Assembly: GCA_944350275.1 (NCBI GenBank)
Contig: CALVOK010000043.1
Location: 24,411-88,410 of the forward strand
Direction: 5' to 3'
DNA from: an uncultured Clostridia bacterium
GTDB taxonomy: Bacteria; Bacillota; Clostridia; Christensenellales; UBA1242
DNA length: 64,000 bases
In this document: piece after piece, positions 1 to 64,000 of the stretch
Layout of the letters: every line of letters starts with the position of its first letter
How positions within the stretch are numbered: position 1 is the first letter of the stretch
Program-made: the position numbers and the translations under genes
Notes under the pieces: generated by a model
The model's input: the letters and a program-made list of their open reading frames with translations, nothing else
Told to the model about the DNA's origin: nothing
The model's database searches: none

Positions 1-454
1 ATTTGTGATATTTACTGCCACTGTTTATCATAAATGCCCTATAAATCTGTTCAATAACCACCACTCTTGCAAGGTTATGAGGCAGGGTTATTTTGCCAAG
101 CGACAGCCGTTCGTCTGCCCTGTTTTTTACCTCGTCGCTGACACCATATGAGCCACCTATTATAAAGTTTATGGTGCTTTGTTGTTGGGCTATATTCTTT
201 AACTTGTCCGCTAGTTGCTGACTTGAGAGTTCCTTTCCGTCAATGTCGAGCAGAATTGAATAGCCCTGCAAATTTTCTAGTATCTCCCTGCCTTCCTCGA
301 AAAGTATCCTATTTTTATCCTGGTATTTGTTTTGTTCGCTTAACTCTTTGATGTTTATCTTGCAAAACCTTTGCAGTCGTTTTTGGTATTCTGCGACCGC
401 CTCTTTCCAGAACTCCTCCTTTAACTGTCCGACGCAGACTAAGTTTATATTCAT
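1..454 (-). CDS. rlmH: 23S rRNA (pseudouridine1915-N3)-methyltransferase RlmH; the last few C-terminal residues lie beyond the window edge
   Basis: Not in the ORF track because it runs off the edge. Reverse-strand translation from the ATG at 454-452 gives MNINLVCVGQLKEEFWKEAVAEYQKRLQRF...LLDIDGKELSSQQLA...FIIGGSYGVSDEV...ITLPHNLARVVVIEQIYRAF, a typical RlmH/SPOUT pattern. Its start overlaps the stop of the upstream CPBP gene as ATGA. Confidence 0.8.
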   Translation of the reverse strand, partial: MNINLVCVGQLKEEFWKEAVAEYQKRLQRFCKINIKELSEQNKYQDKNRILFEEGREILENLQGYSILLDIDGKELSSQQLADKLKNIAQQQSTINFIIGGSYGVSDEVKNRADERLSLGKITLPHNLARVVVIEQIYRAFMINSGSKYHK

Positions 455-1587
455 AGGAAGATTCCCCAGATAAACGTCATAAATGTAATCAGTCCCATAA
501 GCACGAAACAACATACCAAAAGCACTCTTGAGAGGTTGCTTGGCGGGTTTAGTTCGTCATCGCTGTACATTGAGTCGCTTATCTCATCAGCCACACCCTG
601 ACTTAGCGAGGTCTCATGAACGAGTTTTTGTAGGTCTTGACTTTCACTTCCAAGTCTAACCTCGTTGTTTGTAAGTTGAGCCACCTCTTCGAAGTAACTA
701 TCTCGAAGAACCTTTGTCATTATTGCATCTTGAAGAGAATTCATCTGTTTTAGCACACTTTCCTTGATGATACCTTTTATCAGCATTCTTGCAAGGATAA
801 AAAGCAGAGCGAAGAGTGTTACCATAAACAAAAAGGCAATTATAGGGTTATTTTCAAAGGATGCACCAACGAAGGTAAAAAATCCGTCGAACCTTAGGTT
901 GTTCATCCTTGAAAAAGACATGAATGTGCTTAAAAAATTGTTCATAAAGTGGATGATAATTGCAGGATATATGCAGTCGGCACGCATTGTCAAATACCCT
1001 AGGAGAAGTCCTATCAAGGTTGTGTAGAAAAACTGTTCAATATTCATATGCAACAGTCCAAAGAGCAGTGAGGAAATTATTATCGCCTTTTTCATACCAT
1101 AACTTGAAAGACCTTTGAGTAACATTCCCCTATGAGCAGTCTCCTCACATACGGCAGGAAAGATTGCAGTTGTCACAATGTTTACAAGGAAAAGCCACCA
1201 AGGATATGAGTCCATCGTGGAGCGGTCTGGGTTATAGCCAAGGTTTTCAAGTGCTAGGCTGAAAAATGAGGCTACAAAGACGTTGACAATGTATACAATA
1301 ATTCCAAGCAAGAAGGCATATAGCACTCCCTTCCATGATATTTTTTTATAGCCGTAGAATTTAAACACCTGTTTGGTCTTAGCCTTTTGCAAAGCCTTAA
1401 ACAAGAAGATTGATACCACAAACAGCATAACTTGGATGGATACATTTATAATGTACTTAGCCACGTCGCTTATCTGTCCGAAGAGATTGACCTCGTCTGA
1501 AAGTAAGATTTTCAATGTGACGAAAATTACCACAATGATTGAGTAACAAATAAGAGTATTTGTTGTAGTTCTGTTTTTTGTTTTCAT
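451..1587 (-). CDS. CPBP-family intramembrane glutamic endopeptidase (CAAX protease/Abi family), multi-TM, with a C-terminal soluble extension
   Basis: 378-aa ORF with the CPBP motifs EETAHRG (EExxxR), LLFGLLHMN (FxxxH) and HFMNNF, plus many hydrophobic helices. Confidence 0.8.
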   Translation of the reverse strand: MKTKNRTTTNTLICYSIIVVIFVTLKILLSDEVNLFGQISDVAKYIINVSIQVMLFVVSIFLFKALQKAKTKQVFKFYGYKKISWKGVLYAFLLGIIVYIVNVFVASFFSLALENLGYNPDRSTMDSYPWWLFLVNIVTTAIFPAVCEETAHRGMLLKGLSSYGMKKAIIISSLLFGLLHMNIEQFFYTTLIGLLLGYLTMRADCIYPAIIIHFMNNFLSTFMSFSRMNNLRFDGFFTFVGASFENNPIIAFLFMVTLFALLFILARMLIKGIIKESVLKQMNSLQDAIMTKVLRDSYFEEVAQLTNNEVRLGSESQDLQKLVHETSLSQGVADEISDSMYSDDELNPPSNLSRVLLVCCFVLMGLITFMTFIWGIFL

Positions 1588-1894
1588 AATGCTCCTTTTA
1601 ATTTATCTTGACGAATTGTTTTTTATATTGTCAAATAAAAATAATATATTTTGTCACCTATCAAATTATTTTTCAAAAATAATATCATAAAAATATCAAA
1701 CATAATATTATTTTATAAAACACATTTTTAAAATGACTAACAATATAATAATACAATATTTTTATGGTGTAAAGAGTTATTTTATTATTTCCCAAAAAAA
1801 TTTTTTGTCTAATTTAGCCGAATTTGTATCAATTTTGTCGTTTTATAAATTATTTTGTTACATTTTGTCGAATTGACTTTTTCCTGACGTCATT

Positions 1895-2887
1895 TTATAA
1901 GGCAAAATTGAATATTGTTATCACCAAAAATAACGCACACGACACGGCAAGAGAAATATAGATAAATTTTGATGTTTTTTGACTTTTTTCTTGAATCTCC
2001 TCTTTGCTTTTATGCTTGAAAAAGAACCTATCAATAAGGAAAAATATCCCTGCCGTCACTGCTAAGAGTGCTACCGCAAGCAGATAGAACCACCACTGCG
2101 AGCCAAGGTCAAGCGAGAAGGATGTGACATTTTGTAAATATGTAAAGAGTATCACCAAGAAGTTGTTTATAAAATGAACTATCATTGAAGAGACCAGCGA
2201 GCCTGTTCTTACCACCACCCATGCCATGACCGAGCCCAGCAAAAATGGATAGACAAGTTGTTGCAAGTTTTGATGCATAAGGGCAAACATTATCGCCGAG
2301 AGGAAGATTGCCGAGATGTCACCAAACCGCCTGCGTAACCCCTGCAAAATCACTCCTCGGAAGAGAAGTTCCTCTGTTATGCATGGAAGTATACATGTCA
2401 CAAAGACCGACAAAATAAAAACTCCAAAACTCTTTGGATTGGTCAGGCTCTCTGCCATGTCAGGCGAAGAGACCTCAAGCGGATAGCCAATAAGTCCAAG
2501 TAAATCATCCACCGCGCCTATAAAATATTGAATGCCAAAGAGTGCGACAATGCCCACCAAAATTACAATAAGATAATTTTTATAGGACATCTTAAACTCA
2601 AGTTTTACCGCCGAAAAACTAATCTTATTTGTTTTATTGTAGACAATAAAAAGCACCACCAAGGCACAGGCACTGACAATCTGCAAGGCGGTCGAGTACC
2701 AAATATTACCTGTTACAGCCTCGCTCTCCTGCCCGCTTGCACCTACAATTATATTTGCAATAAGTGTGAACAAAATTGCTAGAACAATCGGCAAAATAAG
2801 TGCGAAGAGATAAATCTTTCCACTGTCATCATCATTATAAAAATTACGTCTATCAAACGTCTTGCTGTCTATTTCTGTCTTTTCCAT
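1895..2887 (-). CDS. CPBP-family intramembrane glutamic endopeptidase (second tandem copy)
   Basis: 330-aa ORF with the motifs TEELLFRG, MFALMHQN and HFINNF; polytopic membrane protein. Confidence 0.8.
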   Translation of the reverse strand: MEKTEIDSKTFDRRNFYNDDDSGKIYLFALILPIVLAILFTLIANIIVGASGQESEAVTGNIWYSTALQIVSACALVVLFIVYNKTNKISFSAVKLEFKMSYKNYLIVILVGIVALFGIQYFIGAVDDLLGLIGYPLEVSSPDMAESLTNPKSFGVFILSVFVTCILPCITEELLFRGVILQGLRRRFGDISAIFLSAIMFALMHQNLQQLVYPFLLGSVMAWVVVRTGSLVSSMIVHFINNFLVILFTYLQNVTSFSLDLGSQWWFYLLAVALLAVTAGIFFLIDRFFFKHKSKEEIQEKSQKTSKFIYISLAVSCALFLVITIFNFAL

Positions 2888-2966
2888 TCACTTATTATAC
2901 AATAATTTTCTACAAAAGACAACAAAAGTGCTTTACTTTCTAACATTTTTTTATTAAAATTTAACT

Positions 2967-3428
2967 ATGATAGATTTTATTTCCGAGGCAATTAAAGAGG
3001 CAAAAAAGGCATTAAAAAAAGACGAGGTTCCAATCGGTGCCGTCATCGTCAAGGATGGCAAGATAATAGCAAAAGGTTATAACAGACGAGAACACAGCCA
3101 AAACGCACTCGACCATGCCGAAATGATAGCATTAAATCGTGCCTGCAAAAAACTCTCTTCCTGGCGACTTGATGGCTGTGATATCTACGTCACCCTTGAG
3201 CCCTGTCCAATGTGCTGTGGAGCAATTGCAAACGCGAGAATTTCTCGACTAATATTTGCCTGCAAAGAGACCACCTCACAGGATAATTTATGTGAGAAAA
3301 TTTTATCAAGTAACCGTCTCAATCATAAGGTTGAAATAATCTTTGATAACACCCACGAGGTCCAGTGCCAAAATATGCTGAGTGAATATTTTAAAAGTAA
3401 ACGTAAAAACAAGAATATTTTAAATTAA
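2967..3428 (+). CDS. tadA: tRNA adenosine(34) deaminase TadA
   Basis: 153 aa with the CDA-fold zinc motifs HAEMIAL and PCPMCCGA; size and N-terminus (EVPIGAVIV) are typical of TadA. Confidence 0.85.
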   Translation: MIDFISEAIKEAKKALKKDEVPIGAVIVKDGKIIAKGYNRREHSQNALDHAEMIALNRACKKLSSWRLDGCDIYVTLEPCPMCCGAIANARISRLIFACKETTSQDNLCEKILSSNRLNHKVEIIFDNTHEVQCQNMLSEYFKSKRKNKNILN

Positions 3429-3440
3429 CTTAAATAAAAT

Positions 3441-3660
3441 GTTGATTTTTGTTGATAATTCTTATTTTTCGTTGATTTTTGTATTTTTTCGTCGGTTTTC
3501 GTTGATAATTTTAGATTTTTGTTTATTTTCGTTGATTTTTGTATTTTTTCGTCGGTTTTTGTTGATAATTTTAGATTTTTGTTTATTTTCGTTGATAATT
3601 TTAGATTTTTGTCGGTTTTCGTTGATTTTCGTTGAATTTTGTCGGTATTTTTTTATTAAT
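3441..3660. repeat. Phased array of about 21 ten-bp T-tract words (gttgattttt, gttgataatt, ttagattttt, gtattttttc, gtcggttttc, gtttattttc), including a 60-bp higher-order unit repeated twice
   Basis: Direct reading. The words stay in exact 10-bp register. 3471-3530 equals 3531-3590 except for one base. The array is T-rich on the + strand and stop-free, which explains the spurious 74-aa track ORF 3439..3663. Confidence 0.9.
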
Positions 3661-3685
3661 TAAAAATACATTAAAAAATACAAAA

Positions 3686-3716
3686 AATGCGGAAATTAAA
3701 ACCGCATTATTTTATT
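3686..3716 (+). terminator. Rho-independent terminator hairpin (aatgcgg / ccgcatt) followed by a T-rich run
   Basis: 7-bp GC-containing stem 3686-3692/3702-3708, flanked by an A-run upstream and a T-rich tail downstream. Confidence 0.55.
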
Positions 3717-3935
3717 AAATTTTGCTTTTTATTAATCTAAGAAATTAAATATTTTTAACTGATTAAAAGCAAGTTCTATTTTATTAAAATTGAATTTGTT
3801 TTATTATTATTTTAATTAAATTTATTTTATAAAAATTATATTTTTAAATTAAATATTTTTTATAAAAATAATTAAATATTTTTTATAAAAATTTTAGAAT
3901 TCGGTCGCAACATCTTTACAGCCTATAAATATATT

Positions 3936-4421
3936 TTACAAAAGGTCCATAAGTTGTCTCTCAAACTCTTCCTCGCTGATTTTTCCCTCATTTCTGAGTT
4001 TTCTAAGACGTGCAATCTTATCCTCTTTGCTCTCCTTTATCACCTCGGTTTTATCGTCAAGCGGTATGGTCTTGTCATCCTTTGGGTTTATCCATACCCA
4101 GTCGGATATAAACATTGTTACTATCAAAAGCACGCATGACACTGACGGCAAATTTACAATTATTGAAAGCACGACGGCAGTCATATAATAGCCATATCTC
4201 TGCCTGAAAAGTTTTCCGTTGTTCCAAATCGACATGACAAGAAGAACGTCAATAAGTATTGAGCAGGCAATTGCTATAAACTCAAACACCACATAAAAAA
4301 CAGGCAATCTATAGTCAGGGTCCATCATAAACCACTGCACTACCGTATATATGCTGTAGGCGGTCTCTATCAGATTGAAGATTATTGCGACTATTATAAG
4401 CCATTTTTTTGTCTTGTTCAT
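3936..4421 (-). CDS. Membrane protein with a C-terminal SHOCT domain
   Basis: The ATG at 4421 is preferred (MNKTKKW..., preceded by the RBS aaggagag). About 4 TM helices, then KIARLRKLRNEGKISEEEFERQLMDLL, a typical SHOCT short C-terminal motif. Confidence 0.65.
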   Translation of the reverse strand: MNKTKKWLIIVAIIFNLIETAYSIYTVVQWFMMDPDYRLPVFYVVFEFIAIACSILIDVLLVMSIWNNGKLFRQRYGYYMTAVVLSIIVNLPSVSCVLLIVTMFISDWVWINPKDDKTIPLDDKTEVIKESKEDKIARLRKLRNEGKISEEEFERQLMDLL

Positions 4422-4628
4422 ATCTCTCCTTATATCAAAAAGTCTTATTGCAAACAAAAGACGTTTGTTTTATACTTACTATAACACATTTCACAAAAAT
4501 ACATTTTTTGTTGTTTGCAATATCTATTATGATAACATTTATCATAAATTATGTCAAATCATTTTGATAATTTCCTATTTTATTATATACTAAATTCATA
4601 CTATTATTACTTTATTTTTTAAGGAGAA

Positions 4629-5417
4629 ATGATGAAAAAAGTCAAAAATTTAAACATTGTTATCACAGGCTCGTCAAGCGGGATTGGTCAGGCACTTCGC
4701 TCCTACTATGAAAGTTGTGGCAACAAAGTGCTTGGAATAAGTTTGAGCGGTGACGACTACAATGCCGACGTCTCAGATAAAGAGGCTCTTGTCAAGGTCT
4801 TTGAGGATATAAAAACAAAAGTGCCGTCAATTGATATCCTGATAAACTGCGCGGGCTTTGGTCTGTCAGGTGCAATCGAACTTATAGATGAAAAACAAAT
4901 TCAAAAGGAATATGAGGTCAACGTGCTTGGTTCGGTCTATCCTATTCAACTCGTCCTGCCTCTTCTCAGCAAAAATGGCAAGATTGTCAATATCAGTTCG
5001 GCTTGTGCCCTCTTCCCTCTGCCCTTCCGTGCATTCTACTGCTCAAGCAAGTCGGCGGTAAGTATGCTTAGCGACTGTTTGCGAATGGAACTAAGTAAGA
5101 CCTCCATCCAGGTCACCGCAATCTGCCCTTGTGATATTAAGACTAACTTCACTAAAAATAGGCAAAAAGATTTTAAAACGAATGAGCGATATGGCGAGGC
5201 TATCAGGCTCTCTGCCGAGCGAATTGACAGTCGCGAAGATAAGAGGATGAGCATTGAAAAAGCCACCAAAATCATGACGAAAATCATAAACAAAAAGCAC
5301 TTCAAACCTCAATATGTTATGGGCATGAGGAATAAATTTCTCTATCAAGTGCAAAAATTTTTCCCAAAGTCACTGGTGCTAAAAGTTATGACAAAACTCT
5401 TCTATGTGGATAGATAA
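4629..5417 (+). CDS. SDR-family NAD(P)-dependent oxidoreductase
   Basis: TGSSSGIG Rossmann motif, NCAG, catalytic YCSSK (YxxxK), 262 aa. The start could be the ATG 3 nt downstream. Confidence 0.8.
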   Translation: MMKKVKNLNIVITGSSSGIGQALRSYYESCGNKVLGISLSGDDYNADVSDKEALVKVFEDIKTKVPSIDILINCAGFGLSGAIELIDEKQIQKEYEVNVLGSVYPIQLVLPLLSKNGKIVNISSACALFPLPFRAFYCSSKSAVSMLSDCLRMELSKTSIQVTAICPCDIKTNFTKNRQKDFKTNERYGEAIRLSAERIDSREDKRMSIEKATKIMTKIINKKHFKPQYVMGMRNKFLYQVQKFFPKSLVLKVMTKLFYVDR

Positions 5418-5446
5418 GTGCGGACAACAAATATAATTTTTAAAGG

Positions 5447-5790
5447 GAACGAGCGAGAACGAGTGAGAACGAGTGAGAACGAGTGAGAACGAGTGAGAAC
5501 GAGTGAGAACGAGTGAGAACGAGTACGAGTGTACGTGTACGAGTGAGTATGTACGAGCGAGTGAACGAGTGCGAACGAGTACGAGTGTACGTGTACGAGT
5601 GAGTATGTACGAGCGAGTGAACGAGTGCGAACGAGTACGAGTGTACGTGTACGAGTGAGTGAACGAGTGCGAACGAGTACGAGTGTACGTGTACGAGTGA
5701 GTATGTACGAGCGAGTGCGAACGAGTGCGAACGAGTACGAGTGTACGTGTACGAGTGAGTATGTACGAGCGAGTGCGAACGAGTGAGTGC
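5447..5790. repeat. Purine-rich satellite: about 7 copies of the 10-bp unit gagtgagaac, then about 5 copies of a roughly 56-bp higher-order unit (gagtacgagtgtacgtgtacgagtgagtatgtacgagcgagtgaacgagtgcgaac)
   Basis: Direct reading. Higher-order unit copies start at 5521, 5577, 5633 (42-bp variant), 5675 and 5733. The reverse strand has no stop codon in any frame, which explains the spurious 142-aa track ORF 5379..5807. Confidence 0.9.
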
Positions 5791-5792
5791 AT

Positions 5793-5885
5793 GGGCTCGA
5801 AAGTCAAATTTTAAATTTCATTTAAAATTTTGTTTTGCAAACTCGTTTGCAAAACTGCTCGCAGGAGCGAGCGACTTTCGAGCCC
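5793..5885. other. Perfect four-way-junction palindromic module: a 13-bp closing stem enclosing three abutting perfect hairpins
   Basis: Closing stem gggctcgaaagtc (5793-5805) pairs with gactttcgagccc (5873-5885). Inner hairpins are 5806-5830 (11 bp), 5832-5855 (gttttgcaaac/gtttgcaaaac) and 5857-5872 (gctcgc agga gcgagc). All pairs are Watson-Crick, with at most 1 unpaired nt between helices. Confidence 0.85.
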
Positions 5886-6115
5886 AACCTCACTTTTATT
5901 TATACAAAACTCTCAAACCCACATCACTTTTATAATTTTCATGTCAACCTCGCTTTTATTTATATATAACTCTCATGTCAACCTCAGTTTTATTTATACA
6001 TAACTTTCATGTCAACCTCGCTTTTATTTATATATAACTCTCATGTCAACCTCACTTTTTATTTATACAACATTCAACCTAATCTCACTTTTATATATGT
6101 TTTTCGAGCCCACCA
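5886..6115. repeat. Tandem 34-bp repeat (caacctcgcttttatttatatataactctcatgt), about 5-6 copies, bracketed by the direct repeat ttcgagccca
   Basis: Near-identical copies at 5945-5978, 5979-6012 and 6013-6046, with degenerate copies on both sides. ttcgagccca occurs at 5878 and again at 6104. Confidence 0.85.
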
Positions 6116-6224
6116 ACTATTTAACCAATCAATCTTCCAATCAATTCTTGCTCTTATTCCACCCCTATTTTGAAAATCTATCAAAAAAGCGAGCAATGAT
6201 GAAAATCAAAGTTCGCTTTTTGTT

Positions 6225-6552
6225 GTCGGTTTTTGTTTATAAACGTCGCAATTTGTTTTAAATCATCGAGTTTTGTATGTTTACGTCGGTTTTTGTTTAT
6301 AAACGTTTGAATTTGTATATTTACGTCGAATTTTGTTGCAAATTGTTGAGATTTTTCGCAAATTGTCGAATTTTAAATATAAAGTGTCAAAATTTGTATA
6401 AAATAGTCGGAATTTGTATCAAATCGTCAAGTTTTTTTCGCAAGTCGCCGAGAATTTGTATAAAATCGTCAAAGTTCTTTGAATATCGTCGTAAATTCTC
6501 ACAAACTGTCGAGAATTTTCGTATACCGTCGAGGTTCGTCGAAAAATGTCTA
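6225..6552. repeat. Phased array of about 17 twenty-bp units (consensus roughly aaacGTCGAAaTTTTGTATa) abutting the groEL stop codon
   Basis: GTCGG/GTCGC/GTCGA/GTTGA/GTCAA cores begin at 6225, 6245, 6265, 6285, 6305, 6325, 6345 and 6365 (exactly 20 bp apart), then at 6386, 6406, 6426, 6444, 6468, 6488, 6508, 6528 and 6548. This accounts for the spurious track ORFs 6277..6573 (+) and 6419..6616 (-). Confidence 0.9.
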
Positions 6553-6569
6553 TATTTCTCTCAGCCTTT

Positions 6570-8482
<1,913 letters not shown>

Positions 8483-8783
8483 TTTTTCCTCCTGCATATT
8501 TTTATACGAATTTTATTTTTGGTTTTCCTCTTTTCGAAATGCAATTTTTTGCCTTCAGAGGATACCATTTTGCCTTTAAAGTGGCTTTAAAATCTTCGCC
8601 TCGCCTGAATGGTTAAAATCTCTAGTTGTAAAAGATTTTCCCCCCTTAAAAGCAACTTTCAAAAGTAATTATAATACTTCTGCCCTGTCTTTTGCAAACG
8701 TTTTTTTGCTTTTACCGCTCATATTGTGCCACTTTTTGTCATAAACTAATTTATCATAGCAAAGGAGTGAAAATCAACCTTAT

Positions 8784-9596
8784 ATGTCAAAATTTACCAT
8801 AAAAAATCTGTTAAAGTCTAAAAAAAATGTGTTTTTGATTGCCTTGGCTCTCTTTTTGGTGTGCGCTAGTTTGATAGCAAACTGCCTATCTCTGATGATT
8901 GTTCCATCAAGTAGCACCTCAGAGAGCGTAAGTTACAACTCGTTTTCTCTTTATATGCTCTCTCTTGCAAAGTCGCAGGTGGAGAGCGAGGCAAACTCTC
9001 TTGCTGGTGACTACCAAAAAATTGGTGCGGGCGGTTATATCTGGAAAATTGACAATTACTATCACGTCATCTCATCAGTCTATGCGAACAAAAACGACGC
9101 AACTCTCGTGCAAAACAGTGTCAAGGCAAATCAGGGTCTTGATAGCGAGATTGTTGAGGTTAACTTTAAGTCTTTCTCGCTAAACGGCAATTTCTCGGCA
9201 GATGAGAAAAAGGTGTTAACAAAGTCGCTTGCCTCATTCTACGACTTTTACCTTGCTCTCTACGACATTGCAATAAGTCTTGACACCCTAGTATATAACG
9301 AGATATCTGCAAAACTTGCCCTCAATACCGCTCATAGCAACCTAAGTAACACCGTGCGTGACTTTAAAACGGTGTTTCCATCTCCTAGTGGCGAGATTGA
9401 ACTGCTCAGTCTTAGTCTTGACAAGGCACTGAGTGTGAGCCAAAGCCTTTGCGACGAGAGCACCTCTACTCAGACATTAGCAACTGCCCTTTCTCAAACT
9501 CAAACCTTTTCATCTACCTCTCAGACACTTTCATCAATGCTAAAATACCACTACACCACAGTGCTTGATATTTACTATCAAATGATAAATGGTTGA
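8784..9596 (+). CDS. N-terminally membrane-anchored hypothetical protein (possible SPOR-like beta-sheet domain)
   Basis: 270-aa ORF with a TM helix at aa 17-38. The segment GGYIWKIDNYYHVISSVYANKNDATLVQNSVKAN loosely resembles SPOR domains. No firm motif. Confidence 0.5.
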   Translation: MSKFTIKNLLKSKKNVFLIALALFLVCASLIANCLSLMIVPSSSTSESVSYNSFSLYMLSLAKSQVESEANSLAGDYQKIGAGGYIWKIDNYYHVISSVYANKNDATLVQNSVKANQGLDSEIVEVNFKSFSLNGNFSADEKKVLTKSLASFYDFYLALYDIAISLDTLVYNEISAKLALNTAHSNLSNTVRDFKTVFPSPSGEIELLSLSLDKALSVSQSLCDESTSTQTLATALSQTQTFSSTSQTLSSMLKYHYTTVLDIYYQMING

Positions 9597-9640
9597 AATA
9601 AAAGACCTGAGTAAAAATTTAAGCAGTTTTATAAAAAACA

Positions 9641-9761
9641 CCCTTTTCGACGTTACTAGACTTTTCTCGACGTGTTTAGACGTTGGTCGACAGTTATTGA
9701 CGTTTCTTGACTTTGGTCGACGGTTGTTGACAGATTTTGACGTTTTTTGTTTGTTTTTGAT
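9641..9761. repeat. Phased 10-bp array with the T(C/T/A)GAC core (reverse orientation of the GTCRA words)
   Basis: GAC recurs at exactly 10-bp spacing ten times (9649, 9659 ... 9739): cccttttcga|cgttactaga|cttttctcga|cgtgtttaga|cgttggtcga|cagttattga|cgtttcttga|ctttggtcga|cggttgttga|cagattttga|c. It lies between convergent genes. Confidence 0.9.
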
Positions 9762-9800
9762 TGAATTTAAGTTTTTAATGCACATTTTTCCCTCCTTGGT

Positions 9801-11012
9801 TTAAAGTTCTTTAATTATCTCTCCACATTGATAAAATGACTGTTTTGCATCATCTAAGTTTGTGCTTTCTTCAATAGAATTTTGGTTTTCTTCACTAAAA
9901 TTTAAGTTTTCTTCTTTGAAATTTATTTTTTCTTCATTGAAGTTTGATTTTTCTTGAGTCAAATTTGTATTATCTTCTAAATTCGAGGTCTCTTCGCTGG
10001 CAGTGTCTAAGTTAGTTTTGTCTAGGTTTAGGTTATTTTCGACGTCAGAGTGTGAGTTGTCCGCTGAAGTCTCCGCTGTTTTAGAGTTTATGTAGGCATA
10101 GTTTTCTTCTGCGCGGTTAAGAAGAGCACCTAATATGTAAATGTACAAGTCTTTTATCTCGTCATTGTTCATCACCTGCCAAACTATATCTCGCAGGTCC
10201 TGTGCCTCAATGTAGTCAAATTTCTCAAGCAGTTCTATCTCGCTGTAACTTGTAAAGCGGTACTTAAAATCACCCTGCTTTGCTTGAGAAAGTGCTTTTA
10301 CTATGGTTTTAACTACTTCGCTGAAGTACTGCTTGCCTTTTTCGTCGTAACCCCAGTAAGAGTAGTACTGCTGAGTTTTCTTAAGCAGGTTATCTTTCAT
10401 TTCCCTCGCGTCGTGTGTGAGAGAGGATGTATGCGTATGTGCGTGTGCGTGCGTATGTACGTGTGCGGGCGCGGGTGCGGGTGATAGATTATTTATTTTA
10501 TTTTTCGACAGACAAAAATTAATTTCTTTTTCTTCTTCTTTTTCTATTTCTTTATTATTATAGGGATAATTAACTCCAATTATCTGGCAATTATCTTGAA
10601 ATATCTCTTTTTTATCTTCAATTATCTTTTTGTTTTTTTTATTGTCAGTTTTTGCCTTTTCTTCTGTTGCAAGAGTGGTTTCTTCCTCGTGGTCTAATAG
10701 GTCATTTTCTTTCTCGTCAGGGCTAGGATAATAGGGATTTCGCTCCCCTTTTTTGAAGTTTGGATTGCCTTTTTTGTGACCTTTAAGACGCTTGTCCATC
10801 CTTATACTTTTCTCAATGCTAGGCAGAAAACTTGTGATAATTGCCTGCGAAATTTGTGATAGTCCTGTAGGCTCTATCCCGCTTGACATAAAGGATATAA
10901 CCGCTTTGTATGTCTCAAGTTGATACTCCTCTGGCAGTGAATTTATTGTATTTGACCAATTGGTAAAAAACACGAAACACTCTCTTTGATAAACTTTATT
11001 TCTGTCTTTCAT
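9801..11012 (-). CDS. Hypothetical protein with an internal His/Thr/Ala low-complexity tract and a C-terminal N/E-rich repeat tail
   Basis: The start at 11012 (MKDRNKVYQ...) is preferred because the RBS aaggaggg precedes it. The protein contains PAPAPAHVHTHAHAHTHTSS and a tail of the form EEKINFKEENLNFSEENQNS. No recognisable catalytic motif. Confidence 0.6.
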   Translation of the reverse strand: MKDRNKVYQRECFVFFTNWSNTINSLPEEYQLETYKAVISFMSSGIEPTGLSQISQAIITSFLPSIEKSIRMDKRLKGHKKGNPNFKKGERNPYYPSPDEKENDLLDHEEETTLATEEKAKTDNKKNKKIIEDKKEIFQDNCQIIGVNYPYNNKEIEKEEEKEINFCLSKNKINNLSPAPAPAHVHTHAHAHTHTSSLTHDAREMKDNLLKKTQQYYSYWGYDEKGKQYFSEVVKTIVKALSQAKQGDFKYRFTSYSEIELLEKFDYIEAQDLRDIVWQVMNNDEIKDLYIYILGALLNRAEENYAYINSKTAETSADNSHSDVENNLNLDKTNLDTASEETSNLEDNTNLTQEKSNFNEEKINFKEENLNFSEENQNSIEESTNLDDAKQSFYQCGEIIKEL

Positions 11013-11141
11013 TTCTTCCCTCCTTGATTTCTTTTGCTTGGCTATATTATAGTCTAGCAATTTTTAATTTTTCAAGGTTATATGCCACAAATTATTGATT
11101 CTTTTAAAGTTTATTTTTAAGTCCTTTTTTAGCCATAAAAA

Positions 11142-11230
11142 AGATAATTCGAGAGATAATTCGCATTTTTTTGAAGATAATTGCAAGATAATTGGAGATA
11201 ATTGGAGATAAAAAAGATAAATAATTATCT
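11142..11230. promoter_or_regulatory. Iteron-like cluster of AGATAATT motifs upstream of the 9801..11012 gene
   Basis: Perfect AGATAATT at 11142, 11154, 11175, 11186 and 11196. Partial copies at 11206 and 11215, and an inverted copy aattatct at 11223. Spacings are mostly 9-12 bp. Confidence 0.6.
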
Positions 11231-11337
11231 TTTATCTTTTTTCGTGTTTTTTACTTTTCCCAAGATTTATTTTTACATATTTTATTGTTTCCAAATTCCC
11301 TCGTTTTTCCCAGTTTTTGTGTTTCTCTTCAAAATTA

Positions 11338-12966
11338 CTACTGAATTACCACCTCACCGTTGAGCCAACTGTTGAAAAAGCCCTCAAGGTCACAGTGAGA
11401 CGACTTGTTAAACGAGGCTATCATGTCGGCAGGAGTTGCGTTTTTGAAGGCAAAGTCAGTGTAATAGTCCTCTAGTGCCTTGAAAAATTTTCTATCACCT
11501 AAGGACTTTCGAATAGAATCAAACATTAGCAGTCCTTTTGTATAGGTACACTGCACATACTCTGGCTGGGTGTCGAATTTGTTAAGCGGTCTATCCATTG
11601 AGGTGTCTACACTTCCATTGACCTGAGAGTACACCCTCACAAAAGTTTTGTAACTCTCGGTGGCACTATCAATCATCGCCTTGCTGTCAACATTGTATTT
11701 TTCATTCCTCTCAAAAAAGAGCAGAGTGCTATACTCGGTAAGTCCCTCATCCATCCAGGCATGGTTATATTCATCATTGCCCACAACTCCATACCACCAT
11801 TGATGAGCAATCTCGTGTGCTATCACATAGGCAATGTCCTCTTGCGAAAGGTCGTCGCTTATCATAACAAGGTTTGGATACTCCATTCCGCCGTGGATAA
11901 AGTTTGTTTTTACAACATTTAGAGTTGAATATGGATACTCTCCGAATAAATCATTATAGGTATTAAGGGCATCGACTGCAATTTCAAGGCAGGTGTTTAG
12001 GTTATTGTCGCCTGTGTAACCGTAATAGGTCACCTTAACTAAGCCCACCTGTTGTGATTTGCTCGCAAAAATCTCGCTTAAAACAAAACAGAAATCTCGA
12101 ATATTGTCTCCGCTAACTTTTGCCATTGTCATGTCTTGAGCGGAAGTCGTGTTATTGGAATTTGTGTTATCTTGAGCGGAAGTTGTGTTATTGGAATTTG
12201 AGTTATCTTGAGCAGAGGTTGTGTTTTTGTCTGCTGGTGAGATATTGGTCTCTGACAAAACTACACCTGAAGTTGCAAGGCTAAAAGAAGATGGATAGCA
12301 AATCTCTACCTCATAGTTTGCCTGCTCACTGTAAAATGGGTCACCATTTGAGTGATAAAGGTCGGTTTTAAATCCCTCGCCCTCCTCATAGACGCAGAGA
12401 ATAGGATAAAAATTGCCAAAGTTTGTGGTGTTATTGCCATAACCTAGTCTATGATTTACATTTGCAAGAGTTGTGACAAATTCTATTGTAAAGGTAACCT
12501 GCTCGTCAGGATAGACCTCGCAAGGCAGGTTCACTTTCAGTATGTTACTGTCCTCGCCCTCAATGCTATACTCAAGATTTTCTCCGCCACCTGTCACACT
12601 TAACACTTCAATACCGCCGTAACTTTCGCCGTCAACATACACCTCATCCTCGTCCGCTATGCTGACAATAGGGTTTTTCGCACCCTCTCGAAAGGCATTT
12701 GGATAGAGGTGAAGATACAGATATGTGAACATATTATCATAATTATTGACAAACGTCACCTCCTCTCTTCCCGTTAGCGAGTGAGAGGTCTGGTCATAGG
12801 AGAGTTGCATTTTGTAACTTGAGACAGGAGTGTTGTCCTCCCTCAAACCGTTAACACATAAAATTGTCACTATCAAAATGACCGCAACAAACAAAACTAT
12901 AAGGGATATAATTTTAAATTTCTTATTTATGGTTATCTTTTTCATATTTGAAGTTGTCTTTTTCAT
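11338..12966 (-). CDS. M1-family zinc metallopeptidase (aminopeptidase N-like), membrane-anchored
   Basis: HEIAHQWWYG (HExxH) followed by WMDEGLTEY (the downstream Glu ligand). N-terminal TM helix. Internal 36-bp tandem insertion encoding NTTSAQDN(S/T)NSN. Confidence 0.85.
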   Translation of the reverse strand: MKKTTSNMKKITINKKFKIISLIVLFVAVILIVTILCVNGLREDNTPVSSYKMQLSYDQTSHSLTGREEVTFVNNYDNMFTYLYLHLYPNAFREGAKNPIVSIADEDEVYVDGESYGGIEVLSVTGGGENLEYSIEGEDSNILKVNLPCEVYPDEQVTFTIEFVTTLANVNHRLGYGNNTTNFGNFYPILCVYEEGEGFKTDLYHSNGDPFYSEQANYEVEICYPSSFSLATSGVVLSETNISPADKNTTSAQDNSNSNNTTSAQDNTNSNNTTSAQDMTMAKVSGDNIRDFCFVLSEIFASKSQQVGLVKVTYYGYTGDNNLNTCLEIAVDALNTYNDLFGEYPYSTLNVVKTNFIHGGMEYPNLVMISDDLSQEDIAYVIAHEIAHQWWYGVVGNDEYNHAWMDEGLTEYSTLLFFERNEKYNVDSKAMIDSATESYKTFVRVYSQVNGSVDTSMDRPLNKFDTQPEYVQCTYTKGLLMFDSIRKSLGDRKFFKALEDYYTDFAFKNATPADMIASFNKSSHCDLEGFFNSWLNGEVVIQ

Positions 12967-13185
12967 GTTATAATATACTAAGACTTTGTCCTTTTGATAA
13001 CTTGCAATATGGGTTTGTTTAAAAAAGTCTATGTAAAACTTGGTAAAATACTATAGAATTAATAGAGTTTAAAGTTACAAATTTAACAGGCAAAATTTTT
13101 AAACTAACTTAATCTAATTTTTCAACCTATTTAAAATTGCTTGTAAAAACGAGGCGAGTATGATAGAATTATTTTTGGAGGAATT

Positions 13186-14628
13186 ATGGCTTTTTGTAAA
13201 TATTCTACTGAATTTATAGCAAGTTCTAAGACAGAAATCGACAATATTTTTATTAATGACTATCTGCCTTTTGCTCAACCTCAGTTTGTGGTTGTATATA
13301 TCTATGGACTTTATCTTTGCAACAGCACCTCTTTTGATAACTCGCTGGAAAACTTCGCAAAGACTCTTAATATGAGTGAGGAGGATGTCGTTGGCGCATT
13401 CGAGTTTTGGGAGGAACAGGGACTTGTTCAGGTTTTAAAGACTAACCCTGTCCAAGTGGTATTTGTTCCGCTTAAAAATGTTCTAACCGCAAATAAACTG
13501 TATAAGCCTGACAAGTATACCACGTTTAATCAGCAGGCTCAGGATATTTTCCAAGGAAAACGGTCAATCACCAAGCATGAGTATGAGGAGTACTATGATT
13601 TTTTGGAACGTTATCACGTCGAGCAAGAGGCGCTTCTTATGATTATGCAGTACTGCGTCAACACAAAAAAGCAGGCTGTGGGATATAACTACATCCTCAC
13701 CGTCGCAAAAAATTGGGCATATGAGGGTATAACTACCGCCTTGCAGGTGGAAGAAAGACTGCGTGCCTTTGAAGAAAAAGACCCAAATCTCCTTGAAATT
13801 TTTAAGGTGCTGGGAATTAAACGTTCACCTTACGTCGAGGAGAGAGCGCTTCTCAATAAGTGGCTGAGCGACTATGGTTTTGGTCTTGAGGTTATACTTC
13901 ACGTGTGCAAGTCCTATAACAAGAAGGCAAGGCTAAATTTTGAAAGACTTGACGGAATTTTGACAAAATACTACGAAATGAAACTTATGTCGGCAAAAGA
14001 AATTGACGACTTTGAAAGCGAAAAACAGTCGCTTTACTCTCTTGCCAAAGATGTCAACAAGGCAATTGGTGTGTACTATGAAAATCTGGAAACCGTTGTT
14101 GAGACATACATATTAAAATGGATAAATATGGGTTTTGAGCGGGCTCTTCTTGTGGAGATTGCCTCATACTGCTTTAAGAATTCTATCCGCACACTTGAGG
14201 GCATGGATAGGACTGTGGCAAAGTTTTATAAACTTGGACTTTTATCACTGTCCGCCTTTAACGAATATATGGGACAAATTCTCGCTGATGATGACAAGAT
14301 AAAAAATATACTTTTCTCGCTTAAAATTGAACGTGGAGTTAGCACTTTTGACAGAACAAACTACAAGATTTGGACTGAGGAGTGGAACCTTCCTGGTGAT
14401 GTCATTGACTATGCTGTCAGCATTTCAAAAGGCAAGAATAACCCTATAAAATACCTCTCAAAAGTGCTTGCCGACTATCACGAAAAGGGAATAAAGACGG
14501 TCGACGAGGCAAAAAATAACTCACCTATTGAAGAAAAAGTCTCATCAAAAAATAACTTCTCTGGGCGAAGTTACTCAAAAGAAGAAATCAATGCCCTATT
14601 TCAGTCCATTGATGAAATTGATATTTAA
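13186..14628 (+). CDS. dnaB: Replication initiation and membrane attachment protein, Bacillus DnaB-type (DnaD-like domains; not the replicative helicase)
   Basis: 480 aa, with size and position directly upstream of dnaI as in Bacillus dnaB-dnaI. Repeated DnaD-like helical segments (e.g. NYILTVAKNWAYEGITT and KYLSKVLADYHEKGIKT). Confidence 0.65.
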   Translation: MAFCKYSTEFIASSKTEIDNIFINDYLPFAQPQFVVVYIYGLYLCNSTSFDNSLENFAKTLNMSEEDVVGAFEFWEEQGLVQVLKTNPVQVVFVPLKNVLTANKLYKPDKYTTFNQQAQDIFQGKRSITKHEYEEYYDFLERYHVEQEALLMIMQYCVNTKKQAVGYNYILTVAKNWAYEGITTALQVEERLRAFEEKDPNLLEIFKVLGIKRSPYVEERALLNKWLSDYGFGLEVILHVCKSYNKKARLNFERLDGILTKYYEMKLMSAKEIDDFESEKQSLYSLAKDVNKAIGVYYENLETVVETYILKWINMGFERALLVEIASYCFKNSIRTLEGMDRTVAKFYKLGLLSLSAFNEYMGQILADDDKIKNILFSLKIERGVSTFDRTNYKIWTEEWNLPGDVIDYAVSISKGKNNPIKYLSKVLADYHEKGIKTVDEAKNNSPIEEKVSSKNNFSGRSYSKEEINALFQSIDEIDI

Positions 14629-14977
14629 TTTGATAAAAATATATATAAAAATTCATTAATAAATTAAAAATTAATTTCAAATAAAAAAATATTATTTAAA
14701 AATAAGTTTGATTATAAATAAATTTAATTTGTTTTATTAAATAATTTTAATTAATTAAATAATTGTAAATAAATTTTAATATTAACCTATTTTTTAATAA
14801 AAATTTAATAAAAAATGTCTTTATTTGTCATATTTTTCAAGTTTTTTAGTAATTTTTATATATTTTTATTAAATTTATGTCATTTTATATTGATTTTTAC
14901 TTAAAATACACTTAAAATATTATTAAAGGCAATTAAAATATTATTAAATAAAAAACAGCATTTTAAGGGAGAAAATT

Positions 14978-15877
14978 ATGAAAACGTCTGTTATTGAAAA
15001 GGCAAAAAAAATTATTGATAACCGAAGATTTGATGCCGAAAATGAAGCGCTTAAAAACAAGGTAAAAGCATTTGAGGACAAAACATTTAAAGAGTTATAT
15101 CAAGACTACACCACAAAGATGATTGAATCTTGCAGAGAGGGCGAGGCTCTTTCAAGCAAGGTCCAAAATATCAAAAAGAGATATCAAAAGCGGTTAAAAG
15201 AGATTGGTATTGCCTCCATTGACCCTGACTATTACTGCAAAAAATGTAATGATAGCGGTTATGTCGAGGGCAAGTACTGCTCCTGTCTTATTAAAGAAAT
15301 TAACAACATCTTGAAAAAGGAGAGCGGGTTTGACAGGCTTGAAGAGTTTGATAAAACTGATTTCTCCATATTTGAAAATGCTGATGAGATGAAGAAGTTA
15401 TATGAAAAAATGAAGGCATGGTGTCACTCTAAATTTGATAAGAATTTGATTTTTATTGCTGGCAATACTGGAGTGGGTAAAACTCACCTTATCAAGTGTA
15501 TGGCAAACGAACTTATCAATCTAAATCATGTCGTTTTGCTCACCTCCTCGTTTGCTATGCATCAAGATTTTGTTAAGAGTTACTCGACGCGTGACCTTGA
15601 CGAGAAGAGTAGTTTGCTTGACAGATATCTTAACTCTGAGGTGCTTTTTATAGACGATTTGGGAACAGAACTGAGGCAACCTAACATCACAATAAATTAT
15701 CTCTATCAGGTGATAAACGAAAGGAAGATGAATAGACTGCCGACAATTATAACCTCAAATCTTGACCTATATGAACTCAAGGACTATTACGACGAGAGAA
15801 TTTCAAGTCGAATTATTGATAAGGCATCATCAATCTGTATATTTGTCAAAGGCAAAGATTTGAGACTTGTAAAGTGA
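14978..15877 (+). CDS. dnaI: Helicase loader DnaI (DnaC/IstB-like AAA+ ATPase)
   Basis: N-terminal Cys cluster CKKCNDSGYVEGKYCSC, Walker A GNTGVGKTHL, Walker B LFIDDLG, and ITSN sensor motif. 299 aa. Confidence 0.85.
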   Translation: MKTSVIEKAKKIIDNRRFDAENEALKNKVKAFEDKTFKELYQDYTTKMIESCREGEALSSKVQNIKKRYQKRLKEIGIASIDPDYYCKKCNDSGYVEGKYCSCLIKEINNILKKESGFDRLEEFDKTDFSIFENADEMKKLYEKMKAWCHSKFDKNLIFIAGNTGVGKTHLIKCMANELINLNHVVLLTSSFAMHQDFVKSYSTRDLDEKSSLLDRYLNSEVLFIDDLGTELRQPNITINYLYQVINERKMNRLPTIITSNLDLYELKDYYDERISSRIIDKASSICIFVKGKDLRLVK

Positions 15878-15907
15878 GATTTTTCAAAATAAAATAGTCT
15901 GCAAACA

Positions 15908-15962
15908 TTTTTGTGCGGATGAACTGGGTGCGAGAGTTTTTGTGCGGATGAACTGGGTGCGA
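15908..15962. repeat. Direct repeat, 2 x 26 bp (tttttgtgcggatgaactgggtgcga), period 29 bp, running into the adjacent palindromic module
   Basis: Identical copies at 15908-15933 and 15937-15962. The second copy supplies the 5' strand of the closing stem at 15957. Confidence 0.9.
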
Positions 15963-16049
15963 CTTGCATAAGTCGAAAATCCTTTTCGACTTATATCACG
16001 TTTTTTAAAAAACGTGATGGTTGCTTTTGTAAGCAACCGCAAGTCGCAC
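15957..16049. other. Second perfect four-way-junction palindromic module: an 11-bp closing stem enclosing three abutting perfect hairpins
   Basis: Closing stem gtgcgacttgc (15957-15967) pairs with gcaagtcgcac (16039-16049). Inner hairpins are 15968-15994 (12 bp, ataagtcgaaaa/ttttcgacttat), 15995-16018 (24-nt perfect palindrome atcacgtttttt/aaaaaacgtgat) and 16019-16038 (8 bp, ggttgctt/aagcaacc). There are zero unpaired junction nucleotides. Confidence 0.85.
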
Positions 16050-16110
16050 ATTCAAAGAACAATTTTCTTACAAAATGTCTTTATATTATCATTATCTATA
16101 AAACACAATA

Positions 16111-16141
16111 AAAAATGCATGATTTTACTCATGCGTTTTTT
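16111..16141. terminator. Bidirectional Rho-independent terminator between dnaI (+) and the MBL hydrolase gene (-)
   Basis: Stem gcatga/tcatgc (16117-16122/16129-16134), flanked by an A-run on the left and a T-run on the right. Confidence 0.65.
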
Positions 16142-16145
16142 AATG

Positions 16146-16760
16146 TTATCTTGTTAAAAACCTCTTAAACACGGCAATGTTTTTCATTTGTGTTTGATAG
16201 GTGCTTTTCTCGCCATGACCGCTATAAGCCTCCTCAAAGGTAAGTTTTTCAAGTTTGCAAAGGCTCTCAAACATTTCATCCTTGCTGGAGTTTTTAAGGT
16301 CAGTTCGCCCTATCCCCTTTTTAAACAACACGTCACCTGAAAAGAGTTTTCCGTCTATTAAATAGCACTCACAGCACTTGCTATGCCCTGGACAATAGTA
16401 GCAGTCAACCTTAAACTCGTCAATCTGGATGGTCTTATCTTCGCCTATAAACTCAAACCTTGAAAAGTCGTCAATTGTCTCGCCATGCTTTGAATAGATT
16501 GCGACAGGGTCGGTCAAGGTGTCTTTTATCTTTTCGCTTGCATAGATTTTGCATTTGTAAAAGTTTGCATAGTCTAGCACGTGGCAGGAGTGGTCGTAAT
16601 GTCCATGAGTTAGAAGTATGCCGACGACTCTATTGTTTCCCACTGCCTTTATCAAATCATACAAGAAGGCACCACCATCAACTATTAGGCATTTACCATT
16701 TTTACTTACAATATAGACATTTGCATCCAAATATTGACCTATAAGTTTTTTTATTTCCAT
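16146..16760 (-). CDS. MBL-fold metallo-hydrolase (glyoxalase II-like)
   Basis: LTHGHYDH (HxHxDH) motif, downstream His/Asp ligands, 204 aa. Confidence 0.8.
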   Translation of the reverse strand: MEIKKLIGQYLDANVYIVSKNGKCLIVDGGAFLYDLIKAVGNNRVVGILLTHGHYDHSCHVLDYANFYKCKIYASEKIKDTLTDPVAIYSKHGETIDDFSRFEFIGEDKTIQIDEFKVDCYYCPGHSKCCECYLIDGKLFSGDVLFKKGIGRTDLKNSSKDEMFESLCKLEKLTFEEAYSGHGEKSTYQTQMKNIAVFKRFLTR

Positions 16761-16821
16761 ATTTTCACCTTGTCATATATTGTACCACATTTTAGAAAAT
16801 ATCAAAACAAAATTGGCAAAA

Positions 16822-18099
16822 TTAGGATTTTTCCTCGTAGTTGTCCTTATTTGCCTCGCCCTCTCGGCTATGCTCCTTCTCCATGTCATCTTCAAGATAA
16901 AGGGAAAGTGTCTCAAACTCGTTTAGATATGCCTGTTGTTGCATCTCTATCATCTTTACCACATACTCGGCAAACTCGCTTACATCCTTGGTGTTTATCC
17001 CTCGTGCAAGACGTTCATCAAAATTGCCCTTTGTGTCCGTTCTAAATGCAATAATTGGATATCCGTTTTTTGCAAGTTCATAGTTGGTAAAAAGTCTCGC
17101 TGTCCTTTTGTTTCCATCTCTAAATGGTTGTATCCTTGAAATCTCTAGGTTAAGCAAGCAGGCTTTCACAATTGGTGGCATATCGCTTGTGTTGTACCAG
17201 TTTATAAGTTCCTGAACCTCTTTGACAAGCGGTCTATTGTTGTATTTTGTTGGATTGCCAAGATAATCTCGCTCTAAAACCTCACGAATTACCACAACAT
17301 CCCATGCATTTACAAGCACGTTGGTATCTCTAAATTTGCCTAGTCCCCTCTCGCCGTCTCGCTCCGTTCCTTTAAATAATAGTCCATTTATCACCTCAAG
17401 TGCGTGAGCGTCAAGTTTGTCGCCGTTTTCCCTGCTGTCGCTAGCCATTTGAAGTATCTGTTGCAGTGCCAACATATGATTTTTGTTAGGAAGAACTTTA
17501 AACTCTCGTTTCATTGGGTTTACATATATAAGGTGAGTGTTCTTGACAAAACTGTCTTGAAGTTGGCAGGTTCGACACTTGCCTGTTATCTTGCTTTTCT
17601 TATAAAAATTCTTGAGGTTCTCAAGTGAAATGATTTTAAATTTGCTGTCTTTCTTTTTGAGAATTGTATTTATAGCAAGACCAAAATCTGAGTTATTCCT
17701 AAAACCGAACACACCCTCACCATTATCCTTGACCTTGCCCTTCTTGTATTGGAAGGCAAGAATTCCGCCATTGGTGATAAGTCCGTATTTTATATCCTTT
17801 AACTGCTCGTCTATCTCGCCATAGTCCACCTCTTCAAGTTTGTCGCTTTTTATCACATAGTCAAGATTGACAAGATTGTTAAATGCCTTCATAAACGGCT
17901 CAATAAAGCAGGCAAGTTTTCCCGTTCTGTACCTCTCAATCTCCTTGTGCTGAGCCTCTATCTTGCTTGTATCAATCGGTCTTGACAGATAATAGCCTCT
18001 AAAACCTACCTCTAGTCTGTCATTCTTTGCACTCTTTGGCTCTTCCTGTGCGCTGTTTGTCTCGTCCGCTTTAATCTCAACTGCTTTTTTCTCTGCCAT
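16822..18099 (-). CDS. Fic/Doc-family protein with a non-canonical active-site motif (QPFRDGNKRTAR) and a long N-terminal domain of unknown function
   Basis: The start at 18099 (MAEKKAV..., RBS aaggag) is preferred. C-terminal Fic core ...ACLLNLEISRIQPFRDGNKRTARLFTNYELAKNGYP. The NKR version of the motif is Doc-like. The catalytic His position is CAA (Gln) at 17128-17130. Confidence 0.75.
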   Translation of the reverse strand: MAEKKAVEIKADETNSAQEEPKSAKNDRLEVGFRGYYLSRPIDTSKIEAQHKEIERYRTGKLACFIEPFMKAFNNLVNLDYVIKSDKLEEVDYGEIDEQLKDIKYGLITNGGILAFQYKKGKVKDNGEGVFGFRNNSDFGLAINTILKKKDSKFKIISLENLKNFYKKSKITGKCRTCQLQDSFVKNTHLIYVNPMKREFKVLPNKNHMLALQQILQMASDSRENGDKLDAHALEVINGLLFKGTERDGERGLGKFRDTNVLVNAWDVVVIREVLERDYLGNPTKYNNRPLVKEVQELINWYNTSDMPPIVKACLLNLEISRIQPFRDGNKRTARLFTNYELAKNGYPIIAFRTDTKGNFDERLARGINTKDVSEFAEYVVKMIEMQQQAYLNEFETLSLYLEDDMEKEHSREGEANKDNYEEKS

Positions 18100-18165
18100 T
18101 TTTTTCTCCTTGCAATATTTTAACATATTTTTTATATTATTTCAACATTATTTTTGATAATATTT

Positions 18166-18193
18166 TTGACTTTTTCGCCAATTTTGTTATAAT
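18166..18193 (+). promoter_or_regulatory. Sigma-A type promoter (TTGACT, 16 nt spacer, TATAAT) for the 18263 gene
   Basis: TTGACT at 18166-18171 and TATAAT at 18188-18193, about 70 nt upstream of the ATG. Confidence 0.55.
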
Positions 18194-18262
18194 AAAGTTG
18201 AAGAATAAAAATGTTTTTTAATGCTAACAAAAATCTTCTCTTTAATTTAAAAGGATGGGTCT

Positions 18263-19495
18263 ATGTTAAAGGAACTGACAAATAAGCAAATAGAAAATGA
18301 AATGGACTTTTTCTACAAAGTTAAACGAACAAAACCTTTTGTGTACAATGAGGGAAACAAAACTGACATTATTATCAGTGTGTCCTCTGCCCTGCAAGAG
18401 AAAAATAATCTTGCTCACCTTGCAAGCAGGCTTTTAAATAAGTATTATGGATATTCAATTTTGTGCAATATTTCTAAAAACAATGAGGATACGTCATTTA
18501 AAGAAAAAATGGCAGAACTGTGCGAAAAGGATAAGCCTATTATTGTTATTGACCTTACAAGTCTGGTAAATGGTAAGGATAGTGGTGACTATGCTATCAA
18601 TTTATGCACAAATTTGGGCAGAACCTTGCATGACGACACCGAAATGCTGGAAGAGGTTATATCTTCATTTAAAAACTACCGAATAAACAAAATTAATATT
18701 GACAGTCCTTGCCAAAATCAATCATTTTTTGCCGAGTGGCTTGCTGAAAATTATAAGCAAAAGGCGGTGCAAATTGAGTTAAACAAGCAGTATTTTTCTT
18801 TGTCGAACAAAAATATTGTCAAACTTGTCAATGCTATCCACTTTTTATGTCAAACTTTGAGGCAACGTGATGTGGTTCGCTCAAGGCATATTGACATAAA
18901 AAAATTGAGAAAAATAGATGAAAACTTCTCATCAAAAGACAGTTTGAACGACTTTGAATATGTCAACGGACTGCCTGAAATAGTCCTTTCCGCTCCTCAT
19001 GCTAAGGCTGGTGTTTTTGAAAATAAACCAAAAGAAAGCGAGAGCATGAGTGGTAGCATATGTAAAATTTTGTACAAGGAATTCGGGTTCTCAGTCATCT
19101 ACAAAAGTCGAGATAATGAGGAGGACTATTTTAATTCTAAAGTAAATGCCTACAAAAATGCCCTATTTAAAAATGTTCTGTCTCCTAGTACAAGACTGTT
19201 TTTGGAACTGCATATTTTAAGCAAGACGCGTGTCCAGGATGTCACCCTATTTCTGCCTGAGGAGTACGACAAGGACAAACTCTATCAAATTATCAATGTG
19301 CTTAATAGTTACGGACTACAATATTTCTCTATCAATTCGGTGTTTGATTCCTTTAAAAAGGCAAGAACAATAAACCAAATCAAAAACAAGTGTTTCAAAA
19401 TGCAAATATGTTTCAATGAACGTCTTATCGAGGATAACAGAAAATTAAGGTCGGTTGTTGACTGTGTAAAGGATATTATTGCACTGTTTTTGTAA
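18263..19495 (+). CDS. Hypothetical protein (410 aa), apparently built from two halves
   Basis: Long ORF with an RBS-like aaaggatggg upstream. The second half (LSAPHAKAG...ESESMSG...LELH) faintly recalls amidohydrolase-type metal-site segments. No secure motif. Confidence 0.55.
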   Translation: MLKELTNKQIENEMDFFYKVKRTKPFVYNEGNKTDIIISVSSALQEKNNLAHLASRLLNKYYGYSILCNISKNNEDTSFKEKMAELCEKDKPIIVIDLTSLVNGKDSGDYAINLCTNLGRTLHDDTEMLEEVISSFKNYRINKINIDSPCQNQSFFAEWLAENYKQKAVQIELNKQYFSLSNKNIVKLVNAIHFLCQTLRQRDVVRSRHIDIKKLRKIDENFSSKDSLNDFEYVNGLPEIVLSAPHAKAGVFENKPKESESMSGSICKILYKEFGFSVIYKSRDNEEDYFNSKVNAYKNALFKNVLSPSTRLFLELHILSKTRVQDVTLFLPEEYDKDKLYQIINVLNSYGLQYFSINSVFDSFKKARTINQIKNKCFKMQICFNERLIEDNRKLRSVVDCVKDIIALFL

Positions 19496-19706
19496 TTTGT
19501 TTTTTATTTTGATAAAGTCATGTTTTTTTACTTGTGTTTTGTTAATTTATCAAATAAACCTATTGGTAAATTGCAAAATGCTTTTTGGTTGCAATTTAGT
19601 TATATTTTTATGATATAACCACTTTTATCATGATTTTTAATGTTTTTTCTTATTTTTAATTGACTATTTTTGTTTTTTATTGTATCATATTTAGGAAATC
19701 TGTTAT

Positions 19707-19780
19707 AGGGGTGTAGTTCATCGGTAGAATAAGAGTCTCCAAAACTCATGAGGTGGGTTCGATTCCTGCCACCCCTGCCA
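19707..19780 (+). tRNA. tRNA-Trp (anticodon CCA)
   Basis: Cloverleaf read by hand. Acceptor AGGGGTG/CACCCCT, anticodon loop CTCCAAA, T-loop TTCGATT, encoded 3' CCA. Confidence 0.9.
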
Positions 19781-19808
19781 GATTTATTTTTTGTTATAGG
19801 AGATTTTT

Positions 19809-20426
19809 ATGGTTATTGGTGTAGATATTGACGGAGTGCTGTGTAATCTTAATAGGTATACATGGAAATATTTTAAAAAATTCTTAAAGGAGAAAAAAAT
19901 TCCTTTTAAATTTAACAAGTCAAAGGTAAAGTTTTATCAGCAATTCAATGTTACACCTGAGATTGAAGATGAATTTTGGGAAAGGTATGCTTTTGACTAT
20001 GCGAAAAAAGTGCGGATGAGCAATCATGCAAGTTTTTATATGAACAAACTGCATAAGGCTGGGCACAAACTTATTATTATCACCTCAAGGACTTTCTCCT
20101 ATCTTGAAAATGAGAAAGGCGAAAAAATGCGTGAGGCGGTCAAAAAGTGGCTTGCGAAAAATAAAATTTACTATGACAAAATATATTTTTGTTATGACAA
20201 AGCAAAGGTTATCCGCGAGGAAAAAGTGGATGTTATGCTTGAGGATAGCCCTAAAAACATTGAAAACCTATCAAAGATTGTCCCTGTCATAATCTTTAAA
20301 AACCCAGCAAATAAATTCTGCAAAGGTAAAAATAAAATCTTAATAAATGGGTGGAAAGATTTAATTGGGGGGACACCCAACTTTCTTAACGCGGGCACGA
20401 CTTGCAAGGGCAAGCCTAACCGCTAA
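19809..20426 (+). CDS. HAD-superfamily 5'(3')-deoxyribonucleotidase-like phosphatase; the last ~21 codons are supplied by the inserted repeat element
   Basis: N-terminal DxDGV motif (VIGVDIDGVLCN), IIITSR (motif II) and a downstream acidic motif (MLEDSPKN). The reading frame runs into the element beginning at 20364. Confidence 0.7.
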   Translation: MVIGVDIDGVLCNLNRYTWKYFKKFLKEKKIPFKFNKSKVKFYQQFNVTPEIEDEFWERYAFDYAKKVRMSNHASFYMNKLHKAGHKLIIITSRTFSYLENEKGEKMREAVKKWLAKNKIYYDKIYFCYDKAKVIREEKVDVMLEDSPKNIENLSKIVPVIIFKNPANKFCKGKNKILINGWKDLIGGTPNFLNAGTTCKGKPNR

Positions 20427-20809
20427 AAGACGCATTTCTTCGAGTCCCTCTCGAAATGCTTTCGGTTTCCCTCCCAGACCCCTTTCCGACCCCCTTGAAA
20501 TTTACTCTGTAAATTTCTGCGTAATTTGGAGTCTTACCGACTATATTTCCATGACGCATAGTTTGTAAAATATGTAAATAATATCTTTAGGGACACCCAA
20601 CAAACCTTACGTTCGACGACTGTCCGATGTAGTGTATTTAAAATATAGATTACACTGACCGCTCTCGAACCAAATGTTCGACGACTGTCCGATGTAGTGT
20701 ATTTAAGATATTATTGTGGTTTCCGCTCTCCCAAATAAGAAAGTGAAAGCGGATAATCCGCCCGCTCTCGAACCAAATGTTCGACCAAACTAAGTTTGGT
20801 CCCCCCAAT
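20364..20809. mobile_element. MITE-like non-coding element, 446 bp, with 11-bp terminal inverted repeats and a 5-bp target-site duplication
   Basis: ATTGGGGGGAC at 20364-20374 is the exact reverse complement of GTCCCCCCAAT at 20799-20809. ATTTA flanks both ends (20359-20363 and 20810-20814). Internal direct repeats are a 31-mer at 20611 and 20676, a 24-mer at 20659 and 20762, and a 12-mer gggacacccaac at 20370 and 20590. The element is locally GC-rich and has many hairpins. Confidence 0.6.
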
Positions 20810-20811
20810 AT

Positions 20812-21159
20812 TTAAAAGCCTAATGAAATCAACAATGCCTTATTGACCTCTCTCATTTTCTCTGGCGAAAGAGTTGTAACTTTCTCTTGCAGACGTCTTT
20901 TGTCGAGTGTTCTTATCTGCTCAAGCAGAGCAACAGAGTTCTTGGGAAGATTATATTTTTCAGCAGGCAGTTCTATATGCGTGGGCAGTTTCGCCTTGCC
21001 AAGTTGACTTGTTATTGCAGAGACTATCACCGTCGGCGAATACTTGTTTCCAACATCATTTTGAATTATAAGCACAGGACGAACGCCACCCTGTTCACTA
21101 CCAACAACAGGGCTAAGGTCTGCGTAGTAAATTTCACCTCTTTTTATCTGTCCTTCCAT
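20812..21159 (-). CDS. mazF: MazF/PemK-family endoribonuclease toxin (EndoA/NdoA-like)
   Basis: 115 aa, [48 protein letters not shown]...PTHIEL...[16 protein letters not shown], closely matching the Bacillus EndoA pattern and including the conserved Arg and Thr/Ser. Confidence 0.9.
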
Positions 21160-21379
21160 GTCCTTCCTTATTCCAAAAGTCTATCAAGTCGGCTTTTTCG
21201 AGTGGCAAAAGTTCCTCTTTGGTCTCTTGGTAGACCTCATCAAACACATTTTGCTTATCTACTTTCATATTATGCAACTTGTCACCAAAATTTGCATATA
21301 TGGTGGCAGAAACAAAGTCATCTTTTGTCAATTTTTGTTTCTTTTTTAACTCTCGCTTAAGCCTAAATTTATCAAACAT
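21134..21379 (-). CDS. Putative cognate antitoxin of MazF (not obviously RHH/AbrB type)
   Basis: 81-aa ORF directly upstream that overlaps the mazF start by 26 nt. The C-terminal half is acidic and ends in ...[12 protein letters not shown] (an acidic segment with aromatic residues, MazE-tail-like). Confidence 0.5.
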
Positions 21380-21490
21380 AATTATCCCCTTTTCAATAAA
21401 AATTTAAACATTCTTTATTATTTTGTTTAAAAATTGAAGTTTTATTTATAAAAAACACAAATTATCCTAAAATGTTGTTAAAAATAACAA

Positions 21491-21521
21491 AAAATATGCA
21501 CTGTTAGTGCATATTTTTTTT
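21491..21521. terminator. Bidirectional Rho-independent terminator downstream of acpS
   Basis: 9-bp stem atatgcact/agtgcatat (21494-21502/21506-21514), with an A-rich run upstream and T7 downstream. Confidence 0.65.
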
Positions 21522-21615
21522 CTTAATCAAGTTTTTTAACTTATAAATTTGTCAACTACCTAAAAACGACCTATTGCCCTTTTTCTCAAGTTAAGGCGGG
21601 AATATTTAAATTTAT

Positions 21616-21975
21616 TTACTCAATAACCGCAACCGCTACTGCCATTTTTGGTGTGTGAGAGATGGAAACTTCAATTTTTTTGCCCTGGAAATCTTTTTCA
21701 AACTTTTCAAGTGCCTTACCATGCAGAATAACAAAAGGTTTTCCGCTTGAGTCGTGCGAGAGTTCTATATCCAGATTGTTCCCCTCGCCTCTACCTATTC
21801 CGAGTGCCTTATTGACCGCACCTTTTACGCACTGCAAGGCACCTATCCTCTGATGACGGAGGCTCTCACAAAAAGACTTTTGTATATATTTTATCTCCTC
21901 ATCACTTGCAAGTTCTTTTAAAAACTGCTCGCTTGTGTCCACCTGGTCAATATCCGTCATATCAATTCCTATCAT
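21616..21975 (-). CDS. acpS: Holo-[acyl-carrier-protein] synthase
   Basis: 119 aa, MIGIDMTDIDQV..., ...KGAVNKALGIG..., SGKPFV, VSISHT..AVAVAVIE; the classic AcpS layout. Confidence 0.9.
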   Translation of the reverse strand: MIGIDMTDIDQVDTSEQFLKELASDEEIKYIQKSFCESLRHQRIGALQCVKGAVNKALGIGRGEGNNLDIELSHDSSGKPFVILHGKALEKFEKDFQGKKIEVSISHTPKMAVAVAVIE

Positions 21976-22582
21976 TTTCTAACTCCTCCCAAACATTTAA
22001 AATCAGACTGTAGTCATAGCCCTTACTCGCAAAGTGATTGTAAAACTTTTGCTTATTTTTTAGGTCAAATTCCTTGTTTTTCATGTATTTTTGCGCTAAA
22101 TTTAACAGATTTTCTCGCTCATCACCCTCGTCAAACAACTCTTCAATCTTTTTATCTATCAACTCCTGCCCTATCCCCTTTGATAAGAGGTCAAACTTGA
22201 GTTTTTTCTTGCTTTTGCTAAATCGGTATGAATTTATATAACTCTCACAAAAATTTTCGTCGTCAATGTAGCCATATTCTTTGAGTTTGTCAATTGCTTT
22301 TGTAATGCTCTCTTTTGGATAACCCTTGCCCTGCAAAAAGTCCCTTAGTATTTTCTCACTTTTCATGCTCTTTTCAAGAAGAGAAAGTCCCCTATTAAAA
22401 CAGGCATAGTCACCATTTTCAACCTTTAACTGCTCGAAAAACTTTTCATCAAATTTTTGACCGCTTTTGAGACAATGTCTTGCTAGTATTTCCGCCTCAT
22501 AGACACCAAAAAACTCGCCGTCCAAATAGAGACTATATCGTAACCCCTTGCCTATCTTTTTTATCTCGGTTATCTCTTTCAT
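21962..22582 (-). CDS. recX: Recombination regulator RecX
   Basis: 206 aa with three-repeat helical RecX-like segments (RDFLQKGYPKESITKAIDKLKEYGYIDDENFCESYI...). Its 3' end overlaps the acpS start by 14 nt. Confidence 0.75.
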   Translation of the reverse strand: MKEITEIKKIGKGLRYSLYLDGEFFGVYEAEILARHCLKSGQKFDEKFFEQLKVENGDYACFNRGLSLLEKSMKSEKILRDFLQGKGYPKESITKAIDKLKEYGYIDDENFCESYINSYRFSKSKKKLKFDLLSKGIGQELIDKKIEELFDEGDERENLLNLAQKYMKNKEFDLKNKQKFYNHFASKGYDYSLILNVWEELENDRN

Positions 22583-22776
22583 AAGAGTATTATATCATAA
22601 TAATAACTATTTTTCTAAATAAAAAACAAATTAAAATAAGAATTTTTTAAATTTATCACCTTTTAGATAAAATTATAGTTATAACATAATACTACATAAG
22701 ATAAAACATATTTTTTCTGTTACTATTGAAAAAATACATTTTATATGCTAAAATATTAAATAGTTAAGGATGAATT

Positions 22777-23747
22777 ATGAAGAAAAAAGTTTTGACAATT
22801 GGTGTTATTTTTATAATTTTGGTGGCTGTTGTAGTGACGGCTGTGCTTTTAACCCTTCCCACAAACTATCAATTGATGAAAAATGACTATGTCGTCAACT
22901 CCAAAGTTGGACAGAGTATGGAGGTGCTTGGAACGGTCTCTCGAAAAATTCCTGAGCAGACCTCGAACGGCGGACTAAGTCGCTATCCTGTCTATGCGAC
23001 AACTCTTACAAACATGACGACCGAAGAGAAACAGGCTCTGCTTGACGAGGATGCCTCTCTTCGCGCGTCGTCATCCACCTATGATTCTATGGACAGTGAG
23101 GGTAACCTCTATCTTAATGGACAGGCGACAGGAGAGAAGTTATACAAGCATACCGCCTCGGTCGGAATGTACTACGGTAATGTTGATGATGACGAAGTCG
23201 CGGTTATTAAAAGAATTTCGGTTTCGCCAAGACCGCTTGGCAACTACATTACAGGGCTCTATGCCCCTGCTGGCGAGGTTATCAAAATGTCTCCTACTCT
23301 AACCGAACAATAAATGTCTCCTTTGATGAGGCAAATATTAGGTATTATAAGATTGTTGTCAAGGCGACAGATACCAACCGCTATGTTGCACTCGCCGAGA
23401 TAAATATGTCCTACGACTTCGCAGGCGGAGAAGAATACACCCCTGATGAGATGACCTATTACAATTTTGAGAAAAACTACACCCTCTCAACCTATGGGCA
23501 TTTGGTGGAAGGCAATGGCTATTTAACCTACAATTTCACTGGCACTCAGTTTGGTTTCTATGTGAGGCAAAAAGAAAATTGTGTCATTGAAATAGAAATT
23601 GACGGACAAAAAGATGAAATTACACTTGAAAATAATAATAAAAAAGAACTTGCATATTTTTCAAGTCTTTTGCAAAATTGTTCCCATAATGTAAAAATTA
23701 CTGTTCTTGAGGGCACTCTTTCAGTTGAAAGTATTATAATAAGATAA
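22777..23747 (+). pseudogene. Remnant of a large secreted or anchored protein (M60/enhancin-like N-terminal region plus C-terminal beta-sandwich) whose central part is missing
   Basis: ORF 22777..23313 (signal anchor, ...LGNYITGLYAPAGEVIKM) stops abruptly. An out-of-frame continuation (NVSFDEANIRYYKIVVKATDTNRYVALAEINMSYDF...) runs to 23747. The 11-bp direct repeat aaatgtctcct lies at 23285 and 23312, at the break. Confidence 0.45.
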
Positions 23748-23837
23748 TTTATATAAAGATTTTTGATGAATTTAAATTTAATAAAAAATAAATAATAATT
23801 TAAAAATATTTAATTTTAATAATTTAAAGATATAGTT

Positions 23838-24191
23838 TTAGTTAAATAATTGTGAAGTCACCTTTGCATAGACTCTCACAAGTCCGCCTGCACCGAGTTT
23901 TATTCCGCCAAAGTAGCGGACTATTATTACGCAAACATTTTCGACATTTTTCTTCTGCAAAACTGAGAGGATGGGTCTACCTGCTGTACCTGAGGGTTCT
24001 CCGTCGTCAACCGCCTTTTCAAAAAATGGAGTTTTAAGTCGGCAAGCCCAGCAAATATGTGTAGCCTTTTTGTGTTCTCTCTGCAAAAAAGACAGCGCCT
24101 CTTTTATTTCCTGTTCACTTTGGCACTCAAATAGATATCCATAAAATTTTGACTTTTTCTCAATAATTTCAATTTGATTTTTAAAGTTCAT
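23838..24191 (-). CDS. YigZ/IMPACT-family N-terminal domain protein (short form)
   Basis: 117 aa with KSKFYGY, ATHICWA, DDGEPSGTAGRPIL and VIIVRYFGGIKLGAGGLVRVY, all hallmark YigZ N-domain segments. The C-terminal domain of full-length YigZ is absent. Confidence 0.8.
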   Translation of the reverse strand: MNFKNQIEIIEKKSKFYGYLFECQSEQEIKEALSFLQREHKKATHICWACRLKTPFFEKAVDDGEPSGTAGRPILSVLQKKNVENVCVIIVRYFGGIKLGAGGLVRVYAKVTSQLFN

Positions 24192-24248
24192 ATGTCGATT
24201 TATGTCGGTTTGTAGAAATTTAATTTTTATAGTTTATTTACGCGAAAA

Positions 24249-24971
24249 CTAATATGTTATCTTAAAATAATCAAGTTTTTTCTTGTACTGGTCTTGTGCG
24301 GTAAGGCAGGTGTCAAGAAGATTCCCCCGCTCTTCCTCCCACATTTCTAGACCTCGGTAATAGTAATATTTCAAATCATCATCTATTATAAAAGGAACAA
24401 TGCTATTTTTAAGGCACTCTTTAAACATTATAAGTCTACCCACTCTGCCATTCCCATCTTGAAATGGATGTATGCACTCAAATTTTTGATGAAATGCAAC
24501 AATATCTTCAAAATTTTTGTGTGTCTTTTCGTTGTATTCATTCAATAATTTTATCATTTCGTCACTTACATTTTCAGGTGCTACTGTCTCCTTACCGCCA
24601 ATTGTGTTTGGTATTTTTTTATATTCTCCGACGTTGAACCACTCTTTTTTCTCGTCGCTGGTATTGCTTTTAAGCAATTTATGAAGATTTTTTATCATAT
24701 TAGTGCTGAGCGGTTTCTCAGCATTATCAATGCAATAGTCAAAGCACTTAAAATGATTTATTGTTTCGGTGATATCGTCTACATTGATAGGTTCGCTCGC
24801 TCCTATTGTGTTAGTCTCGTAAATATAACGAGTTTGCTCTTCTGTCAGTTTGCTACCCTCAATATGATTGGAGTTATAGGCAAATGATATCTGTGTAAAC
24901 TGATAAATTCCGCCTTTTAATTGCGACGTTTTCTCCTCTCTCAACCTTTTCAATATCTTGTTTCCTGCCAC
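24249..24971 (-). CDS. Fic-family protein with the canonical active site and an N-terminal inhibitory-helix motif
   Basis: HPFQDGNGRVGRL (HxFx[D/E]GNGRxxR). The upstream SNHIEG fits the (S/T)xxxE(G/N) auto-inhibition motif. 240 aa from a GTG start. Confidence 0.85.
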   Translation of the reverse strand: MAGNKILKRLREEKTSQLKGGIYQFTQISFAYNSNHIEGSKLTEEQTRYIYETNTIGASEPINVDDITETINHFKCFDYCIDNAEKPLSTNMIKNLHKLLKSNTSDEKKEWFNVGEYKKIPNTIGGKETVAPENVSDEMIKLLNEYNEKTHKNFEDIVAFHQKFECIHPFQDGNGRVGRLIMFKECLKNSIVPFIIDDDLKYYYYRGLEMWEEERGNLLDTCLTAQDQYKKKLDYFKITY

Positions 24972-25083
24972 TATATAACCTCATTATATTTCTAATATTT
25001 ATGGTGTTTTTATTTTAACTTATATATTTTTGTTATTATGATTTTTCCTTTTTTCTTCCTTATACTCTTTTATTTTTTATTTC

Positions 25084-26328
25084 TTATTTTATCACAACTT
25101 TGATGAAATTCTTTTTGCCTTTTTTGAGCAAAATTGAGTTGTTATCAAAATCTTTTTCGGATAATTTTAGAGTAAAATCACTCACCTTTTGACCTTTTAC
25201 AGAAATTGCTCCGCCTTGGATAAGTCGTCTTGCCTCGCTCTTTGATGGTGCAAGTCCAGTCTCAAACAAGAGGTCGCAGATTGATTTGCCATTTTGAAGT
25301 TCTCCTCTGTCAATCTCGAAAATTGGTGCGTCATCTCCACCCTCTGTAAATAGGTTCTCACTCATATCCCTTGCCTTAACTGCATCCTCTTCTCCGCGGA
25401 TAAACTTTGTTACTTCAAAGCAGAGAAGTTTTTTGGCTTTGACAATGTCCTCCTTGACGAGCGACCTAACCTTATCCATAGGTTCATCTGTAAAGAGAGC
25501 AAACATCATCTCAACACAGGCATCAGGTGTCTGATAGATTCCTTGATAGAAGTCGTATGCGGATATTTTGTCTTTGTTAATCCAAATTGCACCTTTCTCA
25601 GTCTTGCCCATTTTCTTGCCCTCAGGAGTGAGAAGAAGTGGGTTTGTCGCTCCGACCATGTTTCGTGTTTTTCCATCTTGGAAACTCATTTTTCTTGCAA
25701 GTTTGACTCCTGCTGTAATGTTCCCCCACTGGTCAGCACCGCCCCACTCGAGAGTACAACCATATTTTTCATTTAAGTGGACAAAGTCGTATGCTTGCAT
25801 TGGCATATAACCCATTTCGAAGAAAGTAAGACCGCCCTCTTCAAGACGGTTATCATAGATTTCGCTTGAGAGCATTTCATTTACATTAAAAAACTGACCT
25901 ATCTCTCGCATAAAATCAATATAGGTTAAATCTTTAAACCAATCATAATTGTTGACAATCTCTGCCTTGTTCTCGCCCTCAAAGTCCAAAAATACCTTCA
26001 ATGTGTCCTTGATTTTGTCAATATTTGATTGAATTTGCTCCTTTGACATAATCTTTCTTATCTCGCTTTTACCAGATGGGTCACCTATGCAGGCAGTCGC
26101 TCCGCCCATAAGCAGATATACCTTATGCCCTGCCTGTTGAAATCTTCGCATGATAACATAAGGCACGCAGTGTCCTATATGCAAACTGTCGGCGGTTGGG
26201 TCTGTGCCCTCATAAAGAGCAATAGGTTTTCCGCTTTCAAGCAACTTTTGCAGTGCCTGCTCATCCGTACACTGATAGAGAAGTCCTCGCTCCTTTAACT
26301 GCCTATATAAATTTGTATTGACTTTCAT
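25084..26328 (-). CDS. tyrS: Tyrosine--tRNA ligase
   Basis: The start at 26328 (MKVNTNLYRQLKERGLLYQ..., RBS aggagag) is preferred over the track start. HIGH-type motif (LHIGH), KMGKT (KMSKS-type) and a C-terminal S4-like domain. Confidence 0.93.
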   Translation of the reverse strand: MKVNTNLYRQLKERGLLYQCTDEQALQKLLESGKPIALYEGTDPTADSLHIGHCVPYVIMRRFQQAGHKVYLLMGGATACIGDPSGKSEIRKIMSKEQIQSNIDKIKDTLKVFLDFEGENKAEIVNNYDWFKDLTYIDFMREIGQFFNVNEMLSSEIYDNRLEEGGLTFFEMGYMPMQAYDFVHLNEKYGCTLEWGGADQWGNITAGVKLARKMSFQDGKTRNMVGATNPLLLTPEGKKMGKTEKGAIWINKDKISAYDFYQGIYQTPDACVEMMFALFTDEPMDKVRSLVKEDIVKAKKLLCFEVTKFIRGEEDAVKARDMSENLFTEGGDDAPIFEIDRGELQNGKSICDLLFETGLAPSKSEARRLIQGGAISVKGQKVSDFTLKLSEKDFDNNSILLKKGKKNFIKVVIK

Positions 26329-26591
26329 TTTTTCTCTCCTAAAATTGTTATTTTCTCTCTTAAAATTCTTATTTATAAATGTAACATTTATAGAAAAAAA
26401 AGTCAACTTAATTTGAATTAAATTGACTTATTTGAATTAATTTTTTAAGTTGTTTATTTTTCAATTTTTTTCAGTCGCGAAACAACGCATATATGCAACC
26501 TATACATAATTTTTTAGTTAATTTATATATTTTTACATATTTTTGGTTAAATTTTTATATATTTTTTGAAAAATAACTTTAAAATTTAAAA

Positions 26592-27191
26592 TTATTCCTG
26601 CTCAGTTGTTGTTTCTTGACTGCCCTCTGTCTTTCTTCCTGCAAGGTAGAATTTAAGTGAAAATCCTGCCATAACAATTGAGACAATAGTAACAACTCCC
26701 ATAACTACCGCAAAGGCAATTGCTCCATTGCAAGTTGCAACCTCTCCTGCACTATCAAGAGAAAAGGCATTTATTGTTCCAACTTGGTCGCTCTCCCAAA
26801 GAGCATTCCATGTCTCAGGGTCGGCTTTCATGCTCTCAACTTCCGCCTCATATTCTTCACGAGTCATACCACTTGTGCCTGTTTCATCAACTAGTTTACC
26901 TGTTGGAAGAACTTTGTTTCCATTGATGACACACCACATTTGCATAGCAACTGAAGTTCCGCCGTCAAAACCTGTAACCTCCATAATTTCGTCACTGATA
27001 AATTTGGTTGATACGTCAACGGTTGTTCCGTCAGTGTCCTCAATGGTCATTGAGTAGGCCATGCCATAACTTACAGGTCTTGCAAGTACACCTATGTAAA
27101 GAGCGGTGAAGAAGAGTGCAAGCACGAGTAGAATTATCATGACGAATTGTTTGCCCATGATGTCTTTTGATTTGTCAATAAACTTTTTCAT
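26592..27191 (-). CDS. Hypothetical membrane protein (N- and C-terminal TM helices with an extracytoplasmic domain between them)
   Basis: 199-aa ORF with an RBS (aggaggg) before the ATG at 27191 and two clear hydrophobic helices. Confidence 0.6.
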   Translation of the reverse strand: MKKFIDKSKDIMGKQFVMIILLVLALFFTALYIGVLARPVSYGMAYSMTIEDTDGTTVDVSTKFISDEIMEVTGFDGGTSVAMQMWCVINGNKVLPTGKLVDETGTSGMTREEYEAEVESMKADPETWNALWESDQVGTINAFSLDSAGEVATCNGAIAFAVVMGVVTIVSIVMAGFSLKFYLAGRKTEGSQETTTEQE

Positions 27192-27484
27192 ATTTCCCTC
27201 CTGTTATATATATACAATAACATATTTTTGTGTGAAAAACAATCTATTTTCGACATTTTTTTTGTTTTTTTAATAATATTATTATTTTTTTATATAATAT
27301 TCACATATTTATATCTATTTTGGTTAGTTGTTTAATTAAAATTTAATATTATCTGTAAATAAAAGTTATTTAATTTATCATAAATAATTTATTTAATTTT
27401 TTAATGGTAACTTTTTAAATTATTTCACATTTCGTTTGACTTATTTTTTCGCTGTCTCTATAATAAAAAGTGGAGGAAAAATTT

Positions 27485-28153
27485 ATGAGTTGTCCTATTA
27501 ATATGAAAGGATTTGGACCATCACCTATTCCAGAAGAGGCTGAGTGGGTTCAATTAAAAGACATCAAACAAATATCTGGATTTTCACATGGTTGCGGAAA
27601 ATGTGCGCCACAACAGGGCACCTGCAAACTTACTTTAAATGTTAAAAATGGCATTATCAAAGAGGCTCTTGTTGAGACAATTGGTTGCTCGGGTATGACG
27701 CATTCGGCGGCTATGGCAGCGGAAATTCTCCCTGGCAAAACACTGCTTGAGGCACTCAATACCGACCTCGTGTGTGACGCTATCAATGACGCAATGAAAA
27801 ATATCTTCCTGCAACTTGTATATGGCAGAAGTCAGTCGGCGTTCTCAGAAAACGGTCTCGCTGTGGGCTCGGCTATTGAGGACCTGGGCAAAACTCTCTC
27901 TAGCAATGTGGGTACCGTCTACTCGCAAGAGGGAATTGGCACTCGCTATCTTAATTTGGCTGAGGGTTACATAACCAAAGAGGGTCTTGACGAAAATGGT
28001 GAGATTATCGGCTATGAATATGTTGCAATCGGCTCGCTTATGAAGTCGCTACGTGAAGGAGTGGACTCAAAAGAGGCTATCAAAAAGGCAACTAAGACCT
28101 ATGGTAGATTTGCCGAGGCAAAAACTGTTATTGACCCAAGGAGGATAGACTGA
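27485..28153 (+). CDS. NifU/IscU-like Cys-containing scaffold-type protein, partner of the GGGtGRT protein
   Basis: The ATG at 27485 is preferred (RBS ggagg at 27472). Cys motifs GCGKCAPQQGTC and GCSGMTHSA. TGATG stop/start overlap (shared TG) with the next gene. Confidence 0.6.
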   Translation: MSCPINMKGFGPSPIPEEAEWVQLKDIKQISGFSHGCGKCAPQQGTCKLTLNVKNGIIKEALVETIGCSGMTHSAAMAAEILPGKTLLEALNTDLVCDAINDAMKNIFLQLVYGRSQSAFSENGLAVGSAIEDLGKTLSSNVGTVYSQEGIGTRYLNLAEGYITKEGLDENGEIIGYEYVAIGSLMKSLREGVDSKEAIKKATKTYGRFAEAKTVIDPRRID

Positions 28154-29139
28154 TGGATTTAACTTTAAAACAGACAGGTATTGAAGAGACCTTACAAAAA
28201 TATAACATTAAAAGTCTTGACGAGGCAAAGAAAATTTGTCTTGACGGTGGCATAAATGTCGAGGAAATTGTCAAAGGAATTCAACCTATTTGCTTTGATA
28301 ACGCGGTAAAAGCATATGAACTTGGTGTTGCAATCGCACTCGTCACAAACACTAACAGTGCAAGTGAGGTCGCACTTAAACTGGGCGAGGGATTGCAGGC
28401 TTACTGCAAAAAAGGCTCTGTCGCTGATGAACGTAAAATCGGACTTGGACATGGCAGACTTGGAAGTATGCTCCTAAGCGAGAACACAAAGAGTTTTTGT
28501 TTTCTTGCAGGACATGAGAGTTTTGCCGCTGCTGAGGGTGCTATTGGTATTGTTACCTCAGCAAATAAGGTGAGAAAAACTCCCCTCAACGTCATTTTGA
28601 ATGGTCTTGGTAAAGACGCAGCCTATATTATCTCGCGTATAAATGGTTTCACATTTGTCTCTACAAGTTACGACCACAAGACAGGCGAACTTAAAATACT
28701 CTCAGAAAAACCTTTTTCAAATGGCGAAAGAGCAAAGGTGAAAGTCTACGGCGCTTATGACGTGCCTGAGGGCGTGGCTATTATGCAACACGAAAAAGTT
28801 GACGTGTCAATAACAGGCAACTCCACAAACCCTATGCGTTTCCAGCATCCAGTCGCTGGCATCTACAAAAAATGGTGCTACGAAAATGGTAGAAAATATT
28901 TCTCGGTTGCCTCTGGCGGTGGCACAGGTAGAACACTCCACCCTGATAATATGGGATGTGGTCCTGCAAGTTATGGACTAACTGACACTATGGGACGAAT
29001 GCACTGTGACGCTCAGTTTGCAGGCTCATCTTCAGTGCCTGCTCACGTTGAAATGATGGGCTTTATTGGCATGGGAAATAATCCAATAGTTGGCGCAACA
29101 GTTGCCCTCTCCGTCGCAGTTGAAACAAGAAAAAGATAA
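28153..29139 (+). CDS. GGGtGRT-family protein (function unknown)
   Basis: 328 aa containing the family-defining signature ASGGGTGRTLHPDNMG. Confidence 0.75.
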   Translation: MDLTLKQTGIEETLQKYNIKSLDEAKKICLDGGINVEEIVKGIQPICFDNAVKAYELGVAIALVTNTNSASEVALKLGEGLQAYCKKGSVADERKIGLGHGRLGSMLLSENTKSFCFLAGHESFAAAEGAIGIVTSANKVRKTPLNVILNGLGKDAAYIISRINGFTFVSTSYDHKTGELKILSEKPFSNGERAKVKVYGAYDVPEGVAIMQHEKVDVSITGNSTNPMRFQHPVAGIYKKWCYENGRKYFSVASGGGTGRTLHPDNMGCGPASYGLTDTMGRMHCDAQFAGSSSVPAHVEMMGFIGMGNNPIVGATVALSVAVETRKR

Positions 29140-29156
29140 TTAAAAACATTAATTTT

Positions 29157-29204
29157 AAAAAAGCATATTGATTTTAGTATATTTCAATATGCTTTTATTT
29201 TTTG
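29157..29204. terminator. Bidirectional Rho-independent terminator between the GGGtGRT gene (+) and the 514-aa gene (-)
   Basis: 11-bp stem aagcatattga/tcaatatgctt (29161-29171/29184-29194), flanked by an A-run and a T-run. Confidence 0.75.
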
Positions 29205-29266
29205 TATTTGAATTTTAAGATATTATTTTGTATATTTTTTTGATTTTTATGTGTTTTATAAAGATT

Positions 29267-30811
29267 TTATTCGTTCTCGTCCTCATAGTCGTCGTAGATA
29301 TCTGTTTTTTCAAGGTCAGTGTCGTCGTACATATCGGTTTTTTCAAGGTCAATGTCATCTTCAATGGTATCTTGCTGTTCAATGTTGTTATTTTTGAATT
29401 TTGCCATCAAAAAGCCCTTTGAACCATAGAGAATTATCTTTTTAAAGTTGCCCTCATATGAAAAACCTAACTCGTTAAAGTGGTACTCTATAAGTTTGCT
29501 GAACTTGTCGAGATACTCCTCTTTTGTCTTTTTGTCAGTGATATTTTGCTTTCTAAAATAGGCATTCTCACTGTTACAAATATATTTTAAAAGGTGGATA
29601 TAGTAATTTGGATGATTTTTTAACATATAATTTTGATAAAAATTTGTCAAATCTTTGTCGTATTTTAATATTCCGTCTTTATTTCTAGTCTTTACGGTAA
29701 AGAGAGAAAAGTCGTATTTATCCTGAACATACTCACCCTTGTCATTCCTTTGACCTTGCTTTAAGGTTATGATTGTGTTCTTTTTTGACTTCGAGTTGGA
29801 ATAATAGTCGCCGTACTTCAACTGCTCTCTCTTCTTGCCGTCTTTTGCCTCTAACTCTTTGAAGTACTCATTTAATATTTGAACAAGTTCTCTCTCTGAC
29901 GGCTTTTTCTCTGGATAAATTAGTGCGAGTCCGTCAAGTGTTCTTGTGTTTTCTATTGCGTTTTCATAGGATATGCTTGTCTTAAAGCCACCGCTCGTTG
30001 CCTTTTCCTCAAAAAATGCATAGGATGAATTGACTTTTTCTTTCAATTTTTGGAGCATATTTTCATCAATATGTCCTCTGTACTCAAATATTCTCATTGG
30101 CGAAATGATTTTAACCTTGCTTGTGACGGCATAGAGGTCGCGGTCAGTCTTAAAGTGAATATCAAATCCGCCGTCGGCATTAGTTGTGCAAGGAACGCAG
30201 ACATAGTTTGACTTGTCATTGTCATATCCTATCACGACAACACTACGTTTTCCGCCATACTCGGCATCAACCACAGGGTTCAGGTCTGCAGAAAAGACGT
30301 CCCCTATCTTAATCTCTCGCTCAGGGCGGTAGTATGGGTTGTCAACCTTTCTAAACATGGTATGATTACCACATCGGACATAGTTTAAGGCACTTGCAAG
30401 CGTGAATTTAGAGTCAATTTTAAGAAAATCTTGTATGCCCTCAATTCCCTCGTTATACATGGCATTTATAATTGTAAATTTTAATTTCTTAGAGAGTTTT
30501 ACCGCTGTATTGTAAATCTCATCTTTTTGTCTGCCAATTTCAGAGTACTTCATGCTGATGTAGTCTAGGTAGTATTTTTGCAGTGCCTGGATAATTCTGT
30601 TATTGTTATTTAGCACCTCAATATGATTATTGTTGAAACTTATTAGCACTTTGTCATGAGTCTCTGGATTAAACAGGGTTAGACGGGTAAAATTTATGTC
30701 GTCGGTATTCTCATTGGTATATGTTATCACCTTGTAATCGTTGTCAAGAACCATACGAACAATATTTAAAAGTTCCTCATAAGTCAAATTTATCTTCATA
30801 CTTTTCTCCAT
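29267..30811 (-). CDS. Large protein with an embedded MazF/PemK-like domain, unknown N- and C-terminal domains and an acidic repeat tail
   Basis: aa ~166-262 read EIKIGDVFSADLNPVVDAEYGGKRSVVVIGYDNDKSNYVCVPCTTN...VKIISPMRIFEYRG. This parallels the canonical MazF at 20812 ([25 protein letters not shown]...AITSQ). The tail is DDIDLEKTDMYDDTDLEKTDIYDDYEDENE. The start could instead be the ATG at 30799. Confidence 0.7.
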   Translation of the reverse strand: MEKSMKINLTYEELLNIVRMVLDNDYKVITYTNENTDDINFTRLTLFNPETHDKVLISFNNNHIEVLNNNNRIIQALQKYYLDYISMKYSEIGRQKDEIYNTAVKLSKKLKFTIINAMYNEGIEGIQDFLKIDSKFTLASALNYVRCGNHTMFRKVDNPYYRPEREIKIGDVFSADLNPVVDAEYGGKRSVVVIGYDNDKSNYVCVPCTTNADGGFDIHFKTDRDLYAVTSKVKIISPMRIFEYRGHIDENMLQKLKEKVNSSYAFFEEKATSGGFKTSISYENAIENTRTLDGLALIYPEKKPSERELVQILNEYFKELEAKDGKKREQLKYGDYYSNSKSKKNTIITLKQGQRNDKGEYVQDKYDFSLFTVKTRNKDGILKYDKDLTNFYQNYMLKNHPNYYIHLLKYICNSENAYFRKQNITDKKTKEEYLDKFSKLIEYHFNELGFSYEGNFKKIILYGSKGFLMAKFKNNNIEQQDTIEDDIDLEKTDMYDDTDLEKTDIYDDYEDENE

Positions 30812-30897
30812 ATTCTAATTATAATTCGCAAAATCTTTTTTGTCAATACCTGACTAAATAAATTGACCTTTCATTTAAAAAATATTATAATGTACCT

Positions 30898-31557
30898 ATG
30901 ATTCAATTGCGAAGAAGTTGGTACGAGTTACTAAAAGATGAATTTGACAAAGATTACTTCAAAAAATTACAGTTATTTTTAGATGATGAGTATAAAAATT
31001 ATCAGGTTTACCCTAGCCAGCAAAATATTTTTAATGCACTCAATCATCTGCCTTTTGATAAAATTAAGGTGGTTATAATTGGTCAGGACCCCTATCATGA
31101 GCCTGGACAGGCACAAGGTCTTGCCTTTTCTGTACCTGAAAATGTGCAAATTCCGCCATCACTAGTCAATATTTTTAAAGAAATTGAGGATGACCTCAAT
31201 GTAAAGTGTCTAAAAAATGGCAATCTGGAACGTTGGGCAAATCAAGGCATACTTCTTCTCAACACAGTTTTAACAGTTAGGCGAGGTCAGGCAAACTCAC
31301 ACAAGGATAAAGGTTGGGAGACTCTGACAAGAAAAATTATCCAACTTGTAGGTCAAAGACAAAAACCTGCAGTGTTTATGCTTTGGGGGTCTTATGCACA
31401 GAGTTTTGCTCCGCTAATTGCACCTCAGCACCTAGTTTTAAAGGCACCTCATCCAAGTCCTCTCTCGGCATACCGTGGGTTCTTTGGTTGCAAACACTTC
31501 TCAAAATGCAATGAATTTTTGCGTTCTCATAATGAAGAGCCTATTGATTGGAGATAA
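30898..31557 (+). CDS. ung: Uracil-DNA glycosylase (family 1)
   Basis: GQDPYH water-activating loop, LLLNTVLTV and HPSPLSA motifs. 219 aa. Confidence 0.93.
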   Translation: MIQLRRSWYELLKDEFDKDYFKKLQLFLDDEYKNYQVYPSQQNIFNALNHLPFDKIKVVIIGQDPYHEPGQAQGLAFSVPENVQIPPSLVNIFKEIEDDLNVKCLKNGNLERWANQGILLLNTVLTVRRGQANSHKDKGWETLTRKIIQLVGQRQKPAVFMLWGSYAQSFAPLIAPQHLVLKAPHPSPLSAYRGFFGCKHFSKCNEFLRSHNEEPIDWR

Positions 31558-31767
31558 TTTTTGAAAATACATTATAGAAATTAGCCTATTCTATAATAAA
31601 AAACTGTGAAAAGCGCAAAAACATGATGAAAAATCATCGTTTTATTAGTTAACAAAGACATAAAAAAGATAGAAATTTCACCTTTTAAACGGTTAAAAAG
31701 TTAACAAAAGTACAAAAAACAAACAAAAACATAACCTATAAAACGGTTGAAAGGTTGATAAAAACAC

Positions 31768-31805
31768 AAAAAAGCAGACATATTTCAGTCTGCTTTATAT
31801 TTTTA
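31768..31805 (-). terminator. Rho-independent terminator downstream of the Glu-rich protein gene
   Basis: Stem agcagac/gtctgct (31773-31779/31788-31794). On the minus strand it is followed by ttttttgtgttttt. Confidence 0.65.
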
Positions 31806-31913
31806 GTGAAAATTTTTAGTTTGATTTCTTAGAATTATCTATAACCTATTCAATTATCAAACATTTTATTTATAGATTTTTATGCATTTTATTTGCATAT
31901 TCACACTAAGGCA

Positions 31914-33029
31914 TTACTCAGCATCTGCTGTCGTGTCGTCGTCAGAATTCTTCAAACTGTCAATAGCCTCTTGAAGATTCTTGATATCCTCTTTGATTTC
32001 GGCATTTTGAGAGGTAAGCAAGTTGAATATCTTTTCAAGCAGAGGGTATCTCTCAGAGTTCTTCTGCATAACTTCTTCGCAGTGTTGAACAGATAGTTTA
32101 AGTCCCTCAAGCAAGTCAAGGTCCTCTTCAAGTTTCTTTGCCTTCTCTTCGTCAATATCAGCATAGTTGTTTACACCATAGAGTACAACCTTTTGTTTTG
32201 CAACAAGTGCCTCTTTTCTGCGAAGTTTCTTCTCATCACTCTCGAGAGTTCTCTTCACACGTCTAAGTGGAATATACTCTTTCTTGCACTTACGAAGTTC
32301 TTTCTCGTTCTCTTTAAGTCTCTCTTGCTCCTCAGCAAGTTTTCTCTCAAGTTCTTCAAGGCTCATGTTAGATGTGAGTGCGTTTACATCACCCTTATTC
32401 TCTTCATATGTTGTTGTAGTCTCATCATCTGAAGGCTCTGTAACCTCTTCGGTTTCTTCGCTCTCTTGTTCCTCTTGAGTCTCAGGCTCTTCATTTTCTT
32501 CCTCAGTTAAATCAACAGCCTCTTCTTCCTCTGTTTGTTCTTCCTCTTCTTGTTCCTGAGCCTGCATTCTTGCAAGTCTTTCCATAAGTTCTTGTCGACG
32601 TTGACGAATAAACTCAGTTGCGTCGTCTGATGGAGCATCCTCAGACTCTTGTTCTTCTTGCTCCTCTGTTTCTTGTGGTTGTTCTTCAACTGTTGGAAGT
32701 TCTTCTTCCTCTTCCTCTTCTTCCACTTCCTCAACCTTTGTAGCGTCTGGGTTGTAGTCCTCAACTACTGCACCATTGTAGAGGATAGTTGCAACTTCTG
32801 GGTCGTTTTTTAATTCCTCTTTGAGTTTTTCTTTCTTCTCAAGAGCATTGATACGTTCCTCAAGTGCCTTGTTTTGCTCTGACTGTCTGTCAGAAATAGT
32901 CTTTTCATCTTTCTTTTTATGAGAAATGCTCATAAATAGGTCGCCCATGAAATATAAGAGGAAACCTCCCGCTACAATAATTCCAAGAACAACAACCACG
33001 GTAATAATTACTGAACTCATAATTTTCAC
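31914..33029 (-). CDS. N-terminally anchored, extremely Glu-rich coiled-coil protein (unknown function)
   Basis: 371 aa with a TM helix at the N-terminus followed by long E/Q/K-rich heptad-like sequence. The start is the GTG at 33029 or the ATG at 33020. Confidence 0.6.
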   Translation of the reverse strand: MKIMSSVIITVVVVLGIIVAGGFLLYFMGDLFMSISHKKKDEKTISDRQSEQNKALEERINALEKKEKLKEELKNDPEVATILYNGAVVEDYNPDATKVEEVEEEEEEEELPTVEEQPQETEEQEEQESEDAPSDDATEFIRQRRQELMERLARMQAQEQEEEEQTEEEEAVDLTEEENEEPETQEEQESEETEEVTEPSDDETTTTYEENKGDVNALTSNMSLEELERKLAEEQERLKENEKELRKCKKEYIPLRRVKRTLESDEKKLRRKEALVAKQKVVLYGVNNYADIDEEKAKKLEEDLDLLEGLKLSVQHCEEVMQKNSERYPLLEKIFNLLTSQNAEIKEDIKNLQEAIDSLKNSDDDTTADAE

Positions 33030-33089
33030 TTCCTTTTTCTAATTTTTTTGGGCATTTACTGCACTTTTATCTAGCAATTTGATTGCTTT

Positions 33090-33480
33090 TGGTGGAGACG
33101 GCGGGAGTTGAACCCGCTTCCGAAAAACTTGTTCAAAACTTTTCTACACGTTTAGTTTATGTTATTTTCTCGCTGATAAACCTAACATAAACAAAATTTT
33201 TATCAGCCTAGTCTATTTTTTATAAGTAACCTTAGACAGAGTAACTTACAGAGCACCTAATTTAAACCCTTGTATTCAATTTGGTGAGATTGAATAAGAG
33301 TCATCCGAAAGATTGTTCAGACTTAAGATTTGTTCACTTAGGCAGCACAAGCAAGGCTTGCATTGTCAAGACGAACTACATTATTTTTTGCGTTTATTTT
33401 TGTTGCCTACTTTTAGGTGCTAGGCACACCACGTGCTTTACATTTTGACCAATGCTCCCCGTCGAAACCATGACGCCCCC
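33090..33480 (-). ncRNA. ssrA: tmRNA (SsrA)
   Basis: 5' GGGGGCGTCATGGTTTCGACGGGG... and 3' ...GGAAGCGGGTTCAACTCCCGCCGTCTCCACCA (tRNA-Ala-like acceptor/T-arm). Tag ORF GCA AAA AAT AAT GTA GTT CGT CTT GAC AAT GCA AGC CTT GCT TGT GCT GCC TAA. It lies immediately downstream of smpB. Confidence 0.9.
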
Positions 33481-33493
33481 ATTTAAAGAGGGT

Positions 33494-33937
33494 TTAATAG
33501 TTTTTAAGCACTCGGTCGAGTCCTCTTTGGACTGCCCTATCCTTGAGAACCTGCCTTTTGTCATAAAGTTTTTTACCTTTTGCAAGACCAATCTCAACTT
33601 TTGCCCTGCCTTTCGACAGATAGACTTTTGTCGGCACAATTGAGTAGCCTTTTTCAAGAACTTTACGTTCCAGTTTCAGTATTTCTTCTTTATGCAAAAG
33701 TAACTTTCTTGTACGCTTGCATTCACTTTCACCTGCCGTCGAGTTTTCAGTCGGCGCTATGTAACAGTTTCTTAGGAAAGCCTCGCCATTTTTGATTGTA
33801 ACAAAACTATCACTAAGACTAATTTTGCCGTTTGCGACTGATTTTATCTCACCGCCTTTAAGTTCAATGCCCGCTTCAAGCAAGTCAGAAACGAAGAAAT
33901 TATGATAAGCCTTTTTGTTATTAGTTATTATCCTCAT
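33494..33937 (-). CDS. smpB: SsrA-binding protein SmpB
   Basis: The start at 33937 (MRIITNNKKAYHNFF..., RBS aggagg) is preferred over the longer track ORF. Also IELKGGEIKS and a C-terminal basic tail. Confidence 0.92.
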   Translation of the reverse strand: MRIITNNKKAYHNFFVSDLLEAGIELKGGEIKSVANGKISLSDSFVTIKNGEAFLRNCYIAPTENSTAGESECKRTRKLLLHKEEILKLERKVLEKGYSIVPTKVYLSKGRAKVEIGLAKGKKLYDKRQVLKDRAVQRGLDRVLKNY

Positions 33938-34184
33938 CTCGCCTCCTATTATAACACTGATTTTCAACTTTTTCAATACCCTATTTAAAAAAAGTTGAGA
34001 AAATTTCAAAAAATTTGCATTTTTTTATAAATTTTAGTCAAAAAACACGTTTTTTTGCATATTTTAAGCAAATTTTAATTGTTATACATATTTATTATAT
34101 ACTATTTTGTAAATAAAATCATACTAAATTTAAAAATATTTTGCTAATAAATGATAATCTTTCAGCAAATTTTGTCAAAAAATA

Positions 34185-34225
34185 AACATTGACGAATTTA
34201 AGTACTCTTTCGTCAATGTTTTTAT
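34185..34225. terminator. Rho-independent terminator hairpin downstream of the 34292..34774 gene
   Basis: 12-bp stem aacattgacgaa/ttcgtcaatgtt (34185-34196/34209-34220) with A/T runs on both sides. Confidence 0.6.
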
Positions 34226-34291
34226 CTTAAAAAAATGTTATCTTTTCAAGAATTCAAGATGTTTGTAATAGCCTTGTTATCTTAAAAAATG

Positions 34292-34774
34292 TTATCTCTC
34301 CAAGAATTCAGCAAGTTTAGTGTCCTCTTCCTGCTGTTTTTCAAATCTCTTTTGCTCTCTTGCCTGTGCCAAGTCGTATGCTCTAGATCTTCTCTTTATT
34401 TTTGCCTGAATTTTATCTCTGTATCTATCTTCTTTCCTCTGCATTGACATAAATTGTCTGCCCTTCAATTTATGTGTGTGATAGAGCCTATATATTAAAG
34501 AACCATCATACTCAAGTCTTGTGACATTTAATTTTAAATCACCTGCCCAGTCCTTATAACCTATAAACTGATTAGCAATACTGTCCATAGATGAAAGTTT
34601 AACATCATATTTTTCTAAATCGCTAAAAGAATATACAGAACCGTTATTCGTTCTAAATAGAATATGAGACCTGTTATCTTTATCTCTTACAACGAAAATA
34701 TCCTTCATCTCAAAGGTGTGTTCTCTTACCTTCTTTACCTTTTCTTTGTGCCTCTTTTTCTCTTCTTTATCCAT
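34292..34774 (-). CDS. Hypothetical highly charged protein (160 aa)
   Basis: ORF with lysine-rich N- and C-termini and a central beta-rich segment. No recognisable motif. Confidence 0.5.
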   Translation of the reverse strand: MDKEEKKRHKEKVKKVREHTFEMKDIFVVRDKDNRSHILFRTNNGSVYSFSDLEKYDVKLSSMDSIANQFIGYKDWAGDLKLNVTRLEYDGSLIYRLYHTHKLKGRQFMSMQRKEDRYRDKIQAKIKRRSRAYDLAQAREQKRFEKQQEEDTKLAEFLER

Positions 34775-35055
34775 ATTTTCTCCTCTCTATGCCTATTATA
34801 TAACATAATCCACATTCTGTCAATACAGATTATTATTTTTTTCGTGCCAAAACTAGTTTTGCTCTGCTTAAATTCCCACAAAAGTATTTAAAAACATAAT
34901 TATTTATGAAAATAAAACCTAATCGTTTTACAAGTTGATTATTATAGTAATAGTTATATTAATATACTAATTTTTGAAATCTTATAAATATGCTATTGTT
35001 TTATTATTGTGATAAAAATTTATAATCTTGCAAATGTATTTTAGTAACCAAAAAA

Positions 35056-37149
35056 TTATTTAATAAATCTTATAAATTCAAAGTCAATTTTTCGTGTGTA
35101 GATGTTTGAGGCGGTTAGTTTTACAAGCACTTTTTCGCCGACAGCAAATGTCAGTCTTTGACCTTTGAGTTTAAGTTGTTTTTCAAAGAGCAAGAATCCG
35201 CTGTCATTTAAATCCTCAACCTTTATCATACCCTCGACGGTGTTTTCAAGTTCGACAAAAATGCCAAAGTTTGTCACTGATGAGATAACACCCTCAAACT
35301 GCTGTCCTATCTTATCTCGCATGAGGTAGGCTTTCCAGAGGTCGTCGACATCCCTCTCACACTTGTCAGCATTTTTCTCGGTTAGACTTGACTGCTCGCC
35401 TGCTTCAAAGGTGAAGTTTTCAAGTTCCTCGCGTCTTTCCCCTTTTATGCCTTTGTGGAGATTCTCCTTGATAATTCTATGAATTGTCAGGTCGGGATAA
35501 CGTCTTATTGGTGAGGTAAAATGGCAATAATATTTCAGTGCAAGACCAAAGTGTCCAAGACACTGATTGGTATATCTCGCCTTTTGCATAGAACGCAAAA
35601 TCACCTTGTTAACCGTCTCGGTATAGGCTTGTCCGTCGCAGAGTTTGATTAGATTTTGGTAGTACTCAGGTGTTATCTCCTCTGGCAGAGATGGAGTTTT
35701 TATCCCAAGCCCTTTCATATATTCAAGCACACTTTCAAGTTTCTCTTTTCGTGGACTTTCATGCACGCGGTATAAAAATGGTATATCATTATCACAATAC
35801 TCCTTTGCTACCGTCTGATTTGCTAGCACCATAAAATCCTCAATCAATCTATGTGCGTCATTTCGTTCACGTTTAGCAAAGTCTACCGCCATGCCATCTT
35901 GGTCAAAAATAAACTGCACCTCGGGTATCTCAAAGTCAAGGCTACCCTCGTTTTTCTTCCTTTCTTGAATTTTCTTTGACACCTCATGCATAAGCAGGAG
36001 TTGTTCTTTTACACTCTCCGTTTTCTCGTCCGCCTTTTCTCCGCAAAGTACCTTGTAGACATTAGTATAATTGAGTCTTGCCCTGCTTTTTATTACACTT
36101 TCACAAATCTTGTGAGAGATTACCCTTGCGTCTTTGTCAAGTGTCATTATGCAGGAAAGAGTTAGTCTCTCCACATTCTCATTGAGCGAGCAAATACCAT
36201 TTGAGAGTTCTTTCGGAAGCATTGGCAAAACTGAGGTTGGAAAATAAACACTTGTGCCACGATTGAAAGCCTCCTCGTCAAGCAAGGTATCATATTTAAC
36301 ATACTCGCCAACATCGGCAATATGTACACCTAAAATATAGCCATTTTCCGTCTTTTCAATGGATACCGCGTCATCAAGGTCCTTTGCATCCTCTCCGTCA
36401 ATGGTGAAAGTTATCTCACCCGTCAGGTCAAGTCTGCCTTTTTTCTGTGCAGGCTTAACCTCTTGAGAAATCTTCCTTGCCTCGTCAAGCACCTCCTGAG
36501 GAAAGGTCTCATAAAGTCCATGGTCGCGGATAATGGCAAGTTCGCAGGCTTTGACATCGTCGCTCTTGCCAAGAACCTCATCAACCACACCGCACAAGGT
36601 GGTACTATGACGAGAAAGACGCACAACAACTCGCTCATCCTCTTTTGCACTCAGTCCGCCTCTAATCAACCTAATTTTATATGGAATGTGGTTGTTATCA
36701 GGAGTGACGAAGAGGTTTCCGCCCACCTTTTCCACCACACCTGCAAGTTTGGTGACAGGTTTTACAATCTTGACAATCTGACCATCACTGCCCTCATCTG
36801 TCTGCGAGAGCACCTTGACAATAACTTTGTCTCCATCTATTGCTCCCATTTGGCAGTTCCCAGCAATAAAGATATCCTCCTCTTGCGAGTTTTCAATCTC
36901 CACAAAGCCATAGCCACGCGTGTTTCCTATAAAAACTCCTCTTTTGTATTCGTCATTAGGAACGGTTACATACTTTCCCTTTTTGACTTCAAAAATCTTG
37001 CCTTCCTGTTCCAGTTTCTTAAATGCCTTTTTTACCTCATTGATATCAAGGCTATAGGTATTTGCTAAAAAATAAAAAAGATTGTCTGTCTTTTTTAGTG
37101 ACAAACTATCTCTTTCTAAAAATTCTAAGATTTTGTCTTTTACCTGCAT
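35056..37149 (-). CDS. rnr: Ribonuclease R
   Basis: 697 aa with cold-shock/OB N-terminal region, RNB catalytic domain (DGEDAKDLDDAVS, HFGLA..YCHFTSPIRRYPDL) and a C-terminal S1 domain. Conserved secG-rnr-smpB-ssrA order. Confidence 0.93.
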   Translation of the reverse strand: MQVKDKILEFLERDSLSLKKTDNLFYFLANTYSLDINEVKKAFKKLEQEGKIFEVKKGKYVTVPNDEYKRGVFIGNTRGYGFVEIENSQEEDIFIAGNCQMGAIDGDKVIVKVLSQTDEGSDGQIVKIVKPVTKLAGVVEKVGGNLFVTPDNNHIPYKIRLIRGGLSAKEDERVVVRLSRHSTTLCGVVDEVLGKSDDVKACELAIIRDHGLYETFPQEVLDEARKISQEVKPAQKKGRLDLTGEITFTIDGEDAKDLDDAVSIEKTENGYILGVHIADVGEYVKYDTLLDEEAFNRGTSVYFPTSVLPMLPKELSNGICSLNENVERLTLSCIMTLDKDARVISHKICESVIKSRARLNYTNVYKVLCGEKADEKTESVKEQLLLMHEVSKKIQERKKNEGSLDFEIPEVQFIFDQDGMAVDFAKRERNDAHRLIEDFMVLANQTVAKEYCDNDIPFLYRVHESPRKEKLESVLEYMKGLGIKTPSLPEEITPEYYQNLIKLCDGQAYTETVNKVILRSMQKARYTNQCLGHFGLALKYYCHFTSPIRRYPDLTIHRIIKENLHKGIKGERREELENFTFEAGEQSSLTEKNADKCERDVDDLWKAYLMRDKIGQQFEGVISSVTNFGIFVELENTVEGMIKVEDLNDSGFLLFEKQLKLKGQRLTFAVGEKVLVKLTASNIYTRKIDFEFIRFIK

Positions 37150-37150
37150 C

Positions 37151-37459
37151 CTATTCGCTTGCCCCTGTACTTAAAAATATTTCGGTAACGAAGAACAAAA
37201 TCAAGCATATAAAGATTATAATAGCCATTGCAATTGTTATGCGTTTTAGCACACTATCACGCGAGGCGCCCTTGTTTTTAGAATAATAACTCTCCTGACT
37301 TGCACCAGTAAAGGCATCTAGACTCTTTGATGAATCATTCGCCTGCATAAGTGTGGTGACAATCATCACTATTGCACAGGCAATAATAAGTCCAAATAAA
37401 ACATATCTAATAATAGGCAAAGCATCCTGCCAAAAATAACTTAGTGTACCCTCAGTCAT
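37151..37459 (-). CDS. secG: Preprotein translocase subunit SecG (long form)
   Basis: Two TM helices separated by a LMQ...S.S....G.S...Y.K.K loop resembling Bacillota SecG. Sits immediately upstream of rnr, as in Bacillus. Confidence 0.65.
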   Translation of the reverse strand: MTEGTLSYFWQDALPIIRYVLFGLIIACAIVMIVTTLMQANDSSKSLDAFTGASQESYYSKNKGASRDSVLKRITIAMAIIIFICLILFFVTEIFLSTGASE

Positions 37460-37577
37460 TGAAAAAAATCTCCTTTTAGTTGCTAGTTGAAACTTTTGTC
37501 TTTTTAAAATTTTATCATTTAAGTATGAAGTATCTGTTAAGTATGAAATTTATCATTTTAGTATGAAAATTTATCTG

Positions 37578-37832
37578 TTACATATTTGACAAAATCAAAC
37601 AGAACCATGTGGTGAAGAGTGCCAAAATTACAACAAATATAATTTGAACCCATTTTATTTTAAATTTTCTGTCCGCTCTTGGTTTGAAGATTTGTGCAAG
37701 AAAGATATTGTAGAGCATGAATAACATTATTGCAACAAAAGCGACAACAAATATTATCACACCTGTGCGACCTAGACCTTCGCCTATTGACCGTCCCCAG
37801 TCATCTAAAAAACTGCATAGTAAACTGTTCAT
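37578..37832 (-). CDS. Small membrane protein (2 TM), unknown function
   Basis: 84-aa ORF with two long hydrophobic helices. Confidence 0.45.
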   Translation of the reverse strand: MNSLLCSFLDDWGRSIGEGLGRTGVIIFVVAFVAIMLFMLYNIFLAQIFKPRADRKFKIKWVQIIFVVILALFTTWFCLILSNM

Positions 37833-38142
37833 AACTCTCCTCTACGTCACTCGTGCACTTAAATTTTCACATACAAAGCATACTTACTATACTATTATAA
37901 ACATTTTTTAATTTTAGTCAATCATTTACGTTGATTTTTTATTAGGAATTTGCAAAAAAGAAGATATTTTGTTGTGTGTAACTGCTTTTTATAAAAACAA
38001 AAAGGTTTGCGACTAGAGAAGTTCTGTCAAAAATTTAGCAATTTTTTATTTTCAGAGTGTAAACTCTTAGGTTCCACAAAAACTCTGTGACCAATTTAAA
38101 CTTTAAAACCTATTGACCAATATTATTAGCAAAAATATGTTG

Positions 38143-38204
38143 AAAGAAAAATACTCTCCGCGTACTGCCTTTATTATGGAAGAACTATAAGGCTGTACAG
38201 AGAG
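38143..38204 (-). terminator. Imperfect long-hairpin terminator downstream of the 38224..38448 gene
   Basis: Minus-strand ctctc-t-gtac-a-gcc ... ggc-a-gtac-gcg-gagag followed by tatttttctttc. Confidence 0.45.
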
Positions 38205-38223
38205 CATTTTCTATATTAAACTT

Positions 38224-38448
38224 TTAAACGTTTAATATTCTCATTATTCGGCCATTTACAATCATAAGAACAAGGTCAATAAGCCATACAATCCAGAAAC
38301 CTAAGAATATTCTAAGGATTCCTGCTACTATTTTACCCTCGGCAATTCTTGTGATAATACCACAAATCCAAGCGGTAACAGGGATGATTGCAAGGATGAT
38401 ACTTACGACTCTTCCTAAGCCAAAATAATCTTTACCTATTTTTGCCAT
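38224..38448 (-). CDS. Small membrane protein (2-3 TM), unknown function
   Basis: 74-aa ORF, hydrophobic, with the RBS aggagggc before the ATG. Confidence 0.5.
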   Translation of the reverse strand: MAKIGKDYFGLGRVVSIILAIIPVTAWICGIITRIAEGKIVAGILRIFLGFWIVWLIDLVLMIVNGRIMRILNV

Positions 38449-38527
38449 AATGCCCTCCTAATTTTATTATACAACATTATTTTATGAATATCAATCATTT
38501 TTTGTCAAATTTTTAGATTTTTTTAGT

Positions 38528-39018
38528 TTATATGAGTTTGTCATACTGCTCATCGCTCACCTCTTCAAGCCATTCGTTTGAAGAGTTCTCGGCAGGAATT
38601 TCTATTGCAATGTGAGTGAAGCAACTATCCTTTTTCGCTCCATGCCAATGCTTGACTTCTGGCGCTATATAAACCACATCACCCTTTTTAAGTGAGCGAG
38701 CCTCTTTGCCCTCTTCCTGATACCAGCCCTCGCCGTCTGTGCAGAGAAATATCTGTCCACCTTTGTGATGAATGTGCCAATTGTTTCGACAACCTGGCTG
38801 GAACGTCACATTCGCAACAGGCACTCCTTTTGTGTTCAACATTTTAAGATAATTTTTCCCTATAAAGTATTTTGCAAAGGCGGTGTTCTCTTCACCTAAT
38901 CCAAAAACAGAGTCTGCCTCATTGTTTTCAATATCGTCATCACCTGCATATCATTTAGTTCTGCGAATTTTGGTGCAAGTTTGCCAAGATTTTTTCGTCC
39001 TGCTGTCTGTTTTACCAT
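38528..39018 (-). pseudogene. Decayed carboxymuconolactone-decarboxylase-type / cupin gene; the cupin core ORF (38528..38842) is still open
   Basis: A strong RBS plus the ATG at 39018 open MVKQTAGRKNLGKLAPKFAELND... (a typical CMD-family N-terminus), which stops after 40 codons. In another frame ...DDDIENNEADSVFGLGEENTAFAKYFIGKNYLKMLNTKGVPVANVTFQPGCRNNWHIHH... continues into the cupin ORF. The total span of 491 nt is not a multiple of 3. Confidence 0.5.
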
Positions 39019-39159
39019 AACTTCCTCTTATCAGAAAAATTATATCAAATCTCCTATAAAAAACAAAATATTTTAAGTTTACAAGTATTTTAACAGGAAA
39101 ATTTTGTCCTAACCTATAGCATTGTTTTATTTTTCAATTTGTGGACTTACTTTTACATT

Positions 39160-39486
39160 TTAAATTATATCAATATCAAAAATATCGTCAAAGTCAATCT
39201 TTTTATTGTCTATTTCAAGTGTTCTTTCTTCAAAGAGAATTTTGCACCTGCCCTCCACCTCTTTATAATGCCCATCGTCATAATAATTTAGTCGAATTTT
39301 GTCGTTTTTTGTCAAATTTAATAAAATTTTGGTTATTTTTTCAATTTTTTCCTCGTCTAAGTCACCTTTTTCCACTCGTTCGTGCTGATACTCTTTAAGT
39401 CTTAGTGCCTGCGAAAGTCCTTTGAGTGCGTCAAAGGGCATGAATTGTTTTGCTCGGTCGCCTCTTGGCATTTTAACTCTCGCCAC
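39160..39486 (-). CDS. YolD-like protein (partner of the Y-family polymerase)
   Basis: PRGDRAKQFMPFDALKGL... is the YolD-like signature. It overlaps or abuts the 3' end of the polymerase gene, like the B. subtilis yqjW-yqjX and uvrX-yolD pairs. The start is the GTG at 39486 or the ATG at 39471. Confidence 0.75.
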   Translation of the reverse strand: MARVKMPRGDRAKQFMPFDALKGLSQALRLKEYQHERVEKGDLDEEKIEKITKILLNLTKNDKIRLNYYDDGHYKEVEGRCKILFEERTLEIDNKKIDFDDIFDIDII

Positions 39487-40741
39487 TGTTATGTCCTCCT
39501 ATAAGTTTGTTTCGCTCAATCTGCGTCGCATTTTCTCTAAAATCTATACCCTTTAGCATGGAATTCTTGCCAAATTTCTCCTTAATTGCAAGCACACTTT
39601 CAACAAGCCTCTTCTCCTTTTTAACCTTTTCCATATCGGTAAATAAGTCGTACTGCTCATGGGTTAGGTCTTGAAGTTCACAAAAATCTATTCCAATTTT
39701 TCGTATCGGTCTCGACCTATCAACAATCTTTGAAAAGAGTTTTTCAACTGCCTCTTCCATAAAAGAATAGAGATTTGTCGTATTGTTTATCCTCTCGCTT
39801 CCCTTTACAATCTCCCTCTCGCCGTCACCATAACCTATATAGATATGTAATAGATTTGTTACATACCCATATTTATATAGATGATAACATCCGTTTTGGA
39901 GCATCTCTTTGATTACCGTCAGTCCGTCTTTGAAGTTGTAGTTCTTTGGTAAAATCTGCATATTTGACATTGACTTCTTCTTGGTCTTATAGTTTTTTAT
40001 ATCCGCTATCGTGCAACTCTCTTTTCCCCATGCGTGATCAATCAAAAGTTCGGCATTTATTCCAAATTCTCTATAGAGCATATCCTCATTTGCGTGCGCG
40101 ATGCCATACATATCATATATGCCATGTCTCTTCAGTCTCTCTTCAGTCCCCTTTGAAATCTGCCAAAAGTCTGTTATAGGTCTATGATGCCAAAGTTTCT
40201 CTTTGTAGGTGTTCTCGTCAAGAAGTCCTATAAAGTCAGGACTGTGTTTTGCGGTTATGTCTAGGGCAATTTTTGCTAGGTACATATTCGTTCCTATCCC
40301 AGCAGTGCTTGGTATGTGGAGTTTCTCCCTAATCTCGCCCATCAGTTTTTGGGCAAACTCTTTCGCACCTAACTTGTAAAGTTTTAAGTAGTCGGTCGCA
40401 TCAATAAAGCACTCGTCAATTGAATAGACGTGTATGTCGTTTTTGTCAATAAATTTAAGATAAATTCCGTAGATTTCGCTTGCATATTCAATATATTTCT
40501 TCATTTGCGGTTTTGCAACAATGTATTGTATATCTTTTGGAATCTCAAAAAGTCTGCAACGATTATGCACCCCCTGTGCCTTTAATTTCGGTGTAACCGC
40601 AAGACAAATGGCACCCTCTCCACGTGACGAGTCGGCTACGACAAGATTAGTCTCAAAAGGGTCAAGTCCTCTTTCGGCACACTCCACAGAGGCAAAAAAA
40701 GTTTTCATATCTATAACAAAATAAACTTTATTTTCCTGCAT
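39473..40741 (-). CDS. Y-family (translesion) DNA polymerase, UmuC/YqjW-like
   Basis: 422 aa with FVIDMKTFFASVECAERGLDP (catalytic Asp region), SIDECFID and little-finger-like C-terminus. Confidence 0.88.
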   Translation of the reverse strand: MQENKVYFVIDMKTFFASVECAERGLDPFETNLVVADSSRGEGAICLAVTPKLKAQGVHNRCRLFEIPKDIQYIVAKPQMKKYIEYASEIYGIYLKFIDKNDIHVYSIDECFIDATDYLKLYKLGAKEFAQKLMGEIREKLHIPSTAGIGTNMYLAKIALDITAKHSPDFIGLLDENTYKEKLWHHRPITDFWQISKGTEERLKRHGIYDMYGIAHANEDMLYREFGINAELLIDHAWGKESCTIADIKNYKTKKKSMSNMQILPKNYNFKDGLTVIKEMLQNGCYHLYKYGYVTNLLHIYIGYGDGEREIVKGSERINNTTNLYSFMEEAVEKLFSKIVDRSRPIRKIGIDFCELQDLTHEQYDLFTDMEKVKKEKRLVESVLAIKEKFGKNSMLKGIDFRENATQIERNKLIGGHNSGES

Positions 40742-40916
40742 ATCAATATTTTAATAGATTTATATCATTTTTGCAAGTTTAAATAAAAAATAACATAAAA
40801 AATTGAAATGGAATAAAAATTGCAATTTAAACTTATCACCTTTTAATTATAAAAAAACTCGGAAAAGTAGTAATATTTTTAGCAATTTAAGTTAAATTGT
40901 GATATAATAGACTAAC

Positions 40917-40992
40917 CGAGATGTAGCACAGGTGGTAGTGCGCATGGTTCGGGACCATGAGGTCGTGGGTTCGAGTCCCACCATTTCGACCA
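40917..40992 (+). tRNA. tRNA-Pro (anticodon CGG)
   Basis: Acceptor CGAGATG/CATTTCG (one G-U pair), D-arm GCAC/GTGC, anticodon stem CATGG/CCATG with loop TTCGGGA, T-loop TTCGAGT, encoded CCA. Confidence 0.88.
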
Positions 40993-41125
40993 AGAAAAAA
41001 AATGCCTTTCTACCTATTTAACTTTCCAAGTTCTATAAAAAATTGACTTTTATTATAAAACGCTAAAATTAAGATAAAACTTGAAAATTTAACTAAAAAA
41101 CGGAAAATTTCATTAAAAAAGGTAA

Positions 41126-41614
41126 AATTTTATTAAAAAACGGACTGCAACTAGAAAATTTAGTGACAAAGAAGTTTCAAAAGAGTTTTTACAAAAGATT
41201 TTAGAGGCTGGCAGACTTGCACCAACTGCTAAAAATCAACAACCCCAAAAAATCTATGTTTGTCTGTCAAAGGACTCTCTTCAGAAGATTGATGAGGTAA
41301 CACCTTGCAGATACAACGCACCCGTTTGTTTGCTTGTTTGTTCTGATAAAAATCTTACTTGGTCAAAAGGCAACTACTCTACCTATGAAATGGATGCCTG
41401 CATTGTTGCAACTCATATGATTTTAGAGGCAACAAACCTAGGCGTTGACTCTGTATGGGTACGAAATTTTAATGCCGAAGAGGTAAAAAGAGTTTTTGAA
41501 CTGCCAGAGACAGTAGAGCCTATTTGCATTATCCCTCTTGGTTATGCGGATGAAAATTACAAAGGCAACCCCCTTCACGCAATAAGAAAACCTCTTGAAG
41601 AGACGGTACAATAA
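41126..41614 (+). CDS. Nitroreductase-family protein lacking a canonical start codon (possible pseudogene or non-ATG start)
   Basis: The in-frame stretch from 41126 reads NFIKKRTATRKFSDKEVSKEFLQKILEAGRLAPTAKNQQPQKIYV...GYADENY, a typical nitroreductase from its very N-terminus. A TAA stop at 41123 precedes it, and no ATG/GTG/TTG occurs before the TTG at 41330. Confidence 0.6.
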   Translation, partial: NFIKKRTATRKFSDKEVSKEFLQKILEAGRLAPTAKNQQPQKIYVCLSKDSLQKIDEVTPCRYNAPVCLLVCSDKNLTWSKGNYSTYEMDACIVATHMILEATNLGVDSVWVRNFNAEEVKRVFELPETVEPICIIPLGYADENYKGNPLHAIRKPLEETVQ

Positions 41615-41934
41615 TTATAATAGAGAGTTTTGTGACACTCTTTCAAATTATTGAAAAGGGATAAATTTTAATAATAATATTTTATCCCTTAAAACACATA
41701 AATTTTAAAAATAGTTTTTTATCTTTTTAGATTATTTAAAAAATATTGTTATTTTTATCTTTTTAGATACACAAATCTTGAAAATAATGCTATTTTTATC
41801 TCCAAAAACACACATATTCTTGAGGATAATACATTTAAAAATATAGCAACTTTAGAAAAAAATGTTAAATCATTTTGGTAATTTTTGATTGTGTGCTAAA
41901 ATAATATTGCTCGGAGAAAAACCGAGGGATATAC

Positions 41935-42008
41935 GCAGGTATAATTTAGTGGTAAAATGTGTGCTTCCCAAGCACAATTCGCGGGTCCGATTCCCGCTAC
42001 CTGCTCCA
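41935..42008 (+). tRNA. tRNA-Gly (anticodon CCC)
   Basis: Acceptor GCAGGTA/TACCTGC, anticodon stem TGTGC/GCACA with loop TTCCCAA, T-arm GCGGG/CCCGC, discriminator T, encoded CCA. Confidence 0.88.
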
Positions 42009-42020
42009 TATATTTTTTTA

Positions 42021-42057
42021 ATACTAGATATTTTACTTTATCTAGTATTTTTATTTT
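42021..42057 (+). terminator. Rho-independent terminator after tRNA-Gly
   Basis: 10-bp stem atactagata/tatctagtat (42021-42030/42039-42048) followed by a T-run. Confidence 0.75.
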
Positions 42058-42126
42058 TAAAATTTTTGCTTTATTTTCTATTTTTTGAAAAAAGTTTAGT
42101 CAAAAGTTTAGTCAAAACAATTTTTC

Positions 42127-43884
42127 TTACTCCACTGTTACACTTTTGGCGAGATTTCGAGGCTTATCTGGATTATTGCCCTTTTCAAGTGCAGTGAAGT
42201 AAGCCAGTTTTTGCAGGCTTAAGATAGTTTGCATTGGCATAAGTGTGTTTGGCAGGTTTGTTATTCTTATTATGCTATCAAAATTTTTCTCAACATCACT
42301 ATCTACAAATAGGCTGGTGACTAGGACTAGGTGCCCACCTCGCGACCTTATCTCGCAGACATTGTTTATTGTCTTTGCAAAGAGTTTTTCATCTGTTGCA
42401 ACTACTATGACTAGCACATTCTCATCAACAAGGGCAAGAGTGCCATGTTTAAGTTCGCCACTTGGAAGTGCTGAACTAAAAATATATGTTATCTCTTTGA
42501 GTTTTAGTGACGCCTCCTTTGCGGTTATAAAGTCATTTCCTCTGCCTATAAAAAAGACATTTTTATAATTACATATCTGTTTTGCTATCTTTTTTAGGAT
42601 ATTGTCATCACCAAAATCTATATTATGACTAAGCGACTTTAAAGGTTTTTCGTAACTTTCGCCTTTTAGATAATTTGTCAATATAAACAGCAAGGTGCAC
42701 TGTGCAAAATATGCCTTGGTGGACGCCACCGCTCTCTCCTGCCCTGCAAAGATTGGGAGAACAATCTCCGCTTTTTTCGCTATAGTGGAGTACTCGACAT
42801 TTGTGATTGCCACAATTTTTCCTCCTTTCTCTTTGCAGTATTCAAGTGCGGAAATGGTATCTGCCGTCTCGCCACTCTGCGAGATAAAAATACACAGACT
42901 TTTTTCGTCAATGCTGTAATTTTTATTTTTAAACTCACTTGCAACCTCGCAAAATATGTCAATATTGAAAGACTTTCTTAAAAAACTCTCCCCCATAAGT
43001 CCTGCATGGTAGGCGGTCCCACAACCTACCAAATACACTCTGTCAAACTCGAAGTTTTTTATCTCTTCAAGTTTACTTTTTAAGCCCACCGACTGATATT
43101 TTTTTATTAGGTTTTCAAGAACAATTCGGCTTTGATATATCTCCTTTATCATATAGTGTTCATAACCTGATTTATCCTCGCTTAAAAAGTCAAAATCAAG
43201 CAATTTTTCTTCTTTATTGATTTTTTCATCATTTTTGTTAAAAATAACAGTGTTTTTTAGCGAAATTTTGCCATAATCACCATCATCAAGTTCAATATAA
43301 CTTTTGCTATAGCCAACAAAACATGATGGGTCACTTGCTATAATCACGCAGTCATCACCTTTTGACAGATAAAGTGGACTTTTATTTTTTGCAAAATAGA
43401 GATAGTCGCCACTCTTTGATAACATCACAAAAGCATAAGAGCCAACAAGATTTTTTAAAACTCTTCTTAGTGATGATATAGACAAGTTATCAAACATTTT
43501 TGCCACAACTTCACTGTCCGTTTGCCCACAGCACTCTATTTTACGTAAATTTAACTGCTCCCTTAACTGCTCAAAATTTTCAATTATGCCATTATGAACA
43601 AGTGCAATATCACAGTTGTTTGAAAAATGTGGATGGGTGTTCTCAAGTGAAATCTTACCATGGGTCGCCCAACGAGTGTGAGCAATTCCTAGACCGAACT
43701 GCTCATTTAACTTCACCTTGCTTGCAAGGCTTGACACCTCGCCAATCTCTTTATATGTAATAAACTCGCCTCCCCTGCATACCGTCATACCTGCCGAGTC
43801 GTATCCGCGATACTCAACTTTTTTAAGTCCCTCAAGTAAAATTCGCTCAGGGTTCTTGCCAATATAACCTATAATTCCGCACAT
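42127..43884 (-). CDS. glmS: Glutamine--fructose-6-phosphate aminotransferase (isomerizing)
   Basis: MCGIIGYIG N-terminal nucleophile, two SIS domains, C-terminal ...LAKSVTVE. 585 aa. Confidence 0.95.
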   Translation of the reverse strand: MCGIIGYIGKNPERILLEGLKKVEYRGYDSAGMTVCRGGEFITYKEIGEVSSLASKVKLNEQFGLGIAHTRWATHGKISLENTHPHFSNNCDIALVHNGIIENFEQLREQLNLRKIECCGQTDSEVVAKMFDNLSISSLRRVLKNLVGSYAFVMLSKSGDYLYFAKNKSPLYLSKGDDCVIIASDPSCFVGYSKSYIELDDGDYGKISLKNTVIFNKNDEKINKEEKLLDFDFLSEDKSGYEHYMIKEIYQSRIVLENLIKKYQSVGLKSKLEEIKNFEFDRVYLVGCGTAYHAGLMGESFLRKSFNIDIFCEVASEFKNKNYSIDEKSLCIFISQSGETADTISALEYCKEKGGKIVAITNVEYSTIAKKAEIVLPIFAGQERAVASTKAYFAQCTLLFILTNYLKGESYEKPLKSLSHNIDFGDDNILKKIAKQICNYKNVFFIGRGNDFITAKEASLKLKEITYIFSSALPSGELKHGTLALVDENVLVIVVATDEKLFAKTINNVCEIRSRGGHLVLVTSLFVDSDVEKNFDSIIRITNLPNTLMPMQTILSLQKLAYFTALEKGNNPDKPRNLAKSVTVE

Positions 43885-44017
43885 AAAAAACTCCTTAAAA
43901 ATATTTTTATAAGATATCTTATGAGGAAAGATTAATTTAGTTGAATTGTTGCATTAAATTTTGCTAAAAAAAGAAACAAAAGAAATTCTTATTCATAAAA
44001 AAATATATGAGGAGAAC

Positions 44018-44629
44018 ATGACAAGATTTTTAAATAAAAAGAGTTGTTTTATTGGCAAAAATGTCAAGTTTGGCAAGAATGTCACAATCTACGAAAATAA
44101 CCACATTGATGGACAGTGCTATATTGGAGATGGTTGTGTTCTTTTGCCTGGTAACTTTATCTCAGATAGCCAAATTGGTAAAAACTGCACAATAGTGTCA
44201 AGTGTTATTGAAAAAAGCACAGTTTTTGACAATGTGTCAATTGGGCCTTTTGCAAGAGTTCGCCCTCAAACTAAAATTTTTAACAACTGCAAAATAGGCA
44301 ATTTTGTCGAGATAAAAAACAGTAGCATAGGGAAAAACACCAAAATAAGTCATCTTGCATATGTAGGTGATAGCGAGATAGGAGATGACTGCAATATTGG
44401 CTGTGGGGTTATCTTTGCAAACTATAATGGCAAATGCAAAAATAAATGCAAGGTCGGCAGGCACGTCTTTATTGGCTCTAATTGCAACATAATCGCACCT
44501 GTAAATATAGAAGATGATAGTTTTATCTGTGCTGGTACGACGGTTACACAGGATGTAAAAAAGGATGACTTTGTTATTGGGCGAGCAAGGCAGGAAAACA
44601 AACCTAATAAGGCAGGCAAGTATTGGTAA
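44018..44629 (+). CDS. Left-handed beta-helix acetyltransferase equivalent to the C-terminal (GlcN-1-P acetyltransferase) domain of GlmU; no uridylyltransferase domain
   Basis: The ATG at 44018 is preferred (RBS gaggag). Hexapeptide repeats, with HLAYVGDSEIGDDCNIGCGVIFANYNGKCKNKCKVGRHVFIGSNCNIIAPV matching the GlmU C-domain pattern. Only about 203 aa. Confidence 0.7.
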   Translation: MTRFLNKKSCFIGKNVKFGKNVTIYENNHIDGQCYIGDGCVLLPGNFISDSQIGKNCTIVSSVIEKSTVFDNVSIGPFARVRPQTKIFNNCKIGNFVEIKNSSIGKNTKISHLAYVGDSEIGDDCNIGCGVIFANYNGKCKNKCKVGRHVFIGSNCNIIAPVNIEDDSFICAGTTVTQDVKKDDFVIGRARQENKPNKAGKYW

Positions 44630-44801
44630 AAATATATAAAAAATAACAAAAAATTAAAAAATTGTTGAAAAAATTATTAAAAATATAAAAAATATTTAAA
44701 AAATAAAAATTATTCAAAAATATGATAAAAAATAATAATTAAATTTTTTCGACAATATTTTCAAATAAAAATACATTATTTTATTAATTTAAGGAGAAAA
44801 A

Positions 44802-46103
44802 ATGGGAATTTATTTTGGTACTGATGGACTTAGAGGTATTTATGGTGAGGAAATTACTCCAAGCATTGCATTTAAATGCGGAAATAGTCTAAGTCGTTTT
44901 TGTGAGAATAAAAAAGTGCTTATTGGCAAAGATACAAGAGTTACTGGTGATATTCTCGCACTCTCACTAATAAATGGTCTTATGCAAAATGGTGTTAACT
45001 GCATTGATGTTGGTTTGGTCTCCACCCCTGCAGTTGCCTACCTAACCAAAAAGGAAGGATGCGATTTTGGAGTTATGATTTCGGCAAGTCATAACCCACC
45101 CTGTTATAATGGGATAAAGATTTTTGGCAGTGATGGTTATAAAATTTCAGAGCAACTTGAAAACAATATTGAGAGAAAGTTTATGTTTCAATCAAGTGTC
45201 CCATTTAATAAAATAGGCAGATACTATTTTTGCCCTGACCTTATTAAAAAATATCTAAACTATTGCTATTTGTTATCAGACAATCTTGATGGTTTGAAAG
45301 TGGTGATTGACTGCGGAAATGGTGCTTGTAGCCAACTTGCTAAAAAGATATTTAAGGATAAGAGGGCTAAAGTCTATATCATCAATGACAAGACTGACGG
45401 GCTGAGCATAAACGAAGATTGTGGCGCGCTATACCCCTCCTCTATGGCTAAAGTGGTTTGCCAAAAAGGTGCGGACATTGGAATAAGTTTTGACGGTGAC
45501 GGTGATAGAATTATTGCCTGCGACGAAAGTGGAAATTTGATTGACGGTGATGATATCCTTTTTATCCTTTCAAATTTTTATAATTGCAAAGATGTCGTCG
45601 GTACCACAATGACAAATAAGGGACTTGAAAATGCACTTGTAAAGAAAAATGCCAGCCTCATACGTGCAGACGTCGGCGACAAGTATGTTATTGAAATTAT
45701 GAAAAACAAAAATATCTCTTTGGGTGGTGAGCCATCAGGGCACATCATAATAGGTAAAACTAGCACGACAGGAGACGGTCTTTTGGTTGGTTTGACTCTT
45801 GCAAATATCTTGAAAAAGAGCGGTAAAAAACTTTCTAAACTTGTCTGCTATAAAAAATTTCCTCAAATTAACATCAATGTGGAAGTGTTTGATAAATACC
45901 GAATATTAAACTCCGACAAACTCTCTAGCGAGATTTTATCACTTCAACAACTGTTTGGAAGTGACGGTCGCGTGCTTGTAAGAGCAAGCGGAACAGAAAA
46001 TAAAATTCGTATTATGTGCGAACATAAATCTAAAAATATTGCCTCGCGTTCTGCACAAAATTTAGAGAATTTAATCAAGAAAATAAATGTCGAAAAAGGT
46101 TGA
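44802..46103 (+). CDS. glmM: Phosphoglucosamine mutase
   Basis: MGIYFGTDGLRG..., active-site ISASHNPPCYNGIK, metal loop FDGDGDR, and GEPSGHII. 433 aa. Confidence 0.93.
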   Translation: MGIYFGTDGLRGIYGEEITPSIAFKCGNSLSRFCENKKVLIGKDTRVTGDILALSLINGLMQNGVNCIDVGLVSTPAVAYLTKKEGCDFGVMISASHNPPCYNGIKIFGSDGYKISEQLENNIERKFMFQSSVPFNKIGRYYFCPDLIKKYLNYCYLLSDNLDGLKVVIDCGNGACSQLAKKIFKDKRAKVYIINDKTDGLSINEDCGALYPSSMAKVVCQKGADIGISFDGDGDRIIACDESGNLIDGDDILFILSNFYNCKDVVGTTMTNKGLENALVKKNASLIRADVGDKYVIEIMKNKNISLGGEPSGHIIIGKTSTTGDGLLVGLTLANILKKSGKKLSKLVCYKKFPQININVEVFDKYRILNSDKLSSEILSLQQLFGSDGRVLVRASGTENKIRIMCEHKSKNIASRSAQNLENLIKKINVEKG

Positions 46104-46153
46104 AATTTTCTATAAAAAATAAGTAGTGAGTATGTATAGTAAGTATATAAAAA

Positions 46154-46197
46154 AAGTTTGTGTATTTGAATTGCCACCCATTTACACAAACTTTTCA
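46154..46197 (+). terminator. Rho-independent terminator after glmM
   Basis: 11-bp stem aagtttgtgta/tacacaaactt (46154-46164/46183-46193) followed by a T-rich run. Confidence 0.6.
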
Positions 46198-46320
46198 TAT
46201 TTTCTAAGCACTTTTTATATGTTTTTTATTGTTTTTATTGCTTTTTCACTTTTCTTTTTTTTACTTCATTACGAACTTTTATTTTTTCGTTCTTAATTTT
46301 TCTTTTTTATTTTCTCTCCT

Positions 46321-48060
46321 TTACAGCGGTAGGTCTTTTTTATCAAATCGGAAAATTCCTACTATAAAACATACTATTCCTATACCGAGAAGTATTGCAA
46401 ATTTCCACAGATATGCAAGCGAGCCTGCCATAATGGAAACGGTATCATAGAGAGAAACAATTGATAGATAGTTAAAGAAATCCATTGCACCAATCCTCAT
46501 TGCTGATGGTACGACTGATGAGCCAAACAATCCAAGTATTGTGCAAACTAGAGAAAATATTGTTACACCGCCACCTATTCCGAGAGAATATTTTGTTCTA
46601 TTAAATATCGCCGAGCACATAAAGCAGAAACCTGCTATTGCGAACATTGTTAAGAATGCACCTAGGTTGAAAAGCAGAATTTGTGAATAGTTTATTGCAA
46701 AAGCATTTCCGCCTGAAATCCAAACTGCTATCACCGAGGTCACCGTAAGAAGTGCAAACATTGCAAAGAGTGATACAATTAGGTAGGTCATCTGTGTAAG
46801 AGTCACCGTTCTCCTCTTTGTCGGAGTTGAAAGTACATATGCCATGGAGCCTGAGTCCACCTGTCCTGCTAAAAGTCCATTTGCAGTCATTATAACAAAC
46901 ACCATTGGCATTAAAAGACCTGCTATTCTATAGAAGATTGAACCTATGATAAGACTGTATATGTCCATGTTGCCAAGTTCTTCAAGAGCATTGGAAACCT
47001 CTGCATCTATCTGTCCTGTTATGCTCTTAGTTGCCTCCTCTCTTGCCTTTGAAAGTGCATCTGAATATTCCTCATCTGTCAATTCAAGTGGCAAGCCCTC
47101 TTCATCGGTAGTAAGTTCTTGTATCCAAAATTCATATGTGGTTATTGCAGTATTTGACATAACCTTTGCAGCAAGTGCCATCTGTTCTGCCTCAGTCTGT
47201 TCTTCCTCGCTAAGTTCTCCATCTGTGCCAAAAGAGAGCAAAGCCTGCTGATAGAACATATCATTTACATAGTCATTTGCAAGTGTTTTAAAGTTGTCGT
47301 TATCATAGACGAATGTTCCGCCATCCACTTCTGCCTGAGATTTCTGCTGGTCGTAGCAGGCAAACGCATCACTTGCAAGTTCTCTCGCTGACATGGCTGA
47401 GGCATGAGCGGTCTCTTCTGTTGCATCCTCTTGTGTGAGTGCTGTTGCATAGGCATTATCATAAACATAGTTACCAAATCTTTCCTTTAATGCCGAGATA
47501 ATATTTTCGCTTGTTGCCGTATCGCCTGTGAGGTCTTTATTATCCTCATAGGTAAGCATTAAAAAGTAAAGAAGTTGTTTAAGTTCATCTTCTTCAAAAT
47601 TGAAGTTCTCAGCATACTGCGGGAACATTTCGATAAGTCCTACAATCTGCGTATAAGTGCTATCAACTGCATTGTTTCTTATGATTTCATAGTCGGACTC
47701 GCTAAGTTCTGTTATATCTGGGTTTTCCCGCTTGAATGTCTGTTCGGCACTGTCATAGTTTGATGTTACAAATCCCCAAAGCACCGTCGCCATGCCTGAG
47801 TCGCTAAGCATAATCACCCCATTTTCAAAGTCGACAGCATTGAGATATAAATCATAACTGTCAATAGCGTTGGTCTTTAAATAAGTCTGTTGGTCTGCCT
47901 GAGTAAACACCTCTTTGAGTTGGTCTCGGATATTGTTTATACCGAGATTGCCTAGCACTATGATGACAATTGCAAGCATAATGCAGGTTGAGGCGGTCGC
48001 CATAACCCATTTTACCCAATTGGCTTTCATGGACTGTTTAAAAAGTGCTTTACTGAACAT
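46321..48060 (-). CDS. ABC-2-type transporter permease with a large extracytoplasmic domain
   Basis: 579 aa with an N-terminal TM, a roughly 330-aa acidic soluble domain, then about 5 C-terminal TM helices. Its start overlaps the stop of the upstream ATPase gene. Confidence 0.7.
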   Translation of the reverse strand: MFSKALFKQSMKANWVKWVMATASTCIMLAIVIIVLGNLGINNIRDQLKEVFTQADQQTYLKTNAIDSYDLYLNAVDFENGVIMLSDSGMATVLWGFVTSNYDSAEQTFKRENPDITELSESDYEIIRNNAVDSTYTQIVGLIEMFPQYAENFNFEEDELKQLLYFLMLTYEDNKDLTGDTATSENIISALKERFGNYVYDNAYATALTQEDATEETAHASAMSARELASDAFACYDQQKSQAEVDGGTFVYDNDNFKTLANDYVNDMFYQQALLSFGTDGELSEEEQTEAEQMALAAKVMSNTAITTYEFWIQELTTDEEGLPLELTDEEYSDALSKAREEATKSITGQIDAEVSNALEELGNMDIYSLIIGSIFYRIAGLLMPMVFVIMTANGLLAGQVDSGSMAYVLSTPTKRRTVTLTQMTYLIVSLFAMFALLTVTSVIAVWISGGNAFAINYSQILLFNLGAFLTMFAIAGFCFMCSAIFNRTKYSLGIGGGVTIFSLVCTILGLFGSSVVPSAMRIGAMDFFNYLSIVSLYDTVSIMAGSLAYLWKFAILLGIGIVCFIVGIFRFDKKDLPL

Positions 48061-49234
48061 TTTTGCCTCCTTTTTTGCTATCCTTTTTCATCTTCTTTTT
48101 ATATTTTTTATCTGATTTTAAAATATCTTTTTTAATCGTCTTTATCTCTTTTATTTGACGTTTATTTTCTTTCTTCTCAGCCTTTACCTTAGGTTTATTG
48201 AAGAATTTTTCACTTTTTTCCTCTTCGTTTGCCTTTTTAACCTGTCTCTTGTTTTCATGTTTTTCGAATTTTATCTCTTCTTTGGTCTTTTCAGAGATGT
48301 CCTTCTCTTTCGACTGCTTTAACTCCTCTTCCTGTCTTAAATACTCCTCGGCAAGCACCTTTTTGAAGTACTTTTCAAGGTTATATTTGACCTCGCTCAT
48401 AAATTTGAGGTGGTAATTTTTTAGCACATTGAAAAGGCGGTTTATATCACTGTTTTTTATCTTTATTGTAACTTGATTGTATTTCTCTTGGTCTCTAACA
48501 ATCTCATATTTGAGTCTTTTAAACTTAAGATACTCCTCTCTCGTTGTAAACTCAATTTTGTAGTCCTTATATTCGCTATTTTTAATATCACTCAGTTTTG
48601 CTATATCTATAATATGTCCATTGAAGATAAGAGCAACTCGGTCACAAACCTGTTCAAGTTCATCAAAACTCTGACTGCTCATAAGGATAGTTTTACCTTT
48701 TTTCTTCTCTTCGAGCAGAAGTTCGGTGAAAGTTTCTCGCATTAGAGGGTCAAGTCCTGTGTTCGCCTCGTCAAGAATTAGAATATCCTTATCTGCCATA
48801 AAGGCGGCAACTATGGCAGTCTTTTGTTTCATGCCCTTGCTCATACGTTTTAGGTTTGCAGATGGGTCAAGTTGAAGTCTATCGACAAGATAATTTGCAT
48901 AGTCCATATTTTGCAGGCCCAAAAGTTCTGCCTGCGCCTTTAAAAAACTATTCCCATCGTTTAGGTCAGGAAATGCTATCTCGCCAGGAACATACTCGAC
49001 ATACTTTTTTATCTCGCAGGAGTTTTTCCATGAGTCAAGTCCCATGACAGTTACACTGCCCTCTTGCGCCTTTAAAAAGCCCATGATATGACGAATTGTA
49101 GTGGTCTTACCGCTTCCATTCGTTCCGACAAAGCCAAAGACTTCACCCTTTGCAATAGAAAAGTTTAGGTCAAAAATTCCCCTCTTATCACCATAATCTT
49201 TTGTAAGGTGTTTTGCTTCAATCACGTACTCCAT
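48050..49234 (-). CDS. ABC transporter ATP-binding protein with a Lys/Glu-rich C-terminal extension
   Basis: The start at 49234 (MEYVIEAKHL..., RBS gaggtg) is preferred. Walker A GTNGSGKTT, signature MSKGMKQK, Walker B ILILDEAN. About the last 110 aa are low-complexity K/E-rich. Confidence 0.85.
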   Translation of the reverse strand: MEYVIEAKHLTKDYGDKRGIFDLNFSIAKGEVFGFVGTNGSGKTTTIRHIMGFLKAQEGSVTVMGLDSWKNSCEIKKYVEYVPGEIAFPDLNDGNSFLKAQAELLGLQNMDYANYLVDRLQLDPSANLKRMSKGMKQKTAIVAAFMADKDILILDEANTGLDPLMRETFTELLLEEKKKGKTILMSSQSFDELEQVCDRVALIFNGHIIDIAKLSDIKNSEYKDYKIEFTTREEYLKFKRLKYEIVRDQEKYNQVTIKIKNSDINRLFNVLKNYHLKFMSEVKYNLEKYFKKVLAEEYLRQEEELKQSKEKDISEKTKEEIKFEKHENKRQVKKANEEEKSEKFFNKPKVKAEKKENKRQIKEIKTIKKDILKSDKKYKKKMKKDSKKGGKNVQ

Positions 49235-49235
49235 A

Positions 49236-50189
49236 TTACACCTCAATCCCAAATTTTTTGTCCTCTTTGTAGAACTTCATAAAGTAATCTTCAAGAGTAA
49301 ATTTAACCTGTTGGTATGACTCTATCTTATACTCACTCAGCATATCAATTAGCAAGTTTATATCCTTATCATTGACGGCAATTGTGAGTGTCTTATTATC
49401 TCTGTCAACCTCTTTAAGTGAAATTTTCTTAATTAAAATGGCATTTTTGCGAAGGACTGGAAGTTTTGCTATTACCTCTTCCATCTCTTTGGCATTTTTA
49501 AAGGTAACATTAAATGTCTTATTCTCATTACGAGTGATTTCGCTGGTATTAAACTCAGAGACTTTGTGACCATCTTTAATAATTGCAATGCGGTCGCAGG
49601 TCGCCTCAACTTCATTGAACATATGTGATGAAAGTAATACCGTTTTGCCTCGTTTCTTTTCCTCTTTTACAAAATCAATAAAGGTCTGTTGCATAACAGG
49701 GTCAAGGGCACTCGTCGGCTCGTCAAGAACAAGCAGTTCTGGGTCATGCATAAACGCGGTGACTATTGCAAGTTTTCGTTTGTCGCCAAGGCTCATTTTC
49801 TTTGTCTCGCCTGATGGGTCAAGTTTAAACATATTTAATAGGTACTCAAGTCTCTCTTTGTTTTCAACTTTGCGTAGCGACCACATCATTCTTATAAATT
49901 CCCAACCTGTCAGTCCATCTGGAAGAGCAATCTCGCCAGGCAGATATCCTACCTTGTCGAGAATTTTATGATAATTTGCAAAAGCCTCCATGCCAAAGAC
50001 GGTAATCTTACCACTTTGTGCCTTTGAAAAACCCATTATATGACGGATAGTTGTTGACTTGCCTGCTCCGTTTGGACCTAAAAAACCGAACACCTCGCCC
50101 TTTTTAACAGAAAAAGAGACGTCAAAAACTCCTCTACCATGTCCGTAGTCTTGCGTCAATTTGTCAACAACAATTATATTTTCTTCCAT
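49236..50189 (-). CDS. ABC transporter ATP-binding protein
   Basis: Walker A GPNGAGKST, signature LSLGDKRKL, Walker B LLVLDEPTSALD. 317 aa. Confidence 0.9.
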   Translation of the reverse strand: MEENIIVVDKLTQDYGHGRGVFDVSFSVKKGEVFGFLGPNGAGKSTTIRHIMGFSKAQSGKITVFGMEAFANYHKILDKVGYLPGEIALPDGLTGWEFIRMMWSLRKVENKERLEYLLNMFKLDPSGETKKMSLGDKRKLAIVTAFMHDPELLVLDEPTSALDPVMQQTFIDFVKEEKKRGKTVLLSSHMFNEVEATCDRIAIIKDGHKVSEFNTSEITRNENKTFNVTFKNAKEMEEVIAKLPVLRKNAILIKKISLKEVDRDNKTLTIAVNDKDINLLIDMLSEYKIESYQQVKFTLEDYFMKFYKEDKKFGIEV

Positions 50190-50382
50190 GGCTCTTCGTC
50201 TCCTTTTATTTTTTATTCATTTTTTAGTTTTTATGATAAAAATTACTTTAAAATTGGTCTATTTATTGCTTAATTTTATGAGTAACATCTTTTCATGTTT
50301 TTTCTCTAGCATTTCTGCAATTTTATTCGCCCTTTTAGTAGTTATTATTATACCATATTTATCATAAAAAACAAATGATTTT

Positions 50383-51816
50383 TTACAATTTTAGTCTTTC
50401 TACTTCCTCCTCGTCATTATGCTTTATTAACTTGTTATCAATGACATACTTTGGTTTATAGTCTTTTTCAATTATCTTTTCACTGCAATTTGTGATTGAG
50501 TTTACCACTCCAGTCGCGCACTCAACCTCTAGATTAGACAGAAGTTCGAGTTTGCCGTTGTCCTGTGTGTTCGACCGCTCATCACTTACAAATTGTAAAA
50601 ACTGCAATGAAGAGATGAGTTTTTTAAAACTCTTTTCTCCTCCCCCGACGCTTTTTACCGAGTAGAGCATCTTGAAACTGCATTTAAGTTCTTCTAAATA
50701 TTGTCTCTCTTTTTCATTTTGACAAGGATAGTTTTCTAAGATTTTATCAACAGATATGGTGTTTATCTTCTTTCCTTTAACCTTTATATTCAAAAACGGC
50801 ATACCATAATTGAGATTTTGCCTGTCTAGTTTCTCAAGTTCCTCGTGACTTTTATTGTCAAGACTTAAAAGGTATCTGACAAGGTGTTTGCAGTCAATTG
50901 AGTTACACTTGCCTGTTTTCCACCTAATTCTTCTGTCGCCGTCTCGGTATTTTCTTATACATAAAAGCAAATCATCCTCATTTTGAAAATGGAAATGTGG
51001 GTTGTCCGACTCAATTCCAAATACCTCTATCCGTTTGTCACCCTCCAAAAAGGTGTTGGTGTGCGTCATGCTGGCACTATCATATCTCACAAATGGATGG
51101 CTCTTTTTAGGGTCACCCTCGAGAAGTGAGTAAAGCGAAATTGAAAATGTCCTATTGTATAGCCTTGGGTTAAACCTAAGTTTCTCTTTCTCTTCCCCTT
51201 CAAGTCCGCTTCCTGCCTCTTTGATATGATGATAATTTATTGGTTCAAACTTCAAATTTGTTACCTTTGCAAAAAGCATATTCTCATCTTTTGTGGTGTA
51301 AAACTGCACGTCGTTTGAGTTTATTATCTTTCGTCTCTTAAAATCGCTTTCATTGTGGAAATTTATATTGTTCCCAAACTTATGTAGTGGCAAAGAGTAG
51401 TCGTACCTGTCAATATATATTGGATACTTCTCGCATTCCTGCAAAAGCATATAGTCATTGTTTGACAAAATAATTGGTCTATGTTGCCAACTTCTCTCCA
51501 TAAAGTCAGAGACGTCGAAACTTTGAAGTTCCTCCTCTAACCCATTTGTAGTGTAAAGGTCGTACTGATCGGCGTGGTCGTCATACTGTTTGATGTTCTC
51601 CTTTATTGCCTCTTTTACCGCCTGCTTTGCCTTTTGCGGTGGCAATGATAGTGACTTTAAAGTGCTTGCAAGTTTTAGCAAGGAATACTCCTCATCATTT
51701 GACATAATATATGCCTCAACCTCTCTATCAAGTTGCGAAATAGTTTGTCTTTTGTGCGATTGAGGTTTCTTAGGTCTATTGAGTTTATCTCTGCTGTGAG
51801 AATGATAGGTGTTCAT
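50383..51816 (-). CDS. Hypothetical protein (477 aa), no recognisable domain
   Basis: A long uninterrupted ORF with its own AT-rich flanks. Basic N-terminus (HSHSRDKLNRPKKPQSHKRQ). No motif identified by eye. Confidence 0.55.
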   Translation of the reverse strand: MNTYHSHSRDKLNRPKKPQSHKRQTISQLDREVEAYIMSNDEEYSLLKLASTLKSLSLPPQKAKQAVKEAIKENIKQYDDHADQYDLYTTNGLEEELQSFDVSDFMERSWQHRPIILSNNDYMLLQECEKYPIYIDRYDYSLPLHKFGNNINFHNESDFKRRKIINSNDVQFYTTKDENMLFAKVTNLKFEPINYHHIKEAGSGLEGEEKEKLRFNPRLYNRTFSISLYSLLEGDPKKSHPFVRYDSASMTHTNTFLEGDKRIEVFGIESDNPHFHFQNEDDLLLCIRKYRDGDRRIRWKTGKCNSIDCKHLVRYLLSLDNKSHEELEKLDRQNLNYGMPFLNIKVKGKKINTISVDKILENYPCQNEKERQYLEELKCSFKMLYSVKSVGGGEKSFKKLISSLQFLQFVSDERSNTQDNGKLELLSNLEVECATGVVNSITNCSEKIIEKDYKPKYVIDNKLIKHNDEEEVERLKL

Positions 51817-52002
51817 AATTTTTGTCCTTTTTTACATTTTACCACAATAAAATATCTTTTGCAATAACTTAGAGGACAATTTTAAATATTTTTTTAGTTA
51901 ACTACTTATAACAATTTTTAAATTTTCTATTTTATTTTTATATTTTTTATGTTATAATACAAAAAATGCTAAATTTAGCACAGACTAAAACAGAGAGAAA
52001 TT

Positions 52003-53145
52003 ATGAAAATTGTAATTGTTTGTGATATATTAGGTAAGAAAAACAATGGGACAAGCATTGCCTCTTATAATCTTATAAACTCGCTAAAGTCAAAGGGACA
52101 TGATGTGAAAGTTATATGTTGCGACCTCGACGATAGCGAAGATAAAGAGGGTTTTATTATTCTTAACAAACTCAATCTTGGACCACTAAATAAAATTGTG
52201 GAGAGAAATGGTGTGTCTCTACCATTAAAAGATAAAAAGGCAATAATAAATGCCATAAAGGGATGTGACCTAGTCCATGTTATGCTACCCTTTCCTCTGG
52301 GAATAACTGCCTGCCGAATGGCAAAAAAGTTGGGCAAACCTGTGACCGCTGGCTTTCACTGCCAGGCTGAACTTATCTCCTCACACCTTGGACTTATGAA
52401 CTGCCAGCCTGTTAACACTCAAATTTACAAACGGTTTTACAGTCGTCTCTATCAATTTTGTGATGCCATACACTATCCAACACAGTTTATATGCGACGTG
52501 TTTGAAAATATAGTGGGAGAGACTAACCACTATATAATAAGTAATGGTGTAAACAAATATATGACAAGCAAGGTTTGCAATAAGCCTCAGTCACTAAAAG
52601 ATAAATTTATAATTCTAAGCACTGGCAGGCTGTGCAAAGAAAAATCTCATATGACTCTATTTAAAGCGGTTGCCTGCTCAAAACATAACAGCGAAATTCA
52701 AATCATTATTGCAGGACAGGGGCCACTTAAATGCAAACTTGAAAAATATGCTGATGAGAATATCGCGAATAAACCTATCATAAAATATTTCTCACGCGAA
52801 GAGATGATCGACCTTGTAAACTACTCCGACCTCTATGTCCACCCTGCAAAAGCAGAACTTGAGGGTATTGCCTGTCTTGAGGCAGTCGTTTGTGGACTTG
52901 TGCCTATTGTGTCAAACTCTAAAAAAAGTGCCACAAAAGATTTTGCAATCTCTGACTATAACATATTTAACTGTGATGACTATAATGACCTTGCAAGTAA
53001 AATTGACTATTGGTTTGAGCATCCTGAAGAAAAACAAATCTATAAAAATAAGTACATACAATTTGGAGAAAAATTCAATCAAGAAGAATGCATGGATAAA
53101 ATGGAAGAAATGTTCAATGATGTACTCAAAAATAGAGTAAAATAA
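52003..53145 (+). CDS. GT4-family (GT-B fold) glycosyltransferase
   Basis: MKIVIVCD...GTSIA N-terminus and C-terminal E-x7-E type motif (ELEGIACLEAV). 380 aa. Confidence 0.8.
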   Translation: MKIVIVCDILGKKNNGTSIASYNLINSLKSKGHDVKVICCDLDDSEDKEGFIILNKLNLGPLNKIVERNGVSLPLKDKKAIINAIKGCDLVHVMLPFPLGITACRMAKKLGKPVTAGFHCQAELISSHLGLMNCQPVNTQIYKRFYSRLYQFCDAIHYPTQFICDVFENIVGETNHYIISNGVNKYMTSKVCNKPQSLKDKFIILSTGRLCKEKSHMTLFKAVACSKHNSEIQIIIAGQGPLKCKLEKYADENIANKPIIKYFSREEMIDLVNYSDLYVHPAKAELEGIACLEAVVCGLVPIVSNSKKSATKDFAISDYNIFNCDDYNDLASKIDYWFEHPEEKQIYKNKYIQFGEKFNQEECMDKMEEMFNDVLKNRVK

Positions 53146-53261
53146 CAAAAATATTTAAAAAATATGGTAAAAAACACTTAAAATGCTAAAATTTTCAGTC
53201 AAATAATGTCTTTTAGAAAAATATAATAAAAAAATTCAAAAGCAAAAAAACGAGTCAAATA

Positions 53262-53978
53262 ATGAAAAATTGGTTAAATAACTATAAAAATATGCCTTAT
53301 AAACAAAAGACAAGCCTCCACAATAAAATTTCAATGGGGGCAAATTTTGCGTGGAGTTTGTTAAAACTTGTGCTTGCTGGTGTAATTTCCTCTTTCTTTT
53401 TGACTCTGAGCGGATTTTACACAATGTGTCTTGCACTTGCAAAATGTTCCTATTTTGACGGAAGAAGAAATGCGAAAAATCTCTTTAAAGAGGAAAAATA
53501 TTATAAACAGATTGCCTTTATGATGATGATTGCAGGACTTATTTATCTTCTCTATATCTTAGAAATTTTTATTTACACACATGAGCAATCTTATGGACTT
53601 ATAATTTCCATTACCTTTGCACTAATTGCATTTTGCGAAATATTTTTCTCGGTGCGAGGACTTATTAAATCTTGGGCATCAAAAGACCTATTGCTTATTG
53701 GACTTAAACTTATCAACATCTCCTCCGCCCTTTCTTCTCTTGTTTTAACTCAAATTGCCCTGCTTTCTGTAAATTCCACCTCTACAAATACCATTCTCTA
53801 CAACACCCTATTTGGTATGTTTATAGGACTTATCACTATGGCACTTGGCATATATATGTTTTTCTATCTTACCTACTTTAACAAAAAACATTTTCATCTA
53901 ATTAAAAAACAAATTAAGTTTAAATTGTGTCAAAAAAAGATAAATATAAAATCAATACAGATAAATTATCACACGTAA
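53262..53978 (+). CDS. Integral membrane protein (about 6 TM), unknown function
   Basis: 238-aa ORF with regularly spaced hydrophobic helices. Confidence 0.55.
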   Translation: MKNWLNNYKNMPYKQKTSLHNKISMGANFAWSLLKLVLAGVISSFFLTLSGFYTMCLALAKCSYFDGRRNAKNLFKEEKYYKQIAFMMMIAGLIYLLYILEIFIYTHEQSYGLIISITFALIAFCEIFFSVRGLIKSWASKDLLLIGLKLINISSALSSLVLTQIALLSVNSTSTNTILYNTLFGMFIGLITMALGIYMFFYLTYFNKKHFHLIKKQIKFKLCQKKINIKSIQINYHT

Positions 53979-54092
53979 ATAAGATAAAAACAAGAAAAAT
54001 TCACAAAAAAATATGAAAAAACAGTAAAAAACATAAAAAAATGGTTAATTTTTTAGATTTTTATTAGTTTTAATATAATTTAAGGAGAAAAC

Positions 54093-54794
54093 ATGAAGGT
54101 TACAATAGTTGGAAATCACTGCACTTGGACAAGAGCACTATCAACAAGTTTTTTAATTAATGATGAACTTATTGTAGATGTTCCACAGGGAAGTTTTAAG
54201 TCGCTATATAGAGATTATGGGCTTGACAATATTAAATACATTTTAATCACACATTTTCATAGCGACCACTTTGCAGATTTGCACTTAGTGATTGATATTC
54301 TCTCTAGGAGAAAAGGAAAATATGTTATTTTAGCACCAAAAGGTTGCAAAGAGAGACTTTTTTCCATTTTCCATGCTTTTGATGTCCCTCACCTTAAAAA
54401 ACCAGTGGAAGAAAAATTTGAGTTTTTAGAGTGTGAAAATGGCAAATCCTACTCGCTCGGCAAATACAAAATCAAGACCTACAAGATGATTCACGGCAGT
54501 TTAGATGCCTATGGCTACATAATTGATGACGGAAGAGTTAAAGTGGGCTTTTCAGGTGACACCTGTATGTGCAATAGCCTTTTAAAAATTATCAAAAAAT
54601 CTAACGCTATCTTTATAGACGCCTCAAAAATAGATGAAAACCTAAATCATTTGTCGGTAAATGAGGTGCTGAATTTGTCAAGAGAATATAAAAACACAAC
54701 TTTCTATCCTGTTCACATTTCAGATGCCACAAAAAAATTAGTAAAAGACTTTGGACTTAATGAAACAAGCGAGGGGCAGATAATCTACTTTTAA
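54093..54794 (+). CDS. MBL-fold metallo-hydrolase (RNase Z/phosphodiesterase-like)
   Basis: ILITHFHSDHF (HxHxDH) and downstream His/Asp ligands. 233 aa, with the RBS aaggag. Confidence 0.75.
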   Translation: MKVTIVGNHCTWTRALSTSFLINDELIVDVPQGSFKSLYRDYGLDNIKYILITHFHSDHFADLHLVIDILSRRKGKYVILAPKGCKERLFSIFHAFDVPHLKKPVEEKFEFLECENGKSYSLGKYKIKTYKMIHGSLDAYGYIIDDGRVKVGFSGDTCMCNSLLKIIKKSNAIFIDASKIDENLNHLSVNEVLNLSREYKNTTFYPVHISDATKKLVKDFGLNETSEGQIIYF

Positions 54795-54833
54795 TTGTTG
54801 TTTTATTTATTATAAAAAAAACATTATTAATAC

Positions 54834-54865
54834 AAAAAGTGCTTAAAAACATAAGCACTTTTTAT
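54834..54865. terminator. Bidirectional Rho-independent terminator between the MBL hydrolase gene (+) and pepF (-)
   Basis: 8-bp stem agtgctta/taagcact (54838-54845/54852-54859), flanked by an A-run and a T-run. Confidence 0.75.
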
Positions 54866-54933
54866 TACATTTTTTAATTATTATGTCAAAAAAATATTTT
54901 GTATGTTGTTAATTTATTTTAATTTATCATATA

Positions 54934-56712
54934 TCAATATTTTATCAGTTTTTTCCAGTCGTCAAGCATTCTTTCAAGATAGTTAAAGCAAGAGGTAAAT
55001 GTGTTCTCATCCATTAAATCTACACCAGAATTTTGAAGAATTTTGACAGGATTATCACTCTCACCTGTCGACAAAAACTTGATATAATCTTTTAGTGCGT
55101 CTTTGTCATGAGATAGTATTTTGTTTGCAAATGTTATGGCACTTATCATGCCTGTTGCATACTTAAACACATAAAAGGCATTGTAAAAGTGTGGTATTCT
55201 CGCCCACTCGTAACGTATTTGGTCAATAAGTTTTACAGGTCCAAAATATTTCTTGTTTAAAACATAATATATTCCGCAAAGTCTGTCTTTTGTCAAAGGC
55301 TCGCCTTTTTCGTAGAGGCTATGCACTTTTTCCTCAAATTCGGCAAACATGGTCTGTCTGTAAATTGTACCTTTAACTTCATCAAAGAGTTTGTTGTAAA
55401 GTGCTATCTTTTCATCCTTTTTGTGAGTTGTTTGCAAAAGATAATTTATAAGCAACATTTCATTTGTGGTGCTTGCAATCTCGGCTAAGAAAATTGGATA
55501 GTATGCCTTTGAGTATGGTTGCGACCTATTTGAATAGTATGAGTGCATTGCATGACCAAGTTCATGGGCTAGAGTGAAAATAGATTCAAGGTCGCCCTCA
55601 AAGTTTGTCATAACATAAGGGTGGGTTTCATAAATTGCAGTTTCAAACGCACCCGAACTTTTGTCTTTATTTGGATAGACATCTATCCATCTCTCATCCT
55701 TTGCCCTTTGGATAAGGCTAACATACTCCTCGCCAAGAGGTGCAACCGCCTTTTTGATAATCTCTATAGCCTCATTGTAAGTATATTTTTTGTCGCCAAA
55801 TTTACCAACGTCTGCCATGGTATCATAAAGATACATTTTATCTTCGCCAAGCAGTTTTTGCTTTACAGAAAAGTATGAAAATAGCAAATTAAGATTCTTT
55901 CCAACCTGTGAAATTAAGGTATCGTAGACCTTTTTGTCTATCTCCTCGCTGTTAAGTTCCCTTTCAAGAGCAGATTTATATTTTCGCACTTTTGCAAAGT
56001 AACAGTTTGCCTTTACCTCATTTATATAGTTATTTGCAAAGGTATTGATAAACTTTCCATATATGCCGTTCATCCTTTCCATTGCAAGTTTTCGCAGTTT
56101 TCTGTCGCTACTTCGCACTAATGACGAATAAGAAGAATGATTGAGTTCGTGCTTATTTCCGTTTGAGTCTCGCACCTCTCCAAATTTAATATCTACATCA
56201 CTTAGCATATCCATATTGGAAGAAAAACCTGACAAAAAGTTCATGCCAGAGAGCAACTTCTCTTCGCTTTTTGATAGCGAGTGTTTTTTATTTCTCTTGA
56301 TGTTTTCAAAGAGTCTATTATAATCTTTGAAGTTTTCGTCTTTAGTTATATCATCAAGCATGGCAAGAGGAAGTTTGTTAAGTTCGCTCGTGGCAAAACT
56401 TGTTTCCACAGAAATGTTGTTTAAAATATGAGAAATCTTTTCGCTCATCTCCTGCCTGTCATTATCAGAAAGAATTTCATTTGACTTAAGATGTGCATAT
56501 AACATAAGCGGTTCAACATACTTTGAAAATTTTTCGTCAAGTTTTAAATAATTTAAAATATTTTCCTTGTTATTTAATTTTCCTTCAAAACTCTTAATTT
56601 GTGGTAAAAAATCATTGATTTTTTCAATTTTTTCATAAAATTCCTGGTCATTCTTGCATAAAACACTTAAATCCCATTTATATTTTTCTTCAATCTCATC
56701 TCTATTTTTCAT
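54934..56712 (-). CDS. pepF: Oligoendopeptidase F (M3B family)
   Basis: 592 aa with HELGHAMH (HExxH), a downstream EIAS region and overall PepF-like helical architecture. Confidence 0.88.
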   Translation of the reverse strand: MKNRDEIEEKYKWDLSVLCKNDQEFYEKIEKINDFLPQIKSFEGKLNNKENILNYLKLDEKFSKYVEPLMLYAHLKSNEILSDNDRQEMSEKISHILNNISVETSFATSELNKLPLAMLDDITKDENFKDYNRLFENIKRNKKHSLSKSEEKLLSGMNFLSGFSSNMDMLSDVDIKFGEVRDSNGNKHELNHSSYSSLVRSSDRKLRKLAMERMNGIYGKFINTFANNYINEVKANCYFAKVRKYKSALERELNSEEIDKKVYDTLISQVGKNLNLLFSYFSVKQKLLGEDKMYLYDTMADVGKFGDKKYTYNEAIEIIKKAVAPLGEEYVSLIQRAKDERWIDVYPNKDKSSGAFETAIYETHPYVMTNFEGDLESIFTLAHELGHAMHSYYSNRSQPYSKAYYPIFLAEIASTTNEMLLINYLLQTTHKKDEKIALYNKLFDEVKGTIYRQTMFAEFEEKVHSLYEKGEPLTKDRLCGIYYVLNKKYFGPVKLIDQIRYEWARIPHFYNAFYVFKYATGMISAITFANKILSHDKDALKDYIKFLSTGESDNPVKILQNSGVDLMDENTFTSCFNYLERMLDDWKKLIKY

Positions 56713-56847
56713 GTTAAATCTCCTGTTTAAACTGTCTATTTTTTATAATATTTTTAACTTATTAAATTTTTTCGAAATACTTTCACCTTGCATTAATTAA
56801 ACACCAAACCCATTTAATCATACACCAAACCTAATTATAAAGAGTTT

Positions 56848-57726
56848 TTATTTTAGAAAATATTTGTCTAGATAAAAATAGTTCCATGGTTTGTCACTCT
56901 CAAGCGGAGGACAGGCAAAGGTCATTTTTTGTTTGGTGGTTGGATGAATAAACTCAAGTCGCCCTGCCCAAAGTCCGAGATTTTTTGTGGGTTTAGTCTT
57001 GTCTTTTCCATATTTATTATCACCGTAAAGTGCACAGTTGATACCTGCAAACTGCACCCTGATTTGATGTGACCTGCCTGTGATAAGTTTTACCTCTACT
57101 AAGGCAAGGTCGTCATGTGTCTGCAAAACTTCGTAGGAAAGTTCTGCTCTTTTGACAAACTTTTCACCCTGCGGAACAATCTTGACAATATTATTTCTTT
57201 CATCCTTTTTTAAATAGTTAATAAGTTTGCCTTTTCTTAACTGAGGAATTTTTGTGGTGACCGCATAGTAGGTCTTTTTCATCTCCCCATCCCTTATCTG
57301 CTGAGACAGTCTGCTTGCTGTTTTAGAATTCTTAGCAAAGACCATAATTCCACCCGTTGACCTGTCAAGTCTATGCACAAGCCCGACGAATGCCTCACCT
57401 ACCTTATTGTATTTTTCTTTAATATACCTCTTCACCTTTGACAGCATATCATCGTCACCTGTTATATCACTTTGAGAGGGAACATTCTGTGGCTTTACTA
57501 CCACTATTAAATGATTGTCCTCATATAGCACAGTAAGGTTTTCACTTTGTGGTAATTGTTTTTCATTTGAATTTTTATTTTGTGATAATGGTTTTTCGTT
57601 TTGTGATAATTCAACATTTTTATCAAAATTTTCATTTTTTAACGTTTTTTCGTGATTTTTTAACGTTTTTTCACTGTTTTTTTCTATATTTTCTTGATTT
57701 TTTATTGTTTTTACATTATTTTCCAT
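56848..57726 (-). CDS. RluA-family pseudouridine synthase with an N-terminal N/E/K-rich low-complexity extension (start uncertain; the open frame extends to 57786)
   Basis: Catalytic HRLDRSTGGIMVFAKN, with the core beginning around LTVLYEDNHLIVVVKP. The ATG at 57726 is preceded by the RBS aggaagag and avoids overlap with the upstream gene. Confidence 0.8.
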   Translation of the reverse strand: MENNVKTIKNQENIEKNSEKTLKNHEKTLKNENFDKNVELSQNEKPLSQNKNSNEKQLPQSENLTVLYEDNHLIVVVKPQNVPSQSDITGDDDMLSKVKRYIKEKYNKVGEAFVGLVHRLDRSTGGIMVFAKNSKTASRLSQQIRDGEMKKTYYAVTTKIPQLRKGKLINYLKKDERNNIVKIVPQGEKFVKRAELSYEVLQTHDDLALVEVKLITGRSHQIRVQFAGINCALYGDNKYGKDKTKPTKNLGLWAGRLEFIHPTTKQKMTFACPPLESDKPWNYFYLDKYFLK

Positions 57727-57752
57727 ATTTTTATCTCTTCCTATATCCTTAT

Positions 57753-58601
57753 TTATTTCCATATTTTTATACCCCTCGCTCCGCATGGAAGGACTATTTT
57801 TTCATCTGTCGGAAGCCCTATCTCGTCGGCATCAATGTTCCCCTCGCCAAAGACAAGCGTCAAAATATTTTTAAGCACACTTGCTTGAAGTCCTGTCGTA
57901 TAGGATGAAATTAATACAAACAAGGGTTTATCTGAAAGTACCTTTTTTGTAAGAGAGACAAAGTCAAATAGGTTATCTTCGAGTTTCCACATCTGTCCAT
58001 TTGTTCCTCGTCCATAACTTGGCGGGTCCATTATAATTGCATCATAGAAATTGCCTCGTCGCAACTCCCTTTCAATAAACTTTTGACAATCATCTACAAT
58101 GTATCTTATATTTGTTATGTTATTTAAATGTGCGTTCTCCTTTGCCCGCTCCACCATTCCTTTGCTTGCGTCAACATGAGTTACACCTGCCCCAGCCTTT
58201 GCACAAACAACAGAGGCACCACCTGTATAGGCGAAAAGGTTTAGCACTTTAATCGGTCTCTTTGCCTCGCTTATAAGGTTTGTCATATCCTCCCAATTTA
58301 CCGCCTGCTCAGGAAAGAGTCCTGTATGTTTGAACCCCATCGGTTTTATTATAAATTTTAAACCTTTCCAGGAAATCTGCCACTGCTCTGGGATACTATT
58401 TAAAAACTTCCAACTTCCACCGCCTGATGATGAACGCAAATAGTGACCGTCAAGTTTATCAAATTTTGACAAATCACCTCTCGCGTGCCATATAACCTGT
58501 GGGTCGGGTCGCAGAAGATAGTACTTCCCCCATCTCTCAAGTTTTTCACCGTCGCCTGTCGCTATAACCTCAAAATCTTTCCAACCATTTGCTGTTTTCA
58601 T
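57753..58601 (-). CDS. Class I SAM-dependent (RlmI/YwbD-like) RNA methyltransferase
   Basis: The start at 58601 (MKTANGWKDFEV...) is preferred, because the longer track ORF would run through the divergent promoter. SAM-binding motif VLNLFAYTGGASV, and IIMDPPSYG. Confidence 0.8.
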   Translation of the reverse strand: MKTANGWKDFEVIATGDGEKLERWGKYYLLRPDPQVIWHARGDLSKFDKLDGHYLRSSSGGGSWKFLNSIPEQWQISWKGLKFIIKPMGFKHTGLFPEQAVNWEDMTNLISEAKRPIKVLNLFAYTGGASVVCAKAGAGVTHVDASKGMVERAKENAHLNNITNIRYIVDDCQKFIERELRRGNFYDAIIMDPPSYGRGTNGQMWKLEDNLFDFVSLTKKVLSDKPLFVLISSYTTGLQASVLKNILTLVFGEGNIDADEIGLPTDEKIVLPCGARGIKIWK

Positions 58602-58693
58602 AAATGTTCCTTTTACAAACTTTTCTTTATATAAAGTATAACAAAATATTACAATTTTATCAATAAAATTAAAGAACATTTTTGATTTTGGTG

Positions 58694-58722
58694 TTGACAA
58701 AGCATGCTTTTCATGTTATAAT
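58694..58722 (+). promoter_or_regulatory. Consensus sigma-A promoter (TTGACA, 17 nt spacer, TATAAT) for paralog A
   Basis: TTGACA at 58694-58699 and TATAAT at 58717-58722. RBS ggagg at 58735 and ATG at 58746. Confidence 0.75.
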
Positions 58723-58745
58723 TTCCTTAGATTTGGAGGTATGAT

Positions 58746-59405
58746 ATGTACATTTTTGATAATATAACAATGGCAATGATGGAACTTTATTCTATAGGCA
58801 AAAGTAGTTTAAAATATTCGGTTTATACTGACTATTTCATTTTAAAACTTGATGATATAAATCATAATAGTGAGGTCGCATCTCAATTTAGAACTCCTAT
58901 TCAAAACATCTCTGATATATTTATGGATAACTTTAATGAGATTTTCCTTGGTTACTCTTCGGAAAAGAAATCTTTTCTAAAAGAAAATGAAAAGGGAAAG
59001 TTGATTCGTGACACATTTTTTAAAGATGATAGCAATGGAAGTTTTGTCTATCTAGGCTCACTTATCAATTTAAGTGAGGATGTTAAAGAAAAACTAGAAC
59101 ACTACTTCAAGAACGCCCTGCTCTCACCTCATAATCTCCATTATGATTACTCGCAACGTATGCTTGATATTGACAAGTTCTCAAAACTTAGCGAAAACGA
59201 ATTGCTAAAATATAAAAAATTTATTGATGAAAATATAGATTGTTATGCCATACTGCTTACAAGAAACAACCTCAAAAATAAAGAAGATATGGTCAAAAAA
59301 TTATATAATTCTTGGCGAGAGAATATGTCAAGAAACAAACTTGACTATCGTCTCAATGCTTATGATAAGGCAACTGAGTTGCTTCTTGAAGAAGAAAAAG
59401 TATAA
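58746..59405 (+). CDS. Hypothetical protein, paralog A of a tandem pair
   Basis: 219 aa. It shares blocks with the next gene (MELY, YF.LKLD, S.VYLGS.I.L, LLSP, LLKYK.FID.NI.C, L.YR...Y.K). Confidence 0.65.
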   Translation: MYIFDNITMAMMELYSIGKSSLKYSVYTDYFILKLDDINHNSEVASQFRTPIQNISDIFMDNFNEIFLGYSSEKKSFLKENEKGKLIRDTFFKDDSNGSFVYLGSLINLSEDVKEKLEHYFKNALLSPHNLHYDYSQRMLDIDKFSKLSENELLKYKKFIDENIDCYAILLTRNNLKNKEDMVKKLYNSWRENMSRNKLDYRLNAYDKATELLLEEEKV

Positions 59406-59560
59406 ACCTTTAAAAATATAATTAGTTCTATTGCTAATTATATTTTTTAATATTTTTATTAATTTTTGTTTTTTGTAAAATTTATTGAAATTTATATGTT
59501 TTTCTTTATTAATATATTTTACAATATTTACCATCGCCTTTTATTTTTATAATTTTTTAT

Positions 59561-59589
59561 TTGACAAAGGACAGGATATGTTATAAAAT
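59561..59589 (+). promoter_or_regulatory. Sigma-A type promoter (TTGACA, 17 nt spacer, TAAAAT) for paralog B
   Basis: TTGACAAAG at 59561 has the same extended -35 sequence as at 58694. The -10 is at 59584-59589. RBS aggag and ATG at 59607. Confidence 0.6.
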
Positions 59590-59606
59590 TGTTATAGGAG
59601 AACAGC

Positions 59607-60239
59607 ATGAAAAATATAAAAAATATTAATATTGCCATTATGGAATTGTATCATAAGGCTGAAAGTGGACAGATAAAACAAGAGGTCGCTGAATACTTTA
59701 TTGACAAACTTGACACAATATGTCATGAAGTTAACTTTGCAAACAAAAGGTCGGGGCTACTTGCAAACAACCTAAATATTTTTAAGGAAGTTGGTGATAT
59801 ATCTACCTTTCTCACTCCAAAAATAAGTTTTGAGCAGGAAGTCGGCAAAAAAGAGATAAATCTTCATTTCATTGAAGATAAATACAGCGAAAATGCAAGA
59901 AAAGTTTTCTTTATGAAAGAGAGGGGTGGCTCTTATATCTATCTTGGTTCGGTGATTGACCTCGACAGCGAAATTGACAACGAGATATATCTAAATTTGA
60001 CAAAATCCCTGCTCTCACCTTACACCTACGAGCAAATTGCAGAGGACAAAGTGCTTTTTGAAAAACTTGATAAAAACTCACTTTTAAAATATAAATCTTT
60101 TATAGATAAAAATATAAAGTGCCTCTCATCAATGACAAAAGACGACAAAAAAATAATGCAAATATATCAGAAAAGTTTAGAAAAAGAAGATTTGTCGTAC
60201 AGGTTTGATGTATATAAGAAATTGGATAGCGAAAAATAA
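59607..60239 (+). CDS. Hypothetical protein, paralog B of a tandem pair
   Basis: 210 aa, colinear similarity to 58746..59405. Confidence 0.65.
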   Translation: MKNIKNINIAIMELYHKAESGQIKQEVAEYFIDKLDTICHEVNFANKRSGLLANNLNIFKEVGDISTFLTPKISFEQEVGKKEINLHFIEDKYSENARKVFFMKERGGSYIYLGSVIDLDSEIDNEIYLNLTKSLLSPYTYEQIAEDKVLFEKLDKNSLLKYKSFIDKNIKCLSSMTKDDKKIMQIYQKSLEKEDLSYRFDVYKKLDSEK

Positions 60240-60501
60240 ATTGTAAAAAATAAAAATTATTTTAATAAAATAATTTCAAAAAAAATCAGTGAAAATTGAA
60301 AATTATCTTAAAATTTGTTGTTTTTTAAGTTAAAATCATATTTTTTACTGATTTTTTCGTGTTTTTTATCAATTAAGTTGATATTTTTTTATTTTTTTAA
60401 TTATTTTTATTTTTCTATTTTTGTAATCTTAATTTATAATTTAAATTAATTTTAATTATTTTTTCATTTAATTAATTTTATATATTTTTAATTAAATTTG
60501 T

Positions 60502-63500
60502 CTAAATTCTTGATATTTTTACCTGGACACTCTTGCCGTTAAACTCAAACTTCATTTCACTTTCACCACTATTTCCAAGTTTTACACTATCACAAAGAGT
60601 GCCTTTTTTGATTGTGTCATTTAATTTAATGAGAGTATCAACAAGTTCTTTGTCGCCATCGAGTTGAATCTCAATGTGATTTACAACTTCAAAACCGCTC
60701 TCCTTTCTTAAATTTTGAACTTTTGAAACAAACTCCTTTACCATGCCCTTTTCTATCAAATCATCAGTAAGAGCGGTATCAAGTACGACGGTCATCTCAC
60801 CGTTTGTCTCACTTGAAAATCCCTCTTTGTTTTTAAGACCTATCAAGAGGTCGCTTTCAGTAAGTTCTACTTTTTCGCCATTTACATAAAATTCTAGCAC
60901 ACCACCACTGCGAACCTTGTTTACATTTTCAGCACTGCCTGCACCTAAAAGAAAATCTTTTATTCCACCGAGCAATTTGTTATACTTTGGACCAACAGAG
61001 CGAAGTTGTGGTTTTAACTGGTATGAGACGTACTCATCTGCATTGTGAAGAACCTCAATCTTTTCAACATTAAGTTCGTCAAGTATCAAGTCTTTTAGTT
61101 CGTCGTCAAGGCTAAGTTCACTGCTTGTACATACAATTACTTTCGCAAGAGGTTGACGGTTTTTAACATTGCTTGCACTTCGGCATGCTCTACCTAAATT
61201 CACTATTTCAAGCACTTTGTCCATGCCTTCATTTAAGCGAGTATCAATCATGCTCTCATCAGCGGTAGGATAGGCACAAAAATGTACACTCTCTGGTGCG
61301 GTTTTATCAAGGCTTCGCACAAGATTTTGATAAATCTCTTCAGCCATGAAAGGAACAAAAGGTGCTATCAACTTGCTTAATGATACAAGCACTTCGTAAA
61401 GGGTCTTGTATGCGGAAATCTTATCGTCACTCTCATCGCTCCCCCAAAATCTCTCTCTTGAACGTCTTATATACCAATTTGAAAGTCTATCTACAAAATC
61501 AGTTATTGCCTTTGCGGATGACTGCATATCATATTTTTCAAGGCAGGCATCCACGTATTTAATAAGCGAGTTATAATCGGAGAGTAGCCACCTATCAAGG
61601 AAAGACAGTTTGCAATCTTTAAGGTTATATTTGCAAGGGTCTATCTTATCAATTTCGGCATAGAGGGTGTAAAAATAATACACATTCCAAAGTGTGCCCA
61701 TAAATTTTCTTTGCAGGTCGACAAGGTTCTCTTCAATAAATGGAAGTGCCTGTGCTGGTGAGCAACTAGAGAAGAAATACCACCTCACACCATCGGCGCC
61801 ATACGTACCTAGCACATCCCAAGGGTCGACACCATTTTTAAGGCTCTTCGACATTTTAAGTCCGTGTTTATCAAGTATAAGTCCAAGCACGTTGCAGGCT
61901 TTGAATGGTGCCTTGTCAAATACTGCGGTGTTGACCGAGAGGAGCGTGTTAAACCAACCTCGTGTCTGGTCAATTGCCTCACTTATATAGTCAGCACAGA
62001 AAGCCTTTTCAAAAGTCTCCTTGTTCTCAAATGGATAGTGATATTGAGCAAACGGCATTGAACCGCTATCAAACCAGCAGTCCATTACCTCAGGTGTCCT
62101 ATGCATTATCTTGCCACATTTTTTGCAGTTAAAAGTTATCTTATCAAGGGTTGGTTTATGAAGGTCAAGTTCACCTGTAACACCTGATAGTTGTCTTAAC
62201 TCCTCGACACTTCCCACGACGTGAATGTGTCCGTTCTCACATTTCCAGAAAGGAAGAGGTGTTCCCCAATAACGATTTCGCGAGATATTCCAATCAATAT
62301 TGTTTGCAAGGAAGTTGCCCATGCGACCATTTTTGATATAGTCAGGTATCCAATTTATTTTCTGATTGTTCTCGACAAGTTGGTCTCGAATTGCAGTCGT
62401 CTTTACAAACCATGCATCTTGAGCATAGTACAAGAGCGGACTTTTACATCTCCAGCAGTGAGGATATGAGTGTTCAATTGGTTGCACTTTGAACAATTTA
62501 TCCTCATTTTTAAGTTTCTCAATGATGAGTTTATCTGCATCTTTGACAAACATACCACCAAAGTCGGTCTTATCACTCATCTTTCCGCTATCATCAACAA
62601 GTTGCACAAAGGTGAGCCCATATTTTATCCCAACTTTATAGTCATCCTCGCCAAAAGCACAGGCTATATGGACAATACCTGTTCCGTCCTCAGTGGTAAC
62701 ATAGTCATCCACCGTCACAAAATATCCCTTTTGCACCTCATTTTTCACATAATCAAACAGTGGCTGGTATTTATGGTATTCAAACTCCCTACCCTTCTTT
62801 GTGTAGACCTTTTCAATCTTATCTTCTTCAAACAGTGTGCCAATAAGTTTATCAAGCATGATATAGTTTTTGCCCTCAAAGATAAATTTGGTGTAATCTT
62901 CATTAGGGTTCATACAAAGGGCAATGTTTGACGGCAATGTCCAAGGTGTCGTTGTCCAAACAAGAAAATAGGTATTCTCTTCTTCTGCACTTTTCACCTT
63001 GACATAAACCGAATTTTCCTTTAAAATTTTGTAGTTATCGCCATTTTCAAGTTCGGCTTTTGAAAGAGATGTTCCACAACGTGGACAATAAGGAACCACC
63101 TTGTGACCTTGATAGATAAGTCCTTTTTTATCCATCTCTTTGAGTGCCCAAAAGACACTCTCAATGTAGGAGTTGTCATAGGTAATATATGGATTGTCCA
63201 TATCCACCCAATAACCTATTTTCTTAGTAAGGTCCTCCCACATAGATTTATACTGCCAAACAGATTTTTTGCATAGGTCTATAAACTTGTCAATGCCATA
63301 GTTCTCAATGTCCTTTTTGCCGTTGAAACCAAGCGACTTTTCAACCTCAACTTCAACAGGCAGACCATGAGTGTCCCAGCCTGCTTTGCGGTAAATATAG
63401 TAACCCTTCATTGCCTTAAATCTAGGGATAACATCCTTCATTGCCCTGGTAAGCACATGTCCAATATGTGGCTTACCATTTGCAGTTGGTGGACCATCGT

Positions 63501-63633
63501 GCAAAACAAAATACTTGTCACTGTTCTTGTTAAGCATAAGTCCTTTTTTGATAATGTCGTTCTCTTCCCAAAATTTTAAAATTTTGTTCTCATTTGCAAC
63601 GAAATCGAGTTTAGATTCAACCTTTTTATACAT
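60502..63633 (-). CDS. ileS: Isoleucine--tRNA ligase (long, type-2-like form)
   Basis: 1043 aa with HIGH-type motif (PHIGHVL), KMSKS (LKMSKSLKNG), CP1 editing domain and a Zn-finger-like CPRCG / CWRCK. Confidence 0.95.
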   Translation of the reverse strand: MYKKVESKLDFVANENKILKFWEENDIIKKGLMLNKNSDKYFVLHDGPPTANGKPHIGHVLTRAMKDVIPRFKAMKGYYIYRKAGWDTHGLPVEVEVEKSLGFNGKKDIENYGIDKFIDLCKKSVWQYKSMWEDLTKKIGYWVDMDNPYITYDNSYIESVFWALKEMDKKGLIYQGHKVVPYCPRCGTSLSKAELENGDNYKILKENSVYVKVKSAEEENTYFLVWTTTPWTLPSNIALCMNPNEDYTKFIFEGKNYIMLDKLIGTLFEEDKIEKVYTKKGREFEYHKYQPLFDYVKNEVQKGYFVTVDDYVTTEDGTGIVHIACAFGEDDYKVGIKYGLTFVQLVDDSGKMSDKTDFGGMFVKDADKLIIEKLKNEDKLFKVQPIEHSYPHCWRCKSPLLYYAQDAWFVKTTAIRDQLVENNQKINWIPDYIKNGRMGNFLANNIDWNISRNRYWGTPLPFWKCENGHIHVVGSVEELRQLSGVTGELDLHKPTLDKITFNCKKCGKIMHRTPEVMDCWFDSGSMPFAQYHYPFENKETFEKAFCADYISEAIDQTRGWFNTLLSVNTAVFDKAPFKACNVLGLILDKHGLKMSKSLKNGVDPWDVLGTYGADGVRWYFFSSCSPAQALPFIEENLVDLQRKFMGTLWNVYYFYTLYAEIDKIDPCKYNLKDCKLSFLDRWLLSDYNSLIKYVDACLEKYDMQSSAKAITDFVDRLSNWYIRRSRERFWGSDESDDKISAYKTLYEVLVSLSKLIAPFVPFMAEEIYQNLVRSLDKTAPESVHFCAYPTADESMIDTRLNEGMDKVLEIVNLGRACRSASNVKNRQPLAKVIVCTSSELSLDDELKDLILDELNVEKIEVLHNADEYVSYQLKPQLRSVGPKYNKLLGGIKDFLLGAGSAENVNKVRSGGVLEFYVNGEKVELTESDLLIGLKNKEGFSSETNGEMTVVLDTALTDDLIEKGMVKEFVSKVQNLRKESGFEVVNHIEIQLDGDKELVDTLIKLNDTIKKGTLCDSVKLGNSGESEMKFEFNGKSVQVKISRI

Positions 63634-63732
63634 AAACTTCTCCTTTATTAATGGCTATGACATAAAAACATGGTAAAATTGCAAAATTTTATAACTTTTA
63701 GATATTTTTATCGGCTATAGTGAGCATTTTTC

Positions 63733-63962
63733 AAAAAAACCGCACTAAGTTACAAGAACCTAGTACGGCAATTCAACCACTTGTAAACTTCTGCAGGCAA
63801 ACACCCACCTCATCTATAACGGGAATACCCGACTTTGACTACTAAGAATATCTTTTCGCCATCGCAACTCCGAAAGTGATAATCTAAATGCCTTCTTGTT
63901 GCCTTTCACCTGCCGACAACTCTCTGAAATGAACCTAGCAAATAGACCTTGTCTTTCATCAA
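63733..63962 (-). promoter_or_regulatory. T-box riboswitch leader (Ile specifier ATC) with terminator/antiterminator, upstream of ileS
   Basis: On the minus strand: GATGAAAG (K-turn region), AGAGAG bulge, GGTGAAAG distal loop, candidate specifier gattATCAc, F-box CCGTTA, antiterminator acaa[gTGGTt]gaa...ttcttgt with a UGGU bulge, and a competing terminator ccgtactaggtt...aacttagtgcgg followed by T7 (63733-63769). Confidence 0.75.
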
Positions 63963-64000
63963 CGTTTTTATGTACATATTTTAAATACGCATATATTTTA

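Follow-up and report, generated by a model that had tools for sequence, protein, structure and literature searches.

Gene X, which lies on the minus strand of the 64,000-nucleotide stretch of Clostridia DNA analysed here (the window), encodes a protein of about 510 residues in which a genuine PemK/MazF domain is embedded between two domains without recognisable relatives, the whole ending in a disordered acidic tail, and it does so without an adjoining antitoxin gene. The presence of a MazF domain and the lack of a separate antitoxin gene together suggest that protein X is a natural self-restrained toxin, and our preferred reading, to which we assign a probability of about 45%, is that gene X, a monocistronic and chromosomally fixed member of the MazF family with three domains, represents a fused toxin-antitoxin, i.e. 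a natural MazF 'zymogen'. Few toxins have been studied as thoroughly as MazF, which is essentially known in the form of a ~110-aa protein under the control of a separate MazE.

The central region of protein X (residues 166-262) is a genuine PemK/MazF domain. The Pfam model PF02452 matches protein X over residues 170-262 (E=6.1e-9; 36.5 bits, gathering cut-off 23.1; profile positions 3-107 of 109) and it likewise matches all nine other full-length family members that were scanned (P0008, P0009, P0012, P0013 and P0020 were scanned, the results for P0001-P0006 being precomputed). At the sequence level, a phmmer search of the PDB recovered EndoA/YdcE/MazF at E-values of about 1e-5, and BLASTP aligns protein X with the canonical MazF encoded in the same window (20812..21159) at 31% identity over 104 aa (E=1e-8). 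At the structural level, all 50 PDB matches listed by Foldseek for the full AlphaFold model were to MazF, with target TM-scores of 0.52-0.67, a probability of 1.0 and a lowest E-value of 6.5e-5, in agreement with the SH3-like beta-barrel of the MazF/CcdB fold, although the region is modelled with moderate confidence only. The search of BFVD with the same model yielded PemK-like proteins among its significant matches and, beyond them, weak low-TM unrelated ones. The best PDB matches, by sequence and by fold, were 4MDX, 1NE8 and 5CR2.

In the alignment with MazF of B. subtilis (BsMazF), R189 and T209 of protein X correspond to R25 and T48, the catalytic pair of that enzyme, in which Ser can stand in for Thr (PMC7354611), and E184, located in the SEQGG loop, is the equivalent of E. 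coli E24. Among the 14 family members E184, G186, G187 and R189 are invariant and position 209 holds Thr or Ser throughout (14/14); judged from this alignment, the catalytic residues of protein X appear intact. The initial annotation had aligned residues ~166-262 colinearly with the window's own MazF, had claimed that the catalytic Arg and Thr were both kept, and had proposed a profile search and a survey of homologues as checks; the above comparisons, including a profile match above the curated cut-off, bear it out on all of these points.

Gene X is monocistronic and has its own promoter and terminator (Table 1). As listed mechanically, the ORF spans 29267..30811 (minus strand, 514 aa). Nevertheless, the start is probably Met5 (30799), yielding a product of 510 aa, because the consensus -10 box stops only 7 nt ahead of the first ATG, because a GGAG precedes Met5, and because of the starts of the homologues (MKINL or MNINL in five of the six close ones, the MEKKM extension being shared with P0001). 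The AGGAGAAA-N-ATG arrangement is kept in loci L001, L002, L005, L006 and L009, and the orthologues of gene X carry a TTGACA-17-TATAAT element upstream that is followed by a GGAG leader. On the 3' side, the terminator hairpin (folding energy -12.8 kcal/mol, z=-3.3, followed by U6) is able to serve both gene X and the convergent GGGtGRT gene; it had been missed by a consensus scan because its loop is longer than 8 nt. An inverted repeat between ung and X that was considered as a possible operator turned out to be the two divergent -35 boxes.

Table 1. Coordinates of gene X, its expression signals and the parts of its product (positions in the window)
Feature	Position	Strand	Description
Probable true CDS of gene X	29267..30799	-	510 aa + stop codon; mechanical ORF reaches 30811
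GGAG Shine-Dalgarno site	30806..30809	-	6 nt 5' of the Met5 ATG, within the first 'codons' of the mechanical ORF; read from sequence
Promoter of gene X	30818..30846	-	TTGACA, 17-nt spacer, TATAAT; 12/12 consensus positions; back-to-back with the ung promoter
N-terminal domain	30512..30799	-	aa 5-100; predicted helix, four-stranded meander, helix; pLDDT 71-89 (AlphaFold2)
Helical linker	30317..30511	-	aa 101-165; motif VRCGNH
MazF/PemK endoribonuclease domain	30026..30316	-	aa 166-262; Pfam, PDB, Foldseek and BLASTP support
Inter-domain segment	29915..30025	-	aa 263-299; two related alleles bear independent in-frame stops here
C-terminal domain	29384..29914	-	aa 300-476; alpha/beta, pLDDT 84, pTM 0.77 (C-domain model)
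Disordered acidic tail	29270..29383	-	aa 477-514; 19 D/E, 2 K/R, 3 aromatic; ends EDENE
Tandem duplication in tail	29288..29356	-	in-frame, 33-bp unit, 2.1 copies; protein repeat D-x-DLEKTD-x-YDD
Hairpin terminator	29153..29196	.	13-bp stem, 12-nt loop, A run and T run on flanks

In a canonical type II mazEF module a co-transcribed small antitoxin gene adjoins the toxin gene, whereas gene X is without one. Only 86 bp, filled by the two back-to-back promoters, separate it from the divergent ung, and the 127 bp on its 3' side have the hairpin terminator inside; no antitoxin ORF adjoins gene X in either gap, nor at the orthologous loci. An antitoxin DNA-binding domain of the AbrB/SpoVT or RHH type is likewise missing from protein X itself, where the Pfam and NCBIfam models match nothing outside residues 170-262. 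The initial view of the gene as monocistronic, situated between a terminator and ung and devoid of a small upstream antitoxin ORF, is thereby upheld, with the upstream gap being occupied by promoters alone; the 514-aa protein that it described does exist as an ORF but would, with the start at Met5, be four residues too long.

The regions that flank the MazF domain had been described initially as being of unfamiliar fold, and indeed neither matched a known family or a solved fold. In the case of the N domain, no Pfam model matched, the profile met nothing beyond its own family, and the PDB yielded no match by HMM and no Foldseek match with E < 1e-2. In the case of the C domain, no Pfam or NCBIfam model matched, a profile search of the PDB returned no significant match, and no significant structural relative was found (best Foldseek PDB match at E=0.36 with TM < 0.2). 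A 45-residue HMM match of the C domain (2FYH, 1VDX; E=0.02-0.07) was all that pointed to a degenerate LigT/2H phosphoesterase, and this reading was rejected because the H-x-T/S-x motifs are missing (the aligned positions lack the His and Thr) and because Foldseek, run on the confident C-domain model, gave no 2H match. An origin of the N and C domains by internal duplication was rejected as well (hhalign probability 0.1%). The linker that connects the N domain to the MazF domain is poorly modelled (block-mean pLDDT about 27-59, and 27-45 over residues 101-160).

The 38 residues of the tail of protein X add up to a net charge of -17. Acidic tails are found in all full-length members (7-38 residues, net charge -3 to -17, basic residues nearly absent), and 13 of the 14 end in E-x-E, with E512 invariant and E514 nearly so, the remainder being unalignable. 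With respect to the acidic tandem-repeat tail that the initial annotation had emphasised, the acidity and the E-x-E end thus extend to the whole family and the repeat is specific to this genome. Docking of the tail into the MazF-like groove, for which structure prediction had been suggested, did not appear: in both AlphaFold2 models the tail is disordered and undocked (pLDDT < 50, with block means of about 26-45), and confident inter-domain packing is missing from the full-length model (pTM 0.40), the models being monomers and the MazF groove being formed by a dimer.

The family of gene X comprises about 20 proteins among the 1.8-5.8 billion searched and is confined to one clade of uncultured Clostridia, within which the 14 full-length members are only 21-57% identical overall. 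In every member examined the gene occupies one chromosomal locus, namely secG-rnr-smpB-ssrA-ung-X-GGGtGRT-tyrS, where it lies head-to-head with ung; this single fixed housekeeping locus, retained family-wide, sets it apart from the classical mobile toxin-antitoxin and defence genes. A phage or plasmid origin was rejected, as neither the N domain nor the C domain has matches in phage or plasmid collections (INPHARED, PLSDB) and the family was not found in IMG/VR. Defence-system models gave no hit either (PADLOC, PADLOC-DB), and the neighbours are housekeeping genes.

Judged by the pN/pS of 0.14 in the closest pair, gene X is under purifying selection and functional. Protein X shows 29-62% identity where neighbouring enzymes show 81-96%, and its accessory domain evolves faster than its enzymatic domain. 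We considered the possibility that the gene is hypervariable under diversifying selection and rejected it: given the low pN/pS and the comparable divergence (52-63%) of a membrane protein from the same neighbourhood, we describe gene X as just fast-evolving but constrained. A 90%-identity cluster of protein X, which might have been taken to contain truncated alleles, holds unrelated 368-aa proteins and is a database artefact.

A serious rival to the fused toxin reading, which we hold to be possible rather than probable, is that gene X encodes an RNase that is not toxic and has been domesticated for a housekeeping or regulatory role. Its core would be constitutively active, and the N and C domains would aim it narrowly at a specific RNA (e.g. 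an rRNA, tRNA or mRNA processing site). Such an RNase would need no antitoxin, and its acidic tail could serve partner binding or solubility. The strictly vertical inheritance at a single core-neighbourhood locus fits this explanation, as do the absence from phages, plasmids and viral contigs, the lack of a PADLOC hit, the strong, constitutive-type promoter, the low pN/pS and a GC content that matches that of the genome (0.359 vs 0.357). It is also consistent with the residues that align with the RNA-recognition segment of BsMazF, which differ in protein X, so that its specificity may differ too. Against it stand the narrow distribution of the family, which numbers about 20 sequences among 1.8 billion representatives and does not reach beyond one very small clade, and an evolution far faster than that of the neighbouring enzymes. 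The explanation is further weakened by loci that show the gene to be dispensable: one keeps a C-domain gene alone (L013) and two bear nonsense codons (L008 and L021). It also leaves the persistence of the lone C domain unexplained.

The C domain is a separable module. Stand-alone homologues occur in related genomes (P0011, P0016-P0019): at L013 a C-domain gene alone is located between ung and GGGtGRT, at L014-17 the C domain occurs alone and elsewhere, and at L007 an additional C-domain gene follows the full-length copy. At L009 a C-domain gene (P0017) comes first, and 1 nt 3' of it lies a second, truncated gene whose product opens with a MazF-like motif (probability 27% by hhalign, with a local E of 7e-4); all four contigs of this type end within 372 nt, so that the downstream gene is a fragment, and no homologues of this fragment were recovered by homology search or metagenome scan. 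Conversely, the MazF part was found at no locus examined without a C-domain ORF. This asymmetry, in which the C domain occurs alone and the MazF part never without it, is what would be expected of an antitoxin. The alleles at L008 (SRR28167521) and L021 (SRR32209729) are 99% identical, stem from different samples and each carry a single in-frame TAA stop at a different position, in both cases past the MazF core and ahead of the C domain; they could simply be pseudogenes. The genes between X and GGGtGRT at L003 and L022 were considered as extra C domains, to which hhalign shows no relation.

An unlikely explanation is that protein X is a pseudo-toxin, in which the MazF fold would serve as a non-catalytic RNA- or protein-binding scaffold and the real activity would reside in the orphan N or C domain. 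The flanking domains make up about 75% of protein X and are conserved as folds, invariant residues occur outside the MazF domain (His150 of the linker, codon 30362..30364, in 14/14 full-length members, and G449, Y452 and G454 of the C domain, in 14 members), and the MazF region is the least confidently modelled of the folded parts. Against this stands the retention, in 14 proteins with identities as low as 21%, of the catalytic Arg, of Thr or Ser at the second catalytic position and of the Glu that corresponds to E24 of E. coli, along with the fact that the MazF domain is the most conserved and slowest-evolving region of protein X (35-76% identity), a pattern that is expected of an enzyme rather than of a scaffold.

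Less probable still is that protein X is an orphan toxin that would be neutralised in trans, either by the 81-aa product of ORF 21134..21379, which belongs to a canonical mazEF-like pair at a distance of 9 kb, or by some other factor encoded at an unlinked site. The idea derives from the canonical MazF in the same window, which has this 81-aa ORF overlapping and upstream of it, and from the C-terminus of the 81-aa product, which resembles the tail of protein X (Smith-Waterman score 40-43, reached by 0.6-4% of composition-preserving shuffles). But the two MazF domains are just 31% identical, the resemblance between the tails is short, was noticed post hoc and involves the genome-specific repeat, and the conserved accessory domains and tail would remain unexplained. 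That gene X is an artefact, i.e. an assembly chimera or a read-through fusion, can be dismissed, since apart from the in-frame stops of L008 and L021 at a domain boundary nothing was found in its favour, and since 14 distinct proteins, taken from ENA, Logan and GTDB assemblies that are independent of one another, share the uninterrupted N-MazF-C architecture and the exact 514-aa protein was recorded independently, which also disposes of the assembly fusion that the initial annotation had named as a refutation.

In the fused toxin-antitoxin that we favour, the MazF core would be a working RNase. Expressed from a consensus promoter without a partner antitoxin, protein X would need to be restrained, and we propose that its accessory parts silence it in cis. 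Among these parts, the C-terminal module, composed of the orphan C domain and the disordered acidic tail, would be the best candidate for the inhibitor, although regulation could just as well reside in the N domain or in the linker that carries His150. Release would be brought about by a trigger: the tail may be clipped or degraded, or the fast-evolving C domain may bind a ligand or a foreign protein. The released protein would cleave RNA and arrest growth. The RNase activity, the toxicity, the cis inhibition, the identity of the inhibitor and the trigger are all things that we infer. In a more specific and tentative version, protein X would be a domesticated zymogen at a fixed site, in which the E-x-E end of the tail mimics MazE and blocks the RNase site in the manner of a tethered pseudo-substrate, and in which the C domain acts as a sensor that frees the tail, and so switches on RNA cleavage, once it is engaged by a protease, a stress signal or a protein of phage origin; this would amount to a CapRel-like sensor-effector in a single protein, built on MazF with two previously unseen folds. 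More speculatively, the head-to-head pairing with ung may reflect a functional link.

Protein X shares with MazF/EndoA (YdcE) of B. subtilis and MazF of E. coli a homologous domain of ~100 residues that includes the catalytic Arg/Thr and the Glu of SEQGG. It differs from these proteins, which count about 115 aa and are accompanied by mazE, in its length of about 510 aa, in the internal position of the domain (flanked by about 165 and about 250 aa), in the lack of a mazE and in its fixed locus. In other toxin families, fused toxin-antitoxins are represented by CapRel, EzeT and HicAB (PMC10865869). [quoted passage not shown] A further parallel is the faster evolution of the accessory domain relative to the enzymatic one. 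Nevertheless, CapRel pyrophosphorylates tRNA and is found in prophage and defence contexts, whereas protein X is predicted to cleave RNA, resides in a housekeeping neighbourhood and has a purely putative sensor. EzeT of E. coli carries a cis-acting antitoxin domain at the N-terminus of a zeta-toxin kinase; its toxin family differs from that of protein X, and its antitoxin part is homologous to the epsilon antitoxins, whereas the flanks of protein X are unlike the MazE, AbrB and RHH antitoxins.

Natural monocistronic combinations of an RNase toxin with its antitoxin, proposed to be autoinhibited, are found in the surveys by Gerdes, namely the fused HicAB/HicBA (classes 11-13) and the RelE-YiaG fusions (PMC10865869, PMC11980606). 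The partner in those fusions is the cognate antitoxin, often with a DNA-binding domain, whereas the partners in protein X are orphan domains. In the case of MazF itself, the literature searched yielded no comparable survey and no natural fused example, and we did not find a self-restrained design described. Such a design has been engineered: in a zymogenised MazF the C-terminal acidic peptide of MazE was placed on the C-terminus of MazF via a cleavable linker and inhibits in cis until the linker is cut (PMC3281143). The same logic is proposed here for the tail of protein X. The engineered protein is artificial, however, and its peptide is a true MazE fragment directly after MazF, whereas in protein X, with its presumed cis inhibition, a folded domain of ~180 aa separates the tail from the MazF domain.

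If true, a conserved single-chain MazF would extend the concept of fused toxin-antitoxins, as represented by CapRel, EzeT and HicAB, to the MazF family, and it would provide a natural counterpart to the engineered MazF zymogens that are activated by proteases. If, on the other hand, protein X were a constitutive specialised RNase, the finding would be more modest and would come down to the MazF fold in a new combination with accessory domains. The single-chain form would also introduce two domains without recognisable relatives, whose putative role as inhibitor or sensor could be dissected by truncation. Being derived from a toxin and transmitted vertically at one housekeeping locus rather than on mobile DNA, gene X bears on the question whether such genes are selfish elements, defence systems or domesticated regulators.

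Residues 170-262 of the 514-aa protein belong to the MazF/PemK family by profile, catalytic residues and fold. Pfam model PF02452 (PemK/MazF toxin) matches them over almost its full length with E=6.1e-9 and 36.5 bits (gathering cut-off 23.1 bits), and the same residues are matched by the NCBIfam MazF model and by PHROG 1936 ('MazF-like growth inhibitor'). A phmmer search of the PDB recovered B. subtilis EndoA/YdcE and E. coli MazF (~1e-5), and MazF structures were the sole significant PDB fold matches of the first AlphaFold2 model. [quoted passage not shown]

The pair is also kept in the homologues. In an alignment of 14 full-length family members R189 is invariant and position 209 is Thr or Ser throughout; the other invariant residues of the MazF domain are I167, P179, V181, E184, G186, G187, P207, V229, S237 and R240, and 16 residues ahead of the domain H150, part of a GNH motif, is invariant as well. 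The MazF domain is the best conserved region (35-76% identity to the window protein) and the C domain (residues 300-476) the least conserved (16-49%), with invariant G449, Y452 and G454.

Features of the window and of related loci in other assemblies (L numbers)
Feature	Position	Strand	Basis or remark
ORF of the multidomain MazF protein	29267..30811	-	514 aa as listed
Its promoter, sigma-70-type	30846..30818	-	sequence match; perfect TTGACA-17 nt-TATAAT
Its likely start, Met5 ATG	30799	-	GGAG 6 nt before; -10 box ends 7 nt upstream of first ATG
Codons 1-4 of the listed ORF (MEKS)	30799..30811	-	probably 5' leader
ung, divergent	30898..31557	opposite to the ORF	neighbour gene
Canonical MazF	20812..21159	-	115 aa, Pfam E=7e-37
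Canonical MazF and overlapping 81-aa ORF	20812..21379	-	downstream of acpS
Protein with Fic motif (HPFQDGNGRVGR)	24249..24971	-	240 aa; another toxin-type or AMPylase-type domain
GGGtGRT protein (PF14057) and NifU-like protein	27470..29139	+	coordinates of the pair; 227-aa NifU-like protein first; ORFs overlap
Protein without family assignment	31914..33029	-	371 aa; N-terminal hydrophobic helix, long Glu-rich coiled-coil-like stretches
tmRNA gene	33090..33480	-	tag AKNNVVRLDNASLACAA; adjoins smpB, rnr, secG
smpB, rnr (RNase R), secG	34292..37459		
L003, orphan insertion	2539..3486		315 aa
L022, orphan insertion	2026..2703		225 aa
L023, Fe-hydrogenase/rubrerythrin fusion	7712..9784		690 aa
L013, lone C-domain gene	1056..1601		181 aa
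L009, C-domain gene and second gene	6001..6937		
L008, in-frame TAA	5890..5960		
L021, in-frame TAA	3980..4060		

As had been proposed, the gene is monocistronic and lacks an adjacent antitoxin ORF. The 86-bp spacer towards ung consists of two back-to-back promoters and nothing else, and downstream a hairpin (13-bp stem, -12.8 kcal/mol, z=-3.3, with A and T runs on its flanks) divides the gene from the convergent GGGtGRT-family gene. Neither side holds a small ORF able to encode an antitoxin, and no Rfam RNA element was found beside the gene. It therefore does not qualify as a canonical bicistronic mazEF module; in its architecture it conforms to a fused toxin-antitoxin. The first ATG begins 7 nt past the end of the -10 box and precedes a GGAG that itself lies 6 nt upstream of the Met5 ATG. 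Since the orthologues have the identical order of promoter, AGGAGAAA and ATG, and five of six close homologues start with MKINL or MNINL, the true protein is, judged from these sequences, most likely 510 aa long with a leader of ~12 nt; one related protein, P0001, shares an MEKKM N-terminal extension with the window protein.

The initial annotation had also pointed to an acidic repeat tail, of which the acidity proves to be general and the repeat particular to this genome. The last 38 residues of the window protein comprise 19 D/E, 2 K/R and 3 aromatic residues and contain an in-frame 33-bp tandem duplication that occurs in no homologue. An acidic tail of 7-38 residues, nearly devoid of basic residues and with a net charge of -3 to -17, is present in all 14 full-length proteins; 13 of them end in E-x-E, with E512 invariant and E514 nearly so. 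The docking of the tail into the MazF-like groove that had been envisaged did not appear in the structure predictions: the tail is disordered in both AlphaFold2 models. Such a conserved end on an acidic, disordered and otherwise variable tether is the pattern expected of a short tethered motif that binds a pocket, which could belong to the protein itself or to a partner. As to the canonical MazF, its overlapping upstream 81-aa ORF has a good Shine-Dalgarno site and no match in Pfam or NCBIfam, and is presumably a divergent MazE-like antitoxin. The C-terminus of this ORF resembles the tail (QDTIEDDIDLEKTDMYDDYEDE), a weak, after-the-fact likeness (0.6-4% of composition-preserving shuffles score as high).

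The N and C domains gave no match in Pfam, NCBIfam or PDB-profile searches and are not duplicates of each other. In the AlphaFold2 model of the N domain (residues 5-100; pLDDT 71-89) a meander of four strands lies between two helices, and the profile of this domain has no match beyond the family. The C domain, remodelled alone from a 19-sequence alignment, reached a mean pLDDT of 84 and a pTM of 0.77, with blocks of mean pLDDT 83-97 over construct residues 10-195; the best Foldseek match of this model in the PDB had E=0.36 and a TM below 0.2. Weak HMM similarity over 45 residues connects the domain with the LigT-type 2H phosphoesterases, a tempting reading because these enzymes act on 2',3'-cyclic phosphate ends, which MazF produces; neither motif nor fold agrees, and it was rejected.

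Several variants of the locus show that the C domain is autonomous, a module able to stand without MazF. L013 has solely a C-domain protein and no MazF between ung and GGGtGRT; L007 has the full-length gene followed by a Shine-Dalgarno site and an extra stand-alone C-domain gene; L014-17 carry a lone C-domain gene in unrelated context; and in L009-L012 an ung-adjacent 187-aa C-domain gene is separated by 1 nt from a second gene downstream of it. The partial product of the latter (124 aa; all four contigs end within 372 nt of its start) shows the start of a MazF-like motif, IGKCYW..D..P...FSGIRPCFLAG, and its likeness to MazF is suggestive only (hhalign local E=7e-4, probability 27%). MazF without a C-domain ORF was never found among the family loci. 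An antitoxin left without its toxin does no harm, whereas a toxin without its antitoxin does, so that this asymmetry, in small numbers, is what an antitoxin hypothesis predicts. L008 and L021, 99% identical alleles of a distant member from two samples and different sequencing runs, each have one in-frame TAA in the stretch that joins the MazF core to the C domain, at different sites 21 codons apart (CAA to TAA; GAA to TAA); two independent pseudogenisations, or a division into two genes that is tolerated, could explain them.

The family is small. A word-indexed search of 5.8 billion proteins returned just 6 full-length homologues (36-57% identity), and the C-domain profile, run exhaustively by HMM against 1.84 billion representatives, returned 16 proteins, among them more distant ones of 463-540 aa with the N-MazF-C architecture (Pfam and alignment) and 5 proteins of 181-214 aa that consist of the C domain alone. 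Among the GTDB species representatives just two have the gene, both MAGs labelled 'uncultured Clostridia bacterium'. In the protein collection the exact 514-aa protein shares a 90%-identity cluster with 31 unrelated 368-aa proteins, an artefact of clustering by which automated annotation could be misled. A search of the IMG/VR viral contigs recovered no family member, INPHARED phages and PLSDB plasmids had no match to the N or the C domain, and PADLOC gave no match. Every member with flanking DNA occupies one chromosomal site, arranged head-to-head with ung and followed by the GGGtGRT/NifU-like pair and tyrS, in the wider neighbourhood secG-rnr-smpB-(ssrA)-acidic protein. Since even members that share only 23-28% identity with the window protein lie there, the family consists of orthologues passed on vertically and is not mobile.

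Several neighbours deserve mention. The tmRNA, smpB, rnr and secG genes, which all relatives have ~2-6 kb away from the MazF-domain gene, include the tmRNA-SmpB-RNase R machinery that rescues ribosomes stalled on cleaved mRNAs; their nearness is probably ordinary Firmicutes synteny. The 371-aa protein is 51-81% conserved between ssrA and ung in most relatives with that flank recovered. GGGtGRT and NifU-like are the most conserved genes of the neighbourhood (89-96% pairwise in closer genomes, 79-96% to the window across all loci). Unrelated genes lie between the MazF-domain gene and GGGtGRT in L003, L022 and L023, and the site is therefore a small insertion hotspot.

Between species the multidomain protein is 29-62% identical, versus 91-96% for GGGtGRT, 89-96% for NifU-like and 81-93% for Ung. 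In the sole closely related pair (L006 and L019) it shows 13 non-synonymous and 22 synonymous differences (pN/pS 0.14); on these sequence comparisons the gene is therefore functional and constrained, though far less so than its enzyme neighbours. We do not claim diversifying selection, because a nearby membrane protein diverges about as fast. In the same, otherwise near-identical genomes ung has a pS of 0.65 versus 0.05-0.08 in its neighbours, which suggests that the ung allele was replaced by recombination.

Best supported, with a probability of about 0.45, is the reading as a fused, self-restrained MazF. The RNase, intact in its catalytic centre and presumably active and toxic, would be made from a consensus promoter with no partner antitoxin, restrained in cis by a C-terminal module (C domain and acidic E-x-E tail) as the putative inhibitory element, and released by some trigger. 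In the engineered 'zymoxins' an acidic MazE peptide tethered C-terminally to MazF silences it in cis (PMC3281143), and for the toxSAS (CapRel), zeta (EzeT), HicA and RelE toxins single-chain toxin-antitoxins of natural origin are established (PMC10865869, PMC11980606). The main rival, a domesticated, non-toxic specialised RNase, is rather doubtful: the fixed housekeeping locus, the vertical inheritance and the absence from the mobile DNA collections speak for it, but the gene is dispensable in relatives and evolves fast. A catalytically dead scaffold, set beside the conserved Arg and Thr/Ser, is improbable, and neutralisation in trans by the canonical antitoxin, encoded 9 kb away, more improbable still; an assembly artefact, with 14 full-length members at hand, hardly enters into consideration.

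In the literature searched we found no description of a natural multidomain or fused MazF, an absence of evidence within that scope. Single-chain toxins being known from other toxin families, what would be new in a fused, self-restrained MazF is the combination of MazF with two orphan domains.
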